From an uncultured Verrucomicrobiae bacterium (GTDB lineage: Bacteria; Verrucomicrobiota; Verrucomicrobiia; Chthoniobacterales; UBA10450), in assembly GCA_963815455.1 (NCBI GenBank), contig CAWFGO010000001.1:928001-992000 (forward strand): a stretch of DNA of 64,000 bases. Direction: 5' to 3'. This document shows positions 1-64,000 of the stretch, piece after piece. Numbering within the stretch: the stretch's first letter is position 1; the number at the start of each line of letters is the position of its first letter. The translations under genes were made by a program, and so were the position numbers. The notes beneath the pieces are model-generated. The model had not been told where the DNA came from. It did no database searches and saw only the letters and a list, made by a program, of their open reading frames with translations.

Positions 1-94
1 GGGAGCGCGCTCGCGGTTGCTGCGCGCAACCGATCAGCCCACACGCGGCGGTAATGCCGATGGCCAGGCCAAGGCGTTTGGAAATTTCCAACAT
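1..94 (-). CDS. Putative lipoprotein, N-terminus only (runs off the window edge)
   Basis: Manual translation MLEISKRLGLAIGITAACGLIGCAQQPRARS: basic N-region, hydrophobic stretch and LIGC lipobox. Confidence 0.55.
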   Translation of the reverse strand, partial: MLEISKRLGLAIGITAACGLIGCAQQPRARS

Positions 95-257
95 CAGCCG
101 TCCTCGATAGCACTGATGCCATGCCTGGCAAGCAATTATTGCCTGAAAAGCAGGCCCGGAGTTGCGGACCGGTGGATCGGCCGCTCCGCCGGACGATTTT
201 GAAAAATGCGGCTTTGCCGCCCAATTTTACCATCGAGCAAGGGACTGCTCGATCCAC

Positions 258-716
258 CTACGTCGCTGGCGCGCCGGAAAACTGCGTGGTGCAGTGCGGG
301 CAGCGAGTCGCTTTGATCGGAATGCTCATGGCGCAGGCCGGACAATCCTTGGCGACAGCAGCCGCAGTCGGCGACGGCCTCTTCAATTTGTTCATCGCCT
401 TCACCACGAGGAAAATACAGAAGGCGACGATAAGAAAATTGATTATCAAGGTAACAAAGTTTCCGTAGTTCCAGGTCACCGCGCCGGCCTTGGCTGCCTC
501 GGCTGGAGTGTTAAACACGCCCCCGCCCGGCGCGTCTTTCAGGATCATGAACTTGTTCGAGAAATCCAGACCGCCCGTGAGCAGTCCAATCGGCGGCATC
601 AGGATGTCTTTGACCAGCGAGTTAACAATTCCACCAAACGCCGCGCCGATGATTACGCCGACGGCCAGGTCAACCGCATTTCCCTTAACAGCGAACTCTT
701 TGAATTCCTTCCACAT
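258..716 (-). CDS. mscL: Large-conductance mechanosensitive channel with C-terminal CxxC..CxxC tail
   Basis: [41 protein letters not shown] signature. Confidence 0.95.
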
Positions 717-731
717 AAGATGTCGGTTTAA

Positions 732-3542
732 CTAACCGACCACGATGTTGACAAGCTTTTTCGGCACAACCACGACTTTGCGAACGGTCTTGCCGGCGAC
801 GAGTTGTTGAATTTTCGGGTTGGCCAGCGCGGCGGTTTCCATTTCCTTCTCAGTCGCCAGGATCGACATCGTCATTCGGTCACGCACTTTGCCGTTCACC
901 TGAACTACGATTTCGACTTCGTCCTCGACAAGCAACCGTTCGTCATAATCGGGCCATTGTTGTCCGGTGATGTCGCCTTTCGCCTCCAGCTTTTCCCACA
1001 ACTCGGAAGAAAGATGCGGCGCGAATGGGTTAAGCAGAATCAGGAAAGTGCGCATGACCGAGACCGGAATTGCCTCCGCGTTGGTAAAGGCGTTCACGAA
1101 GATCATCATCTGCGAGATCGCGGTGTTGAATGAAAGCGATTCGATGTCCTCAGTGACTTTTTTGATCGTAGCGTGCAATATTTTCAGCTGCGCTTTGGAA
1201 GGATCGACATCTTTCACCGAAGGCGCCAACTCCCATTGGCCGGCTTGATTCTCGGTCATGATCAAACGCCAGACCCGGGCGAGGAAACGGAAAACACCTT
1301 CCACGCCGCGCATGCTCCATGGCTTCATTTGTTCGAGCGGCCCCATGAACATTTCGTAACAGCGAAAAGCATCGGCGCCGTATTGGGCGATAACGTCATC
1401 CGGATCGATCACGTTCCCCCAGCGCTTGGACATTTTGCGGCTGTCTTCGCCAAGAATCATCCCTTGATTCACAAGTCGCTGGAATGGTTCGGGCTTGGAT
1501 AAATAACCAAGATCGAACAACACCTTGTGCCAAAACCGCGCGTAAAGAAGATGCAACACCGCATGTTCGGTCCCGCCCACGTAAAGATCGACCATGCCAG
1601 GCGTGGCATCGGCATCCTGTCGATGAGACATGGGCTGGAAGCCCATGCCACTCCAGTATTTTTCGGCATCTTCACCAACGAAACGCTGGTCGTTTTGCGG
1701 ATCGCAAAATCTTAAGTAATACCAGCACGAGCCGGCCCACTGCGGCATCACGTTGGTTTCGCGCGTCGCCTTGTCGGAATAACGAACCCAATCCCTGGCC
1801 TTGGCTAAAGGCGGCTCCCCCGTGCCCGTCGGTTTGTAATCTTCGAGCGGCGGCGGAACGACTGGAAGTTCAGACTCATCAAGCGCCCGATGATGTCGAT
1901 GCTGCCCGTCCGGCTCGGACTCCCAAACCACAGGAAAAGGCTCTCCCCAGTAACGTTGCCGCGAGAATAACCAGTCGCGCAGTTTGTAATTGATCTTGCC
2001 TTTCCCCTGCTCGTGTTCCTCGAGCCATTTTGTAATCTTCTGAATTCCTTCTCTCGAAGGAAGTCCATCAATCAGGGGTGAATTGAGTGCGATCCCCTCG
2101 CCAACGAAGCAGTCATGATGGATAAAAGCTCGTTCCCCAATTGGATCAGGGGCATAACTGGCGAATTGTCCCTTCCGAATAGCTTCTTGGACATTTGCGC
2201 GATTCTCGTCGCTGATTTCTGCAACGACCGCGCGGATTTCGAGACCAAACTTCTTGGCAAATTCAAAGTCCCGTTCGTCGTGTCCGGGGACGCCCATGAC
2301 CACACCGGTGCCATAGCTGGGGAGCACGTAATCGGCAATCCAAATCGGAATCCGTTCATTGTTTACCGGATTAATTGCGTAGGCGCCGGTGAAAACGCCC
2401 GTCTTTTTTTCAATATCAGCCTTCCGCGTCCGTTCTAGCTTCGATGCCGTCTCGTCTTGATAAGCCCGTATAGCTGCCAGCGGACTTACTCGTGCGGCAA
2501 TATTGTCGCCCTTCCAAGCATCCGGAGTTTGATCCGGCCATTCGTCGGGAAGGCTGAAGATACCGAGAATTAGATGCTCCGGTGCAAGCGTCAGGAATGT
2601 TGCCCCGTACAAAGTGTCGGGTCTCGTAGTGAATACAGGCAGTGGTTGCGCGACCATGCCGTGCTGGCTCTTCTCAAACCAACTCTTCGTCCGCTCAAGG
2701 GAAAGAATGCCGGGAACGGCTTGAGTGGCTAAACCAATTATGAACTCTATCTCGGCGCCTTCACTTTTACCGATCCAATCTTTCTGCAGACATTTGATGC
2801 CTTCTGGCCATTCCAGTCCGTCGAGCCCATCAATCAAGCGGTCGGCATAAGTAGTGATGCGCAGCATCCATTGTCGCATCGGCCGCCGCACTACGGGGAA
2901 TCCGCCTACTTCACTTTTTCCATCGACAACTTCCTCGTTGGCCAGGACAGTGCCTAACTCGGGACACCAGTTCACCGGAACCTCGGAGATGTAAGCGAGA
3001 CGCACTTCATCCGGGTTCTCGCCCCGGTAGGTCGAGATCGGCTCCGCCTTGTTGGTCTTGGGGTTGAACCAGGAATTGTAAATCTGGAGAAAAATCCACT
3101 GGGTCCACTTGTAGTAACGCGGATCGGTGGTGTTGATCTCGCGCTGCCAATCGTAGGAAAAGCCGATGCGTTTGAGCTGCGATTTGAATTTGGCCACGTT
3201 TTCTCGGGTCGTGATCGCGGGATGCTGGCCGCTCTTTATTGCGTATTGCTCGGCCGGCAAACCGAACGCGTCCCAGCCCATCGGATGCAACACATTGAAG
3301 CCGCGCATCCGTTTATACCGCGCGACGATGTCGGTGGCGGTGTATCCTTCCGGATGCCCGACGTGCAATCCCGCGCCGCTCGGGTACGGGAACATGTCGA
3401 GCACGTAAAACTTCGGCCTGGCCGGATCGAAGTTTTTTTCGCCGGGATTCGTGGCGTGGAAAAGCTGGCGCTCTTCCCAGATTTGCTGCCATTTCGGCTC
3501 AATCTGATCGAATGGATACGGTTTGCGGCGTTCGCTGCTCAT
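732..3542 (-). CDS. leuS: Leucine--tRNA ligase
   Basis: FPYPSGAGLHVGH, FTTRPDT, LRDWLFSRQRYWG and KMSKR motifs; start taken at MSSERR (3542). Confidence 0.98.
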   Translation of the reverse strand: MSSERRKPYPFDQIEPKWQQIWEERQLFHATNPGEKNFDPARPKFYVLDMFPYPSGAGLHVGHPEGYTATDIVARYKRMRGFNVLHPMGWDAFGLPAEQYAIKSGQHPAITTRENVAKFKSQLKRIGFSYDWQREINTTDPRYYKWTQWIFLQIYNSWFNPKTNKAEPISTYRGENPDEVRLAYISEVPVNWCPELGTVLANEEVVDGKSEVGGFPVVRRPMRQWMLRITTYADRLIDGLDGLEWPEGIKCLQKDWIGKSEGAEIEFIIGLATQAVPGILSLERTKSWFEKSQHGMVAQPLPVFTTRPDTLYGATFLTLAPEHLILGIFSLPDEWPDQTPDAWKGDNIAARVSPLAAIRAYQDETASKLERTRKADIEKKTGVFTGAYAINPVNNERIPIWIADYVLPSYGTGVVMGVPGHDERDFEFAKKFGLEIRAVVAEISDENRANVQEAIRKGQFASYAPDPIGERAFIHHDCFVGEGIALNSPLIDGLPSREGIQKITKWLEEHEQGKGKINYKLRDWLFSRQRYWGEPFPVVWESEPDGQHRHHRALDESELPVVPPPLEDYKPTGTGEPPLAKARDWVRYSDKATRETNVMPQWAGSCWYYLRFCDPQNDQRFVGEDAEKYWSGMGFQPMSHRQDADATPGMVDLYVGGTEHAVLHLLYARFWHKVLFDLGYLSKPEPFQRLVNQGMILGEDSRKMSKRWGNVIDPDDVIAQYGADAFRCYEMFMGPLEQMKPWSMRGVEGVFRFLARVWRLIMTENQAGQWELAPSVKDVDPSKAQLKILHATIKKVTEDIESLSFNTAISQMMIFVNAFTNAEAIPVSVMRTFLILLNPFAPHLSSELWEKLEAKGDITGQQWPDYDERLLVEDEVEIVVQVNGKVRDRMTMSILATEKEMETAALANPKIQQLVAGKTVRKVVVVPKKLVNIVVG
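1603..1651. repeat. REP-like palindrome inserted in frame in leuS
   Basis: GTGGCAT...ATGCCAC terminal inverted repeat with inner hairpin CATGGGCT-GGA-AGCCCATG. Confidence 0.75.
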
Positions 3543-3582
3543 CGGATTATCTCTTAGGAAAGCAGGAAAGCAGGAAAAGAAA

Positions 3583-4170
3583 ATGGATTTACTCCTGGCC
3601 ACGCGGAATGCGCATAAGACTCGCGAAATTCAGCGCATGCTCGGACCGCATTTCGCCGTGCGCGATTTGTCCGATCATCCCGAGATTCCCGAAATTGAGG
3701 AAAATGGAAGAACGTTCGAGGAAAATGCAGTTCTGAAGGCGATCGCCGTATCGGGAAGATTGCCCGGACTCGTCGTCGCAGATGATTCGGGCCTGGAGGT
3801 GGACGCGCTGAACGGCGCGCCTGGAATTTATTCCGCTCGTTACGCGGGGCCAAAGGCGACCGATCAGCAGAACAACGACAAGTTGCTACACGAGCTTGAA
3901 CGCACGGGCGCTGAAGAAGATCGGAGATCGGCGCGATTTTGCTGCGTTCTGGCCCTGGCCCAGGATGGACGTGTGCTCGAGACGCTCGAGGGAGTGGTCG
4001 AGGGAACGATTGTCGATGCTCCGCGCGGGCGCGGTGGATTCGGTTACGATCCGATTTTCAAGCCGAACGGATTCGATCAAACATTCGGCGAGATCGAGTC
4101 CGCAGAGAAAGATCGAGTGAGCCACCGGGCCTGCGCGCTGGAAAAATTAAGGGCGCGTTTGGCAACCTGA
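3583..4170 (+). CDS. rdgB: dITP/XTP pyrophosphatase (HAM1 family)
   Basis: LATRNAHK, ADDSGLEVDAL, GFGYDPIF and SHR motifs. Confidence 0.96.
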   Translation: MDLLLATRNAHKTREIQRMLGPHFAVRDLSDHPEIPEIEENGRTFEENAVLKAIAVSGRLPGLVVADDSGLEVDALNGAPGIYSARYAGPKATDQQNNDKLLHELERTGAEEDRRSARFCCVLALAQDGRVLETLEGVVEGTIVDAPRGRGGFGYDPIFKPNGFDQTFGEIESAEKDRVSHRACALEKLRARLAT

Positions 4171-4250
4171 ATGCGCAGTCGCGAAAAACAACCTCGGCCA
4201 TACTGGCTGAGCGCACTAGCTGACTCGTGCACTGCAAGCTGCGTAGGCGA

Positions 4251-4277
4251 AATCCCTCGCTAACGCTCGGGATGACA
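4251..4277. repeat. Half copy of the TGTCATCCYGAGC palindromic family
   Basis: Reverse complement TGTCATCCCGAGCGTTAGCGAGGGATT matches the copies at 7849, 20979, 22195 and 41771. Confidence 0.7.
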
Positions 4278-4327
4278 GGCGCGGTACGGCAGTGACCGAA
4301 CTGGCGCATCGAAACGCGCGGCGACAG

Positions 4328-4805
4328 TTATCGAGGAGGCTTTGGAGGCGGCGGCGCGCCTGGAGGCCCGCCGGGGGCCGCGGGAGCCCCGGGTGCCTGA
4401 GCAGCTCGAACCTGGTAGCCGACCTTTTTGATCTTCGCGAGCCGAACTTTGTCGAGTACCTGAGATCACGTCACCGTGCAAGGCCATCATCTCGGCGCTA
4501 ATCGAAACTTTGATTTCAGGATTTGCCTGATGCAGCTGATACAACTGCGGAAGGACCTGGTCATCCTGGACAAACTGGCCATCGAAGTAAACCGTGTTGC
4601 CTTCCCGCACCTGGATCGAAACATAATCCTTCTTGGGCGGGCCCGGGGGCGGCGGCCCGGAAGGCAAATTCACGTTTATGCCTTTCATGTGAGTCTGGCT
4701 CAAGCTCACCATCATGAAGCTGGCCAGGAGGAAGAACATGATGTCGATCAAGGGGATGATCTCGATTCGAGCCTTTTTGTGAGGAAGAGGTGAAGACAGT
4801 CGCAT
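4328..4805 (-). CDS. exbD: Biopolymer transporter ExbD, with a +1 frameshift near 4459
   Basis: IEIIPLIDIMFFLL motif; removing one base restores HGDVISVLDKVRLAKIKKVGYQV to a TAA at 4328-4330. Confidence 0.85.
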
Positions 4806-4807
4806 AA

Positions 4808-5446
4808 CTAATAAGAGGCTCCGGCCATGGTGAATGTGATGGGAATTTTCACTTTGGAGACGGTCCCCGGTTTAAACCGCCACTGTCGGAAGGTGCTAAG
4901 CGCGGAATTATCGAGAGCGGCATTGCCAATACTCTGGGCCATGGTCGCATCGGTAACGTGTCCGCTCCCTGTATCAACCGTAACCACGCAAACGCCGCTG
5001 CCGGTAATGTGGTGCGAACGCGCTTCGTAAGGATAAGCCGGCCGAGGCGCGTAAACCGCGAGAGCTTTGGCGCTGGAAATCGACATTGGGCCTGCCCGGC
5101 CAACTTGCTGGGTCTTAATCGGCGCAATTTTTTGCGGTCTGGGGACCTTCGGCGGCGGGGTCGTTTCCTCGTGAAACTCCGGTGTCATTTCCGGTTCCGG
5201 CGGGGGGGTCGGGGCAACGATTTCTTCCGGCGGCGGAGTTGGCTGTTCCTCCGCCTGCAAGGTAGCTTCGACCACCGCGCTTGGAATATCAGTAAGATCG
5301 ACAGGAGGAGCTTCGCGTTTCATGGCCAGAGCCACAGCGGTCAAATGGATCAGAACAGCGCCGCCCATTGCCGCCCATACCTGCCAGCGCGGCGGTGGCT
5401 GGTAGAGCACTGGCTTCACTGATTCCGGTGAGATGGGTTGCGCCAT
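4808..5446 (-). CDS. tonB: Energy transducer TonB
   Basis: N-terminal TM segment with His, Pro-rich linker, PAYPYEAR...WRFKP C-domain. Confidence 0.92.
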   Translation of the reverse strand: MAQPISPESVKPVLYQPPPRWQVWAAMGGAVLIHLTAVALAMKREAPPVDLTDIPSAVVEATLQAEEQPTPPPEEIVAPTPPPEPEMTPEFHEETTPPPKVPRPQKIAPIKTQQVGRAGPMSISSAKALAVYAPRPAYPYEARSHHITGSGVCVVTVDTGSGHVTDATMAQSIGNAALDNSALSTFRQWRFKPGTVSKVKIPITFTMAGASY

Positions 5447-5454
5447 AGAACGAA

Positions 5455-5898
5455 TTACCGACTGTTCCCGGACCCGGGCACGCCTTTGAGAGCCTCGCTC
5501 TTAATTTCGAATGAGACTTTCAAAAAACCGGACGCACGGAGCAGATCGAGCAATCGGATAATGTTGCCGTGCACGGTGTTCGCATCGCCCCGAATAAACA
5601 CCTTGGCCTCGGGATCGCCTTGGTGGACCAACTGCAATTTCTGCAGCATCGCGTCGTAACTCAGTTCCTGCTTGTCGAAGAAGAAATTTCCGTTTTGATC
5701 GACCGAGACGCTGATGTAATTATTTTTCGGCTGTATTTCGCCCGATTGGCCGGTGGGAAGCATGACTTTCATGCCCTTCATGTGCACCTGGCTCAAGCTC
5801 ACCATCATGAAACTGGCCAGCAGAAAGAACATGATGTCGATCAAAGGGATGATCTCGATCCGCCCCTTCTTGTGCACGATGAGGGATGGAATTTTCAT
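5455..5898 (-). CDS. exbD: Biopolymer transporter ExbD
   Basis: IEIIPLIDIMFFLL and VFIRGD motifs. Confidence 0.93.
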   Translation of the reverse strand: MKIPSLIVHKKGRIEIIPLIDIMFFLLASFMMVSLSQVHMKGMKVMLPTGQSGEIQPKNNYISVSVDQNGNFFFDKQELSYDAMLQKLQLVHQGDPEAKVFIRGDANTVHGNIIRLLDLLRASGFLKVSFEIKSEALKGVPGSGNSR

Positions 5899-5950
5899 GG
5901 CTCGTTGGTCTTAAATTCGGTTGCGTCTATTTCAAGAACGCGCCGGGTTT

Positions 5951-6892
5951 TTATCGGCCCGAACCCGCCGTTTCCTTTCTTGCGTTTGCTTCCAACATCA
6001 CCTCCAGATTGGTCGCTGCCGTTTGCAGTTCGAACTCCAAGTTAGACACTCGGGAGGTGAAAAAGTTAAACGGAATCAGCGCGAAGATCGCGATGCCAAG
6101 ACCGCACGCCGTGGCGATCAGCGCCTCGGCGATACCGCCCGTGACCGCTTGCACGGCCAACTCTTCGTTCCCAAGGAAGCTGAACGATCTAATCAGACCG
6201 GTAATGGTTCCCAACAAACCGAGCAACGGGGCCAGGGTCACCAGCGTGTCCATGACGACAAGAAACCGGCCGGCCCGCTTGATCTCGATACCGGCGGCCA
6301 CTTGCAAGGCGCCTTGGAGCGAAGCGTGCTGATGATTGAGACCGTTCCATAACATGCGCAGAATCGGATCGCGCTGCTCCCGGGAAAGTCTCGAGGCTTC
6401 GGCGATGTCGCCGTTCTCGACCGCGGTGAAAACCTTTTCGATTCGCTTCGGATCGCGCCGGAACCAGCGGCCCATCCACCAGAAGACTCGCTCGATCACA
6501 ACCGTCAGCGCCACGATCGAGACGATCAGGATCGGCCACATGATCGGGCCGCCCTTGATGAAATTGTCGATGAGAAAATTGCCGGTGAGCTGTTTTTCAC
6601 CCGCACCTGGCGCATTGGCCGGAGACGCAGAAGGCGAAGGGCTCAACGAAACAGCGATGCTCTGGCCTGGCATGGGCGAGCCAAGCGCTCCCGCGGGCGA
6701 CATTCCAGGCGCCATACCGGGTGACATCGCCGCCCCGGGCGACATGCTGGCAGCAGGCGCCGGCGGAATCGGCGCGCCCGGTTGCGCGGGCGAGGCCATG
6801 GGCGACCCGCCCTCGGGCGGAGGCGGATTTTGAGCGAACGAAGTTAGCGCGAGCGCGACAGTGCAGAGGCTGACAGTAAGCGATGTTTTCAT
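5951..6892 (-). CDS. exbB: MotA/TolQ/ExbB proton channel with signal peptide and Pro-rich N-extension
   Basis: APLLGLLGTITGLI and GIAEALIATACGL motifs. Confidence 0.93.
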   Translation of the reverse strand: MKTSLTVSLCTVALALTSFAQNPPPPEGGSPMASPAQPGAPIPPAPAASMSPGAAMSPGMAPGMSPAGALGSPMPGQSIAVSLSPSPSASPANAPGAGEKQLTGNFLIDNFIKGGPIMWPILIVSIVALTVVIERVFWWMGRWFRRDPKRIEKVFTAVENGDIAEASRLSREQRDPILRMLWNGLNHQHASLQGALQVAAGIEIKRAGRFLVVMDTLVTLAPLLGLLGTITGLIRSFSFLGNEELAVQAVTGGIAEALIATACGLGIAIFALIPFNFFTSRVSNLEFELQTAATNLEVMLEANARKETAGSGR

Positions 6893-7026
6893 AGTTGAGG
6901 CATTGGCCGAGTTACCGGCTCGGTTTTTCTTTCGACCGCTTTTATCCCAAATGGTTTGGCTGGAAGTCGAGAAAAACTTTTCATCATTTTATTTTCTCCT
7001 TGACCGCCTGAATGGGAGGCGCGCAT

Positions 7027-7797
7027 TCAACCTGGCCCGTTTACCACTCCGATTTGCAGGGACGGCCATTCGCCGATCCGTGCCTCGAGTTCATCGCCGG
7101 CCCGAATCGGGCCGACGCCGGATGGCGTGCCAGTCAAAATAACATCGCCGGGCAGGAGCGTCAGCGAGCGGCTGGCGAAAGCAACGATCTCCGCCACCGA
7201 GTAAATCATCTGGCTGGTGCGGGCGCGCTGTTTCGGTTCCCCATTCTGGCGGAGTTCAATGGCCAGGTCGCGAACATCATCGACATCGGCATACACAAAC
7301 GGCCCGATCGGTGTGTAGGTATCGAACGATTTACACCGCCCGAACTGTTTCTCCGATTTCTGTAAATCGCGATCGCTGATATCGAGTCCAATGCTGTAGC
7401 CAAAAACGGACTCGAGGGCCTTTCTCGCGGTCACGTTTTTGGCCGTCGCGCCAATGACGACCGCCAGCTCGATCTCGAAATCGGTCTGGTGCTCCGGATA
7501 AGCGATCTCGATCCTGCCTTTGTGTGGAAGAAGCGAGCTGGGCGCTTTGAACCAGATCAATGGCGTGCCCAGCGGCGTCCGCGACATTTCCTTGATATGC
7601 TCGGCGTAATTGAGCCCCACCGCGACCAGCTTCGAGGGCGCCACTGGAAGATCGACATCTGCGTCCTTGAGCTTGCGCACCTCACCCGTCGGTTCGATGT
7701 CGATCCAATAAGGACGCGCCAAGACGTGGACGTCGTCACTAATGATTTCGCCGTAGAAAGATTTGTCGCCTGACTTGAAACCGCCAAAGGTACGCAT
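7027..7797 (-). CDS. Fumarylacetoacetate hydrolase family protein
   Basis: VGLNYAEH, DFEIEL, KSFDT and PGDVILTGTPSGVG motifs. Confidence 0.93.
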   Translation of the reverse strand: MRTFGGFKSGDKSFYGEIISDDVHVLARPYWIDIEPTGEVRKLKDADVDLPVAPSKLVAVGLNYAEHIKEMSRTPLGTPLIWFKAPSSLLPHKGRIEIAYPEHQTDFEIELAVVIGATAKNVTARKALESVFGYSIGLDISDRDLQKSEKQFGRCKSFDTYTPIGPFVYADVDDVRDLAIELRQNGEPKQRARTSQMIYSVAEIVAFASRSLTLLPGDVILTGTPSGVGPIRAGDELEARIGEWPSLQIGVVNGPG

Positions 7798-7811
7798 TTA
7801 GGAATAAGAAC

Positions 7812-7836
7812 GGTAGGGCGAGACTCTGTCGAGCCG
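7812..7836. repeat. GTAG-type REP-like half element
   Basis: GTAG followed by an imperfect hairpin (GGTAGGGCGAGACTCTGTCGAGCCG). Confidence 0.45.
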
Positions 7837-7848
7837 ACTATTTTACCG

Positions 7849-7940
7849 TGTCATCCTGAGCGAAGCGCAGCGAAGTCGAAGGATCCCGCGGCGAACCTTA
7901 AACTGGTCCAACGGGATTCCTCGACTTCGCTCGGAATGGC
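7849..7940. repeat. Intergenic palindromic element, TGTCATCCYGAGC family
   Basis: TGTCATCCTGAGCGAAG...GGATCCCG...CGGGATTCCTCGACTTCGCTCGGAATGGC. Confidence 0.85.
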
Positions 7941-7947
7941 GAGGTGA

Positions 7948-8709
7948 TTATTTCGGCACGATCGCCACGAAATCACGCACCGTCTTCTGTTCCGAGATTG
8001 AAAAGGCGCCGCCTTCCTCGCGAGCGAACCAGAACGCGCTGGAGGAGCCGCCATCGAAATTCAGGGCGCGCTGAATTTTGAAATCGCTCGCCAAACCGGA
8101 GGCGAGAATTCCGGCCAATTCTGCCAGCGAAACCTGGGAACAATATCCCAGCGCTGCCCGATCGCCCGTTCCGATTGCCGCAAACGTTCGCCGAGCCGAG
8201 CGCGAATCATCCAAACCGCGGATGGGCTGGCCGGCATCGACGAGGAATGGTCCGCATTGAATCGCGGCGGTCGCTTGTAGTTTTCGCGAAAACTCGCGGG
8301 TGCGCACGATCTTCACTCCGCGAGGCGAGGCGAGCAGCACGCCGGTGATCAATCTGGCCCGAACCATGGGCACCGCTGTTTTTCCGTTGATAATGCGCAG
8401 GCCGATCGGCGCGAAGTTTGGATTAAAATAGCCCCCGTTCACCCCCGAGAGAGATTTTGTCCGTCTCATCGTTTCCGCGAGATCGTTGGCTCCGTCCGCG
8501 TTATCGATGACCCGCAGCGTGCACGCTTTGGTAGAAAACAGCGCAAGATCGACATCGGCGCTTCGGCCCGTTTCCGCGTTTTCCAACGCGATGTGCCGAT
8601 GGACGATTCCGGCGCGCCCCGGTTCCGATTCCGCGGAGACAGTCGTCCACTCCGCCTGCGCCGTGGCCGCAACAGCGAGAAAAAGAAGCGCGGCTCTAAG
8701 CTTTGCCAC
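7948..8709 (-). CDS. Secreted phosphodiester glycosidase (NAGPA-like) family protein
   Basis: Signal peptide; VNGGYF, QCGPFLV, ARRT and ALNFDGGSSS motifs. Confidence 0.85.
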   Translation of the reverse strand: MAKLRAALLFLAVAATAQAEWTTVSAESEPGRAGIVHRHIALENAETGRSADVDLALFSTKACTLRVIDNADGANDLAETMRRTKSLSGVNGGYFNPNFAPIGLRIINGKTAVPMVRARLITGVLLASPRGVKIVRTREFSRKLQATAAIQCGPFLVDAGQPIRGLDDSRSARRTFAAIGTGDRAALGYCSQVSLAELAGILASGLASDFKIQRALNFDGGSSSAFWFAREEGGAFSISEQKTVRDFVAIVPK

Positions 8710-10696
8710 CGTATTTGGTCAGCAACGCTTGAAACCGTGGATCGTTTCGCAGCGGGTCCCACGCCGGACTCAGTTTCAGAGTCGGCACGGTTACTTCACT
8801 TGGGCGGTTTAACAGGCCATCCAAAATTGCGATTGCTTGATCGTTATCGCCGAGAATTGTATGAATCTCGGCCACTTGCGCGGTGATTTGGGGGCCTTGG
8901 AATGCGTCTTTGCTTTCCGGCCGCAGCTGCGTCGCACGTTCTGCCTCGGCCAGGGCGGCGTCCTTTTCGCCAAGCCAGGCATGGACTCTGGCCAATTGAA
9001 TGTGCCACTCGGGCTCGTCGGGTTTCTGTTTCAGTTGCTCCTCACAAATGTTCTTTGCTTTCAAAAATTCTGCCCGCGCCTTGGTCTCCTGGTTTAGCCC
9101 TTTTTGGGCGAGGCCGATGGCAAAGTATTTCAGCGCGATCGATCCTGGGATCGTCGCAAAAAGATCATCGGGACAGTTTTCCGCCAGCTCCAGCACTTCC
9201 TTGTATTTGCGTTGGAGAAGCAGAAAATCCACTTGTCCGCCGGTGATCTTGAGCTTTTCTTCTTTGCTCATCGGAATTGATTTCGCCTTTTCCAGCGCCT
9301 TTTCCGCGACGCTAAGATCTCCTTTCTCGCTGATGGCGAGTTTGGCCTTGATTTCCCAAAGGCCCAGGCTCTGGGGCTTCAACTTGAGGGCGCGATCGAC
9401 CGTTTTATTTGCTGCATCGAAATTTCGATGCATGGCGTAATTGAAAACGAGATTTTGCAAGACCCATGTATCATTTGGGTTCAAAGCCGCGGCCTTTTCC
9501 AGATTGGCAGTCGATTCCGCCCATTTCCCCTGGCGACGCTGGATGGCGCCGATGGCAAGATAAGCTTCTGCATCGTTAGGCAAGCCACGCTGAGCGGTTT
9601 GAAATTCGCTCAGGGCGGCGTCGTAATTGTTGTCGCCATAATAGTAGAAGAATCCCAGCGCGAGATGCGCTTCAGAGAGATCGGGCTGAAGCTCGAGTGC
9701 GCGCTGGGCCATCGTCCGCGCTTTCTCGCGGCGTTCCGGCGTCCGATCATAACTGTGGATAATCCAGCTTTCCAATTGCGAGCAGCGCGCCAGAGCGAGC
9801 GCGAAATTTGGATCGAGATCGATCGCTCGCGTGTATGCCTTTTCCGCCTGCTTCAGCTTGTCCAAGTCCTCCACAGCGCAGGAGAGATCGTGGCCTTGGA
9901 CAAAGGCGAGATAAGCCTCGTCGTTCTGGGTCGGTTTGAGCTCCATTTGCGCTTTTTCCGCGGGCGAAAGTCTGGCTTGCAACGCAGCGGCGATCTCTTT
10001 CGCGAGATCTGTCTGGATGGCGAACACATCCGTCACATCGCGGTCGTAATCGTTTGCCCACATATGCTCGTCGGTATTAGCGTCGATCAATTGCACGTTG
10101 ACGCGCACCCGGTTTCCAAACCGCCGGACGCTGCCCTCAAGAATGTTTGAAACACCGAGTGCTTTGCCGATGTCGCGAACGTTCGGCGCTTTGCCGCGGT
10201 ACTGCATTACCGAGGTGCGCGAGATCACTTTCAAGTCGCCGATCTTCGACAAATTCGTAAGAACATCGTCCTGGATGCCGTCAGCAAAGTAAGCGTTCTC
10301 CTTATCGTCGCTTAGATTTTCAAACGGCAGAACCGCAATCGACTTGTCGATCTTGTGGGCGGCGGCGCGCGGCAGAATGAAGAGCCCGGCCAGCGCCGAA
10401 ACGAGCACGCCCGCGCTAACGAGCAATATGACATTGCGACGCCGATGCGACGGCCCCGCCGCCGTGGGAGTTGTTTTGATTCCCTCAGGAGTGATATCGA
10501 ACGCCCAAGCCAAAATGAGCGCGATCGGAAAACCAAGCAGCAGTGCCGCAATGACCAGACGCAGCGACCAGTTCGGCAACTCCCACGCCGGAAACGCGGC
10601 CGAAGCGAGTTGAATAATGCCGCCCGCTGCGATGATATAAGCCACCGCAACCCGGTAGACTTTTCGCCGCTTCATTTCTTGGAGGAAACCGCTCAT
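8696..10696 (-). CDS. Membrane-anchored TolB-like/TPR protein
   Basis: FLQEMKRRKVYRV N-terminus, three TM segments, KSIAVLPFENLS, TPR repeats, WDPLRNDPRFQ end. Confidence 0.88.
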   Translation of the reverse strand: MSGFLQEMKRRKVYRVAVAYIIAAGGIIQLASAAFPAWELPNWSLRLVIAALLLGFPIALILAWAFDITPEGIKTTPTAAGPSHRRRNVILLVSAGVLVSALAGLFILPRAAAHKIDKSIAVLPFENLSDDKENAYFADGIQDDVLTNLSKIGDLKVISRTSVMQYRGKAPNVRDIGKALGVSNILEGSVRRFGNRVRVNVQLIDANTDEHMWANDYDRDVTDVFAIQTDLAKEIAAALQARLSPAEKAQMELKPTQNDEAYLAFVQGHDLSCAVEDLDKLKQAEKAYTRAIDLDPNFALALARCSQLESWIIHSYDRTPERREKARTMAQRALELQPDLSEAHLALGFFYYYGDNNYDAALSEFQTAQRGLPNDAEAYLAIGAIQRRQGKWAESTANLEKAAALNPNDTWVLQNLVFNYAMHRNFDAANKTVDRALKLKPQSLGLWEIKAKLAISEKGDLSVAEKALEKAKSIPMSKEEKLKITGGQVDFLLLQRKYKEVLELAENCPDDLFATIPGSIALKYFAIGLAQKGLNQETKARAEFLKAKNICEEQLKQKPDEPEWHIQLARVHAWLGEKDAALAEAERATQLRPESKDAFQGPQITAQVAEIHTILGDNDQAIAILDGLLNRPSEVTVPTLKLSPAWDPLRNDPRFQALLTKYGGKA

Positions 10697-10772
10697 ACAA
10701 AGAGATTTGGACTCGCAGACCGAATTATGCAACGGCAGGAATCAAATTAGACACGGCGGCCGCGGGCCGCGT

Positions 10773-11705
10773 TCACTTTACGCCCGTGGCGAACACTGTC
10801 TGAAAATGCGGGCTGTCTGGTTCTCGGGAAACCACGCTCACCTCGATCTGCCGAAAACCATTTTTCTCCAGGAACTGGTGCAACTGGACCTCGCTAAACC
10901 CCAGCCAGTGATCGGCGTATAGCTCGCGGGCTCGATCGAATCGATGGCTGAGAAGATCGAGAATCACCAGGCGGCCGCCACGTTTCAATATCCTGTGAGC
11001 CGAGGCGATGGCCCGTTCCGGATGAATGGCGTGATGCAACGCCTGACTCAAAATCGCCAGGTCGACACTGTTTTTCGTTATTGGCGGATCTTCGATGTCG
11101 CCCAGCCGATATTCCAGATTTTTGAATTCGTGCTTTTTCGCCAGCTTGGCCCCGAACTCGACCATCTTGGGCGAGTTATCGATGGCAATGACCTTTTTCG
11201 CGTTCTTCGCCAGCAATTGCGAGAGAGTTCCCTCGCCCGCGCCGAGATCGGCCACTGTGAGCGGCGGGAGCAGCGTAATCAGCGTGTGGGCCAGCGCTTT
11301 CCAGGAGCGGCCCGGGACATAACTGCGACCAAATTTCCCCGCCAGCTCGTCGAAGTACTCGCGCGCTTTGTCCTGACGCTTACGCAAAACGAGTTTCAGA
11401 CTCGTCCGATCGCGCGAAGCTTCCGGAATTTCTCGCGCCAGAATCCGCGTCAATTCAGCCACACGCGTGCGCCGCGCATCGTGTCCATTGTTCTTGGCGC
11501 CGTAATAGACGTTCTTGCCGGCCCGCCGATCAGTGACCACGCCGGAGCGCTTCAATTGGGCGAGATGACTGGAGATACGCGATTGGCCCATGCCGAGAAT
11601 TTCCTGCAGCTCGGCCACGGAAAGTTCTTCCTGTTCGAGCAGAAGCAGCAGTCGTAACCGGGTCGGGTCGGCCAGCAAACGCAAGAAATTAATGGTTGAC
11701 GCCAT
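10773..11705 (-). CDS. ArsR-HTH plus SAM-methyltransferase-fold regulator (SahR-like)
   Basis: LADPTRLRLL HTH, DLGAGEG motif I; divergent from metK-ahcY. Confidence 0.88.
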   Translation of the reverse strand: MASTINFLRLLADPTRLRLLLLLEQEELSVAELQEILGMGQSRISSHLAQLKRSGVVTDRRAGKNVYYGAKNNGHDARRTRVAELTRILAREIPEASRDRTSLKLVLRKRQDKAREYFDELAGKFGRSYVPGRSWKALAHTLITLLPPLTVADLGAGEGTLSQLLAKNAKKVIAIDNSPKMVEFGAKLAKKHEFKNLEYRLGDIEDPPITKNSVDLAILSQALHHAIHPERAIASAHRILKRGGRLVILDLLSHRFDRARELYADHWLGFSEVQLHQFLEKNGFRQIEVSVVSREPDSPHFQTVFATGVK

Positions 11706-11810
11706 GAAGGGACTAAACCATATATCGACGTATCATGATTGGTCAATATGTTGGCTAAGATTTGATTTCGGTTCCGTTTCACTCGTCACAAATCACCATC
11801 ACTTTCCTTT

Positions 11811-13013
11811 ATGTCCCGTCGTTATATTTTTTCCTCCGAGTCGGTTGGCGAAGGCCATCCCGACAAAGTTTGCGATACGATTTCCGATGCGGTGCTCGAT
11901 GCCTGCCTCGCGCAAGATCGACATAGCCGGGTCGCGTGCGAGACCTACGCCAAGTGCAACATCGTCATCGTGGGCGGTGAAATTACGATCCCGAGCCTGG
12001 CCGAGGACGCGCCGCTCGAAAGCGTTGTGCCGATTTCGGAGATCGTGCGCAACACCGTTCGCGAGATCGGCTATGTGAACGACGACGATGTGTTTCACGC
12101 CGATCGGATCGGCATCCAGAACATTCTCACCAAACAATCGCCTGATATCGCACAGGGCGTGGACGCGCGCGCAGCCGATGGAAAAGACACGGCCGAGCAA
12201 GGCGCAGGCGATCAAGGGCTGATGTTCGGATTCGCCTGCAATGAAACGCCGGAGCTAATGCCCGCGCCGATCATGTTTGCCCACCGACTCGGACGCGAGC
12301 TCACCCGCATTCGCAAGAGCGGAAAAGTCGGCTGGCTGCGGCCGGATGCGAAATCGCAGGTCTCAGTCATCTACGAGAACGACAAGGCAGTCGGCATCTC
12401 CTGCGTCGTGGTTTCCACCCAGCACTCCCGCGACGTGAAACATTCTGAGATTCGCAGCTTCGTCATCGAAGAGGTGATCAAAAAAGTTCTGCCGGCGGAG
12501 ATGTTGAGCGAGAGCACACAATTTCTCATCAATCCCACCGGCAATTTTGTCGTCGGCGGGCCACAGGGCGATACCGGCCTAACGGGTCGCAAGATTATCG
12601 TGGACAGTTACGGTGGCATGGGCCGCCACGGTGGCGGCGCGTTTTCGGGAAAAGATCCGAGCAAGGTAGATCGCAGCGCAGCCTACATGGCGCGCTGGGT
12701 GGCGAAAAATGTCGTGGCCGCGGGTCTGGCGTCGAAATGCGAAATCCAATTCGCCTACGCCATCGGCCATCCCAAACCGCTTAGCGTTCACATCAACACA
12801 TTTGGCACCCACACGGTCGATGAAGAAGCGATCGAGCGCGCTGTGCTCGCGACCTTCAGTTTCACCCCCGCCGACATCATCAAGCAGCTCGATTTGCTCC
12901 GCCCGATCTATTCAAAGACGACCAACTACGGACACTTCGGGAAGATCGATGATCCGGATATTACCTGGGAGAAAACCGACAAAGCCGCCGAACTGAAGAA
13001 AGCGGCAAAATAA
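11811..13013 (+). CDS. metK: S-adenosylmethionine synthetase
   Basis: GEGHPDK, GAGDQG and GGGAFSGKD motifs. Confidence 0.99.
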
Positions 13014-13017
13014 ATTT

Positions 13018-14451
13018 ATGAGCATGACAACTACCGAACCCAAAACGAAACAGGATTATAAGGTCGCCGATATTTCTTTGGCGGACTTCGGTCGCAAAGA
13101 AATTTCCATCGCGGAGAAGGAAATGCCGGGATTGATGGCGATCCGCGAGAAATATGCGCCGCAGAAGCCGCTGGCGGGCGTGCGGATCACCGGATCGCTG
13201 CACATGACGATCCAAACCGCGGTGTTGATCGAGACGCTTGTCGATCTTGGCGCGAGCGTGCGCTGGGCTTCGTGCAATATTTTCTCGACCCAGGATCATG
13301 CCGCAGCGGCGATTGCCAAGACGGGCGTTTCCGTTTTCGCGTGGAAGGGTGAATCGCTCGAAGAATACTGGTGGTGCACTTACCAGGCGCTTTCGCATCC
13401 GGACGGCAAAGGTCCGCAGCTGATTGTCGATGATGGCGGCGACGCCACGCTGCTGATTCACAAGGGCTACGAGCTTGAAGAGGGCAGCGATTGGGCCAAG
13501 TCTAAATCGGCCAACAAAGAAGAGCAGGTCATCAAGGATCTGCTGCTCGATATTCAGCGGGAGAACCCGTATCGGTGGCATGAGATCGTGAAGGATTGGC
13601 AGGGCGTTTCCGAGGAAACGACTACGGGCGTGCATCGTCTTTACAAGATGCATCAGGAAAACAAACTGCTCGTTCCCGCGATCAACGTGAACGATTCCGT
13701 TACCAAATCGAAGTTCGACAATCTTTACGGCTGCCGGCATTCGCTGGTCGATGGATTGAATCGCGCGCTCGACGTCATGATCGCCGGCAAAGTTGCGGTC
13801 GTGTGCGGTTACGGCGACGTCGGCAAAGGCTGCGCTCAATCATTGCGCGGCCAGGGCGCACGGGTCGTGATCACCGAGATCGATCCGATCAACGCGCTGC
13901 AAGCCGCCATGGAAGGCTACGAAGTCACGCCCATCGAAAACACACTAGGCCGCGGCGACATTTACATCAGCGCGACAGGCAACACCGACGTCATTACGCT
14001 GGCGCACATGGACAAAATGAAAGATCAGGCTGTCGTTGGCAACATCGGCCACTTCGATAACGAGATCCAGGTCGACGCGCTTAACAACGCCAATGGCGTT
14101 AAGCGAACGAATATCAAGGCGCAGGTCGACAAATACACATTTCCAGACGGCCACGAAATTTTCCTGCTGTCGGAAGGTCGGCTGTTAAATCTCGGCAACG
14201 CCACCGGTCACCCGAGCTTCGTGATGTCCAACTCATTTTCCAATCAAGTGCTGGCCCAGCTCGACCTCTGGAAAAACCGGGACGCCTACAAAGTAGGCGT
14301 CTACGTTTTGTCCAAAGCGCTCGACGAAGAAGTCGCCCGCCTTCACTTGGAAAAGATCGGGGTTAAACTTACCAAGCTCACGAAACTGCAAGCCGATTAT
14401 CTCGGCGTGCCGGTCGAAGGGCCGTATAAGTCCGAGCATTACCGCTATTAA
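13018..14451 (+). CDS. ahcY: Adenosylhomocysteinase
   Basis: [21 protein letters not shown] and GYGDVGKG motifs. Confidence 0.99.
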
Positions 14452-14467
14452 CGCCAGCGGCGGTCTC

Positions 14468-15214
14468 TCAGAGTTTGCTGAGCTTTGGCTTGTGCAGTTT
14501 CACTGGCACGGCTCGCAGCTTTCTTAGCTTGAGATTAAGCATCTCCACGAACACGGCAAAGCCCATCGAGAAATAGGTGTACCCTTTCGGAATGTGAAAG
14601 CCGACGCCGTCGGCGATCAGATTCACACCGATCAACAAAAGAAAGCTGAGCGCCAGCATTTTGATCGTGGGATGGCGCTCAACAAATCTGCTGATTGGTC
14701 CGGCGAAGAACATCATCGCCACCACGGCCAGGACCACGGCGGCGATCATGATTTCGAGCTGGTCGACCATCCCGACCGCAGTGATGACGGAATCGAGCGA
14801 GAAGACGATATCGAGCAGGCCGATCTGCACCAGCACCGATGTCAGGGATGGGACCACGCGAACTCGACGCTCCTCATCTTCTCCCTCAAGGTTGTTGTGA
14901 ATTTCGTGCGTGCTTTTCGCCAGCAGAAACAGACCGCCAGAAATCAAGATCAGCGCGCGGCCAGTCACTTCGAATCCGCCGACCACGAGCAACGGCCGGG
15001 TCAAATCCATGATCCAAGTCAGCGAAAGAAGAAGCAGCACCCGCATCACCATCGCCAGAGCAAGACCGGCGCGACGGGCGCTGGCCTGCCGGTGGGCCGG
15101 CAATCGGCCGGAAAGGATCGAAATAAAGATGATGTTGTCGATCCCGAGGACGATCTCGAGCACGGTCAGGGTGAGCAGACCGATCCAAATATGCGGGTCA
15201 AATAGCCATTCCAT
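14468..15214 (-). CDS. TerC family membrane protein
   Basis: LEIVLGIDN and DIVFSLDSVITAVG motifs. Confidence 0.95.
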   Translation of the reverse strand: MEWLFDPHIWIGLLTLTVLEIVLGIDNIIFISILSGRLPAHRQASARRAGLALAMVMRVLLLLSLTWIMDLTRPLLVVGGFEVTGRALILISGGLFLLAKSTHEIHNNLEGEDEERRVRVVPSLTSVLVQIGLLDIVFSLDSVITAVGMVDQLEIMIAAVVLAVVAMMFFAGPISRFVERHPTIKMLALSFLLLIGVNLIADGVGFHIPKGYTYFSMGFAVFVEMLNLKLRKLRAVPVKLHKPKLSKL

Positions 15215-15330
15215 ATTTTATCCTCTCCAGGTTGAACAAATGCGGAGTGCAAGGCTAGCCGAGGCCGGGCAATTCGCACGCGCGAGACGGATAGAATCTC
15301 AGTTCAAAGCCGGGCGGAAAAATGACCTGG

Positions 15331-15702
15331 TCAGAACACTACCGCTATTGAAAGCGGCTCCACCCTGGTCACGCTGACGTAATCGCAATCGCCGTCGGGG
15401 TCGCGCTTCCAATTACCCCAGATCCGGATGCGTCGCTTGCGACCGGCGGCGTCGGTCAGCAGTCTGCTTTCGCGCATCGGCGCGCCGAGCCAGATCGTTG
15501 AAATTTTTCCCGTGCTGTGAAAATCGAACATGATTGGCGAAGCACAGGGCTGACCCTGGTGCAGCGTAACTTTCCCGACGCTGGCAAAACGCGCACCAGC
15601 TTCCGGCGCTTTCGACGGCGCGACGATTCGCGACGGTTGCGCGCAACTGGCGAGCGTTATGGCAACGAACGCAATCGCACAGAAGCGAAAACTTGATTTC
15701 AT
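15331..15702 (-). CDS. Hypothetical lipoprotein
   Basis: MKSSFR..ITLASC lipobox-type signal (TTG start). Confidence 0.6.
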   Translation of the reverse strand: MKSSFRFCAIAFVAITLASCAQPSRIVAPSKAPEAGARFASVGKVTLHQGQPCASPIMFDFHSTGKISTIWLGAPMRESRLLTDAAGRKRRIRIWGNWKRDPDGDCDYVSVTRVEPLSIAVVF

Positions 15703-15746
15703 TTCTCGGCTTGAATCTTCTCGGTCGGTCGAGACGCGTTCGGCAA

Positions 15747-16409
15747 TCAGCTCAGCGTCAGCGTAACCGCGTCGCTCATCTGACCGATCTCGTGACCCTC
15801 CTTAATGGCGCGGGCGGTGTAAGTGAGCTCGCCCGGTTTTCCAGGCGCAATGTCGATGGCCGGTGTGCGCATAAAGAAACCGATTTTTTGCGGCTCGCGG
15901 TCGCCTTTGCGCTGACGATACAGGTTGATGCCCGAGACTTTGCCGCCGGCTTTACGAAATGGAATCGTCACGGTGGGGCCGGTTTGACGCGGCCGGCCCA
16001 GTTCCGCCTTGTAACTTTTTTCATCGAGCGCCGTTACGCCAATGTGAAGTTGTTGGCGGACGGCCTCATTGTAATTCGCGTGGCGTTTGATCCGTTCCAC
16101 CCGGGCCTGCCGGCGAGTATCGATGCCGGGCCGCACCGCTGGCGGCGCGTCGGGTCCGCCCGGAAGATCGACATACTTGCTGGACGTCTGGCCTTCGAGA
16201 ACGGCGAATGCCGGATGGTCGGCTTGGGTTTCCATTTCGGGACCAAGCGTGGTCAGCAGATAAGCGGCGTACTTGGAATCATTCACCGCGCTATCGATTT
16301 CCGGCGGCGTGAAATCGAGCTTTTCTCCGACTTTGGGAAATTCAGCCGCAAAATTGTTGTGCCAATCAATTTGGCCGGCACGATTTGTTGGGAGGTAAGA
16401 CTTGCTCAT
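15747..16409 (-). CDS. Hypothetical protein (helical N-domain, beta-rich C-domain)
   Basis: Protein-like sequence from MSKSYLP; the upstream part of the long ORF overlaps an opposite-strand gene and was trimmed. Confidence 0.65.
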   Translation of the reverse strand: MSKSYLPTNRAGQIDWHNNFAAEFPKVGEKLDFTPPEIDSAVNDSKYAAYLLTTLGPEMETQADHPAFAVLEGQTSSKYVDLPGGPDAPPAVRPGIDTRRQARVERIKRHANYNEAVRQQLHIGVTALDEKSYKAELGRPRQTGPTVTIPFRKAGGKVSGINLYRQRKGDREPQKIGFFMRTPAIDIAPGKPGELTYTARAIKEGHEIGQMSDAVTLTLS

Positions 16410-16517
16410 GCGTGAAAGCGGGTCGGGATAATGCCAACCCAATACTGACGGGTCAAGCTGATCCGCATAAACTTTTGGCACGCTCCAAGCTTTGAAATTC
16501 TTTATATCTCCTTGCCC

Positions 16518-16874
16518 ATGAAGCTTTTTCGAAGAACCGAAAAGCCGCAGCAGCCCGCTGACAACCCTCCTGTACCGACCCCGGCGACCTCGCACCGGGC
16601 CCCGCCTCATCGCCCGGCTCCCAAAGCAATCTCGCTGAGTGCCGAGCAGAAAAGCATCCTGGCAAAACCGGTCGATCCGCGGGTGAACCGAATCCTGCAA
16701 AACATCTATGCAGACAAAGCCGCGGCAGAACGGGCTCTCAACGCCCAACGCGTTATTGACTTTCCCCGCGGAACCACAGGCAAGCCGCATGTCGTTCAGG
16801 AAAGCGACGGATTTTGGCGCATCGTGCCTGGCTCCGCGCCGGTTGAGCCTGTTAGTATGATGGATGCGCTGTAA
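16518..16874 (+). CDS. Hypothetical protein
   Basis: Fills the gap between flanking genes; Pro-rich N-terminus, plausible composition. Confidence 0.5.
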   Translation: MKLFRRTEKPQQPADNPPVPTPATSHRAPPHRPAPKAISLSAEQKSILAKPVDPRVNRILQNIYADKAAAERALNAQRVIDFPRGTTGKPHVVQESDGFWRIVPGSAPVEPVSMMDAL

Positions 16875-16917
16875 GCGATTCCGATCATTCCCAGCACAGC
16901 GAAGATCTCGACTTCGT

Positions 16918-17424
16918 TCAGGAACGAGCGATTTTCCGGACAAGATAGGCCGAAAAATAGCCGGCGAAACGTTTTTGCAATTCCGGGCGCTGCCAATCCT
17001 TGCCCTTCAGAATTTTGCGGCAATTCGGGGCGCCACATTTGCATTCTATCGAATAATCGTCGTCATCGGTCATGGCCCAATCGTGAGTGAGCTCTTCCCC
17101 CGGCTTAATGTCGCGCATGGCCACAAACGTGATCTCACCGCGCAGGCCGAGGTTTGGATCGCACGAATGATTTGTGTACAACATGGACAACTCGCGCTCT
17201 TCCTCCGCGACGGGCGCGATAAACAAATTGTCGTCGATTTGAATTTCGACTGGCCCCAGCCGCGGCGTGATCTCGCGCCGCAAGGTCTCGCCGTCGACGA
17301 TATGTCCGCCTTTCACCGCCACGATTTCGCCCTTGTCGATCGTGGCTACGGCAAATAATCCGCGCCCGTGGATTTTGCTCTCGCGCACTTCCGTTTTGGG
17401 CGAGCGATAGGAAAAGGGCATCAT
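16918..17424 (-). CDS. SET domain protein (lysine methyltransferase fold)
   Basis: IHGRGLFA, NHSCDPN, GEELT and post-SET CKCGAPNCR. Confidence 0.93.
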   Translation of the reverse strand: MMPFSYRSPKTEVRESKIHGRGLFAVATIDKGEIVAVKGGHIVDGETLRREITPRLGPVEIQIDDNLFIAPVAEEERELSMLYTNHSCDPNLGLRGEITFVAMRDIKPGEELTHDWAMTDDDDYSIECKCGAPNCRKILKGKDWQRPELQKRFAGYFSAYLVRKIARS

Positions 17425-17515
17425 GGAAAGAAGGCACGAGTGACAAGTAACCAGTGCCGGGTAAAGATAGCAGCGATCTCACGCTAATCATTGGTCACTC
17501 GTCACTAATTTTCCG

Positions 17516-18817
17516 ATGAAACATCGCCAGGCGGCTCTCATTTTTATTCTCGTCACGGTCACGCTCGACATCCTGGCGATGGGCTTGATCATTCCCGTGC
17601 TGCCGAAACTCATTCTCGATTTTCTCGGCGGCCAGATGACGGACGCGGCGAAATGGAGCGCCCGGTTCGCCGTCGTTTTCGCTCTGATGCAATTTTTCTG
17701 TTCGCCGCTGCTCGGCGTGTTGTCAGATCGCTTTGGCCGACGTCCAATCATTCTGCTCTCCAACCTCGGTCTCGGACTGGATTACATCGTGATGGCATTG
17801 GCGCCGACTCTTAGCTGGCTTTTTCTCGGGCGAATCATTTCCGGTATCACCACTTCCAGCATTCCCACCGCGATGGCCTACATCTCCGATGTCACACCAA
17901 GAGAGAAACGCGCCGGAGCTTTTGGCATGATTGGAGTTGCTTTCGGAATCGGATTTACTTTTGGCCCGGGCATTGGCGGCTTGTTGGGCAACGTCAATCC
18001 ACGCCTCGCTTTCTGGGTCGCGGCCGGACTTAGCCTGGCCAACTGGCTTTGGGGTTATTTTTTCGTTCCGGAATCGCTCGCCCTCGAGCAACGCAAGACG
18101 TTCGAGTTGCGCCGGGCCAACCCGGTCGGCTCGCTCAAGCTGCTCCGCTCGCATCCCGAACTTTGGCGGCTGACCACGATTCAGTTCCTCGCCTATATCT
18201 CACACAACGTCTTCAGTGTTTGGGCGCTCTACGCCATTTATCGTTACGACTGGAGCCAGGGAATGATCGGGATCTCGCTCATGATCGTCGGAATTGTCAC
18301 GGCCATCATTTCCGGGGGATTAACGGGGCGAATGGTCAAACGGTTCGGCGAAAAACGAACGCTCTACATCGGGCAGTTTTTCGGCTCTTCCGGCATGTTC
18401 GTTGCCGGGCTCGCCAGGACCGGTTCCTGGCTACTGGCGTCCATCCCGATCATTTCTCTTTGGAACATCTCAATGCCGGCCGCCCAAAGCATGATGACGC
18501 ATCGGGTAAGCGCGCGCGAGCAGGGCGAGTTGCAAGGCGCGCTCCAAAGCATGCGCTCCATCACGTTCATTGTCGGTCCGTTCTTGTTCCTGCGAATTTT
18601 TGGCTGGTTTATCGATCCAAAACGCTCGATCCACTTGCCGGGCGCGCCCTATTTCCTCGCCGGCGCGCTTCTATTCATTGCGATGTTAATGGCTACGCGG
18701 GTCGAGCAACCGCAGATCGTACCAGCATCGACCAGCGAGATTCCCGATGTCGTGCCGCCGGAAAGCGTTCCTTCGGGACCGATTGCGCCCATCATCGATC
18801 AAGAAGAAAAAATTTGA
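17516..18817 (+). CDS. MFS transporter, TetA/DHA1-like
   Basis: GVLSDRFGRRP motif A, about 12 TM segments, QGELQG. Confidence 0.93.
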   Translation: MKHRQAALIFILVTVTLDILAMGLIIPVLPKLILDFLGGQMTDAAKWSARFAVVFALMQFFCSPLLGVLSDRFGRRPIILLSNLGLGLDYIVMALAPTLSWLFLGRIISGITTSSIPTAMAYISDVTPREKRAGAFGMIGVAFGIGFTFGPGIGGLLGNVNPRLAFWVAAGLSLANWLWGYFFVPESLALEQRKTFELRRANPVGSLKLLRSHPELWRLTTIQFLAYISHNVFSVWALYAIYRYDWSQGMIGISLMIVGIVTAIISGGLTGRMVKRFGEKRTLYIGQFFGSSGMFVAGLARTGSWLLASIPIISLWNISMPAAQSMMTHRVSAREQGELQGALQSMRSITFIVGPFLFLRIFGWFIDPKRSIHLPGAPYFLAGALLFIAMLMATRVEQPQIVPASTSEIPDVVPPESVPSGPIAPIIDQEEKI

Positions 18818-18849
18818 GACTTGGCCGCGGCTCGACGATTGAAGTCGGC

Positions 18850-19254
18850 GTGAGAGCTTCTGTGCGCGGCGTGATTGTCTCGCTTGCGATCTTCTCCTGG
18901 ATCGCAATTTCCAATCATTGCGCCTTGAGCGCGATTGCAGCCGCAACTGGCCCGGCACAAGGCGAATGTCCGTTTCATTCCAAACCGGCCAAGCCCAAGA
19001 GCAATTCCGCAAGTGTGCAGTGTTGCAAAGTCTTGCGCGCGACGGTCGCACCTGGCGACAAAAATTGGGCACGCGACGACGCCCATTTCTCCGATGTCGA
19101 TCTTGCGACAGACAGGTTTTTCGCCTTACCGGACTCGCGTTTCGCGGCGCCGCTATCGCTCGATACCGGACCACCCGGTGCGCCCTCGTTCGCTGAATTG
19201 ATTTTGCAGCGGAGCCTTCTCGTTCACGCTCCGCCGGTTTCCAGTCTGGTGTAG
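18850..19254 (+). CDS. Cys/His-containing exported leader-like protein ending ..HAPPVSSLV
   Basis: GTG start, hydrophobic N-terminus, NHC, CPFH, CCK, TGPP and HAPP. Confidence 0.6.
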   Translation: MRASVRGVIVSLAIFSWIAISNHCALSAIAAATGPAQGECPFHSKPAKPKSNSASVQCCKVLRATVAPGDKNWARDDAHFSDVDLATDRFFALPDSRFAAPLSLDTGPPGAPSFAELILQRSLLVHAPPVSSLV

Positions 19255-19381
19255 AGACGGGCGTGCCGCCCGCTTTGTACGGAATGCGGCTGACACAGCC
19301 GCCACTACACCCAGCAATTCCAGCCACTTCGGGCCAGACGTGTGCCCGACGAAATCAAATTTAACCTAACTAATTTCAAAA

Positions 19382-20968
19382 ATGACGAAACGAGTCCTGA
19401 TATTGTCGATCTTATTTACCATTTGCGCGGGGAGTGTGGTTTGCGCCCAAACCATGCAACCACCGAAAATTTCGGCTCCGCCGCAGCCTGCGCATCACGA
19501 GACATATACCTGCCCGATGCATCCGGAAGTGGTGTCGGACAAACCGGGGAAATGTCCCAAATGCGGGATGACACTGGTGCTGATTGAAAAAGGCAAACGC
19601 CCACCCGTCCGCCGTAGCTTTGGCGAAGGAGGAACGCCCAAGGCCGAGCAGCATGCGACCCACGACGCGAATGGGATGGCGATGCCGCATTCGCCGGCCG
19701 AGCACGCGAGCGAAATGAAGATGTCGATGCAATCTTCGATCAACATTGCCGATCCGATGGGCCGCGAAAGTTCGGGCACGGCTTGGAATCCGGACTCCAC
19801 GCCGATGTACGGACACATGATGATGTTCGGTGACGACATGCTCATGTTGCACGGCGGAATTTTGCCGCGTTATACCAATGTGAGTTCGCGCCGCGGCGAC
19901 GACCGCATCGACGCGCCGAACTGGTTCATGGCGATGTATTCGCATCCGTTCAACGAGAACATGCAGCTTGGCGGACGTCTCATGATGAGCCTCGATCCGT
20001 TGACCGAACAGGGCCGAGGCTATCCGCTGCTTTTTCAAAGCGGCGAGACCTGGCACGAACGGGCGCTCCACGATCGCCAGCATCCGCATGATTTGTTCGA
20101 CGAGCTTTCCCTTTCCTATTCGCAAAAGTTCGATCTCGATCTTAGCGCGTTCATTTATTTCGGCTATCCGGGCGAGCCGGCGCTCGGGCCGCCGACGTTC
20201 ATGCATCGACTCAGCGCGATGGATAATCCCGACGCCCCAATCGGACATCACTGGCAAGATTCGACGCATATCACCTTCGGCGTCGCCACCGCTGGGCTGC
20301 AATGGCGCAATCTGAAAATCGAGGGCAGCATTTTCACCGGACGCGAACCGGATGAGGATCGCTACGACTTCGATCGCCCGAAGTTCGATTCCTACAGCGG
20401 CCGGATTTCGTGGAATCCGACATCAAATCTCGCGCTCCAGGTCTCGCACGGTTACCTCCGAAGCCCGGAAGCAAGTGCCAGTCCGGCTCGGACCGAGCCG
20501 AACGTCAACCGGCATCGCACGACCGCGTCCGCCATCTGCAATCTCCCGCTCGGCCCCGATCGGAATTGGTCGAGCAGTTTCGTCTGGGGAAAGAACAACG
20601 ACGCAGGCGAGAAGACGCAATCGTTTTTGCTCGAATCAAATTATCAACGTGGCCGCGACACCGTTTACGGGCGCTGGGAACTCGTGGAAAAATCGGGACA
20701 CGAACTGGTACTTAAGCCGATCGACCAGGAAAAAGTATTTACGGTCAACGCGCTCACCGCCGGTTACGTGCACGATTTTTCGCACGGCGATAAGATCGAC
20801 ATCGGACTCGGCGGGCAATTCACGTTGAATGTTTGGCCGAGCGAACTTGATCGTTATTACGGCGATGGGGTCGGTTACGGATTCCAAGTTTTTCTTCGCC
20901 TTCGTCCTTCACGGCATGGTCATGATGCACATGAGCACGGCAAGCATGTTCCCGGATTCGAAAAATAA
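19382..20968 (+). CDS. Exported protein: heavy-metal-binding domain plus probable outer-membrane beta-barrel
   Basis: Signal peptide; YTCPMHPEV..PGKCPKCGM; Met/His-rich linker; DRQHPHD; amphipathic beta strands; His-rich tail. Confidence 0.8.
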   Translation: MTKRVLILSILFTICAGSVVCAQTMQPPKISAPPQPAHHETYTCPMHPEVVSDKPGKCPKCGMTLVLIEKGKRPPVRRSFGEGGTPKAEQHATHDANGMAMPHSPAEHASEMKMSMQSSINIADPMGRESSGTAWNPDSTPMYGHMMMFGDDMLMLHGGILPRYTNVSSRRGDDRIDAPNWFMAMYSHPFNENMQLGGRLMMSLDPLTEQGRGYPLLFQSGETWHERALHDRQHPHDLFDELSLSYSQKFDLDLSAFIYFGYPGEPALGPPTFMHRLSAMDNPDAPIGHHWQDSTHITFGVATAGLQWRNLKIEGSIFTGREPDEDRYDFDRPKFDSYSGRISWNPTSNLALQVSHGYLRSPEASASPARTEPNVNRHRTTASAICNLPLGPDRNWSSSFVWGKNNDAGEKTQSFLLESNYQRGRDTVYGRWELVEKSGHELVLKPIDQEKVFTVNALTAGYVHDFSHGDKIDIGLGGQFTLNVWPSELDRYYGDGVGYGFQVFLRLRPSRHGHDAHEHGKHVPGFEK

Positions 20969-20978
20969 ACAATCGCTC

Positions 20979-21068
20979 TGTCACTCCTGAGCGCAGCGGA
21001 GTGGAAGGATCCCGTGGAATCGCCTCAGGGTATCGCCACGGGATTCCTCGACTTTCGCTCGGAATGGC
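20979..21068. repeat. Intergenic palindromic element, TGTCATCCYGAGC family
   Basis: Ends nearly identical to the 7849-7940 copy (GGATCCCG..CGGGATTCCTCGACTTTCGCTCGGAATGGC). Confidence 0.85.
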
Positions 21069-21120
21069 GGGTCTAGCTTCTCTTGTCATCGCGCGCGAAA
21101 TGCGTGAAGCTGGACGCTCC

Positions 21121-22188
21121 ATGGCGCATCGCCTGCCGAAGCAGAATTACCAGGACATCGAACGAATCATTGAGTTCGATTTTGTGCGCGCGACGGAAGC
21201 AGCGGCGCTCAATTCGTTACGCTGGCTCGGCCGCGGCGATAAGGAATCGGCCGATGCCGCTGCCTGCGACGCCATGCGCGGGATGTTCGATCTCATGAAC
21301 ATTTGCGGCGAAGTTGTGATCGGGGAAGGAATCAAGGACGACGCGCCGGGCATTTTCAAAGGCGAACAACTCGGCACCTGGATTCCCGGTTCGCCGCCGT
21401 TCGATATCGCCATCGATCCGATTGACGGCACCACCAACATTTCCAAGGGATCGCCGAACTCGATCAGTTGCATCGCAGCCGCCAGCCCGGAGGAAGGTGT
21501 AAAGGTTGCGCTGCGCGACGTGCCTTCGTTTTACATGTCGAAGCTCGCTTACGGGCCGGACGTGATCCATTACACGCAAAAGCGAGGCGACTCGCTCAAC
21601 CTCGAGGCGCCCATTCCCGAAACGCTCGCCATCGTGGCGCGCGCGCTGGAGAAACGAGTTCAGGATGTCAACGTGATGATGCTCGACCGGCCGCGGCACA
21701 AGGAGATTGTCGAGGCAATTCGCCTCGCCGGCGCGTCGGTGCGGATGATCGGCGACGGCGATATCGCCGCGGCCATGGCGCCGTCGTTGCCCGAGAGCAA
21801 TATCGATCTCTACATGGGAATTGGCGGTTCGCCCGAAGCGGTGCTAGCCGCGGCGGGAATCAAATGCCTCGGCGGCGAGATGCAGTGCAAAATGTGGCCG
21901 CGCGACGACAAAGAACGGAAACAGCTGGTCGATGTGTGCGGGAAAAAAGAACTCGACCGCATCTTTTTTGCCGACGATCTGGCCAACGGCAAGAACATCG
22001 TTTTTTGCGCAACCGGAATCAGCGATAGCGCGTTATTGCGAGGGGTACGGGGCCAGGGAACAAGCGCCATTACGCATTCGATCCTGATGCGGGCCAAGAG
22101 CAAGACGGTCCGTTTCATTCGCGCCCGGCACGATCTGCAAACGAAAACGATCCGGCTCCGCTCGGACAAACGTGAGCACCTGATTTAG
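21121..22188 (+). CDS. glpX: Fructose-1,6-bisphosphatase class II
   Basis: RATEAAA, VVIGEG, DPIDGT, LDRPRH, GDGD and GIGGSPE motifs. Confidence 0.96.
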   Translation: MAHRLPKQNYQDIERIIEFDFVRATEAAALNSLRWLGRGDKESADAAACDAMRGMFDLMNICGEVVIGEGIKDDAPGIFKGEQLGTWIPGSPPFDIAIDPIDGTTNISKGSPNSISCIAAASPEEGVKVALRDVPSFYMSKLAYGPDVIHYTQKRGDSLNLEAPIPETLAIVARALEKRVQDVNVMMLDRPRHKEIVEAIRLAGASVRMIGDGDIAAAMAPSLPESNIDLYMGIGGSPEAVLAAAGIKCLGGEMQCKMWPRDDKERKQLVDVCGKKELDRIFFADDLANGKNIVFCATGISDSALLRGVRGQGTSAITHSILMRAKSKTVRFIRARHDLQTKTIRLRSDKREHLI

Positions 22189-22194
22189 CGTTGG

Positions 22195-22331
22195 CGTCAT
22201 CCCGAGTCGCGTAGACGACGAGGGATCTCTCATTCGGAGGCCACGGTCGCAAACAATTCTGAATCCTGAGCGCTGTCGAATCGCAGGGGTTACATTCCAT
22301 CGCGAGGTCCTTCGCTTCGCTCAGGATGACA
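22195..22331. repeat. Intergenic palindromic element, TGTCATCCYGAGC family, with long spacer
   Basis: CGTCATCCCGAG..GAGGGATCT ... TCCTTCGCTTCGCTCAGGATGACA. Confidence 0.85.
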
Positions 22332-22455
22332 GCAGCGTGATACACGTCCTAGGTCATCCCGCGTCACCCAGTCGACCGGATGCAGAGCGGATTGTTAAAG
22401 TGCTCGACAGCACGCGTTCGATCGGTTCAAGATCGACATCGAACCTTTCCCGCTT

Positions 22456-22854
22456 ATGAGACAAATACCGAAAACCGAACTGTCGCCGGACAACGGCTGC
22501 GTTATCGACATGAAATGGAAACTCGGCGCGCTCAGTTACCACGCCAGCGCCGCCGGCAAAGTGCAAGAGGAGCCGAGCAAAGAAGTCATTCGTCTGCCGG
22601 AGCTGGTGCTTTACGATCACATCGGTTTCAAAGGGACCTACGCCCGCACCAACCTGAGCTTCCATTACGTGGGCGATTATTGGAACGACCGGATCAGCTG
22701 TCTCATTGTCGTAAACGGCGTCTGGCGGTTTTATCGGGATGAATATTACAAAGGCCCATCGTGGGACCTCGGTCCCGGCTACTACGAAAGCTTTTTCACC
22801 GAGAAAGGCCCGGATGACGTTATTAGCTCGTTCCAAGCAGTCGCGCTGACCTAA
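22456..22854 (+). CDS. Beta/gamma-crystallin domain protein
   Basis: Two Greek-key motifs: LYDHIGFKG..NDRISC and FYRDEYYKG..DDVISS. Confidence 0.8.
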   Translation: MRQIPKTELSPDNGCVIDMKWKLGALSYHASAAGKVQEEPSKEVIRLPELVLYDHIGFKGTYARTNLSFHYVGDYWNDRISCLIVVNGVWRFYRDEYYKGPSWDLGPGYYESFFTEKGPDDVISSFQAVALT

Positions 22855-23798
22855 GATTTGCTCCGGCCGACAGCGAGATCGACAACGTTTCGCGCGCAGC
22901 CCCAGGAAAGGGTGAAACCGGAGCCGCCGTGCCCGTAATTGTGAATCACGGCGCGGCCGTCGCGCAGTTTTTCTCGCTCCAGTCGCACCCCTGATTTTCG
23001 GAACGGGCGGAGCCCAACGCGCTCGGCGAGAACGGGCGGATGATCGATATTCAAGACGCGACTGCATTCGGCGACGATTGCCGATGTCGCACGCGGATCG
23101 GCCGCGAGATTGTTGCTGATTTCGTTGGTCCCGCCGAAAACGCAATCGTCGCGACGCGGAATCGCATACATCAGGGGCGCGTCGTCGCATACAACTGCGC
23201 ACTCTAGATTGTCGATCCTGGGCACGATTGCGACTTGCCCGCGATGCGGTTCGAGATCGACATCGTGAACGAGCTCGCGGGCGCCGATTCCCGCACAGTT
23301 GATTGCCAGATCGAAGGCTGGATCGACATCTTCGAGCTGATCGAGGCGAACGTTGTTCTGCATTTCACCGCCGGCCGTGACGAAGCGGTTCTCGAGGTAA
23401 TTCAAATAGATCGTCGTATCCATGAGCGGCACAGTAAGGGCAAAACCGCTCTTAAATCCTGGCCGCTCCACGGCACAGCGAGCACCCAACGGGATTGCCC
23501 ATTCTGGAATTTGAATCTCGTCGGTGCGCGAAAATTGACGCAACTCGATCATCGACACACCGCTGCGCGGGTTCCGGCCAAGATCGACAAGGGCTTCATA
23601 AGTTTTGAGCGCCCACGGAATCACTTTGGCGGCCGGTTGGGCATCGTAGGGAAACCAAAGCGCTCCGGCCGCTGCGGACGTTGTTTGCTGACCGGTTTCT
23701 CTGGCAAAGATCGCTGTGCGATATCCGGCTTCGGCAAGAAGAAGACCGCAGGTCATTCCTGAAACACCGGCCCCCACCACGGCTATGGATTTTGGCAT
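22851..23798 (-). CDS. D-amino acid oxidase family FAD oxidoreductase
   Basis: GAGVSG, RGQ, VGLRP and HNYGHGGSG motifs. Confidence 0.93.
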   Translation of the reverse strand: MPKSIAVVGAGVSGMTCGLLLAEAGYRTAIFARETGQQTTSAAAGALWFPYDAQPAAKVIPWALKTYEALVDLGRNPRSGVSMIELRQFSRTDEIQIPEWAIPLGARCAVERPGFKSGFALTVPLMDTTIYLNYLENRFVTAGGEMQNNVRLDQLEDVDPAFDLAINCAGIGARELVHDVDLEPHRGQVAIVPRIDNLECAVVCDDAPLMYAIPRRDDCVFGGTNEISNNLAADPRATSAIVAECSRVLNIDHPPVLAERVGLRPFRKSGVRLEREKLRDGRAVIHNYGHGGSGFTLSWGCARNVVDLAVGRSKS

Positions 23799-23863
23799 GG
23801 ACAAACCGTAAGCCAGATTCAATGCGTGCGGAATGCCAACCGATCATTTAGGATGCGATCGAG

Positions 23864-24955
23864 ATGGTTGCTTTAAATCGAGATGCGCTCACTGAGAAAG
23901 TACTGGCGGGAGAAAGAATTTCCGCCCAGGACGCGCTTCAGCTTCACCGCTTCCCGCTCGAAGAATTGGGTTCCTTGGCCAATGCCCGGCGCGATTTGGC
24001 CAAAGCGAAATCATACGGCGGCCGCGGCCGAGAGATTGTGACTTATATCGTCGATCGCAACATCAATTACACGAACGTGTGCAATGTTTATTGCAAATTC
24101 TGCGCGTTCTACCGAACCGAGCGTGATGAAGATCACTACGTGCTTTCCTTCGAACAGTTGGACCAAAAATTGGACGAGCTTTCGGCTGCGGGCGGTGTCC
24201 AAATCCTGATGCAGGGCGGGCATCATCCGAAACTCGGATTCGACTGGTATATCGATCTTCTCCGGCACATCCGCGAAAAATACCCGCATATTAATATTCA
24301 CGGGTTCAGCCCGCCCGAGTTTCAACACTTTGCCGAGACGTTTCGAATGCCGCTGCGAGAAGTGATTTCGCAATTCAAAAATGCCGGGCTCGGCTCGATT
24401 CCCGGCGGCGGTGGGGAGATTCTGGTCGACCGGGTGCGCCAGAAGATTTCGCCATTGAAGATCGACAGCGATCGATGGCTTGAAGTGATGCAAGTTGCGC
24501 ACGAACTAGGGTTAAAATCGAGCGCGACAATGATGTTCGGCCATGTCGAAACCATCGAGGAGCGGATCGAGCATTTGCAGCGTATTCGCGATCAACAGGA
24601 CCGCAGCGGCGGGTTTACCGCATTCATTTGCTGGACGTTTCAGCCCCAGCACACCGTCCTGAAAGTGGATCATCCAACCGGGGTGGCCGAATATCTCCGG
24701 ACCCAGGCGCTGGCCCGCATTTTCCTGGACAACATCGACAACATCCAAAGCTCCTGGGTGACGCAAGGACCGGACATTGGCCAGATCGCATTGAAGTATG
24801 GAGCGAACGACTTTGGCTCGGTGATGATGGAGGAAAATGTCGTGAGCAGCGCCGGGACGACGTTCCGATTAGACGCCGCGAAAATCGAGCTGCTCGTTCG
24901 CGATGCGGGCTACGAACCTCGACGCCGGAACAACTGGTACGAGCTTTTGAACTAA
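23864..24955 (+). CDS. mqnC: Cyclic dehypoxanthine futalosine synthase (radical SAM)
   Basis: DRNINYTNVCNVYCKFCAF, PGGGGEIL and QSSWVTQG motifs. Confidence 0.92.
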   Translation: MVALNRDALTEKVLAGERISAQDALQLHRFPLEELGSLANARRDLAKAKSYGGRGREIVTYIVDRNINYTNVCNVYCKFCAFYRTERDEDHYVLSFEQLDQKLDELSAAGGVQILMQGGHHPKLGFDWYIDLLRHIREKYPHINIHGFSPPEFQHFAETFRMPLREVISQFKNAGLGSIPGGGGEILVDRVRQKISPLKIDSDRWLEVMQVAHELGLKSSATMMFGHVETIEERIEHLQRIRDQQDRSGGFTAFICWTFQPQHTVLKVDHPTGVAEYLRTQALARIFLDNIDNIQSSWVTQGPDIGQIALKYGANDFGSVMMEENVVSSAGTTFRLDAAKIELLVRDAGYEPRRRNNWYELLN

Positions 24956-25087
24956 AGCCGGGGGCATGTTGTCTATGGTCAAGCCTCCTGGGTGCATGGA
25001 AAATCCTGTCTTGACGATGACCCTCTTCTCCATCTAATACCGGCCTGTCCCGCGCCCGGTTTGCCGCGCGGGACTCGGCATTACTTT

Positions 25088-27538
25088 ATGGGACTCTTTC
25101 ACGGATCGATGGGACGGGCGGCCTGCTTATTCTTGCTGACCGCCGTGTGCGGACTTGTTGGCACGGCCCCGGTCTGTGGGCAACAGGGAGAGCCCCCGAC
25201 GCCTCCGACGGTCAAGTCGATCGAGGTCGAATACACCGGCCCGGCAACGATCAGCAAGGATCGAATTATCGCGCAGATGCGCACGACAGTTGGCGAGCCG
25301 TATTCCGATCAAGTGGTCGAGCAGGACATCAGAAACCTCTACAAGACGGGCCAGATATTGAATGTGCGCATCTTTGCCAAGCCGCAGGACGAAGGCGTGA
25401 AAGTGATCGTCGCGGTGCAGACCCGCTCCATATTGCGCGAGATTGTGATCGACGGTTCGAAGAAGGTGGGGGCCAAGAGAATTCGCAAGGAAATCGGGTT
25501 AAAGATCAATCAGCCGGTCAATGAAGAAGAGCTGGAAAAGTCGCGCCAGAAAATCATCGACGTTTATCGCGGACGCGGTTTCAACGATGTGGACGTCGAG
25601 TTTCACGTCGATCCGATCGATCAGAAGCGCGGCACGGCGCGAGTTGTTTACACCGTTAATGAAGGCCTAAAGGGCGCGATTCGCCGGATCCGGTTCGAAG
25701 GAAACGAGCATTTCAGCGAACGGGTTTTGCGCAAGCAAATGAAAACTCGGGGCAAGACCCTCATCTCATTTCTCGATAAATCCGGCCGGCTCGACGAAAT
25801 CCAGTTGCAACAGGACTTGGATAGTGTTCGCGAGTGGTATCAGAACCACGGCTACATCGACGTGGAAGTAAAAGATGTTCGCAAGGAACGCGAAAAGGGC
25901 CCGATCACCATCGTCATCGCCATCAAGGAAGGCACATTGTATCACGTCGGCAAGATTGCCATCTCGGGTGAGAAGGTGACCTCGGAACAGAAAATCCGGG
26001 CATTGCTCAAGATGAAAGAAGGGAGTGTTTACTCTCCCAAGACGCTACGCGACGATGCCAAGGCCGTGGCGGACGCCTACGGGAGCGGCGGCTATGTCGA
26101 TCTTGTGGTCGTGCCGCAAGGCGCCCCTGCCGGTCCGGGGAAGATCGACGTCCATTACAAGATCGAGGAAGGCGATCGCTCGTTTGTCCAGCGTATCAAT
26201 ATTGTCGGCAACACGCGCACCAAAGACAAAGTGCTTCGGCGGGAGGTCCTGGTCACACCCGGGGACGTGTTTAACACCGTGCGGGTGGATAGGAGCAAAA
26301 AGCGCCTCGATAATCTGGGCTATTTTTCGAAGGTTGAAACCTATCCCGAGGACACCGGCATCGCCGGGCGCAAAGATCTCAACGTCCTGGTGGAAGAAAA
26401 ACGGACGGGATCGCTGAGTTTTGGCGGCGGTTTTAGCACAATCGATCAATTGGTCGCCTTTGCCGAGCTGACCCAGGGCAATTTTGATATCGCGAACTGG
26501 CCCGGCTTCACCGGCGCGGGGCAGAAATTCCGGATGCGTGTTCAGCTGGGCACGCAGCGCAAAGATTTCACCATTGGGCTGACGGAACCGTGGTTCCTCG
26601 ACCGCCGCCTATCTTTGGGGGGCCAGGCGTTCTACACCGAGGCCAATTATTTGAGTTCGTTGTATGACCAACGTAATTTCGGTTTCTCCATTGAGACGCG
26701 AAAGCCGATCAGCGCATTTGTTTATGCGACATTGGGCTACCGGCTGGAAGACATCGATATTTTTGACGTAGCCGCGAGTTCCTCGATCGAGATTCAGGCC
26801 CAGGAAGGCTCTCGAGTAAAAAGCCAAATCTACAGCAGCATCGTTTTTGATCGCCGGGACAATCCGATCCTCACTCGTCGAGGAGAGCGGGTGTCGTTTT
26901 CACCTTACTTCTCCGGTGGCCCGCTCGGCGGCGACACCCAGATCTACGGCTGGGACCTGGAGGCATCGCAATATTATCATCTTCCCTGGGATTTGATTCT
27001 TCTGATTAACGGCGAAATGGCCACGGTCGATTACTGGGGGAACGGGCGAGACCCATACCCGATTCCAGGTAGCGGAACTCCCCGCGCGACAACCTCGGCC
27101 GTTCCGATTTTCGATCGGCTCTTTCTCGGCGGCTCGAATAACCTTCGCGGATTCGACTTTCGTGAGGTTGGGCCAAAAGACAACCGCGGGGAACCGCTCG
27201 GAGGCAAATCGCTGATCCGCAGCACCGTGGAACTTACCTTCCCAATCGTGGAAAAGGCGCGCGGCGCCTTTTTTTACGATGCCGGTTACGTCAATCCTGA
27301 TGCGTACGATTTCAGCCAACACGTCGTCGTCATCAAACATCCTGGGGGGCCAAGGGATAATGGCAGCCACCGGCCGTCCAAGTTTGACATCTACGATAAT
27401 CTCGCTACCGACATTGGGTTCGGGCTCCGGCTTGATTTGCCAATTGGCCCGCTCCGCCTTGACTATGGCTTTCCAATCGACCGTTCTGGAAATCCGGGCC
27501 ACGGCAAATTCAACTTCAACGTCGGCTACCAATTTTGA
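25088..27538 (+). CDS. bamA: Outer membrane protein assembly factor BamA (start approximate)
   Basis: POTRA repeats (GNTRTKDKVLRRE), LRGF motif, terminal F; adjacent to skp. Confidence 0.95.
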   Translation: MGLFHGSMGRAACLFLLTAVCGLVGTAPVCGQQGEPPTPPTVKSIEVEYTGPATISKDRIIAQMRTTVGEPYSDQVVEQDIRNLYKTGQILNVRIFAKPQDEGVKVIVAVQTRSILREIVIDGSKKVGAKRIRKEIGLKINQPVNEEELEKSRQKIIDVYRGRGFNDVDVEFHVDPIDQKRGTARVVYTVNEGLKGAIRRIRFEGNEHFSERVLRKQMKTRGKTLISFLDKSGRLDEIQLQQDLDSVREWYQNHGYIDVEVKDVRKEREKGPITIVIAIKEGTLYHVGKIAISGEKVTSEQKIRALLKMKEGSVYSPKTLRDDAKAVADAYGSGGYVDLVVVPQGAPAGPGKIDVHYKIEEGDRSFVQRINIVGNTRTKDKVLRREVLVTPGDVFNTVRVDRSKKRLDNLGYFSKVETYPEDTGIAGRKDLNVLVEEKRTGSLSFGGGFSTIDQLVAFAELTQGNFDIANWPGFTGAGQKFRMRVQLGTQRKDFTIGLTEPWFLDRRLSLGGQAFYTEANYLSSLYDQRNFGFSIETRKPISAFVYATLGYRLEDIDIFDVAASSSIEIQAQEGSRVKSQIYSSIVFDRRDNPILTRRGERVSFSPYFSGGPLGGDTQIYGWDLEASQYYHLPWDLILLINGEMATVDYWGNGRDPYPIPGSGTPRATTSAVPIFDRLFLGGSNNLRGFDFREVGPKDNRGEPLGGKSLIRSTVELTFPIVEKARGAFFYDAGYVNPDAYDFSQHVVVIKHPGGPRDNGSHRPSKFDIYDNLATDIGFGLRLDLPIGPLRLDYGFPIDRSGNPGHGKFNFNVGYQF

Positions 27539-27593
27539 ACGAATCTAATCGGTTGCAGTCTAAACGGTTTCCATCGAATCTAGTCTCAGTCAT

Positions 27594-28187
27594 ATGAAAA
27601 AACTCCTTTCCATCACTCTGGCGTCCGCCCTTCTTTTCCCGGCTGCGGCCTTTGCCCAAGCACTCAAAGTCGGCACCGTCGATATGCAACGCGCGTTCAA
27701 GGAATACGGCAAAACCAAGGACGCGGAAGCCAAGATCAATGAAGCGAAAAACTCGGCCAAAAAAGAGTACGACGATCGCGCCGAGGGCTACAAGAAGGCC
27801 CTCGATGACATCAACAACCTGAACAAGCAGCTCGAGTCCTCCGCGACCAGCGCGGACAAGAAGACCTCCCTGGCCAAGGAACGCGACGACAAGATCACGA
27901 ACATCAAGAACATGGAGAGGGAGATCAACGAGTTCCGTCAAACCCGGGAGCGGCAACTGCAGGAACAAGCCTTGCGGATGCGCGAAGGGATCGTCAAAGA
28001 AATCTCGGACATCGTGATGGAGAAGGTAAAGGCCAACCACATGGACCTCGTGTTCGACAAATCCGGCATGAGCCTCAACGGTGTTCCGGTCTTGATGTAC
28101 GCACCAGAAAACACCGACTTTACTGCTGAGGTCATCGCCTCTCTCAACAAGGGAGGAAGACCAGCCGCCAGCCCAGCGAAACCTTAA
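27594..28187 (+). CDS. skp: Periplasmic chaperone Skp/OmpH
   Basis: Signal peptide, KVGTVDM, long coiled coil, DLVFDK..DFT. Confidence 0.92.
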   Translation: MKKLLSITLASALLFPAAAFAQALKVGTVDMQRAFKEYGKTKDAEAKINEAKNSAKKEYDDRAEGYKKALDDINNLNKQLESSATSADKKTSLAKERDDKITNIKNMEREINEFRQTRERQLQEQALRMREGIVKEISDIVMEKVKANHMDLVFDKSGMSLNGVPVLMYAPENTDFTAEVIASLNKGGRPAASPAKP

Positions 28188-28248
28188 TTTTAACTCGGAC
28201 AATTTCGAAACACACGCGGGCAACACTCGCGTGTGTTTTGCCGTACAG

Positions 28249-29160
28249 ATGAAACGCCGGATCGAGGAACAACCGTTTCTGTGCCGGACCAGAAGGGCAC
28301 CCTGCCTCCCGGCCCCCGCCAGGCGCAGCGCTCGCTCTCGAAAGGATCGACATCCTCTTCCACTCTGGTTGGGAGCAGCCATCCTGCTCCATCTCGCCTC
28401 GGTCTCAACTTGGGCCGCGCCCACCTGGCAATCGACCGTTACCAACGAGCCGCCCGGCAATTTCCCGGCACTCCAACCGCTCCGGGCTACCTATCGCTTC
28501 GGGTGGTCTGGATTTACCGCAGCGACGGGCGAGCTCCACTTCACCGGATCATCCGGTAATCGGTTTCAACTCGAGGGAACCGCTCGAACAATCGGCCTTG
28601 TTCGCGCTCTGTGGAAGCTGGATGCCAACCAACATGCGCTCGCTGATGCGGACACGCTACGTCCGATTGAAATGAAGCAGATCGAAACCTACCGGCGAAA
28701 AAAGTTGGTTACGCAGCTCACTTTTACCCGTCAGGGCGTCACGCGCGCCCGGACTGAAGGCCCGGACCCAGGAACGACAAAGACCAAACAATTCAGTTTT
28801 CCAAACTTGTTCGATTTACACTCGGCCGTCCTTTATCTGCGGAGCCAGCCGCTAAATAACGGTAGCGTGTATCGCCTGGCTGTTTATCCGGCCAGCACCC
28901 CTTATCTGGCCACCCTTACAGTGTTGGGACGCGAAAAAATTTCAGTGCACGCCGGAAATTACGACGCCATTAAATTCGATCTGAAACTCCAAAAGATTGC
29001 CAAGAACCTGGAGCTCGAGCCGCATCGGAAATTTCGCCGCGCTACCCTGTGGGTCTCAGATGATACCCACCGCCTCCTGTTGCGAGTCGAAGCCCAAATT
29101 TTTGTTGGAACCGTTTTCGCGGAGCTGCAATCGGTGGAGTTCGACAAGCCTAAGTCGTAA
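28249..29160 (+). CDS. DUF3108-like exported protein (start uncertain)
   Basis: YRFGWSG, REKISVHAGNYDA and LWVSDD..LLLRVE motifs. Confidence 0.75.
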   Translation: MKRRIEEQPFLCRTRRAPCLPAPARRSARSRKDRHPLPLWLGAAILLHLASVSTWAAPTWQSTVTNEPPGNFPALQPLRATYRFGWSGFTAATGELHFTGSSGNRFQLEGTARTIGLVRALWKLDANQHALADADTLRPIEMKQIETYRRKKLVTQLTFTRQGVTRARTEGPDPGTTKTKQFSFPNLFDLHSAVLYLRSQPLNNGSVYRLAVYPASTPYLATLTVLGREKISVHAGNYDAIKFDLKLQKIAKNLELEPHRKFRRATLWVSDDTHRLLLRVEAQIFVGTVFAELQSVEFDKPKS

Positions 29161-29174
29161 ACAGGATCGACAAT

Positions 29175-29966
29175 TTACTCCCGAATCCACTCGCCGCGCA
29201 CAGGCGGTTCGGGACGGGGCCGCACAATGGATCGGCGCGGGCCGAAGACCGGCATTCGGGCGCCGGGCAGCAGATCCAGCGCGGCAAGCGTTCCCAGGTC
29301 CAGCCGGCCGGTGACTGGAAGCCCGACCCGCGACTGGTAGGCCCGGAGCGAGAATTCCATGCTCGGGCCGTAAACGCCATCGATCTCGCCGCGGTACAAA
29401 TCGCGCCGTTCGAGTATTCTTTGCGCCGACGCGACCACGTCATGCTGCACTCCGGGCGGCGCTGTCGCGTAAGGCGTGCCGGCAAAAAGCCCGCCGGCCG
29501 GCGGAACAACGGTTACCGGACTCGAAGGAAAAACTTGTGGAGCCGTCGGTGCATTTGAAAAGGGTTCGGTCTGCCTGCGGCCACCGCCGTTATCTGATGG
29601 CTCCCTCGCGAAAGGTTGAAGCTGCGTTTCGGGCTCGGGCTCGGTTTCCCGGGAAGATTGTTCGGTGGGCTCCGAGGCGCTTGGGCGGGGAGAGGGCGAA
29701 TATTTGACGACCGGTTGGGTCGGTTCGGAAGCATTGGCCCCTAACGAGCGCATAGTTTCAGCGTCGAGATCACCAGTAACCTGCAAACCGTTCCGGATTT
29801 GAAAACGGCGAATCGCCGCCGTGGTGTCCGCATTTTTGCTGCCGGTAATCTCGCCATAGTAAAATCCCTGGTCCTTCAGAGCCAGTTGCGCCCCGGCAAT
29901 CGTGTCGTCTGCCCGAGTCAGCGCCACCGAGCCGAGAAAAATCACGAGAACAATCCTAAGATTCAT
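29175..29966 (-). CDS. Exported protein with two peptidoglycan-binding domains
   Basis: AIRRFQIRNGLQVTG and IDGVYG..YQSRVGLPVTG. Confidence 0.9.
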   Translation of the reverse strand: MNLRIVLVIFLGSVALTRADDTIAGAQLALKDQGFYYGEITGSKNADTTAAIRRFQIRNGLQVTGDLDAETMRSLGANASEPTQPVVKYSPSPRPSASEPTEQSSRETEPEPETQLQPFAREPSDNGGGRRQTEPFSNAPTAPQVFPSSPVTVVPPAGGLFAGTPYATAPPGVQHDVVASAQRILERRDLYRGEIDGVYGPSMEFSLRAYQSRVGLPVTGRLDLGTLAALDLLPGARMPVFGPRRSIVRPRPEPPVRGEWIRE

Positions 29967-30008
29967 GTCGATAGATGTTCCCTTTTGACGGAGTCTTTTC
30001 TTGCTTAT

Positions 30009-30815
30009 TCAGCGCCCGGCGGGCGCAGTCACTGCCAGCGTCGTCTGGCGCTGTTTCAACAGGTCGCGATAGCGCAAAACACCATCGGTGATGGCGGCGG
30101 CAAGTTGCTCGCGGTACTCGGCATTCCCCAATTTTGCGATGTCCTCCTTATTGCTGAGAAATCCACCCTCGACCAGGACGGCCGGGCGAATCACGTTAGC
30201 GATCACAAAAAATTGCCGGGGCTTCGCTCCCCGATCGACAGCTCCGGTTCGCGCGACGACTGCTTCCTGAATAAAACCGGCCAGGCTTTGGCTTTCCAAA
30301 TTGGGGGCTTCGCCGGCACTTGGCGGCGACAAAAACGGAATCCACGAAATCAGCGACGACGCCGGCGCGATCTGATGATCCGCGTAATATGTTTCCACTC
30401 CGCTGGCCAGGGGACGTTCGCCTTCGTTAAAATGAATGCTAACAAAAATGCAGTCGCGGGCGCGGTTGGCGAACCGGACACGATCGGCCAGCGAAATGAA
30501 CGCGTCGTCGTAGCGCGTCATCAAGGTGGCTACGCCTTCGGCCGCCAATAGTCGATCGACCCGCTGGGCCACGTCCAAGGTCAGGTCCTTCTCCAGGACT
30601 GTTCCGCACATCGCGCCGGAATCCTCACCGCCATGGCCGGGATCGAGGATCACCATTTCGACCGATCCCCGCAACGGAGACGAGCGCGCAATTCCTTGTC
30701 TGCCCTGTGGCGTCGGCATCGACACAATCCAGACAAAAGAGACCACCATCAGCAACAGCCCGATCCACGCCGCTGTGTCTCGCATCGACCGCCCGGTCCG
30801 AAGTCGCCGCAACAT
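30009..30815 (-). CDS. N-acetylmuramoyl-L-alanine amidase (Amidase_3)
   Basis: LDPGHGG, EK, FVSIHFN and VLVEGGF motifs; N-terminal TM segment. Confidence 0.95.
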   Translation of the reverse strand: MLRRLRTGRSMRDTAAWIGLLLMVVSFVWIVSMPTPQGRQGIARSSPLRGSVEMVILDPGHGGEDSGAMCGTVLEKDLTLDVAQRVDRLLAAEGVATLMTRYDDAFISLADRVRFANRARDCIFVSIHFNEGERPLASGVETYYADHQIAPASSLISWIPFLSPPSAGEAPNLESQSLAGFIQEAVVARTGAVDRGAKPRQFFVIANVIRPAVLVEGGFLSNKEDIAKLGNAEYREQLAAAITDGVLRYRDLLKQRQTTLAVTAPAGR

Positions 30816-30825
30816 GATCCGTCTC

Positions 30826-31605
30826 CTACTTGTTGATTAACGCACGCGCTTCGTCATCCGACAAGGCACGATACCGAATCGCCCTGCCCGAGTCGCGCTC
30901 CAACACTCCAGCTTCGATACCCATCCTGGCAAGTTGCTCCTGTCGATGCTCGGCGAGCGCGGCCCGTTGCGGTAATTCTTTCACGCCATCTTTTTGTAAT
31001 GCCATGTGCCCAATGCTCCAGACATCGATCGCAGAGCTCAATGCCGCCGCCAGCGTCGCACCCGGTGCATGCTCCGTTTTCAGAAACGTTTCCATCAGCT
31101 CGGCTGATTGTCGCGTCCCGCTCAGAACAGCGAAATCCTGTCGGGTCTCGACAAAGGTTCCACCGTTAGTGGCGATCGCGCCGTCGTAATCAACTCGCAA
31201 AAACAAATCGTCCTCAGCGCGCGCGCCGACTTCAGCAAAAAGCATTCGGGCCAGATAAGGCGCCCCGTAAACCTGTTCGAAAGCGCTTTTCATCGCCGGG
31301 CTCAAGGAATAATGGGCCAGCCGGCGCAGAGAAACATCCGCCGCCGATCGGGTGAAACCTTCCGTGCTGGCCAGTTCGATCGCGGCCATGCGCAGTCGCT
31401 CGATATCACCGGGATGACCGATCGCCCCCATGGCAATGCGATCGTAGATCTCGAAAATTTTCTGACCGGCCCGGCCAAGCGTGAGAAACAGAATGCCGTC
31501 GCTGTAACCGACCGCCGCAATTGGACTGCCCGAAGCCAACTGCGTCTCGATGTACTCGCGACGATTGGCAATCGCTTCAACCCAACGATAAGGTTCTTCG
31601 ATCAT
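30826..31605 (-). CDS. prcA: 20S proteasome alpha subunit
   Basis: KIFEIYDRIAM and PY..RMLFAEVG; ATGA overlap with prcB. Confidence 0.88.
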   Translation of the reverse strand: MIEEPYRWVEAIANRREYIETQLASGSPIAAVGYSDGILFLTLGRAGQKIFEIYDRIAMGAIGHPGDIERLRMAAIELASTEGFTRSAADVSLRRLAHYSLSPAMKSAFEQVYGAPYLARMLFAEVGARAEDDLFLRVDYDGAIATNGGTFVETRQDFAVLSGTRQSAELMETFLKTEHAPGATLAAALSSAIDVWSIGHMALQKDGVKELPQRAALAEHRQEQLARMGIEAGVLERDSGRAIRYRALSDDEARALINK

Positions 31606-32432
31606 GCCACCGTTCTCTCGAATACCGCCGCGATCTGTTCTTCGGGCATCGTCTTGATCCCCTCGCCCGAAACAATCTTGATCAGGGGATAAATCTTTCC
31701 ACTGCGATCGACCCCGCCCGTGGCCGTGTCCGATTCGGCCGCCGTATCCAAGGCGCGCAACGCCACCGTGATTGCCTCTTCTTCGCTCCGCTCCTGCAAC
31801 GGCCTGGCCCCCCAATGATTTTCGTAATAGAGAATGCCGCGCACCGCCGGCGATCCCGACCCGGTCGCAGCATAATCGGCCACCTCAAATTGCGCTCCCA
31901 TCGCGTCGTAGAAATAAAGACGCCCCCCAGGTTTTGCGCTGGAATCGTAGGTGGCAAAAATTGGCACCACCATTCCCAGGCCCTGCAAGGCCAGGCCGAA
32001 ATTGTCTCGCAACAATTTCGAAAGCGCGCGCACTTTTCCATCCACGCTCATCTCCTGCAATTGGGTTCGCCGAAAATATTGGAACGAATGTTCGAGCACC
32101 CGCGCCATCTCCCAGGCCGTCGCCGGCACGCCGGCAATGGCCATGATAGAATGTCGATCGATCTCGAGAACTTTATCGGCTCGATCGTAAACCACCGTGT
32201 TCCCCGACGTGGCCCGCCGGTCTCCGGCGACTAGAACGCCGCCGGAAAACTTGAACGCCAAAATCGTCGTCGCTTCGGTGGGCGCCCAAGGCCGGTGATC
32301 GGATGCCGTTCCTCGGGCGGCAGGATCGACAATCGTCGCCTGGCCGAGCAATCCTTTGCGCCGAAGAAGCGCGGGAAACTCCTCGCCCGCGCCAGAAAAA
32401 TTCTGGTCCAGTCCCACGGGGCCCGCTTCCAT
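31602..32432 (-). CDS. prcB: 20S proteasome beta subunit
   Basis: Propeptide then TTILAF, AGDRRAT, ATGSGS and D.ATGG motifs. Confidence 0.93.
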   Translation of the reverse strand: MEAGPVGLDQNFSGAGEEFPALLRRKGLLGQATIVDPAARGTASDHRPWAPTEATTILAFKFSGGVLVAGDRRATSGNTVVYDRADKVLEIDRHSIMAIAGVPATAWEMARVLEHSFQYFRRTQLQEMSVDGKVRALSKLLRDNFGLALQGLGMVVPIFATYDSSAKPGGRLYFYDAMGAQFEVADYAATGSGSPAVRGILYYENHWGARPLQERSEEEAITVALRALDTAAESDTATGGVDRSGKIYPLIKIVSGEGIKTMPEEQIAAVFERTVA

Positions 32433-32608
32433 TATTGCCCCGTGCGCTGCCGGTAGCGCTTGGACTGGTTCGGATCGACCTTGCGCATTTTCTTCAAAAG
32501 ATCCTTGGTGTCGGGCCTGGAAATGTCCGGCGAACGCGGCCCGCCGCCATCGCCTTGTTTAGGCCCCCATGGCGCCGGATCCATCGGCTTTTGAATGCGC
32601 TCAGGCAT
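32432..32608 (-). CDS. ubact: UBact (Pup-analogous ubiquitin-like tag), 58 aa
   Basis: Manual translation MPERIQKPMDPAPWGPKQGDGGGPRSPDISRPDTKDLLKKMRKVDPNQSKRYRQRTGQ; RTGQ end; TAATG overlap with prcB. Confidence 0.9.
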   Translation of the reverse strand: MPERIQKPMDPAPWGPKQGDGGGPRSPDISRPDTKDLLKKMRKVDPNQSKRYRQRTGQ

Positions 32609-32756
32609 GGTAAAAAATTAAAGCCAAATGCTTGAAAGGCAAGCTGGCGAATCGCGGTCCTCTTCGCTTCAGGACGCTCTGGTGTGGCACGCGGTGCCCT
32701 CCCAATTGCCGAGGACGCTTGCCAGATAAACACGCCGGTGCCAACATTGTCGAGGA

Positions 32757-33242
32757 ATGAAGCTGGTCCGTGTATTTGTTGGCATTTTCGCTTTTGGTCT
32801 GTCGTTCGTTTCAGCCCAAACCTTTACTCCCACTCCGGCCAGAGACATTCCGGCCAAACCAGCGTCGGCGGAAAGTTTGCAACTCCAGGCTTTGACCAAA
32901 AAAATCGCGGAGCAAAACGCGAAGATCGACATCCTTTCCCAGCAAATTCTTAAGCTCGAGCAGCAGCTTACGCACATGCGTCCGGGAGTCATGATCGGTG
33001 AAGCCGAACGATCGGCGGCAACGTCCGCACCGGCGGCAACGCCCATGCCGCGCCTGCCAGGAATAACTACGCATACCGTAGCGCGCGGAGAGACGCTGAC
33101 CTCTATCGCCAAAGTTTATGGCGTTTCAGTGAGCGAACTGCAGCACTTCAATCGCATCGAGGACCCGCTGAAGTTGCGTGCAGGTCAGACGCTCATGATT
33201 CCCCCGCCGGCGACGCCCGTTTCGTCATCGTCAGGCGAGTGA
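32757..33242 (+). CDS. Exported LysM domain protein with coiled coil
   Basis: Signal peptide; HTVARGETLTSIA..N..LRAGQTLMIP. Confidence 0.92.
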   Translation: MKLVRVFVGIFAFGLSFVSAQTFTPTPARDIPAKPASAESLQLQALTKKIAEQNAKIDILSQQILKLEQQLTHMRPGVMIGEAERSAATSAPAATPMPRLPGITTHTVARGETLTSIAKVYGVSVSELQHFNRIEDPLKLRAGQTLMIPPPATPVSSSSGE

Positions 33243-33245
33243 TCG

Positions 33246-33815
33246 ATGGAACAGCCGTCGAACCAGCACTGGTTTTTACGCAAACACGGCGACGGCAGCA
33301 TTTTTGGCCCGCTGTCGTTCGAGCAACTCGCCCTCTGGGCATCGACTGCGCAAATCGCGCCGCATGATTCGCTCTCCACCGATCAGCAATCGTGGATCAA
33401 GGCACCCATGTTATCCCATCTCGGGATGGATTGGCTGGTTGAGATTACCAGCGAACATTACTACGGACCGACCACCCTCGGGGCCATCCAGGAATTCATC
33501 CGGCTCGGCGAGATCAACGAAGACACCTTCGTCATCAACACGTGCGATGGAACTCGCCGCCAGATCCAGGAAATGCCTTCGTTACTCGAAATGGCCCGAG
33601 CCGAGGCGGACGCCGACACGATCGAAAATGAATCGTTGCCCGCCAATGAGCCTGCCGCCACCGGCATTTCGATTCGGCTCCAGGAACGTATCCGCGATCT
33701 CGAACAGGCCCTGCGCGAAGAACGCCGCTCACTCATGGAAGCGGAGCAACGGTACCAGGAGCTTGAACAAAAATACCTCGAACTGGCCCAGCAGGTTTCC
33801 GAGCCGGCCGGGTAA
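33246..33815 (+). CDS. Tandem GYF_2-like domain protein with C-terminal coiled coil
   Basis: Two W...(F/Y)GP...I..D repeats. Confidence 0.65.
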   Translation: MEQPSNQHWFLRKHGDGSIFGPLSFEQLALWASTAQIAPHDSLSTDQQSWIKAPMLSHLGMDWLVEITSEHYYGPTTLGAIQEFIRLGEINEDTFVINTCDGTRRQIQEMPSLLEMARAEADADTIENESLPANEPAATGISIRLQERIRDLEQALREERRSLMEAEQRYQELEQKYLELAQQVSEPAG

Positions 33816-33821
33816 ATATTC

Positions 33822-33903
33822 TGCCAGGGAGGGGACTCGAACCCCTAAGGATTGCTCCACCAGATCCTAAGTCTGGCGCGTCTGCCAATTTCGCCACCCT
33901 GGC
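33822..33903 (-). tRNA. tRNA-Leu(TAG)
   Basis: GCCAGGG/CCCTGGC acceptor stem, CCAGA-CTTAGGA-TCTGG anticodon arm, long variable arm, GGTTCGAGTCC; CCA not encoded. Confidence 0.96.
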
Positions 33904-33955
33904 GCGAGTGTAAGGAATGTTTATCGGAAGCGACCAATCTGCAAAGGCCCTGCTT

Positions 33956-34279
33956 ATGAAAATCAATAATTCTCGCTTCGATAGTTTGGTCGCTCGATAT
34001 TATCCCGCGGTTTATGGAATGGCCGTCAGGCTGACCGAAGATCCGCGTGAAGCCGTTGCGCTTACTGCCCAGCGTGCGCGGCCCGAAAATCATCGCCGAT
34101 ACCAATGGCCGGTATCGCGACGAACCGGCGCGCTCGAAGGCTCGGCCAAAACCCAGTGTGACGAACACATCGGAACATTTCTGGCCAGCCTCATGCCCGG
34201 CGATCGCAGCCCGAGCCCGGCTTCCGTTGGGCGCGCGCCCGCTCCGGAGGAAGCTGCTTGCCTCGTTGAAGCCGCCTGA
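33956..34279 (+). pseudogene. Sigma-70 region 2-like fragment followed by unrelated sequence
   Basis: FDSLVARYYPAVYGMAVRLTEDPREA resembles an ECF sigma N-terminus; similarity ends at about 34065. Confidence 0.45.
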
Positions 34280-34501
34280 TGAATTAGATGTACCTCGACG
34301 CCTCCGACAACTGCAATGGCATCGACAAGCAGATCGAGGCTCGCCCGCCCGCGCAGCAATCGCAAGATCGACAACGTTCTTCGTCGCGCCTACCGAAGAT
34401 TCGACAGAAGCAAGGAAACTGAAAGACTATTGCGACGATATCTCATCGCGTAGCGGCGAACGGCACGACCGGCGCCGGGCTCGACAACCGACGAAACGCA
34501 G

Positions 34502-35140
34502 CTATTCCAGGCCGGTCGAGCCATCTAGGTTCCAGCTTGGTTTGCCGGAGGCAACCGCGCGTGCCGCCATTTCCGCCGGAACCCTGTCATTCAGCGCGCG
34601 ATAGCGAACCCCACCTTCGTAAGCGTAAAGCGGAACGTATTTGTTACGCCTTTCCTTTTGGAGCCTGACCGCATGCCGGCTGAATGTCGGATCGAGAACA
34701 TACCTTCCGTTTGTGGTCTCCCATTCCAACCAGGCATGGGTAAACCAATCACCGGCCCGGCGCCTGCCGATGATCAAACGAAAATCCGTGGCACCGATCT
34801 GACGCATGATTTGGTAAAGAGTCACCGCCTTGCCCTTGCAATCCGCCCTCTTCGTCAGACCAACCTCAGCCGGCGTCTTCCATTCTTTTGAATATCGATA
34901 GGGAATCCGGCGCAGCCGGCTCATCCATTGATTGACAACCGCCAGAGAAACTTCGTCGGCCGGCTCAGCTTCAACCGCGGCCAGGATCGGTTGCACACGC
35001 AGCATCTGACGATCGTAAGGTGTGGAGTCGACCACAAACAATATCGGGCGGGCCAATGCGGTAGATGCCAGGCCGACAACCGCCAGGAGTGATAAATGAA
35101 AGCACTTGAATCGTCGGGATGAGAGCGATTTCCGGACCAT
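34502..35140 (-). CDS. Exported transglutaminase-like cysteine peptidase
   Basis: W.TP.E, ADCKGKA, HAWL and YVLDPT motifs. Confidence 0.8.
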   Translation of the reverse strand: MVRKSLSSRRFKCFHLSLLAVVGLASTALARPILFVVDSTPYDRQMLRVQPILAAVEAEPADEVSLAVVNQWMSRLRRIPYRYSKEWKTPAEVGLTKRADCKGKAVTLYQIMRQIGATDFRLIIGRRRAGDWFTHAWLEWETTNGRYVLDPTFSRHAVRLQKERRNKYVPLYAYEGGVRYRALNDRVPAEMAARAVASGKPSWNLDGSTGLE

Positions 35141-35300
35141 GACGCTCTCATAAAGCAGTGCCCATGCCGCGCGGATTGGCTGGTCAGGTAGATAAAAAAG
35201 CAGACGGCATTTTGCAGCATCGACAACGGACAGGCTCGAAAACCATTGCGCGATCCCCAGTTGGGCTGGCACTGTATTCTACGTCAACCAAGAGGTAAGG

Positions 35301-37337
35301 ATGACCGCAGAAAGGGTGACTTTTTATTCTCCCACGCTGGTGCCGGCATTGCACCGCATCCAGCGACAGTTCGGCTATCTAAAGCCGGAGGCCCTCGAGG
35401 AGTTTTCCAAAGAAACGGGCGTGCCGCAGTACCGGCTTCAAGCAGTAGCCAGTTTCTTCCCTCATTTTCTGCTCACTCCTCCTAAGAAAGTTGTGTTGCG
35501 GGTCTGTCGCGATTCGTCCTGCCATTTGGCCGGCTCGGGGAGGATGCTGCGAGAACTGGATGCCTTGACGAGCGAACACGTTGCGATTGAGGGAGTGTCG
35601 TGTCTGGGCCGATGCGATCGAGCGCCGGCAGCGTGCGTCGCGATGCAGGGCCGCGAGCACGATAACTATTATCTCGGCCGATCAGTTGATGAATTAAGGA
35701 CGGTCGTTGCCGCGACTCTCGCTGGTGCGCCGCCAGCGCCAGATCGAGATACGGATCACATCTCGGTGAACGACGACGCCGTGATCGACCCCTACAAAGG
35801 AGAGTCACCCGATTATCGCGCGGTGCGCGCGGCGATAGCGGCGCGCGATGCCTCGCTGAACGGAGCCATCGAAATTCTAAAATCGAAGGCGGGATGGACT
35901 CCGGGAATGCTCGACAACTTCCGGGCCGCGGCCATTCGCCAAATGCGCGTTGATTTCGAATTGGCTCCCCCTGTTCGCGAAGCCGTGCGTCATTGGCAGA
36001 CAGAAAATGACTGGGCCAAAGGTCCGGAGTTGGGCGGCTGGTCCGACATCATTCTTGATGAGATCAAGGAGGCCGATCTCCGTGGACTGGGCGGCGCAGG
36101 AATCCCGGCAGTGCAAAAGTGGCGGGATGTACGCGATGCCGTGCGCACGGCCCGGCTGCGGGAGGAAGACGATCGCGCGTTTATTGTGGTCAATGGCGAC
36201 GAGAGCGAGCCGGGCACATTCAAAGATCGCGAGCTTCTGCTTCGCACTCCTCACCTGATCGTGGAAGCGGTGATCCTGGCGGGCATGATGACCGAGGCCA
36301 CTCAAGGTTTCATATATATTCGCCATGAATACACCGAGCAGATCGAGGCCTGTCGGGCCGAGATTCGCCGGGCGGAGCAGCTCGGCTTTTGCGGCGAAAA
36401 CGCGGCCTCGATTGGACGGCCCTTTCTCGTTTCCGTATTCGTTAGCCCGGGCGGTTATATTTGCGGCGAACAGAGCGCGCTCATCGAGGCCATGTCGGAT
36501 CGGCGTGGCGAGCCGCGAAACATGCCGCCGAAATTGGAGACCAACGGCCTGGAGGACCTTCCCACACTGGTGAGCAACGTGGAAACATTTGCCTGGGTTC
36601 CGTTTATCTGTCTCAACAGCGGAAAAGCATACGCGGAACAGGGAGCGAATAGCTGGAAAGGGCGGCGATATTTTTCTGTCTCGGGCGACGTCAAGCGTCC
36701 GGGTGTTTACGAAGTGCCGATGGGGATGACGCTGCGAGAGTTGATTTACGGCGAGAAATATTGTCAGGGCATCGCGGGCGATAAACAGCTCAAGGGGTTC
36801 GCGCCTTCGGGCCCATCCGGCGGATTTCTGCCGGCGAAACTCAAGGCGAACAAGGGTCTGCCTCGCGATCTTGAAAATAATAAGAGCTGGCAGGCGTTGG
36901 CGGGGCGGCGCGGTCTCAATCCGGTCTCGACCGAGCTCGACATTCTCGATCTCGAGCTGGAGCTAAATCTTTTCCGAGCCTTAAGCCCCACTCAGGCATT
37001 GGGCGCCGGGCTGGTCGTCTACTCGGAAGATCGAGATATGGCCGAGCAAGCCGTAAATTCCGTGGAATTTTTTCGCAATGAATCGTGCGGCAAATGTGTG
37101 CCCTGCCGGCTGGGATCGCAGAAGCTGGCGTCTCTCGGATCGCATCTACTCAACGGAAAGATTGCCGAGCAACACTGGAACGACGAAATTTTTCCAATGA
37201 TTAAAGAGATGGGGCGAGCGATCGAACTGGCCTCGATTTGCGGACTGGGGCGATCGGTCCCGGTGCCTCTCACGACAACCGCCGCCTTTTTCGAAGAAGA
37301 CGTGACCAAGCATCTCTCGACAGGATCGGGAGCCTAA
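35301..37337 (+). CDS. NuoE-NuoF fusion (NAD(P)H dehydrogenase flavin module)
   Basis: CRDSSC..CLGRC [2Fe-2S]; LRGLGGAG, NGDESEPGTFKDR, YICGEQSAL, ESCGKCVPCR..SICGLG. Confidence 0.92.
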   Translation: MTAERVTFYSPTLVPALHRIQRQFGYLKPEALEEFSKETGVPQYRLQAVASFFPHFLLTPPKKVVLRVCRDSSCHLAGSGRMLRELDALTSEHVAIEGVSCLGRCDRAPAACVAMQGREHDNYYLGRSVDELRTVVAATLAGAPPAPDRDTDHISVNDDAVIDPYKGESPDYRAVRAAIAARDASLNGAIEILKSKAGWTPGMLDNFRAAAIRQMRVDFELAPPVREAVRHWQTENDWAKGPELGGWSDIILDEIKEADLRGLGGAGIPAVQKWRDVRDAVRTARLREEDDRAFIVVNGDESEPGTFKDRELLLRTPHLIVEAVILAGMMTEATQGFIYIRHEYTEQIEACRAEIRRAEQLGFCGENAASIGRPFLVSVFVSPGGYICGEQSALIEAMSDRRGEPRNMPPKLETNGLEDLPTLVSNVETFAWVPFICLNSGKAYAEQGANSWKGRRYFSVSGDVKRPGVYEVPMGMTLRELIYGEKYCQGIAGDKQLKGFAPSGPSGGFLPAKLKANKGLPRDLENNKSWQALAGRRGLNPVSTELDILDLELELNLFRALSPTQALGAGLVVYSEDRDMAEQAVNSVEFFRNESCGKCVPCRLGSQKLASLGSHLLNGKIAEQHWNDEIFPMIKEMGRAIELASICGLGRSVPVPLTTTAAFFEEDVTKHLSTGSGA

Positions 37338-37351
37338 CTAAACCAAACCAA

Positions 37352-39862
37352 ATGGCTGTACAATCCGATTTCGTCGCCGGGATGTTCGTTCGCGACGATG
37401 ACGAAGGATTATTCAGCCGCGACATCAACGGCCAGCTCGTTCGGTTGGATGCGCCTACCGAATCCGATTACGAAAAAAATGTAACCCTCCAGATCGATGG
37501 CGTGCCGGTTACCGTGCCGCTGGCCGAGCCGTTGACCGATGCCAATGGCAACATCGTCCTCGATTTGCAGGGACGCACCACGCCGCGCTACACCACAATT
37601 TACGATGCCGCTCGCAAGCTTTACGTCGAGCAGGTCGGCGACGAAAAGAAAATTCCGATTCCGGTTCTTTGCCATCAACCCCACATGCATCCGGTCGCCG
37701 TCTGCCGGCTTTGCGTGGTGCAAATCTACGGCCAGAAACGAGGCCGTCGGGCGGCCGAACGCAAGTTACTGCCCGCCTGTCAGCACCAGGTCAGGGATGG
37801 GATGGAAGTCTTCACCATGAATGCGCCGGGGCCCGATGGCGATCGGGTCCGGCAAACTGTGAAAGTCGTGACAGAACTCCTGGCCGCCGATCATCTCAAG
37901 CCAGCGAGTCCCCCCGAGTTGGAGAAGGAACTCGCGGAGTTTAACGAGCTTCGGCAAATGACCGAACGCTGCGGCGCGGACCCATCGCGATTCAAACTGG
38001 ACGTCTTGTCGGATCCGCCGCCGCTGGCGCGGCCGCGGGCCGGGCGGCGCGAGCCCGATTCTTCCTCGCCGGTCTTTCTTGTCGATCACACCGCCTGCAT
38101 TTTGTGCGATCGTTGTGTGCGAGCATGCGACGACGTGAGAGAAAACCACGTCATTGGCCGTACCGGAAAGGGAATCACCGCCGGCATCGGGTTCGATCTA
38201 AACGGTCCAATGGGTCAATCGACCTGCGTTCAATGCGGCGAATGTCTGGTCTCCTGTCCTACTAGTGCGATCACATTTAAGTCCGTCGCTCAGGTCAATA
38301 TTCTCACTCATGACCGTTCGTCAGAAGTGTTGACCGCGAGAGAATTGATCTCCGATCCCATCTTCGCCGGAATTTCATCCAAGTTTTTGCTCTGGCAGCG
38401 GGGCCTGGTCATCCGCCGTCGAGTCCGGGCCGGTCAAATCCTGTGCCGCCAGGGAGATCCCGGCAACACTGCGTTCATCATCCGGCGCGGTAAATTCCAA
38501 GTGACCGTGTTCCCGCGGGCACCCAGATCGGGGCGAGCCGTTTCGTGGTTCGATCGCCGGAAGCCGGTCTTCGAAGCGCAAGTGACTCCCGCGGATATGA
38601 TCCTCGGCGAAATGGCGTGTCTGAGTGGATCGCCTCGATCGGCCAATGTCACCGCGCTCGAAGAAGGCGAAGTCTGGGAGATTCGTCGCAATGTCCTCGA
38701 CCGGCTGATGCGACTTCCCAGCCAACGGCAGCGTTTTGAATCTGAATACCGGGAGCGCTCCCTGGATCTCGCTCTGCAGGACACCGATTTGTTCAAGGGA
38801 ATCGAGCCGGGTGAATACGGCCGGATCGTGGATTTTCTTCGACACCGCCTCGTCTTCGTTCGAGTTCACGCCGGGCAAACTCTCTTCGAGTATGGCGACG
38901 TCGCGACTCACATGTATTTCGTTCGGCTGGGGCACGTCCGTATCAGCGTTCCTCAACACGGCCGCGAGGCCAAGGTCATTTCGTCCGGGCCGGGCGCAGT
39001 TCTTGGCGAGATCGGGTTACTCGCCTTAACTCCAGCCGATGAACGAAAAACGGCCGATGAAGTCGATCGCGCGGTGAAAGCAGCGCTCGATCAGGCGGGC
39101 GACGACCTGACCCGGGTTTTTCCGCCAGGCCACCGTTCCGCAACCTGTTCTGCCTTGAATCATCTGGAATTGACTCAGCTTAGCCGCGCAGATTTTCTCG
39201 AGATGTTGCGCAAGTTCGGCGTGCTGCGCCGACGAATCGTCGAACAATCTCTCGCCCGGTTACACAGCTCAACCGTGGGTCATCGCCTCCTCGATGAGTA
39301 CGTCGCCCAGGGTCTTTACGAGGGTCAAAGCGTTCTCGTTCTCGACCTGGATAATTGCACCCGGTGCGACGCCTGCACCCAGGGCTGTGTCGAGCAACAC
39401 GGGACCGCCACCCACGGTATCCCAATCCCGCGCCTTCTCCGGGACGGACGGCGCCTGGATAACTTTCTGGTCGCGACCTCCTGTCGATCCTGCACCGATC
39501 CGCATTGCATGGTCGGATGTCCGGTCGACTCGATTCATCGAGGCAAGCACCTGCAAATCGTCATCGAAGATCATTGCATCGGCTGTGGCTTGTGCGCCGA
39601 AAACTGTCCCTACGGCAGCATCTTCATGATTCCTAACGAGCGACATCGCTTCGCCGTGGCCGATGTGGGACACGCCGGACAAACGCACCTGGTCGGTCAA
39701 CTCAAGGCCGCTAATTGCGATCTCTGCGATGCCAGAGGCGACCTATCCTCGCCCGACCCAGCATGCGTAGCCGCATGTCCACACGATGCCGCCTTCCGTA
39801 TGACCGGCCCCCAACTGCTCGAGCGCGTCATGAAATCGCACGTCCACGAAACGGACTGGTGA
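37352..39862 (+). CDS. NuoG-N-like Fe-S domain plus two cNMP-binding domains plus four-cluster ferredoxin
   Basis: IPVLC..CRLC..AC; CILCDRCVRAC; CVQCGECLVSCP; GEMACL..PRSA; GEIGLL..HRSA; CTRCDACTQGC; CRSC..CMVGCP; CIGCGLCAENCP; CDLC..CVAACP. Confidence 0.9.
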   Translation: MAVQSDFVAGMFVRDDDEGLFSRDINGQLVRLDAPTESDYEKNVTLQIDGVPVTVPLAEPLTDANGNIVLDLQGRTTPRYTTIYDAARKLYVEQVGDEKKIPIPVLCHQPHMHPVAVCRLCVVQIYGQKRGRRAAERKLLPACQHQVRDGMEVFTMNAPGPDGDRVRQTVKVVTELLAADHLKPASPPELEKELAEFNELRQMTERCGADPSRFKLDVLSDPPPLARPRAGRREPDSSSPVFLVDHTACILCDRCVRACDDVRENHVIGRTGKGITAGIGFDLNGPMGQSTCVQCGECLVSCPTSAITFKSVAQVNILTHDRSSEVLTARELISDPIFAGISSKFLLWQRGLVIRRRVRAGQILCRQGDPGNTAFIIRRGKFQVTVFPRAPRSGRAVSWFDRRKPVFEAQVTPADMILGEMACLSGSPRSANVTALEEGEVWEIRRNVLDRLMRLPSQRQRFESEYRERSLDLALQDTDLFKGIEPGEYGRIVDFLRHRLVFVRVHAGQTLFEYGDVATHMYFVRLGHVRISVPQHGREAKVISSGPGAVLGEIGLLALTPADERKTADEVDRAVKAALDQAGDDLTRVFPPGHRSATCSALNHLELTQLSRADFLEMLRKFGVLRRRIVEQSLARLHSSTVGHRLLDEYVAQGLYEGQSVLVLDLDNCTRCDACTQGCVEQHGTATHGIPIPRLLRDGRRLDNFLVATSCRSCTDPHCMVGCPVDSIHRGKHLQIVIEDHCIGCGLCAENCPYGSIFMIPNERHRFAVADVGHAGQTHLVGQLKAANCDLCDARGDLSSPDPACVAACPHDAAFRMTGPQLLERVMKSHVHETDW

Positions 39863-39890
39863 TTTTCTGGGCGCCGCTAGGGTTGCCCCT

Positions 39891-39939
39891 GGAGGGACAT
39901 GCTTCCGCATGTCCGGGACGCGCCGAAGCGCGTCCCTCC
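39891..39939. repeat. REP-like palindrome between convergent genes
   Basis: GGAGGGAC...GTCCCTCC ends with two inner hairpins. Confidence 0.8.
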
Positions 39940-39969
39940 GCCTGAACAGAACCTCGACGTCGGAAGAGG

Positions 39970-40653
39970 TTAACTTGCGGAAGGTGGCCCGGCTGGCGGC
40001 GATATACCCGGCGCCGATGTTGAGCCTGATGTTGTAGCCGCCTCGCTCTGTCGAGGCGAAGGTGCAGCACTTGGCGTTGTGGCCGCCTTTGCCGCGGCCG
40101 CTTCCGCGGCGGCTTTCTTCTTTGCTTCCGCCGCAGCCGCGGCTTGAGCAAGGTTTGCATCGACATCGGCAGCTTCGATCGGATGAATCTTGTGATAATA
40201 ACCGTTCGATTTCGCGAGATCGTTCTTGCGCATCAGCAACGCATCGAAGCGCTCCCGCGTACTCAATTCGAAATCCTTATCCATCTTGATCGCTTCGAAC
40301 GGGCAAACCTCGACGCAAATCTGGCAGCTCATGCACACCGATATGTCGATGTCGAACACCGCCGGATAAAACTGCGGTTTGCCCAGGTAATCGGGCTTTT
40401 TGTCTTCGCTCTTAATAATATAGATGCACTGCGGCGGGCATTCCTTCTCGCAAATCTTGCACGCCACACAGCGCAAACCCGCCTCCGGGTCGTCGGTGTC
40501 GTAAATCAGAAACGGAAAGTTCCGGTAATTTTCCGGCAACGGGTTCCGCTCTTCCGGATATTGCACCGTGATCAGCCGATCCTTTTCGAAATAACTCCCG
40601 GCGAAGTTACGCAACGTAACCGCCATGCCCTTGAGTATGCCTGTGCCGATCAT
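39970..40653 (-). CDS. nuoI: NADH-quinone oxidoreductase subunit I
   Basis: TVQYPEE, CVACKICEKECP and CMSCQICVEVCP. Confidence 0.93.
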   Translation of the reverse strand: MIGTGILKGMAVTLRNFAGSYFEKDRLITVQYPEERNPLPENYRNFPFLIYDTDDPEAGLRCVACKICEKECPPQCIYIIKSEDKKPDYLGKPQFYPAVFDIDISVCMSCQICVEVCPFEAIKMDKDFELSTRERFDALLMRKNDLAKSNGYYHKIHPIEAADVDANLAQAAAAAEAKKKAAAEAAAAKAATTPSAAPSPRQSEAATTSGSTSAPGISPPAGPPSAS

Positions 40654-40660
40654 GCGATTC

Positions 40661-41869
40661 TCATCGATCCACCTCTCCCATGACGATGTCGATGCTGCCG
40701 AGAATGACCATCACATCGGCCACAGTATGGCCAAGGCACAAATCTTCGAGGACGGTCAGATTGATAAAACTTGGCGGACGGACCCGGTAACGATAAGGGT
40801 TCGCGCTGCCGTCGCTGATTAAATAAAAGCCGAGCTCGCCCTTTGGTGCTTCGATCCGCCCATACGCTTCGCCCACCGGCGGTTTGAACGCGCGAATCTT
40901 CACCTTTGGATTCGCGATTGGCCCCGGTTGAATCTGGGAGAACGCCTGCTTTAAAATTTCGATGCTTTCGCGCATCTCCAGCGCGCGCATCATTAAGCGA
41001 TCGTAGGTGTCGCCATGATCTCCCAGCGGGACCCGAAACTTGAATCGGGGATAAATTCCGTAGCCATCGACTTTGCGTACATCGTAATTTACCCCGCAGG
41101 CGCGAAGCATCGGGCCGGTGATGCCAGCGTTGATGGCGAGCTCGGCCGACATTTTTCCCACGTTCTGGGTCCGCGCGATCACGATCTCGTTTTGCAAAAT
41201 CAGTTGTTCGAACTCATCGAGAAACTTCGGGAAAGCATCGACAATCTTCTTCGCGCGGCCAAGCCAGGCATCGTCGGCATCGACTCGGCAGCCGCCGAAC
41301 CGCATGTAATCGCACATCATCCGCGAGCCGGCGAGCGATTCGAACAGATCGAGAATTTTTTCGCGTTCTCGAAAGGCATACATCAGCGGCGTGCCCCACG
41401 CCCCCATGTCGCTCAGCAAGAATCCGAGCAGCGAGGCGTGATTCTGCAGCCGGGTCAGCTCAGCCAGAATGACGCGCAAATATTCGGCGCGTTCGGGAAC
41501 TTCGATCCCGGCCAGTTTCTCTACGCTGAGCGCATAGGCCCAGTTGTTCGTCATCGAACAAAAATAATCGAGCCGGTCGGTGTACGGCATCGAGCCGAGA
41601 TAACTCGTGTTCTCGCCGATCTTTTCGTGATTCCGATGCAGGTAGCCGAAAACCGGCTTGAGCTTGCGCACAATCTCGCCTTCGAGCGCGACGTTCATCC
41701 GAAACACGCCGTGAGTCGATGGATGTTGCGGTCCCATCGACACTTCGAGCAACTCGCCGTCGAGTGAAGACGTCATCCCGAGCGCAGTCGAGGGATCCCG
41801 TTGCGTAACCTTAAAGCTATCGCCGCGGGATCCGTCGACTACGCTTCGCTCTGCTCGGGATGACATCAT
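40661..41869 (-). CDS. nuoD: NADH-quinone oxidoreductase subunit D
   Basis: MGPQHPSTHGVFR, GYLHR, DRLDY, EAPKGE and GEVDR; no NiFe CxxC motifs. Confidence 0.96.
   Translation of the reverse strand: MMSSRAERSVVDGSRGDSFKVTQRDPSTALGMTSSLDGELLEVSMGPQHPSTHGVFRMNVALEGEIVRKLKPVFGYLHRNHEKIGENTSYLGSMPYTDRLDYFCSMTNNWAYALSVEKLAGIEVPERAEYLRVILAELTRLQNHASLLGFLLSDMGAWGTPLMYAFREREKILDLFESLAGSRMMCDYMRFGGCRVDADDAWLGRAKKIVDAFPKFLDEFEQLILQNEIVIARTQNVGKMSAELAINAGITGPMLRACGVNYDVRKVDGYGIYPRFKFRVPLGDHGDTYDRLMMRALEMRESIEILKQAFSQIQPGPIANPKVKIRAFKPPVGEAYGRIEAPKGELGFYLISDGSANPYRYRVRPPSFINLTVLEDLCLGHTVADVMVILGSIDIVMGEVDR
41771..41865. repeat. TGTCATCCYGAGC-family palindrome inside the nuoD 5' end
   Basis: GTCATCCCGAGC...GCTCGGGATGAC; shares GGATCCCG and AACCTTAAA with the 7849 copy. 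Confidence 0.9.
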
Positions 41870-42558
41870 TGGGCCGTAATATTTTCAGCGCCGTCCAGTT
41901 GCGGTCGCTGTGCGTAATGCCCTTTGGCTCGCTCCAATACTTCATCGTGCGGGGTCGGCTCGTATTCGTAATCGTCCGGATCGCGATAATCTTTCCGCAT
42001 CGGGAAGTCCTCGAACTCGTCCCACATCAAGATCCGCCGCAAATCCGGATGACCATCGAAATGAATCCCATAAAGATCGAAAATCTCGCGCTCTTGAAAT
42101 TCGGCGCTACGCCAGATCGGGGTGAGCGACGGAAGTCGCGCGCCCTCCCTGCGATCGGCCGTCCGCAGTCGAATGATGATCGGGCCGTGTCCGCCGCTGG
42201 ACGGATTCGCCGTGGCGAACTTGAGCGTCATCGAAAAGAGGTGATACACCGCCTCGAGATAGCCCGGGATTTTTTCTTCCGTGGTTTGGTCCACTTCCTT
42301 CTCGACGCCCTCAACGATCGTTTTCACTTTGCTTGTCTTCTTCACCGTGCGATCGAGCCAATCGACTCCGGTCACGTTCGAACAATGATCGAGTCGCAAT
42401 TCTGGATCGTCGCGCAGAAACTTTGCGACCGCGCCCGCATGTTCGTTGTCAATCAAGAGCGACGATTGTTGCGCCGGCCCGGGATTAACGACGATGTCGA
42501 TCTTCGCTCCGGGCATCGTTGATTCGGCGCGCGCTTTGATTTGCTCGAGTGTTTCCAT
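41866..42558 (-). CDS. nuoC: NADH-quinone oxidoreductase subunit C
   Basis: EREIFDLYGI.F.GHPDLRRIL..FPMRKD. Confidence 0.95.
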   Translation of the reverse strand: METLEQIKARAESTMPGAKIDIVVNPGPAQQSSLLIDNEHAGAVAKFLRDDPELRLDHCSNVTGVDWLDRTVKKTSKVKTIVEGVEKEVDQTTEEKIPGYLEAVYHLFSMTLKFATANPSSGGHGPIIIRLRTADRREGARLPSLTPIWRSAEFQEREIFDLYGIHFDGHPDLRRILMWDEFEDFPMRKDYRDPDDYEYEPTPHDEVLERAKGHYAQRPQLDGAENITAQ

Positions 42559-42569
42559 TAGTCAGTGCC

Positions 42570-42661
42570 AAGGTGGATCGGCCTCTCCGAGGACGATGCT
42601 AAAAATAATGCGGCTTCGCCGCCAAATTCCAACATCGCGCTCGGAGATCGCGATCCACCTT
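42570..42661. repeat. Intergenic palindrome between nuoB and nuoC
   Basis: AAGGTGGATCG...CGATCCACCTT. Confidence 0.8.
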
Positions 42662-43282
42662 TCATCGCTCAATTTTCATCGGACGAAACACATCCGGGTT
42701 CGCCGGCGGTTCCAAATCGTGTTTGCCAAACGCCGGCACCGGAAATTCGCTCGGCTGAGTTCGATCCAGATGCGGGGCCTTTTTGTCGCCGGTCAATTTT
42801 TGTTCGTCGATCTTGCGCTGCAATTCCATGAACGCGTGGAGCAACGCTTCCGGCCGCGGCGGGCACCCGGGAATGTAAACATCGACAGGAATGTAACGAT
42901 CGATCCCTTTGAGCACGTTGTAACCCTGCTTGAACGGTCCGCCGGAAATCGCGCAGGCGCCCATCGAGATCACATATTTCGGATCGGGCATTTGGTTGTA
43001 AAGCCGGACAATTTGCGGCGCCATTTTTTTGGTCACAGTCCCGGCCACGATCATGAGATCGGCCTGACGCGGCGATGGGCGAAACACTTCGCCGCCGAAT
43101 CGGGCGATATCGTAACGCGATGCCGCGGTCGCGATCATTTCAATCGCGCAACAGGCCAGGCCAAACTGCAACGGCCAGATCGAATTCTTCCGGCCCCAGT
43201 TGTAAAGCTCCTGCACCGACGTCACCCAGATTCCTTGCCTTTGAAGCTCGCTGCGCAGCCCCTCGTCAATTTGGTTATTCAT
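42662..43282 (-). CDS. nuoB: NADH-quinone oxidoreductase subunit B
   Basis: [18 protein letters not shown] and PGCPPRPE motifs. Confidence 0.97.
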
Positions 43283-43292
43283 CCGATTTCAC

Positions 43293-43342
43293 TGTAGGGC
43301 GTCTCTGTGAACCCCGAAAGCGTTCGGGGCTGACGCCCTACA
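43293..43342. repeat. GTAG-type REP doublet between nuoA and nuoB
   Basis: TGTAGGGCGTC...GACGCCCTACA with inner CCCCGAA-AGCG-TTCGGGG. Confidence 0.85.
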
Positions 43343-43351
43343 ACCTCCGAT

Positions 43352-43726
43352 TCATCTGCCCCACTGTAAACAACCTTTGCCCCAGGCCCAAACCAGACCT
43401 TCGATCAATAGCAGTAAAAAAACGAGAAGGGCGATGAACGCGCCGATCGGCAACCCGGTGAACGCCACGGCAAACGGCACCAGAAAAATCGCTTCCACGT
43501 CAAAGATCAGAAAGATGATCGCGTAGAGATAATACTTCGATTGAAACTGCACGTGCGCTTCGCCAATCGATTCCACGCCGCATTCGTAGGTCGCGTTCTT
43601 CTCCAAGCCCGGCTTCGGCGGCTGAAAAAAACGTCGCCACAGCCAGGCCAGCGCCAACGGGGCCAGCGGAAAAGCCAGCGCCACGCCAACAAAAATGACG
43701 ATAAAAAGGTAAGGATTGGGACTCAT
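43352..43726 (-). CDS. nuoA: NADH-quinone oxidoreductase subunit A
   Basis: YECG and FLIFDVE motifs, three TM segments. Confidence 0.96.
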   Translation of the reverse strand: MSPNPYLFIVIFVGVALAFPLAPLALAWLWRRFFQPPKPGLEKNATYECGVESIGEAHVQFQSKYYLYAIIFLIFDVEAIFLVPFAVAFTGLPIGAFIALLVFLLLLIEGLVWAWGKGCLQWGR

Positions 43727-43781
43727 CGAATCTCGATCAAATTCGCTCGGAAAGATGTGCTGCCAAGTCTATAATTGGGTT

Positions 43782-43958
43782 GTGGACAAGACGGTAAAAA
43801 AATTCCGGAGTTTTGACGAGGCCGAAAAGGCCGATCGCGCTTTTTACAAGAAGCTCACCGGCAACCAACGACTGCAGATTCTGCTCGAACTTCTAGACCA
43901 TGCGCCTGACCAACGACTCGAGAGAGTTTCTCGAATTACTAAACTCCCGCGGCGTTGA
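43782..43958 (+). CDS. Small hypothetical protein, putative antitoxin-like partner
   Basis: GTG start 6 nt after TATAAT (43770-43775); overlaps the nucleotidyltransferase gene. Confidence 0.6.
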   Translation: MDKTVKKFRSFDEAEKADRAFYKKLTGNQRLQILLELLDHAPDQRLERVSRITKLPRR

Positions 43959-44343
43959 TTATATCATCGTCGGCGCGCACAGCCTGGCGTTCCACGGACG
44001 TCCACGCTATACCGGCGATCTCGATATTCTCGTGCGGGCCACATCGGAAAACGCCGGCAAACTCGTCCAGATCTTGAATCAATTTGGGTTCGAGCGGTCT
44101 GGCTTCAAGGAATCTGACTTCACCGAGCCGGAGCAGATGATCCAGCTTGGTCGTGTCCCCAGCCGGATCGATCTACTCACCACTATCAGCGGCGTCACGA
44201 ATGACGAAGCTTTTGCTACAAGGATTTCGGCCGACATCGATGGCATTTCCGTTTTCGTTCTAAGCAAGGATCTACTAATTCGCAATAAACGCGCCGTCGC
44301 TCGACCACAGGACTTGGCTGATCTCGATGCGCTGGAGCATTGA
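43900..44343 (+). CDS. Nucleotidyltransferase-fold protein
   Basis: YIIVGAHS..HG.PRYTGDLD, RIDLL and NKRAVARPQDLADL. Confidence 0.85.
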   Translation: MRLTNDSREFLELLNSRGVDYIIVGAHSLAFHGRPRYTGDLDILVRATSENAGKLVQILNQFGFERSGFKESDFTEPEQMIQLGRVPSRIDLLTTISGVTNDEAFATRISADIDGISVFVLSKDLLIRNKRAVARPQDLADLDALEH

Positions 44344-44388
44344 GTTTTGCTTGATTGCGCGTGAGGCAATCGCTTTCCTTCATCGAAG

Positions 44389-45576
44389 ATGAGCGATGCT
44401 GTCGATCAGATCTTCGTCCGAGCGAAAGAATGGTTACTCTCGTTTCTCGCCGGCGCGCCTGACTGGATCGTCCAGATCGCCTCGGCCTTGATCAACATTT
44501 TCACGCTCCTCGGAGTGTTCCTGACGCTCTTCGCGCTGATGTCGGTGCTGGAGAGAAAAATTCTGGGGCGGATGCAAAATCGCTACGGACCGAATCGAGT
44601 TGGGCCGTTCGGACTTTTCCAGCCGGTCGCTGACGGCATTAAGATGCTGATCAAGGAAGACATCGTGCCCGCGCGGGCGGACAAGATCGTGCATTTCCTG
44701 GCGCCGATCCTGATCGCGGCGGCGGCGATTCTCGCTCTCGGCGTAATTCCCTATGGCCGAAACATGACGCCGTTTAGCATCGATGGCGGCATTTTGTTTT
44801 TCTTCGCCGTTGGATCGACCACCGAACTCGCGGTTTTCATGGCCGGTTGGGGCAGCAACAATAAGTTTTCGATGCTCGGCGCAATGCGGGCGATCGCGCA
44901 GATGATCAGTTATGAATTGCCGTTGATTATCACGGTGATTCCGGTCGTGATGGTTGTCGGTTCGCTCACGCCCGACGCGATTGTCTCGGCGCAAGGCGGC
45001 TACACATTTGGAATTGTGCCGCGCTGGTTCGTGTTCACCCCGTGGGGCGCGGCCGCGTTTATTTTGTTCTTTGTTTCAGGCCTGGTCGAATCGAACCGTA
45101 CCCCGTTCGATGTGCCAGAAGGGGAATCGGAAATTGTCGCCGGTCACATGACCGAGTATTCCGGCTTCAAATACGCCACGTTTTTTCTGGCCGAATACCT
45201 TGGCATGTTCGCGGTCAGCGGGCTCGCCATCACATTGTTTCTCGGCGGCTGGCACCCGCCGCTCCGCGTCCTCGAATTTGTTCCCTCCTACGTTTGGTTT
45301 TTCGCGAAGTTGTCGATCCTGCTTTTTGTTTATGTCTGGCTCCGTGGAACTCTGCCGCGCACCCGAGTCGATCAGATGATGAATTTTGCCTGGAAATTCA
45401 TGCTGCCGATGGCATTCACCTGCATGATCGCCGCCGCCGTGTGGCATTATGCCGGACGCGGCTTGCGCGGCTGGCTTTGGTCGCTTGTCGTGGTCGCGAT
45501 TGTTTATGTAATCTTGTCGATCCTGCTCGACACGCGGCGAAAATTTGCGCCGCGCACATATCGTTTTGCCGAATGA
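44389..45576 (+). CDS. nuoH: NADH-quinone oxidoreductase subunit H
   Basis: ERK..GRMQNRYGPNRVG, ESNRTPFD.PEGESE and TEYSG. Confidence 0.97.
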   Translation: MSDAVDQIFVRAKEWLLSFLAGAPDWIVQIASALINIFTLLGVFLTLFALMSVLERKILGRMQNRYGPNRVGPFGLFQPVADGIKMLIKEDIVPARADKIVHFLAPILIAAAAILALGVIPYGRNMTPFSIDGGILFFFAVGSTTELAVFMAGWGSNNKFSMLGAMRAIAQMISYELPLIITVIPVVMVVGSLTPDAIVSAQGGYTFGIVPRWFVFTPWGAAAFILFFVSGLVESNRTPFDVPEGESEIVAGHMTEYSGFKYATFFLAEYLGMFAVSGLAITLFLGGWHPPLRVLEFVPSYVWFFAKLSILLFVYVWLRGTLPRTRVDQMMNFAWKFMLPMAFTCMIAAAVWHYAGRGLRGWLWSLVVVAIVYVILSILLDTRRKFAPRTYRFAE

Positions 45577-46055
45577 ACAGCGTCGCCTTCGTCTTCATCG
45601 CGATTTTCATTCTGGCCGCGGCGCTCGCCGCCGCCACGCTAAAGAAGTTGATGCACGCAGCGCTCAGTTTCGCGCTCGCGCTCGTCGGCCTGGCTGCGTT
45701 TTTCTTTCTCCTCGGTGCTGAGTTCGTGGGCCTGGTGCAAATCTTCGTTTACATCGGCGCGGTCGCGGTCCTGATCGTGTTCACAATCCTGCTCACGCGA
45801 CGCGAAGCGGAAAAGGACCATGGATTCAACTGGGGCGGCGCTGTTATCGCTGTCGCCGTTTTCGGAGGATTGATTTGGGCGATCTCCCGAACGCAATTGC
45901 TCGCAGTGGGCGCGCCACAAATGGAAGCGCTCACCGTGAAGGGAATTGGCGAAACATTGATGACGAGTTATGTATGGCCGCTGCTTTGTGTCGGCCTCCT
46001 GCTTACCGCCGCGCTGATTGGCGCACTCATTCTGGTGATGGAGGACAAGCGGTGA
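45573..46055 (+). CDS. nuoJ: NADH-quinone oxidoreductase subunit J
   Basis: AEFVGLVQIFVYIGAVAVL; ATGA overlap with nuoH. Confidence 0.94.
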   Translation: MNSVAFVFIAIFILAAALAAATLKKLMHAALSFALALVGLAAFFFLLGAEFVGLVQIFVYIGAVAVLIVFTILLTRREAEKDHGFNWGGAVIAVAVFGGLIWAISRTQLLAVGAPQMEALTVKGIGETLMTSYVWPLLCVGLLLTAALIGALILVMEDKR

Positions 46056-46071
46056 GAGCAAATTTCTTCGT

Positions 46072-46214
46072 CTGGGGAGCACAGGCTGCCAGCCTGTTGC
46101 ATTCGGCGGCCTCGCCGAATGCCTCGTTGCCCACGATGCAAGGTTCTAACAACGCGCCAGAGCGGTTCGCGGCAAGCTGCCGCGAACTACAGGCTCGCAG
46201 CCTGTGCTCCCCGG
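46072..46214. repeat. Palindromic element, GGGGAGC family, between nuoJ and nuoK
   Basis: GGGGAGCACAGGCTG...CAGCCTGTGCTCCCC with inner hairpins. Confidence 0.88.
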
Positions 46215-46232
46215 AATCGGAGTGACCCCGCG

Positions 46233-46543
46233 ATGAATCCCACCTTGCAAACCTTCCTCATCGTTTCAGCGGCGTTGTTCTCCATCGGCTTGCTTGCCGT
46301 CCTGAGCCGGCGTCATGCAATCTTCATTTTGATCGGCATCGAAATGATGCTGGCGGCGGCGAATCTAAATTTCATCGCCTTCTGGCGGTTCGGCCCCGAA
46401 CCGCACCCGCCGACCGGCGTGATCGTCTCAATTTTTTCAATCGCCATCGCCGCCGCCGAGGCCGCCGTGGGACTCGCACTCGTGATCGCCGTTTATCGTC
46501 ACTACCGCACGACCAACGTCGATCAACTCGATCGACTCAAAGG

Positions 46544-46547
<4 letters not shown>
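46233..46547 (+). CDS. nuoK: NADH-quinone oxidoreductase subunit K
   Basis: IEMML and AAAEAAVGLAL..LKG. Confidence 0.96.
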
Positions 46548-48516
<1,969 letters not shown>

Positions 48517-48529
<13 letters not shown>

Positions 48530-49989
48530 TCACAGCGCTCATCGTTATTCCGATCGCTGGCGCGCTCGGCCTTTACATCGGCCGCCCGCGAAATCCGCGC
48601 GTGATCGCGCTGCTCTTCAACGCACTCGCGGCGTTTTACGCGTTCATGCTGTGGCAAAAATTCGATACCCACGCCGCAGGCCTGCAAATCGTCGAGCGCC
48701 ACGAATGGATTCCAACCATCGGCGCCGAATATCTCGTCGGTGTCGATGGGCTGAGCCTGCTGCTCGTTCTGCTGACCACGCTCATCATTCCATTCGGGCT
48801 GCTGGCCCAGCGATTGGAGCGCGGAGCGTGCGCGCTGATGTTGATCACGCAATCGGCCCTCTATGGCACGTTCACCGCCCAGAATTTTGTCCTTTGGTTC
48901 TTGTTTTACGAGATGAGCCTGATCCCGGCGTTCCTGCTCATTAAGATCTGGGGCGGAGAAAACCGGGACCGAGCCGCGACGAAATTCTTTCTTTATACAT
49001 TCCTCGGCAGCATCGCCATGCTGCTGAGCTTTCTCGGCATTTACTTCGCGAAAGGAACATTTGATTTCGCGACTCTGGCCGATCTCGGAAAAGGTGGCCT
49101 GCTCACCGGCAAGTTCGCCTGGCTCGCCTTTGCCGGAATTTTTCTCGGACTCGCGGTCAAGGTTCCACTGTTTCCATTTCATACCTGGCTGCCCGACGCC
49201 TACGAAACCGCGCCTACCGGCGTGTCGATGGTCCTGACCGGCCTGCTTTCAAAAATGGGCGTTTACGGTTTCGTGCGCCTTTTGCTTCCGCTTTTTCCTA
49301 ACGAAATCAAAATCCTCGGCCCATGGCTGCTGGCGCTGGCGGTCTGTTCGATCGTGTTCGCCCCGCTGGCCGCGTGGGCCCAGCGGGATTTGAAACGCAT
49401 GGTCGCCTACCTGTCGATCAACCATCTCGGTTATTGCATGCTTGGCTTGTTCGCCATCACCGCAGGATCGACATCCTCGTCGATCGATACGCACGCCGCA
49501 TTGAGTGGCGTGTTCCTGCAAATTTTCAATCACGGCATCACCGCCGCCGCTTTGTTTTACTTCGTCGGCTTGCTCGAACAACGCCGCGGCCTGCGCGGTA
49601 TCGACGATTTCGGCGGGCTGATGCAGCGAACGCCGTTGCTCTGCGGCTGGATGAGCGTGGCCATGTTTTCGTCGCTCGGTCTGCCGGGCTTGAACGGATT
49701 CATTGGCGAATTTCTCATTTTCAAAGCCTCGTTCGCCATGGTCGCTTCGTTCACGGCGGTGGCCGTGCTCGGGCTGCTGGTCACGGCAATTGTTTTTATG
49801 CGAATGATGCAATCGCTCTTCAGCGGACCGCTCAGCGAGAACTGCAGCGGATTCCCCGATCTTCTTCAGAGTGAAAAAATTATCATCGTGCCGGTCACGC
49901 TGCTCATGTTCGCCATCGGCATCGCGCCGCAGTTCATGTTCAGCATCTTCAACACAACGGTCGCCCAAATGGCGCGACTATTTGCCTGA
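48517..49989 (+). CDS. nuoM: NADH-quinone oxidoreductase subunit M (copy 1)
   Basis: VDGLS, AVKVPLFPFHTWLPDA, KMGVYG and GFIGE. Confidence 0.95.
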
Positions 49990-50000
49990 GGTTTGATGGA

Positions 50001-50110
50001 ATGAGTAAGGCAATCATCCCGATTGAGCGCATCGCTCAGCGAATTCTTGTCTTGCGCGGTGAGAAAGTACAAGGGACCGCCATGTTGTCGAGTGTATTCA
50101 ATTGCAATCG
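50001..50110 (+). pseudogene. ORF6N-domain gene remnant with internal deletion
   Basis: IERIAQRILVLRGEKV joined directly to QGTAMLSSVFN, the two ends of the ORF6N domain. Confidence 0.6.
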
Positions 50111-50112
50111 GA

Positions 50113-50263
50113 TTGGGAAGCGCACGCGCCTCCCGTGCTGGCGATGGCGCCCTCGCCATCGCGAACTTTTTCTCAGCATTTCACCGTTGGGTTCCGACAA
50201 TTCGTCAAAGACTTTTCGGCGAGGGCGCCGAAAAGAACACGCGAGGCGCGTGTGCTCCCCAGA
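50113..50263. repeat. Palindromic element, GGGGAGC family, between nuoM1 and nuoM2
   Basis: TGGGAAGCGCACGCGCCTC...GAGGCGCGTGTGCTCCCCAGA, abutting the nuoM2 ATG. Confidence 0.85.
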
Positions 50264-51748
50264 ATGATCGCCTGGACCATTTACATCACCTTTGGCGGCG
50301 CAATCGCGCTGCTGTTCCTGCCGCGTGCGATGTCGCGTTGGAACGCGCTTGCCACCGCGGCGGCCGGACTGGCTGTCAGTCTGGCTACATTCTTCCAAAC
50401 GCCGATTGTCGATCTTGCGCAGTTCCAAACAGTCGTGAACGTGCCGTGGGTGCCGATTCTGGGGATGAATTATCATCTCGCGGTCGATGGCATCAGCCTG
50501 ACCCTCGTTTTGGTCACGGGCATCACCGCCGTGAGCGCCGTGCTCTTTTCGTGGGATGTCGATCATCGCCAGAATGAATTCTTTTTCTGGCTTTTGCTCG
50601 TGGTCGGCGGCTCCTACGGCGTCTTTCTCAGCGCCGATCTCTTTTTGCTCTTCGTGTTCTACGAACTGGTGATCGTGCCGAAGTATTTTCTCATCGCGAT
50701 CTTTGGCTCGACGAACAAGGAGTATGGCGCAATGAAGCTGACTCTTTATTCGTTCTTCGGCGGCGCGCTCGTTTTTATCGGGATCGTCCTCGCTTATGCG
50801 ACGTCCGGCTCGCTCGACATTGTCGGCTTGTCCCGTTTTCAATTTGAGCCCGAAATCCAAGAGTGGGCGTTTCCCGTTTTGTTTATCGGATTCGCTGTTC
50901 TGGCCGGCATTTGGCCATTGCATACTTGGGCGCCGACCGGCCACGTGGCCGCGCCGACTGCAGGATCGATGTTGCTTGCCGGGATCGTCATGAAGCTCGG
51001 CGGCTACGGCGCGCTGAGGGTCGCCATGAATATTTTCCCGGACGGTTTCCACATGTGGAGCAAATGGATCGCCGTCTTCGCCGTGATCGGGATCGTTTAT
51101 GCCGCCGGCGTAGCGCTCCGGCAACGCGATCTGAAATTCGTCATCGGGTATTCGAGCGTCAGCCATATGGGTTTTGTGTTGCTCGGCCTGGCTACGGCGA
51201 ACGCTCTTGGCGTCTCGGGCTCGGTGCTGCAGATGTTTTCCCACGGCGTGATCGGCGCTCTGCTCTTCGCCGTAGCTGGACGGATGATTTATAGCCGCAC
51301 CCACACGCGCAATCTCGATGAATTGTCGATGTTGCAACTGAATCGCGCTTTGCCGTTTGCCGCGTTTACGTTTGTGATTGCATCTGCCGCGTCGATGGGA
51401 ATTCCCGGGTTCAGCGGGTTCGCGGCTGAAATCACCATCCTTATCGGCACGTGGAAAACCTACCCGGCGGCGGTATTTATCGTCGGCGCAGGCATGGTGC
51501 TGGTGGGTGCGTTCACGCTGCGCGCGTTGAAGAGAGCTTTTTTCGATAGCGCCGTTTCGGCAGATGGAGGAACGCGCCCAATATGGTCCGACAAATCTGC
51601 ACAAAATTTGCCGCCGATCACCCTGGTCGAGAAACTGGGAGCCGGCCTGCTCATGTTCGCGACCCTCGCCGTTGGACTTTATCCGAAACTATTGCTCGAT
51701 CGCATAATGCCCGCGATTGAGACAATGCGTTTTCTTAATCCCCATTAA
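50264..51748 (+). CDS. nuoM: NADH-quinone oxidoreductase subunit M (copy 2, divergent)
   Basis: VDGIS, FYELVIVPKY, WPLHTWAPTGH, MKLGGYG, YSSVSHMG and GFAAE. Confidence 0.93.
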   Translation: MIAWTIYITFGGAIALLFLPRAMSRWNALATAAAGLAVSLATFFQTPIVDLAQFQTVVNVPWVPILGMNYHLAVDGISLTLVLVTGITAVSAVLFSWDVDHRQNEFFFWLLLVVGGSYGVFLSADLFLLFVFYELVIVPKYFLIAIFGSTNKEYGAMKLTLYSFFGGALVFIGIVLAYATSGSLDIVGLSRFQFEPEIQEWAFPVLFIGFAVLAGIWPLHTWAPTGHVAAPTAGSMLLAGIVMKLGGYGALRVAMNIFPDGFHMWSKWIAVFAVIGIVYAAGVALRQRDLKFVIGYSSVSHMGFVLLGLATANALGVSGSVLQMFSHGVIGALLFAVAGRMIYSRTHTRNLDELSMLQLNRALPFAAFTFVIASAASMGIPGFSGFAAEITILIGTWKTYPAAVFIVGAGMVLVGAFTLRALKRAFFDSAVSADGGTRPIWSDKSAQNLPPITLVEKLGAGLLMFATLAVGLYPKLLLDRIMPAIETMRFLNPH

Positions 51749-52106
51749 CGCGCACGTACTTGCGCACGCTGCCGTCGGCGGCCTCGATGACGAAATGATC
51801 GTGAGTAATGCTGCGAAGCTTATCGCGATCTCTTGTTCCCGGAGGGATATGCCCCATTTTATCGCCGGTGTATTCGTAAACAATCGCTCCCTCACTCAGT
51901 CGCCATTTGCCTGTGAATTTCGAGAGAAGCGCGTCGTCCCCTGTGACATAGCCGGAGAAGTTTCCGTTCCTGAGAAAAACGTATTCAGCAGTATGCCGGC
52001 TGTCGATCCATCGCCATCTGCCCACCAATTTGCTTTCGGCTTTTTCCCCGATGGTCGAACACGACGCAGCAAAAAATGCGGCCAGCAGAAGAACCATTTT
52101 AACCAT
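51735..52106 (-). CDS. Hypothetical lipoprotein
   Basis: MVKMVLLLAAFFAASC lipobox; LVGRW..F.GKW beta-barrel-like pattern. Confidence 0.7.
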   Translation of the reverse strand: MVKMVLLLAAFFAASCSTIGEKAESKLVGRWRWIDSRHTAEYVFLRNGNFSGYVTGDDALLSKFTGKWRLSEGAIVYEYTGDKMGHIPPGTRDRDKLRSITHDHFVIEAADGSVRKYVRVNGD

Positions 52107-52182
52107 CGTGGACAAGAGGCGACAGAATCACACGCGGCCAACGCAAGCGCAATCACCTCTCGACGGATCTGCGCAGGGAACG

Positions 52183-52210
52183 AAAAGGCCGGCTCTTGGA
52201 GCCGGCCTTC
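52183..52210 (-). terminator. Rho-independent terminator
   Basis: AAGGCCGGCTC-CAA-GAGCCGGCCTTTT on the minus strand, after the 52239 stop. Confidence 0.7.
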
Positions 52211-52238
52211 AGGAGGAAACAGTAATTCTATATCGGCC

Positions 52239-52805
52239 CTAGTTCTGAGCGATTAAGGTCGTGGAAGCGCGGAATTTCTTGCTCCCGGCGTAGGCGTAAA
52301 GTGGGACATAGCAGTTGCGGCGAATTTTCTCGGAGCGAGTCGCGGTATGATTGAACGTGGGATCCAGGACGTAGCTACCACTGTCGGTCTGCCATTCGAG
52401 CCAGGCGTGGGTCCGGCGGCTCGTCGGAGCGCGTTTCCCAATGACCAAACGAAGATGGGTCGCACCCTGGCTTTTCATTCTTTTATAAAGGGCGACCGCT
52501 TTGCCTTTGCAGTCGGCCGGTCGCCGTGACTCCACCTCAGCTGGCGTTCTCCAGACCTTTTGGAAACCGTAGGGAATATCACGCAGATCGCTCATCCAGA
52601 TGTTTACCAAGGCAAGTGAGGTATGATCTGTTGAGGAGCCGGCTGTGGTCAGGACCTCGCGAATAGGGGTCATTTGGCGATCATAGGGGGTGCCTTTGAC
52701 GGTCAGCATCAAAGCGTCGGCAAAAGTGTTTGCGGCAGGCAGGCCGACGAGTATAAAGGCTACAAGGAGAGCTGGTTGGATCTTGGAGAGGCTTATATGT
52801 TTCAT
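52239..52805 (-). CDS. Exported transglutaminase-like cysteine peptidase (paralog of 34502-35140)
   Basis: TPYDRQM, WRTPAEV, ADCKGKAV, HAWLEW and YVLDPTF. Confidence 0.82.
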   Translation of the reverse strand: MKHISLSKIQPALLVAFILVGLPAANTFADALMLTVKGTPYDRQMTPIREVLTTAGSSTDHTSLALVNIWMSDLRDIPYGFQKVWRTPAEVESRRPADCKGKAVALYKRMKSQGATHLRLVIGKRAPTSRRTHAWLEWQTDSGSYVLDPTFNHTATRSEKIRRNCYVPLYAYAGSKKFRASTTLIAQN

Positions 52806-53011
52806 ACTAATTATAATTACCATAAGCATTGCCCATGCCAGATCCCAGGGGAGAAGTTCTACTGGATTGCGAGCCCGGATCGTGACGGCGTTAGGCCCGA
52901 AGTGGAGGCCCGACGCGACCAGCGCTGGCAATCCGTTTTGTCAGAGCGACGCGCATCGCCCTGAAGACGTAGTTAATTCGATTCTCGCTTTTTCAGGACG
53001 TAATCCGTTCA

Positions 53012-54487
53012 ATGAAGCCAATGTATCTCGATCTTTTCAAGCTCGCGTCGCCTGAAGCGGTCGTCGCTCTGTTGGCGCTCGTTACGCTCGCGATCGGGCT
53101 CGCAAGTGCCCGCGCATCGGCGCTCTGTTCATTCGTTGCCGCGGTCGGACTCATTATCGCGATCGCCGCCGTGCTCATGCTCCCACAACACGCCACGCTG
53201 TTCGGCGGAATGCTCGTAATTTCCCCGCTGACCTCGCTTTTCAAAATCATCTGCCTCGTACTGGCCTTTTTCACGGTGATTCTGGCGAACAGCGACCGCA
53301 CCTCGCGCAACCATGGCGAATATCTCTCGCTCCTCCTGCTCGCGACAATCGGGCTGATGCTCCTGGTAGGGAGCGAAGAGCTGTTAATGATCTTCATCGG
53401 GCTCGAACTCACCGGCCTCTCGCTTTACGTCATGGCCGCTTTCGACAAGACCGACATCCGTTCAGCCGAAGCCGGCCTGAAATACTTTTTGTTCGGCAGC
53501 ACCGCCAGCGCCTTCACGCTTTTTGGAATCAGCCTGGTTTACGGCCTGACCGGCAGCACCGGGCTCGGAGCGATTGGCCACAGCCTTGCCGCCGGCTCGC
53601 TCCAGCCGCTGCTCGCCGCCGGCATTATCATGACCCTCGTTGGATTTGCCTTCAAGATCGCTGCCGCGCCCTTCCATCTCTGGGCGCCTGACGCATATCA
53701 GGGCGCGCCCATCCCGAGCGCGGCATTTATCGCGTCCGGATCGAAAGTCGCGTCGTTTGTCGTGCTCGGAAAAATTACTCTCCTGGGTTTTGGCCCCGCG
53801 CATGGCAGCGCCGACTGGCACGAAATGGTTGCCGGATGGGCGCCGGTACTCGGCGCTCTAGCCGCATTGTCGATCCTGTTAGGCAATCTTGTTGCGCTGG
53901 CCCAGTCCAATGTCCGTCGCTTGCTGGCCTATTCGGCCGTCGCCCATGCCGGGTACACTTTGCTCGGCCTGGTCGCCGGCACTCACAACGGATTTTCCGC
54001 GACGTTATTTTACACCACCACCTACGCAATCACGCTCGTCGGCGCATTTGGTGTTGTCGGCCTGGTTCGGCGCGAAACCGGCGGCGACGATTTGCAGAAT
54101 TTCGCCGGGTTGTCGTCGCGCTCGCCGCTGCTGGCGGGTTGCATGTCGATCTTCATGCTCTCGCTGGCGGGCCTGCCACCTCTGGCCGGATTTTTCGGGA
54201 AATTCTATTTGTTCAGCGCAGCGCTGCAGGCCGGCGCAAATCGCGGCCTGCTTTGGCTCGTGGCGCTCGCCCTCCTCGGCAGCATCATGTCCCTCTATTA
54301 TTATTTGATCGTGCTAAAAGTGATCTTCACCAGCACCGATCCGCGCTCAGCCACGCAATCCCTCAACCACTCACACTCCTCTGCCTGGTTGCAACAAATC
54401 GCGACAACCGCGCTTGCCGCCGCTGTTTTGCTGCTCGGAATAATGCCGTCTGCGCTGGTCGCCCGCATCGCAATAGCACTCCCCTAG
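53012..54487 (+). CDS. nuoN: NADH-quinone oxidoreductase subunit N
   Basis: EAGLKYF, FKIAAAPFHLWAPDAYQGAP and GLPPLAGFFGK. Confidence 0.96.
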   Translation: MKPMYLDLFKLASPEAVVALLALVTLAIGLASARASALCSFVAAVGLIIAIAAVLMLPQHATLFGGMLVISPLTSLFKIICLVLAFFTVILANSDRTSRNHGEYLSLLLLATIGLMLLVGSEELLMIFIGLELTGLSLYVMAAFDKTDIRSAEAGLKYFLFGSTASAFTLFGISLVYGLTGSTGLGAIGHSLAAGSLQPLLAAGIIMTLVGFAFKIAAAPFHLWAPDAYQGAPIPSAAFIASGSKVASFVVLGKITLLGFGPAHGSADWHEMVAGWAPVLGALAALSILLGNLVALAQSNVRRLLAYSAVAHAGYTLLGLVAGTHNGFSATLFYTTTYAITLVGAFGVVGLVRRETGGDDLQNFAGLSSRSPLLAGCMSIFMLSLAGLPPLAGFFGKFYLFSAALQAGANRGLLWLVALALLGSIMSLYYYLIVLKVIFTSTDPRSATQSLNHSHSSAWLQQIATTALAAAVLLLGIMPSALVARIAIALP

Positions 54488-56232
54488 CCGGGCCCCGTTT
54501 CACGCTCTGCCACCGCGAGCTGCGCTCGCAAAAGATCGTGGAGCGTGACAATCCCGAGAAGGTTGGTTCCGCTGTCGTCCGTAACCATCAGAGTCCCGGT
54601 AGTCGATTGGATCACTCTTTTTTGCGATTCGCGAATCGATTCTCCCGGTCGACAGGTCATGGCGGGTTGCAGCTTGGGCGCTCGATTCTCTGCCACAGCA
54701 GCGGCGATTTCCGTTCGCGGCGCAACGCCTTTCAATTCGCCATCTTCCACCACCGGAAAATGCCGATATGGATATTGATCGATCAACCGGGACAGGGCCG
54801 CTTCGGACAGATCGCTGACCGCCACCGGTTTGAAATTCGCCAGTGCGGAGATGGGGAGATTCTGCCATTCGCGCAAGTCGCGGGGCGGAATGACATGGTC
54901 TAGATCGTGTCCATCCTGGGAAAGCACCTGTTCGTAAAAATTGATGTGATTAATCGAGCGTGCGATGACCTGGCTGATCAAGCCCGCCAGCATCAATCCC
55001 GGCACCAGGGCGAACTGGTGGGTCATTTCGAAAATGATCAGAATGGCGGTAACCGGGGCGAGGACAACCGCGCCAAGACAGGCGCTCATTCCGCCCACTG
55101 CCAGAAGGAGAGTATCGCTTTGGTTAAGCTGCAAAAAATGCCCGCCGAGACCGGCCACGACCGCGCCGCACATGCCACCGAAAAACAGATTGGGCGAAAA
55201 AATTCCGCCGCAGCCGCCAAATCCGTAGCAGGCGATGGTGACAATCAATTTGCCGGCGAGCATCACCGCCGCCAGTTGCCAGGCAAAGCCATGGTTCAGT
55301 GCGTCGGACAAATCCTCGTAACCAAGCGCGAATACTCCGAGACGCGCAGTCGTTAGGAAAACGGTGGCGCCGATAATCCATGTAATCAGTCCGCCAGCCA
55401 GCGGGTGCAGCCAGCGCGGAACGGCGCGCACTTTCTTCATCGCCGCTCGCAAACCCAAGGATGCACGTTGAAACAAGATTCCTACCAATGCGGCGAGTCC
55501 GGCTGCAATCGGCATTAACAAATATGAGCGCCAGGTCGGTTCGCCAATCTGGGGCAAAACAAACGCCGGCTGCGGTCCGATCAGCGCATGAACAATGAAT
55601 GCGCCGATAACCGCGGCGAGAAGGACGGGCCCAAGTGATCGGCTGTTCAGATCGCCGATTATCTCCTCCAGCACGAAAGCGACCGAAGCCAGCGGCGCAT
55701 TGAACGCCGCAGCCAAACCAGCGGCGGCTCCAGCCGCGCTGGCCGCGCGCCGGTTCTGTTTCGAGACACCGAGCCATCCCGCTATCGTCGAAGAAAAATT
55801 TGCGCCGATTTGCACGGTCGGGCCCTCCCGCCCGAGACTTTGGCCACCGCCGATACAAAGGACCCCGGCGATAAACTTAACAAACGCGATCCGCCGCGGC
55901 GAGTGCCCGAACTCCTTCCAGAAATTTAATTTCACCTGCGGCACGCCGCTACCGGCAGCATCGGGAGCAAACGAATTCAAGAGCCATCCTACAATCAGGG
56001 ACGAAACCACGATGGTGCCCAGACTGATCGAGAGAAAATTGCGCCCGGTAGCTGCCGGCATCCTGAAGGCGTGGGAGTAAAGCCAGTTGATTGCCAGTTG
56101 AAATCCAACCGCGGCGATGCTCGCGGCCAGGCCGTAAACACACGTTCCCAAAATGGGACGCGCCTTGTCATGCAGCCGATGAAATTCCGCCGCCAACGAC
56201 TTCACACGCGACCATAGCGCAACCTCGCCCAA
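54484..56232 (-). CDS. ClC chloride channel/antiporter with CBS domains
   Basis: GSGVP, GREGP and GGIFSP motifs; C-terminal CBS pair. Confidence 0.95.
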   Translation of the reverse strand: MGEVALWSRVKSLAAEFHRLHDKARPILGTCVYGLAASIAAVGFQLAINWLYSHAFRMPAATGRNFLSISLGTIVVSSLIVGWLLNSFAPDAAGSGVPQVKLNFWKEFGHSPRRIAFVKFIAGVLCIGGGQSLGREGPTVQIGANFSSTIAGWLGVSKQNRRAASAAGAAAGLAAAFNAPLASVAFVLEEIIGDLNSRSLGPVLLAAVIGAFIVHALIGPQPAFVLPQIGEPTWRSYLLMPIAAGLAALVGILFQRASLGLRAAMKKVRAVPRWLHPLAGGLITWIIGATVFLTTARLGVFALGYEDLSDALNHGFAWQLAAVMLAGKLIVTIACYGFGGCGGIFSPNLFFGGMCGAVVAGLGGHFLQLNQSDTLLLAVGGMSACLGAVVLAPVTAILIIFEMTHQFALVPGLMLAGLISQVIARSINHINFYEQVLSQDGHDLDHVIPPRDLREWQNLPISALANFKPVAVSDLSEAALSRLIDQYPYRHFPVVEDGELKGVAPRTEIAAAVAENRAPKLQPAMTCRPGESIRESQKRVIQSTTGTLMVTDDSGTNLLGIVTLHDLLRAQLAVAERETGPG

Positions 56233-56259
56233 CTCGAAACTTGAGGGGGAAAAAAACGC

Positions 56260-57312
56260 GTGCTCAACAGCGAGCCATTAAGCTATAACTTTTTTGCATC
56301 GACACCGAACGAGACAGATAGCAAAAGTGATCGCGTGAAGACCGGCAGCATTAGCCAGTTCATTGATCGCCATTATCGGCACTTCAATGCCGCCGTTCTG
56401 AAAGACGCCGCCGACGCCTACATCGCCTACCTCGATGGCGGAGGAAAAATGATGGTTACACTCGCCGGCGCCATGAGCACGGCCGAGCTGGGAATCTCCC
56501 TCGCGGAAATGATTCGCCAGGACAAGGTCCACGCCATCACCTGCACCGGCGCCAATCTGGAGGAGGACCTCTTTAATCTGGTGGCCCGCACCAAATACGA
56601 GCGCATTCCAAATTATCGCGAATTGACCTCGCTCCAGGAGGAGGAGTTGCTCGCTCGCCATCTAAACCGGGTGACGGACACCTGTATTCCCGAAGAGGAA
56701 GCCATTCGCCGGATCGAGAAGGTCGTGATCGAAGAGTGGATTGCCGCCGCGAAAAATAACGAGCAATTTTTCCCGCACCAATTTCTCTTCAAGATCCTAA
56801 GAGAATGTCGACTAAAGAAATTTTACGAGATCGACCCGGCCGACAGTTGGATGATGGCAGCGGCCCAGAAAGATCTTCCGATGTTCGTTCCTGGCTGGGA
56901 GGACTCAACGCTCGGAAACATTTATGCGGCCCGTTGCATTACAGGCGACATTGCCGCCGTCCACACCGTCCGCTCGGGAATCGAATATATGATCGCACTG
57001 GCGGATTGGTATCGTCGGATCACGGCCGATTCGTCGATCGGCTTTTTCCAGATCGGCGGCGGAATCGCGGGCGATTTTCCGATCTGCGTGGTGCCCATGC
57101 TCAATCAGGACGTCGTTCGCACCCTGGTTCCGGAATGGGGTTATTTTTGCCAGATCAGCGATTCGACAACCAGCTTCGGATCCTATTCCGGAGCCGTGCC
57201 TAACGAAAAAATCACGTGGGGCAAACTCCGCGCCGAAACCCCGAAATATATTATCGAGTCCGACGCCACCATCGTCGCCCCGTTGATCTTCGCAAAGGTT
57301 CTCGGCTGGTAG
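56260..57312 (+). CDS. Deoxyhypusine synthase-like protein (start may be GTG at 56335)
   Basis: TGANLEED, IGGG and GSYSGA.PNEKITWGK. Confidence 0.92.
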   Translation: MLNSEPLSYNFFASTPNETDSKSDRVKTGSISQFIDRHYRHFNAAVLKDAADAYIAYLDGGGKMMVTLAGAMSTAELGISLAEMIRQDKVHAITCTGANLEEDLFNLVARTKYERIPNYRELTSLQEEELLARHLNRVTDTCIPEEEAIRRIEKVVIEEWIAAAKNNEQFFPHQFLFKILRECRLKKFYEIDPADSWMMAAAQKDLPMFVPGWEDSTLGNIYAARCITGDIAAVHTVRSGIEYMIALADWYRRITADSSIGFFQIGGGIAGDFPICVVPMLNQDVVRTLVPEWGYFCQISDSTTSFGSYSGAVPNEKITWGKLRAETPKYIIESDATIVAPLIFAKVLGW

Positions 57313-57377
57313 CTTCAGCAGCGCCGTTCCGTCTGGATCTGCTTGACCCACTGACGGTTCCTGAGAGAATGGCTCGC

Positions 57378-58058
57378 ATGAAAACTTCTCTGTTCTTAGC
57401 TATTGTTTTTGCGGCGGCGTTGCTGGCGTCGCCCTCATTCGCGCAAGAAAACGCTTCGTCCTCTTCGAGCCCAGCCCCGGCAACGGCGAGCACGGGTCAA
57501 CCGGTGGCGGGGGCCCCGAACGAAGCTGAGATGATGAAGCAGATGATGGAATTGGCCAAGCTGAATGAAAACCACAAGCTTCTCGCCGACATGGCCGGTA
57601 CCTGGAACTACACAGTCAAAATGTGGATGAATCCGGCCGATGCCAGCGCCAAACCGGAGACTTACAAAGGCACGGCGGTGCGAAAACCGATCATGGAGGG
57701 CCGCTATTATACCCTCGACGTGAGCGGCAAAATGGAGATGCCCGGAGCCGATGGAAAAAAGAAGGAGATGATGTTCAAGGGAATGTCCATTGAAGGCTAC
57801 GATAACGTGAAGAAGAAATTCATCGGCACCTGGATCGACAATATGGGCACCGGCATGATGTTCTCGGAAGGCACGTACGATCCGGCCACCAAAACGTTCA
57901 CGTATACCGGCGAATTCGAAGCGGTTCCGGGAATGAAACAACAAATCCGTGAAACGCTAAAGTTGGTCGATAAAAACCATCACGTCATGGAATGGTACGA
58001 AAACCGCGGTGGCCAGGAAATGAAGACAATGGAGATCGATTACACGCGCAAGAAATGA
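57378..58058 (+). CDS. DUF1579-like exported protein
   Basis: Signal peptide; H..L..MAGTW, GYDN..KKFIGTWIDNMGT and MEIDYTR. Confidence 0.82.
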   Translation: MKTSLFLAIVFAAALLASPSFAQENASSSSSPAPATASTGQPVAGAPNEAEMMKQMMELAKLNENHKLLADMAGTWNYTVKMWMNPADASAKPETYKGTAVRKPIMEGRYYTLDVSGKMEMPGADGKKKEMMFKGMSIEGYDNVKKKFIGTWIDNMGTGMMFSEGTYDPATKTFTYTGEFEAVPGMKQQIRETLKLVDKNHHVMEWYENRGGQEMKTMEIDYTRKK

Positions 58059-58087
58059 TGCGGGCGGTTTAACCAGCGGCAAAAGCA

Positions 58088-58120
58088 GCGCGGCGGCGAC
58101 CAGGACGATCGCCGCCGCTT
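58088..58120. terminator. Hairpin between convergent genes
   Basis: GCGGCGGCGA...TCGCCGCCGC. Confidence 0.5.
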
Positions 58121-58145
58121 CGATGTGCCGAAGTAAAAGCCGCTG

Positions 58146-58538
58146 TTATTCCTTTGCCGCGTCGTGAAGCTTTTTCCGGGCGTTCCGCATTTCTTCCCGC
58201 GCTTTCTGCATTTCGTCGAATTTCTTCTGCTGCTCAGGTGTAAGCAGCGGACGAATCTGTGTCGCGGCGTTGTCCATCACCGCTTTGGCTTTCTGCATCG
58301 CCTCCTGGTGGATCGCCATGATCTGCGGTTTCGCCTGATCGACGATCGGTTGAACCTTGGCCTGTTGATCCGCCGTCAGGTTCAGCCCCTGGGTTAAATG
58401 TTCCATGGCGAATCCATGGCCGCGATGTCCACGGCCGTGCCAGCAACTGCCGCTCTGGCCCGATTCCGCCCGCGCCAGGACGAATCCGCTTAACACGATG
58501 GCGCTGATCCCTGCGATTGTTAGTAAGTTTCGTTTCAT
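58146..58538 (-). CDS. Spy/CpxP-like periplasmic protein
   Basis: Signal peptide; LNLTADQQ and LTPEQ motifs. Confidence 0.82.
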   Translation of the reverse strand: MKRNLLTIAGISAIVLSGFVLARAESGQSGSCWHGRGHRGHGFAMEHLTQGLNLTADQQAKVQPIVDQAKPQIMAIHQEAMQKAKAVMDNAATQIRPLLTPEQQKKFDEMQKAREEMRNARKKLHDAAKE

Positions 58539-58607
58539 AATCTTGATTTTGATCTTGTTTGGTTGTTTAGCCCGGAACGTTTCCGAGCCGTTGGTTTCAT
58601 ACGTGAT

Positions 58608-58634
58608 GACCGGTCGTCCCCGACACGGGTTACA
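58608..58634 (-). promoter_or_regulatory. Putative ECF promoter for the Spy-like gene
   Basis: TGTAAC-N17-GGTC on the minus strand. Confidence 0.65.
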
Positions 58635-58678
58635 ATTTTTTTGCAGAAACGGACGCAACGAACTTTTTTTAAGAAATT

Positions 58679-58705
58679 TGTAACTATGGCCCGTCTAAGG
58701 AGGTC
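58679..58705 (+). promoter_or_regulatory. Putative autoregulatory ECF promoter
   Basis: TGTAAC-N17-GGTC on the plus strand. Confidence 0.65.
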
Positions 58706-58737
58706 TTGGCTAGTAGTGTGGACGCGTTCTCGACTAC

Positions 58738-59319
58738 ATGGAATATCCTGATGCAAGCGCGCTGGTGGAAGCCGCGCTCCGGCACGACGATGAAGCAGCT
58801 CGCGAATTGGTTCGCCGTCTTTATCCCTTTGTGGCAAAAATCGTTTGCTCGCATCGGGCCCAGCGCACTCCAGAGGAGGACCTTTGTCAGATGATTTTTA
58901 TCAGGATGTTTCAAAAATTGAATCAGTTTTCCGGCAAAGTGCCGCTCGAGCACTGGGTCTCGAGAATCGCGGTCAACACTTGTCTCAACCAGATTGCCGC
59001 CGAGAAAATCCGTCCCGAATTGCGCCACGCCGACCTGAGCGAAGAGGAACAAGCCGTCGTGGAAAACCTGGCATCGTCGCCGGATGAGCTCGCTCCCGAC
59101 CAGCGCTTTGCCGCGCGCCAGCTGGTCGAACATTTGCTCGATCTGCTAAAGCCAGCCGAGCGCCTGGTGATTGATCTGCTTTATTTACAGGGGCGGTCCG
59201 TCGAAGAAATACGAAAAATTACTGGATGGAGCGCTCCACTGGTCAAAGTGCGTGCTTTTCGTGCCCGGCAAAAAATGAAAACGCAACTCGCCAGGATTTC
59301 GGCAAAGGAGAGTTCATGA
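58738..59319 (+). CDS. ECF sigma factor
   Basis: EDLCQMIF, WVSRIAVNTC, region 4 VKVRAFRAR. Confidence 0.93.
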   Translation: MEYPDASALVEAALRHDDEAARELVRRLYPFVAKIVCSHRAQRTPEEDLCQMIFIRMFQKLNQFSGKVPLEHWVSRIAVNTCLNQIAAEKIRPELRHADLSEEEQAVVENLASSPDELAPDQRFAARQLVEHLLDLLKPAERLVIDLLYLQGRSVEEIRKITGWSAPLVKVRAFRARQKMKTQLARISAKESS

Positions 59320-59624
59320 ACGATGTCGATCCAAACGTAGACCGGTTACTGCGAGCGGCCGCGCTGTCACAACAGGAAGCGTCGGTCGAAGCGCCGTTCG
59401 GATTCGACACGCGCGTGGTTGCGCTCTGGCGCGGGCTTGAGAAAACCGAGTTCGTTGGCCTGGCCCGGTTGTTGCGGCGAGTCGCCCTCGTCGCCGCCGT
59501 CATCACCATCATCACCGCCGCGGGCGTTTACTGGGAAGCGAATGAGAGCCGGGAAAGCAGCGAGCCGTTCGCGAACGAATTCATGATCGCGGACTCGACA
59601 ATTCAATCGGAATTTTCGCCATGA
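59316..59624 (+). CDS. Putative single-TM anti-sigma factor
   Basis: ATGA-coupled to the sigma gene; PFGFDTRV then a TM helix. Confidence 0.72.
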   Translation: MNDVDPNVDRLLRAAALSQQEASVEAPFGFDTRVVALWRGLEKTEFVGLARLLRRVALVAAVITIITAAGVYWEANESRESSEPFANEFMIADSTIQSEFSP

Positions 59625-60055
59625 ACCGCGCGTTACAATGGAAACTGATCGCGGGATTTCTCCTGGTCTTTATCGCGGGAGGGACCACCGGCGCCTTCTT
59701 TGGCGCGGCGCACGCCCGCCATCAGTTTCTTGAATCGCCGCACCGTGGAATGATGAGCGCGCGGATTCGGGATCGGCTGCGATCCCAACTCGATTTGACG
59801 CCGGAACAACTGGCCAAGATATCGCCCATCATCGACAAGACGGCAGCCCAGCTCGAACAAATCCGGCGCGAAACGGGCCGGCGGGTGCACGACCTGATGC
59901 AGAATGCCCACAAAGAAATGACCGCCAATCTTACCGACGATCAGCGCGCCAGATTACAAAAGATCGAAGAACGGCATCGCCACTGGCGTCATCATTCGCC
60001 TGAGTTTCACCGGCACCAGCCGCCGTCACCCTCCGGACACGAACCGGAGCCATAG
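59621..60055 (+). CDS. Membrane-anchored LTxxQ (Spy/CpxP/ZraP-like) protein
   Basis: TM segment, LDLTPEQ, LTDDQ and His-rich tail. Confidence 0.75.
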   Translation: MNRALQWKLIAGFLLVFIAGGTTGAFFGAAHARHQFLESPHRGMMSARIRDRLRSQLDLTPEQLAKISPIIDKTAAQLEQIRRETGRRVHDLMQNAHKEMTANLTDDQRARLQKIEERHRHWRHHSPEFHRHQPPSPSGHEPEP

Positions 60056-60057
60056 AG

Positions 60058-60081
60058 TGTAGAGGCGGCCGTATCGGCCGC
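60058..60081. repeat. GTAG-type REP-like half element
   Basis: TGTAGAG-GCGGCCG-TAT-CGGCCGC; related to 63915-63938. Confidence 0.6.
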
Positions 60082-60107
60082 GTATGACGGGGGAACCAAC
60101 CTTCAGG

Positions 60108-60281
60108 TTACGTCACCTTTTTCCCGACCCACGCGCCGGCAATGATGAAGATCAAGAACAGCACCAGGAATAGGAAAAACAGGAATTTTGCTATGCCAGC
60201 CGCCGCCGCGGCGATGCCGGTGAATCCCAGGAGCGCTGCGATCAGCGCGATGACCAAAAATACTGCAGCCCAATATAACAT
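60108..60281 (-). CDS. DUF1328 small membrane protein
   Basis: [35 protein letters not shown]. Confidence 0.9.
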
Positions 60282-60374
60282 CTTAATTACCTCCGCTGTT
60301 GATTCGTATCTGGCGGCGCGGTTGCGCGGGTGTCCAGTCACTTTCAGCCAGGTTGGCGCCTGGCACAGAACGCC

Positions 60375-61385
60375 CTACAAATTTTCCGCAATCTCGCGCA
60401 GCAGTCCCGGTCCCCGATAAATAAAACCGGTATAAACCTGAAGAAGCTGCGCGCCGGCGGCGAATTTTTCCCGGGCTGATTCGGCATCGAAAATTCCGCC
60501 GGAGGCGATGATCGGAATTGTCGATCTTGTCGCAATCGCGCGCACCAACGCGGTCGATTTTTCGCGCAACGGTGCTCCGCTCAAACCACCTGGCCTGTCG
60601 AGAGCGGCCGGAATCGTAGAATGATCCAGTGTCGTGTTCGTGGCGACGATCCCGGCAACTCCGTTTTCTTCGCACGTCGCGATGATCTCTTCGAGATCGG
60701 GCGGCGAAAGATCGGGGGCAATTTTTACCAGGACCGGTTTCCGAGTGCCTCGATTTTCTTCGGCTATCGCGCTCAGCAATTGCGAAAGCGCCGCTCGCCC
60801 CTGCAAATCGCGCAAACCCGGCGTGTTGGGCGAACTGACATTGAGCACGATGTAATCGGCAAGCTCGCGAAGCTGGCGAAAAGAATGGAGATAGTCATCC
60901 GTCGCTTCTTCCAACGGGGTCGTTTTCGATTTGCCAATATTGATCCCGATCGGGACCGCCGGCCATCGATCTGTCTCGCGCAATTTACAGAGCCGCGCGG
61001 CGATCGCTTGGGCGCCGTCATTGTTGAATCCGAGACTATTAATAAGCGCCCGCTGCTCGGGGACACGAAAAATACGCGGCCTCGGATTTCCCAGCTGCGC
61101 CTTCGCGGTCACCGTGCCGATCTCGACGAACCCGAACCCGAGAGCAGCCAGCGCGGGAAGAGCAACGCCGTTCTTGTCGAAGCCCGCGGCCAGACCGATC
61201 GAATTCGGGAATGTAATCCCGAAAAGCGTTTTCGGTTTTGGAGCCGGCTGAAACGAGTCGAAAAGTTTCAGAACAGGATCGACATGCGACGCGACGCGCA
61301 ACAGCGAGATCGCAAAATGATGCGCCGTCTCGGCATCGAGGGAAAACAAGAGCGGCCGGACGAATCGCTCGTAGGCATTTTTCAT
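60375..61385 (-). CDS. pyrD: Dihydroorotate dehydrogenase (quinone)
   Basis: GLAAGFDK, NVSSPNTPGLR, KIAPD and GGLSG motifs. Confidence 0.97.
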   Translation of the reverse strand: MKNAYERFVRPLLFSLDAETAHHFAISLLRVASHVDPVLKLFDSFQPAPKPKTLFGITFPNSIGLAAGFDKNGVALPALAALGFGFVEIGTVTAKAQLGNPRPRIFRVPEQRALINSLGFNNDGAQAIAARLCKLRETDRWPAVPIGINIGKSKTTPLEEATDDYLHSFRQLRELADYIVLNVSSPNTPGLRDLQGRAALSQLLSAIAEENRGTRKPVLVKIAPDLSPPDLEEIIATCEENGVAGIVATNTTLDHSTIPAALDRPGGLSGAPLREKSTALVRAIATRSTIPIIASGGIFDAESAREKFAAGAQLLQVYTGFIYRGPGLLREIAENL

Positions 61386-62789
61386 TTGCCGATGCAGAAC
61401 TGACCGAAGACGGAGTCGAGAATTTGCTCCACGTCTACCGAGCCTATCACTTCGCCGACTGCACGGAGCGCTTCGTTAAGATCGACAACGGCATACTCCG
61501 ATGATGCGCCGCCGACCAGGGTTGAACGAGCCCGGTCGCACGATTCCAAAGCACGGCGGAGACAATCGCGATGTCTCGTATTGATCGCGACCGCGCTTTC
61601 CGCCCCCAAGTTTTCTCTGCAAACGCGAGCCAGTATTTCCTTCTCCAATTGCGGCAGACCTTCACCAGTCACGCATGAAATCCGCAGGGCAACGAAATTT
61701 TTCCAGTCATTGTGTTCGGGTAGATCGTGCTTATTCAAAATTACGACCTCATTTGCGCTGCCGGCGCGTTCGTCGAAATGCGGCGGTTTGGGCGCGCTAC
61801 GATCGGCGATGTGCAGCAACAGGTCAGCCGTTTGCAGCGATTTTTCCGTGCGAGCGATTCCTTCCCGTTCGATGTCGCCCGCTGATGTTCGCAATCCGGC
61901 GGTGTCGAGCAGTCGAACCGGGACGCCGTGCAAATTGATCGTTTCCTCGATGGTATCCCGGGTTGTGCCGGGCATTTCGCTCACAATGACGCGATCGTAG
62001 CCAAGCAGACGATTGAGCAGACTCGATTTGCCGGCATTAGTCGCGCCGTAAATCACAGCGCGGATGCCTTCGCGCAAGATTCGGCCGCGATCCGCGGTCG
62101 CGAGCAACATCGACATCTTGTTCCGGACCGAATCAAGCCGCGTCTGCAGCGACTCGCCCTGGTCGGGGTCGATTCCCTCCTCCGAGAAATCGATCGACGC
62201 TTCGATATGCGCGATCGAGCGAAATCAGCTCGTCGCGAATCTCCTTAATTTTCTGGCCGAGACTGCCTTCGAGTTGTTCGGTGGCGGAACGAAGCGCCAG
62301 ATCGGTCCTGGCCCGAATCAAATCGATAACCGCCTCGGCCTGGGTGAGATCCATTTTGCCGTTGAGAAATGCCCGCTCGGTGAATTCGCCCGGCCGCGCC
62401 GCGCGCGCCCTGGCGCGCAAACAAACCTCAAGAATTTTCGCGGTCACCAGCGTTCCACCGTGGCAACTGATCTCGACCAGATCTTCACCGGTATAGCTGG
62501 CCGGCTGGCGATGGACCGAAATCATCACCTGATCGACCATGCCACCCTTTTCATCGACGATTTCGCCAAAATGCTGAACATGTGACTCAAAACGGGACGG
62601 CGTTTCTTTCCCGCGAAAAATCCTGTCCGCCAGCTCAATTGCGTCCGCGCCCGAAATCCGGACCAGCGCAATCGCGCCCTCCCCCGCGGGCGTCGAGATG
62701 GCGGCAATCGTTTCGCCGGCGAGGATCGACCGATCCTGCGCCTCACCTAGCGGGTTGGCGAGAGCACTTCTTTCAGCGCTTCGATGCAT
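61382..62789 (-). CDS. mnmE: tRNA modification GTPase MnmE, with a +1 frameshift near 62216 (start uncertain)
   Basis: TIAAIST, PGEFTERAFLNGK, GATNAGKSS, GTTRD, DTAG and FCIGK split over two frames; removing one base restores LISLIAHIEASIDF. Confidence 0.93.
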
Positions 62790-63850
62790 TTCTTATTTTG
62801 CTCCATTGTTCCCACGGAAACGCGGACCCATTCCAGCAAGCCGTAGCCTTTTAGCGGGCGCACGATGATTTTTTTGGCGAGCAGTTTCTTGAACACACCC
62901 GGCCCATCGCCCACGTTCACCATCACGAAGTTGGCCGCGCCAGGAACGAAGCGCAGATTCATTTCGGCGAATTGCGCTTCCAGATAAGCGCGGCCTTCAT
63001 CGACAACCTCCTTCGTCTTGCGCTGATGCGCGGCGTCGTCAAGCGCCGCCAGCGCGCCAACCTGTCCAATACCGTTGATGTTGAATGGCTGTCTCGTTTT
63101 TTGGAGAACATCGATCAAGTCGCTCGACGCGATTCCGTAGCCCACGCGCAAACTGGCCAGGCCATGAATTTTCGAAAACGTGCGGAGCAGTATGATGTTC
63201 GGGCGAGAGCGCACGTATTGAAGCACGTCAGGCGGATCGTTGATGAACTCGAAATAGGCTTCGTCGAAAACAGCGACAACGTCCTCCGGCAGCCGCGCAA
63301 TGAGATTGTCGATCTTCCGCTGCGAAATTAGCGCGCCAGTCGGATTGTTCGGATTCGCGATGAAAATGATTTTGGTTTTGGGCGTAATCGCATCGAGCAT
63401 CGCTTCCAGATCGGGCTGAAAATTCGGGGCCGCCGTCTCGATCGTGCGAGCATCGAAAAGCGTTGCGACCAATTTGTAGGCAATAAACGCGTGCTGAGTC
63501 GTGATCACTTCGTCGCCCGGCCTGAGAAAAGCGTGGCCGAGAAATTCAATGATCTCGTTCGAGCCGTTGCCGAGGATGATGTTCTCTCGCGCGCACCCAA
63601 GTTTTTCCGCGAGCGCGTTCCGTAAATAAAAACCGCCGCCGTCCGGGTAAAGCTGCGCGCTTTCCACCGCGGCGCGCATCGCGGCCAAAGCCTTGGGCGA
63701 CGGTCCAAGCGGGTTTTCATTTGAGGCGAGCTTAATGATCGCGGCCGGATCGACATTCAATTCGCGCGCGGTTTCCTCGATCGGTTTGCCCGGCTCGTAA
63801 ACGACGAGGCTACGCAATTGCGGGCTGGCCTGGTCCCAGATCGAAGTCAT
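62747..63850 (-). CDS. hisC: Histidinol-phosphate aminotransferase
   Basis: KLASNENP, NPNNPTG, DEAY and RTFSKIHGLA.LRVG. Confidence 0.96.
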   Translation of the reverse strand: MTSIWDQASPQLRSLVVYEPGKPIEETARELNVDPAAIIKLASNENPLGPSPKALAAMRAAVESAQLYPDGGGFYLRNALAEKLGCARENIILGNGSNEIIEFLGHAFLRPGDEVITTQHAFIAYKLVATLFDARTIETAAPNFQPDLEAMLDAITPKTKIIFIANPNNPTGALISQRKIDNLIARLPEDVVAVFDEAYFEFINDPPDVLQYVRSRPNIILLRTFSKIHGLASLRVGYGIASSDLIDVLQKTRQPFNINGIGQVGALAALDDAAHQRKTKEVVDEGRAYLEAQFAEMNLRFVPGAANFVMVNVGDGPGVFKKLLAKKIIVRPLKGYGLLEWVRVSVGTMEQNKKCIEALKEVLSPTR

Positions 63851-63914
63851 GGGCGCAATCTAGACAGAATTAACGAAATGAACAAAACGCGGGAACTCAC
63901 GCAGGCAAAAGATT

Positions 63915-63938
63915 GCAGCCGACGCGGCTGGCTCTACA
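63915..63938. repeat. GTAG-type REP-like half element (minus orientation)
   Basis: Reverse complement TGTAGAGCCAGCCGCGTCGGCTGC. Confidence 0.6.
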
Positions 63939-63948
63939 ATGGAGCGTG

Positions 63949-64000
63949 ATGGCCGAAGAGAAGATTATCTATCTTGATAATAACGCCACGACCCGGCTCG
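63949..64000 (+). CDS. Cysteine desulfurase (NifS/IscS), 5' partial
   Basis: MAEEKIIYLDNNATTRL. Confidence 0.8.
   Translation, partial: MAEEKIIYLDNNATTRL

Follow-up and report, generated by a model that had tools for sequence, protein, structure and literature searches.

We propose, at a probability of roughly 0.55, that P0001, a protein encoded in the window analysed here (64,000 nucleotides from the genome of an uncultured Verrucomicrobiae soil bacterium, assembly GCA_963815455.1, contig CAWFGO010000001.1, positions 928,001 to 992,000), is the PtdE-type cytoplasmic wire of a PCC4/ptd-type electron conduit, to which an NAD(P)H input arm has been added and which would be gated by a cyclic nucleotide (cNMP). 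The core module and its operon are already in print as the uncharacterised PCC4/ptd type; the form fed by NuoEF, called here the long form, is the new aspect. The features of the window are given in Table 1.

Table 1. Features of the window, with positions counted from its first nucleotide
Feature	Position	Strand	Remarks
NuoE-NuoF fusion gene (P0002)	35301..37337	+	678 aa; [2Fe-2S], FMN site and one [4Fe-4S], predicted from sequence
P0001 gene	37352..39862	+	836 aa from ATG; starts 14 nt past the NuoEF stop
[2Fe-2S] domain of P0001	37475..37819	+	Residues 42-156; ligands C107, C118, C121, C143; family-specific hairpin insert
His181 of P0001	37892..37894	+	Left over from a His-ligated [4Fe-4S] site (FDH cluster A4); three Cys gone
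2x[4Fe-4S] ferredoxin domain of P0001	38096..38257	+	C249-C302; equivalent of FDH clusters A2 + A3
cNMP-binding domain A of P0001	38408..38713	+	Canonical pocket G419-E420..R429-S430-A431
cNMP-binding domain B of P0001	38849..39211	+	Pocket E553..R595; 33-residue helical insert
DmsB/HydN-like 4x[4Fe-4S] domain of P0001	39335..39799	+	16 Cys, residues 669-809
Complex I-like operon	39970-54487		Converges on the P0001 gene; nuoABCDI, HJKLMM, N; no nuoEFG

Domain anatomy of P0001

Pfam matched Fer2_4 (residues 42-156), a 4Fe-4S dicluster domain (248-307), cNMP_binding twice (E 3.9e-31) and 4Fe-4S domains (705-813). For the N-terminal part, or head, the best NCBIfam matches were HydA group A6 (116.6 bits against a cut-off of 765), HoxU (111.9 against 333) and NuoG (46.5 against 470), all far under cut-off. 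The Cys of its ferredoxin domain fall in two groups, 249-259 and 292-302, as expected for 2x[4Fe-4S]. In the C-terminal part, or tail, the HydN, DmsB, DsrO and ArrB models of NCBIfam matched below cut-off, and the 16 Cys are arranged as 669-679, 711-723, 742-752 and 789-809. Pocket A spans ten residues from E420 to R429. In pocket B, G552-E553 and R595-S596-A597 are separated by the insert, giving 43 residues from E to R. A Pfam and NCBIfam domain search and the alignment found no molybdopterin or H-cluster domain, the catalytic or pseudo-catalytic C-terminal domain of the NuoG/FdsA/HydA type is absent, and Pfam detected no output or DNA-binding domain. A scan for promoters and terminators gave a signal no better than that of shuffled sequences, and a search of sequencing runs listed no RNA run but four DNA runs, with shares under 0.1.

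An AlphaFold2 model of P0001, built from 97 sequences, was confident along the whole chain (mean pLDDT 86.7, pTM 0.83) and showed the pocket B insert as two helices. The best whole-model Foldseek matches were PKA/PKG regulatory domains (E about 1e-13), and the head had the fold of FDH alpha N-termini (7VW6_A, Z 21.4, rmsd 2.1, 214 residues aligned). Different parts of the model thus matched different folds, FDH/hydrogenase N-termini and PKA/PKG regulatory domains, and among the fold matches listed no single solved chain spanned it all.

These results agree with what an earlier note had read from the letters of this DNA: a NuoG/FdhA/HydA-like N-terminus with [2Fe-2S] plus 2x[4Fe-4S], borne out by both the domain models and the Cys positions; a His-ligated cluster motif of which only the His is left; the lack of a molybdopterin or H-cluster domain; two cNMP domains, the first intact and the second with an insert put at about 35 residues and found to be 33; and a DmsB/NrfC-like four-cluster domain. 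Its observations as a whole were confirmed, and its interpretation was supported in part. In particular, it held that the cNMP domains replace the catalytic domain. The domains and the missing catalytic domain are as it said, but the replacement framing is incomplete, because the cNMP pair with the four-cluster tail also exists without a NuoG head, encoded before a membrane protein and a decaheme cytochrome. The output of P0001 is best read as that membrane protein and not as a lost catalytic domain.

Conservation of the clusters and of the nucleotide pockets

P0001 has at least 119 near relatives with 66-83% identity. Out of 150 representatives, 66 matched both head and tail at under 1200 residues and were taken as full-length relatives (34-65% identity). 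Their loci span Verrucomicrobiota, Acidobacteriota and Planctomycetota; Chthoniobacterales, for example Candidatus Udaeobacter, are among the organisms concerned. With so many full-length relatives in three phyla, the chimeric assembly that the earlier note had named as a way to be refuted is ruled out.

The eight ferredoxin Cys of the head and 15 of the 16 tail Cys are invariant in the 66 relatives. His181 is kept in 51, and the corresponding segment holds two or three Cys in only 14. In R. capsulatus FDH, the His-ligated cluster is described as standing aside from the direct route between Mo and FMN (PMC7171172), and it is described as absent from M. extorquens FDH1 (MeFDH1; PMC10869683), with which our alignment agrees; therefore, its loss does not break the wire.

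Both cNMP domains of P0001 carry the pocket Gly-Glu and Arg-Ser/Thr-Ala of CNB domains. Among the 66 long forms, E420 is kept in 64 and R429 in 59, E553 in 58 and R595 in 55; the E/R pair is complete in both pockets in 52 and missing from one or both in 14. Judged from these residues, both nucleotide pockets of P0001 look functional.

We consider it unlikely that, with the same conduit and partners, the cNMP domains are a mere spacer, or answer another ligand or the redox state through a Cys of pocket A, with no gating by cAMP or cGMP. This alternative draws on C423 of pocket A, which is found in 57 of 66 long forms and has a matching Cys in 12/12 of the short forms described below; PKA-type pockets carry a hydrophobic residue at the equivalent position. 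It also draws on the highly variable length of the pocket B insert (E-to-R span of 6-44 residues, n=66) and on the degenerate look of pocket B in the PtdE-position protein of the canonical ptd-like operon of the same genome. However, a spacer would not need the G-E and R-(S/T)-A that are preserved on either side of the variable insert, and the fold matches of the cNMP domains, being PKA/PKG regulatory domains, also argue against it.

The NuoEF partner and the probable electron donor

The earlier note had taken P0001 for an electron wire partnered with NuoEF, and indeed a NuoEF homologue is found directly upstream of the long form in 55/66 loci. Since a natural fusion of NuoEF and the long form exists (P0144, 1483 aa), the two would act together. 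P0002 ends after its NADH_4Fe-4S domain (last Cys 647) and is devoid of the C-terminal ferredoxin that follows the NuoF core in HydB of the electron-bifurcating HydABC/Bfu type.

We then considered the nucleotide used by NuoEF. In a gap-free mapping, Q391, M408 and K411 of P0002 occupy the positions of E259, K276 and L279 of FdsB. The gene was present at 56 loci, of which four held fragments without the motif; in the remaining 52 homologues, the CGEE motif reads CGEQ in all 52, Lys is missing at +17 in 51 and Lys is present at +20 in 45. The respiratory NuoF of the same genome retains E/K/Y at these three positions. In FdsB, the substitutions E259Q, K276A and L279R are each reported to confer an NADP+ activity that the wild type does not have, with E259Q still preferring NAD+ (kcat/KM 451 vs 79) and double mutants being no better (PMC10671435). 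As the NuoEF partner differs at all three positions whose mutation gave FdsB an NADP+ activity, it likely uses NADPH.

The membrane protein and its relation to PCC4/ptd conduits

Of the long-form loci, 32 cover at least 20 kb, and in 22 of these a multiheme, porin-like or membrane-protein partner is encoded as well. The partners that recur are a five-helix membrane protein, a decaheme, a c554-like 3-5-heme protein, a 10-heme LVIVD protein, a porin-like protein that matches no Pfam model and an HbpS-like protein. The membrane protein carries two WX3HX13H motifs and SGxxG in 36/38 ORFs, and the copy of the P0001 genome has five hydrophobic segments. The decaheme encoded after it has 10 CXXCH in 24/30 ORFs, the other six being fragments, and the P0001 genome's own decaheme likewise has 10 CXXCH.

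The inner-membrane protein of PCC3/PCC4 is marked by the same motifs, and two b hemes were proposed for it by He et al. 2017 (PMC5566968). In the ptdABCDEFG operon (bioRxiv 10.1101/2023.11.21.568154), the gene of PtdE, described as a cNMP plus [4Fe-4S] protein, precedes those of the membrane protein PtdF and of the decaheme PtdG. PtdE equals the Fe-S gene of PCC4 subgroup II (PMC5566968) and is uncharacterised in the accessible text of both papers, in which neither regulation by cyclic nucleotides nor NuoEF input appears; the preprint lists the cNMP domain without a function there, and a text search of the accessible He et al. supplements gave no cNMP, pfam00027 or NADH wording. A search of the open-access literature yielded no paper that deals with the NuoEFG-fed form or with gating. 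The published model of PCC4/ptd conduits is one of electron exchange with the quinone pool.

By its motifs, the membrane protein associated with the long form probably binds two b hemes. Heme binding is read from the motifs because fold searches with its model gave no significant heme-b ferric reductase match among solved structures (best SpNOX, E 2.9, and STEAP1, E 4.8); a wide fold search returned generic helical bundles only.

A separate ptd-like operon of the P0001 genome (C1, 446-458 kb) fits the published PCC4/ptd description. Its PtdE-position protein, used here as the stand-in for PtdE, aligns with residues 417-754 of P0001 (29% identity, E 3e-35), and its membrane protein is homologous to the one associated with the long form and could be an alternative partner of P0001. 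Like PtdE, P0001 thus has cNMP and [4Fe-4S] domains in one chain and is linked with a periplasmic decaheme and a ferric-reductase-like membrane protein, but it adds a NuoG-type head, and its NuoEF partner stands in for the FAD/NAD(P)-binding PtdC. The one-cluster layout of PCC4/ptd, with a porin, 4- and 5-heme cytochromes and PtdC, is not that of the window, which has only NuoEF and P0001. Loci linked to the long form carry 3- and 10-heme proteins together with NuoEF; the cytochromes of the long form are of the c554-like 3-heme and 10-heme LVIVD kinds, in contrast to the 4- and 5-heme ones of ptd. In the P0001 genome the partners are dispersed: the membrane protein and decaheme lie at C1 1245981-1248522, 280 kb from P0001, the c554-like gene at 1500 kb, and the porin-like, 10-heme and HbpS-like genes at 553-565 kb. 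A Verrucomicrobia porin-octaheme cluster (described in PMC5615132) was also considered as a relative of the conduit, and no relation was established.

Modelled docking of the P0001 tail on the membrane protein

A complex of P0001 residues 325-830 with the membrane protein of the same genome and two hemes was modelled. It scored 0.67, on a scale whose mark was reached by 116/157 solved and 2/215 mismatched pairs and which is roughly valid with our own alignments and a ligand; the best of three controls scored 0.00. The runs shared at least 90% of contacts, with a partner pLDDT of at least 72. On the P0001 side, the interface comprised residues 666-682, 696-706 and 802-812, and the C669/C672/C675/C809 cluster faced partner residues 80-94, 142-159 and 314-318, including five that are invariant in 30 homologues (K80, W93, Q142, P146 and E156). 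The interface adjoins H97 and H324, which would hold the cytoplasm-side heme of the membrane protein. The model supports binding of the P0001 tail to the membrane protein; fold searches with the latter brought up no comparable solved complex.

Proposed electron path and its direction

In the path that we propose, NAD(P)H, probably NADPH, would give up its electrons at the FMN of the NuoEF fusion. From the [4Fe-4S] of NuoEF they would pass to the [2Fe-2S] and the two [4Fe-4S] of the P0001 head, following the FDH path B6-A5-A3-A2, for which the lost His cluster would be unneeded, and then to the four-cluster tail. From there, the C669/C672/C675/C809 cluster would deliver them at the cytoplasmic face to the five-helix membrane protein with its two putative b hemes, and this to the membrane-anchored periplasmic decaheme, to further multiheme or porin-like parts and to a presumed final acceptor. 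Binding of a cyclic nucleotide to the tandem domains would open or close the electron step from head to tail; the earlier note had suggested that a ligand could do so by bringing the two Fe-S blocks closer together or further apart. Outward flow would spend both reductant and membrane potential, hence a reason for a valve. The 14 class III cyclase-domain matches of the P0001 genome count in favour of this reading.

The same wiring run in reverse, with electrons of a periplasmic or extracellular donor moving inward to reduce NADP+ and supply NADPH, seems to us rather improbable. On general bioenergetic grounds, inward flow to NADP+ requires a donor of very low potential and works against the membrane potential. 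Moreover, the membrane protein shares its four-His layout with ferric reductases and NADPH oxidases, enzymes that send electrons outward. What speaks for inward flow is the model of He et al. for Fe(II) oxidisers, in which PCC4 brings electrons of extracellular donors into the cell (PMC5566968), and the fact that NuoF-type sites are reversible, with FDH as the precedent (PMC10671435).

Co-occurrence and replacement of the short form

To place P0001 among its partners, we used short specific queries on 150 genomes of the family, all at least 85% complete. The long form, recognised by the P0001 head, was found in 28 of them (one, G432, is unpublished) and the membrane protein in 67; 38 have a short form, which is a cNMP-cNMP-4x[4Fe-4S] protein about 560 residues long. 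The membrane protein is encoded in every one of the 28 long-form genomes, in 22 of them within 10 kb, and the short form is present in 37 of the 39 remaining membrane-protein genomes. Long and short forms occur together in 0/150. Among the 83 genomes without the membrane protein, none has the long form and one the short form. Such a pattern would be expected if one input subunit had replaced another, the counts not being independent events because the genomes are kin. At 12/12 loci examined, out of 39 candidates, the short gene stands directly before the membrane-protein gene, followed by the decaheme.

The P0001 genome bears a trace of such a replacement. In G325, of the same genus, the locus order is ggt, RDD, short form, membrane protein, decaheme. 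At the matching locus of the P0001 genome, about 1.6 kb of the short gene is deleted, with about 70 nt of its start left and the downstream genes intact, and two other long-form genomes (G317 and G316) also have no short gene there. In a tree of 38 segments, the membrane protein of the P0001 genome is sister to the G325 copy (95/89); the tree gives no order of events because it is midpoint rooted and rows under 130 aligned residues (Planctomycetota and one short-form locus) were left out.

Ten further, distant genomes have no membrane-protein gene at the long-form locus, and in 10/10 it is encoded elsewhere. In three of these, the three Acidobacteriota loci, NuoEF and the long form coexist with a short-form operon, so that the two forms do not exclude each other everywhere and the pair may have another role there. 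In a sample of 300 genomes of the phylum, the membrane-protein query matched 2/300; the whole-P0001 query matched 0/300, which is not counted as absence since just three candidates per genome were scored.

That NuoEF and P0001 form a soluble sensor which integrates NADPH/NADP+ and cNMP and regulates the membrane complex or other targets, with no lasting flow of electrons through it, is in our opinion improbable. Such a sensor would suit the separation of the pair from its partners here and in several genomes, as well as the complete short-form operon beside it in the three Acidobacteriota genomes. It fits poorly with the near invariance of the ligands of the nine-cluster chain, with a complex model in which it is a cluster that meets the membrane protein rather than a cNMP domain, and with a protein devoid of an output or DNA-binding domain.

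That NuoEF and P0001 serve the neighbouring complex I-like operon as the NADH-input module which it lacks is highly improbable in spite of the convergence of that operon on the P0001 gene, its lack of nuoEFG and the same adjacency in G317: the nuoD type concerned is found in 134/150 family genomes, including 111 that have no long form, and adjoins the long form, among the positions listed, only in this genome and G317; P0001 has lost the His-ligated cluster, the one that connects to NuoI in complex I; and a separate operon with nuoEFG is present in the P0001 genome.

Genes for cyclases were also seen near the pair, a CHASE2-cyclase in 9/66 and a TPR-cyclase in 7/66 loci; they are not counted as evidence because the loci are kin and the P0001 genome has 14 class III cyclase-domain matches.

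Comparison with known systems

The P0001 head shares the FDH alpha N-terminal fold with the modules of FdsABG/MeFDH1, HoxEFU and NuoEFG. MeFDH1 is likewise described as having no His-ligated cluster and a fused NuoEF-like beta subunit (PMC10869683). In contrast to these modules, P0001 has no Mo/W, [NiFe] or H-cluster site, its partner flavoprotein has NADP(H)-type residues, and its wire would run on via two cNMP domains to the four-cluster domain. That domain has its four Cys groups in the order of DmsB/NrfC/HydN, and in P0001 it is fused to the cNMP domains. In NarH/FdnH, the cluster of Cys group I and the last Cys faces the catalytic subunit, whereas the P0001 model docks it on the membrane protein, so that the orientation would be reversed.

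To our knowledge, no redox wire with allosteric gating by a cyclic nucleotide is known. PCC4/ptd conduits are widespread and uncharacterised, and the long form names a cytoplasmic donor, a docking site and a candidate switch; therefore, the function and direction of the class become testable. More tentatively, and at odds that we would place somewhat below even, the system may be a bacterial counterpart of the regulated NADPH oxidase, assembled from other components, in which a complex I-like flavoprotein oxidises NADPH, an Fe-S wire gated directly by cAMP or cGMP exports electrons over the inner membrane to multiheme cytochromes, and the long and short subunits are interchangeable plug-ins on one membrane socket. 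If so, extracellular or periplasmic electron transfer would respond to a second messenger while gene expression stays the same. With NADPH oxidases and ferric reductases (NOX, FRE, MsrQ) the analogy is functional, the shared elements being a probable NADPH to flavin to two stacked b hemes path and a second-messenger switch; in NOX5 the second-messenger domain consists of EF hands. The P0001 system differs in its acceptor, a decaheme, and in that FMN together with nine or more Fe-S clusters is predicted to take the place of a single FAD domain. Finally, the tandem cNMP domains and canonical pocket residues of PKA/PKG regulatory subunits are also found in P0001, where, unlike in PKA/PKG, they are embedded in a redox chain with an insert in pocket B and no kinase.

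Conserved features of the long-form protein and its gene surroundings

We compared P0001, the 836-residue long form encoded beside the NuoE-NuoF fusion, with 66 full-length relatives. Cysteines within its cNMP domains were kept in many of them, C423 in 57, C365 in 48 and C599 in 40 of the 66. The N-terminal extension and the hairpin insert of the [2Fe-2S] domain were conserved, confined to the P0001 family and modelled with high confidence.

Features and their coordinates (L, genome loci; G000 C1, contig of the source genome)
Feature	Location	Strand or position
Two genes, side by side, resembling 20S proteasome alpha- and beta-type subunits	window 30826-32432	minus
Two mutually similar transglutaminase-like genes	window 34502-35272 and 52239-52931	minus
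N-terminal extension and [2Fe-2S] hairpin insert	window 37388-37600	
C423 codon	window 38618-38620	
Complex I-like operon, nuoEFG absent	window 39970-54487	divergent, both strands
Canonical second ptd/PCC4-like operon	L067:3470-14570 (G000 C1 446-458 kb)	
Short cNMP-FeS gene remnant (~70 nt)	L068:8552-8621 (G000 C1 about 1248552-1248621)	
HbpS-like, porin-like, 10-heme LVIVD and CysJ-like reductase genes	L070:5114-18803	
CHASE2-cyclase and FecR-TPR-barrel genes	L014:12534-18246 and similar loci	directly 3' of pair

The Complex I-like operon carries nuoABCDI on the minus strand and nuoHJKLMM with nuoN on the plus strand, nuoM being present twice; it resembles the '2M' complexes. Its nuoD type was found in 134 of the 150 family genomes. 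One transglutaminase-like gene lies immediately upstream of the NuoEF gene, the other within the nuo cluster. The proteasome-like genes were recognized by inspecting their translations by eye.

Elsewhere in the source genome, the short-gene remnant precedes a membrane-protein gene. The second operon encodes an FAD/NAD/2Fe-2S reductase, a porin-like protein, 5-heme and 4-heme proteins, a cNMP-FeS protein, a membrane protein and a 10-heme protein; its cNMP-FeS gene is frameshifted close to the 3' end, possibly by an assembly error. In Acidobacteriota genomes (L095, L096, L097), an orphan NuoEF/long-form pair occurs alongside a short-form operon.

The genes of the L070 set adjoin the pair in other genomes. 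Its LVIVD gene is spread over three frames, probably through assembly frameshifts, and its CysJ-like FAD/NAD reductase, devoid of a flavodoxin domain, may be the electron donor to short forms. The CHASE2-cyclase/FecR-TPR-barrel arrangement was seen in one set of related genomes.
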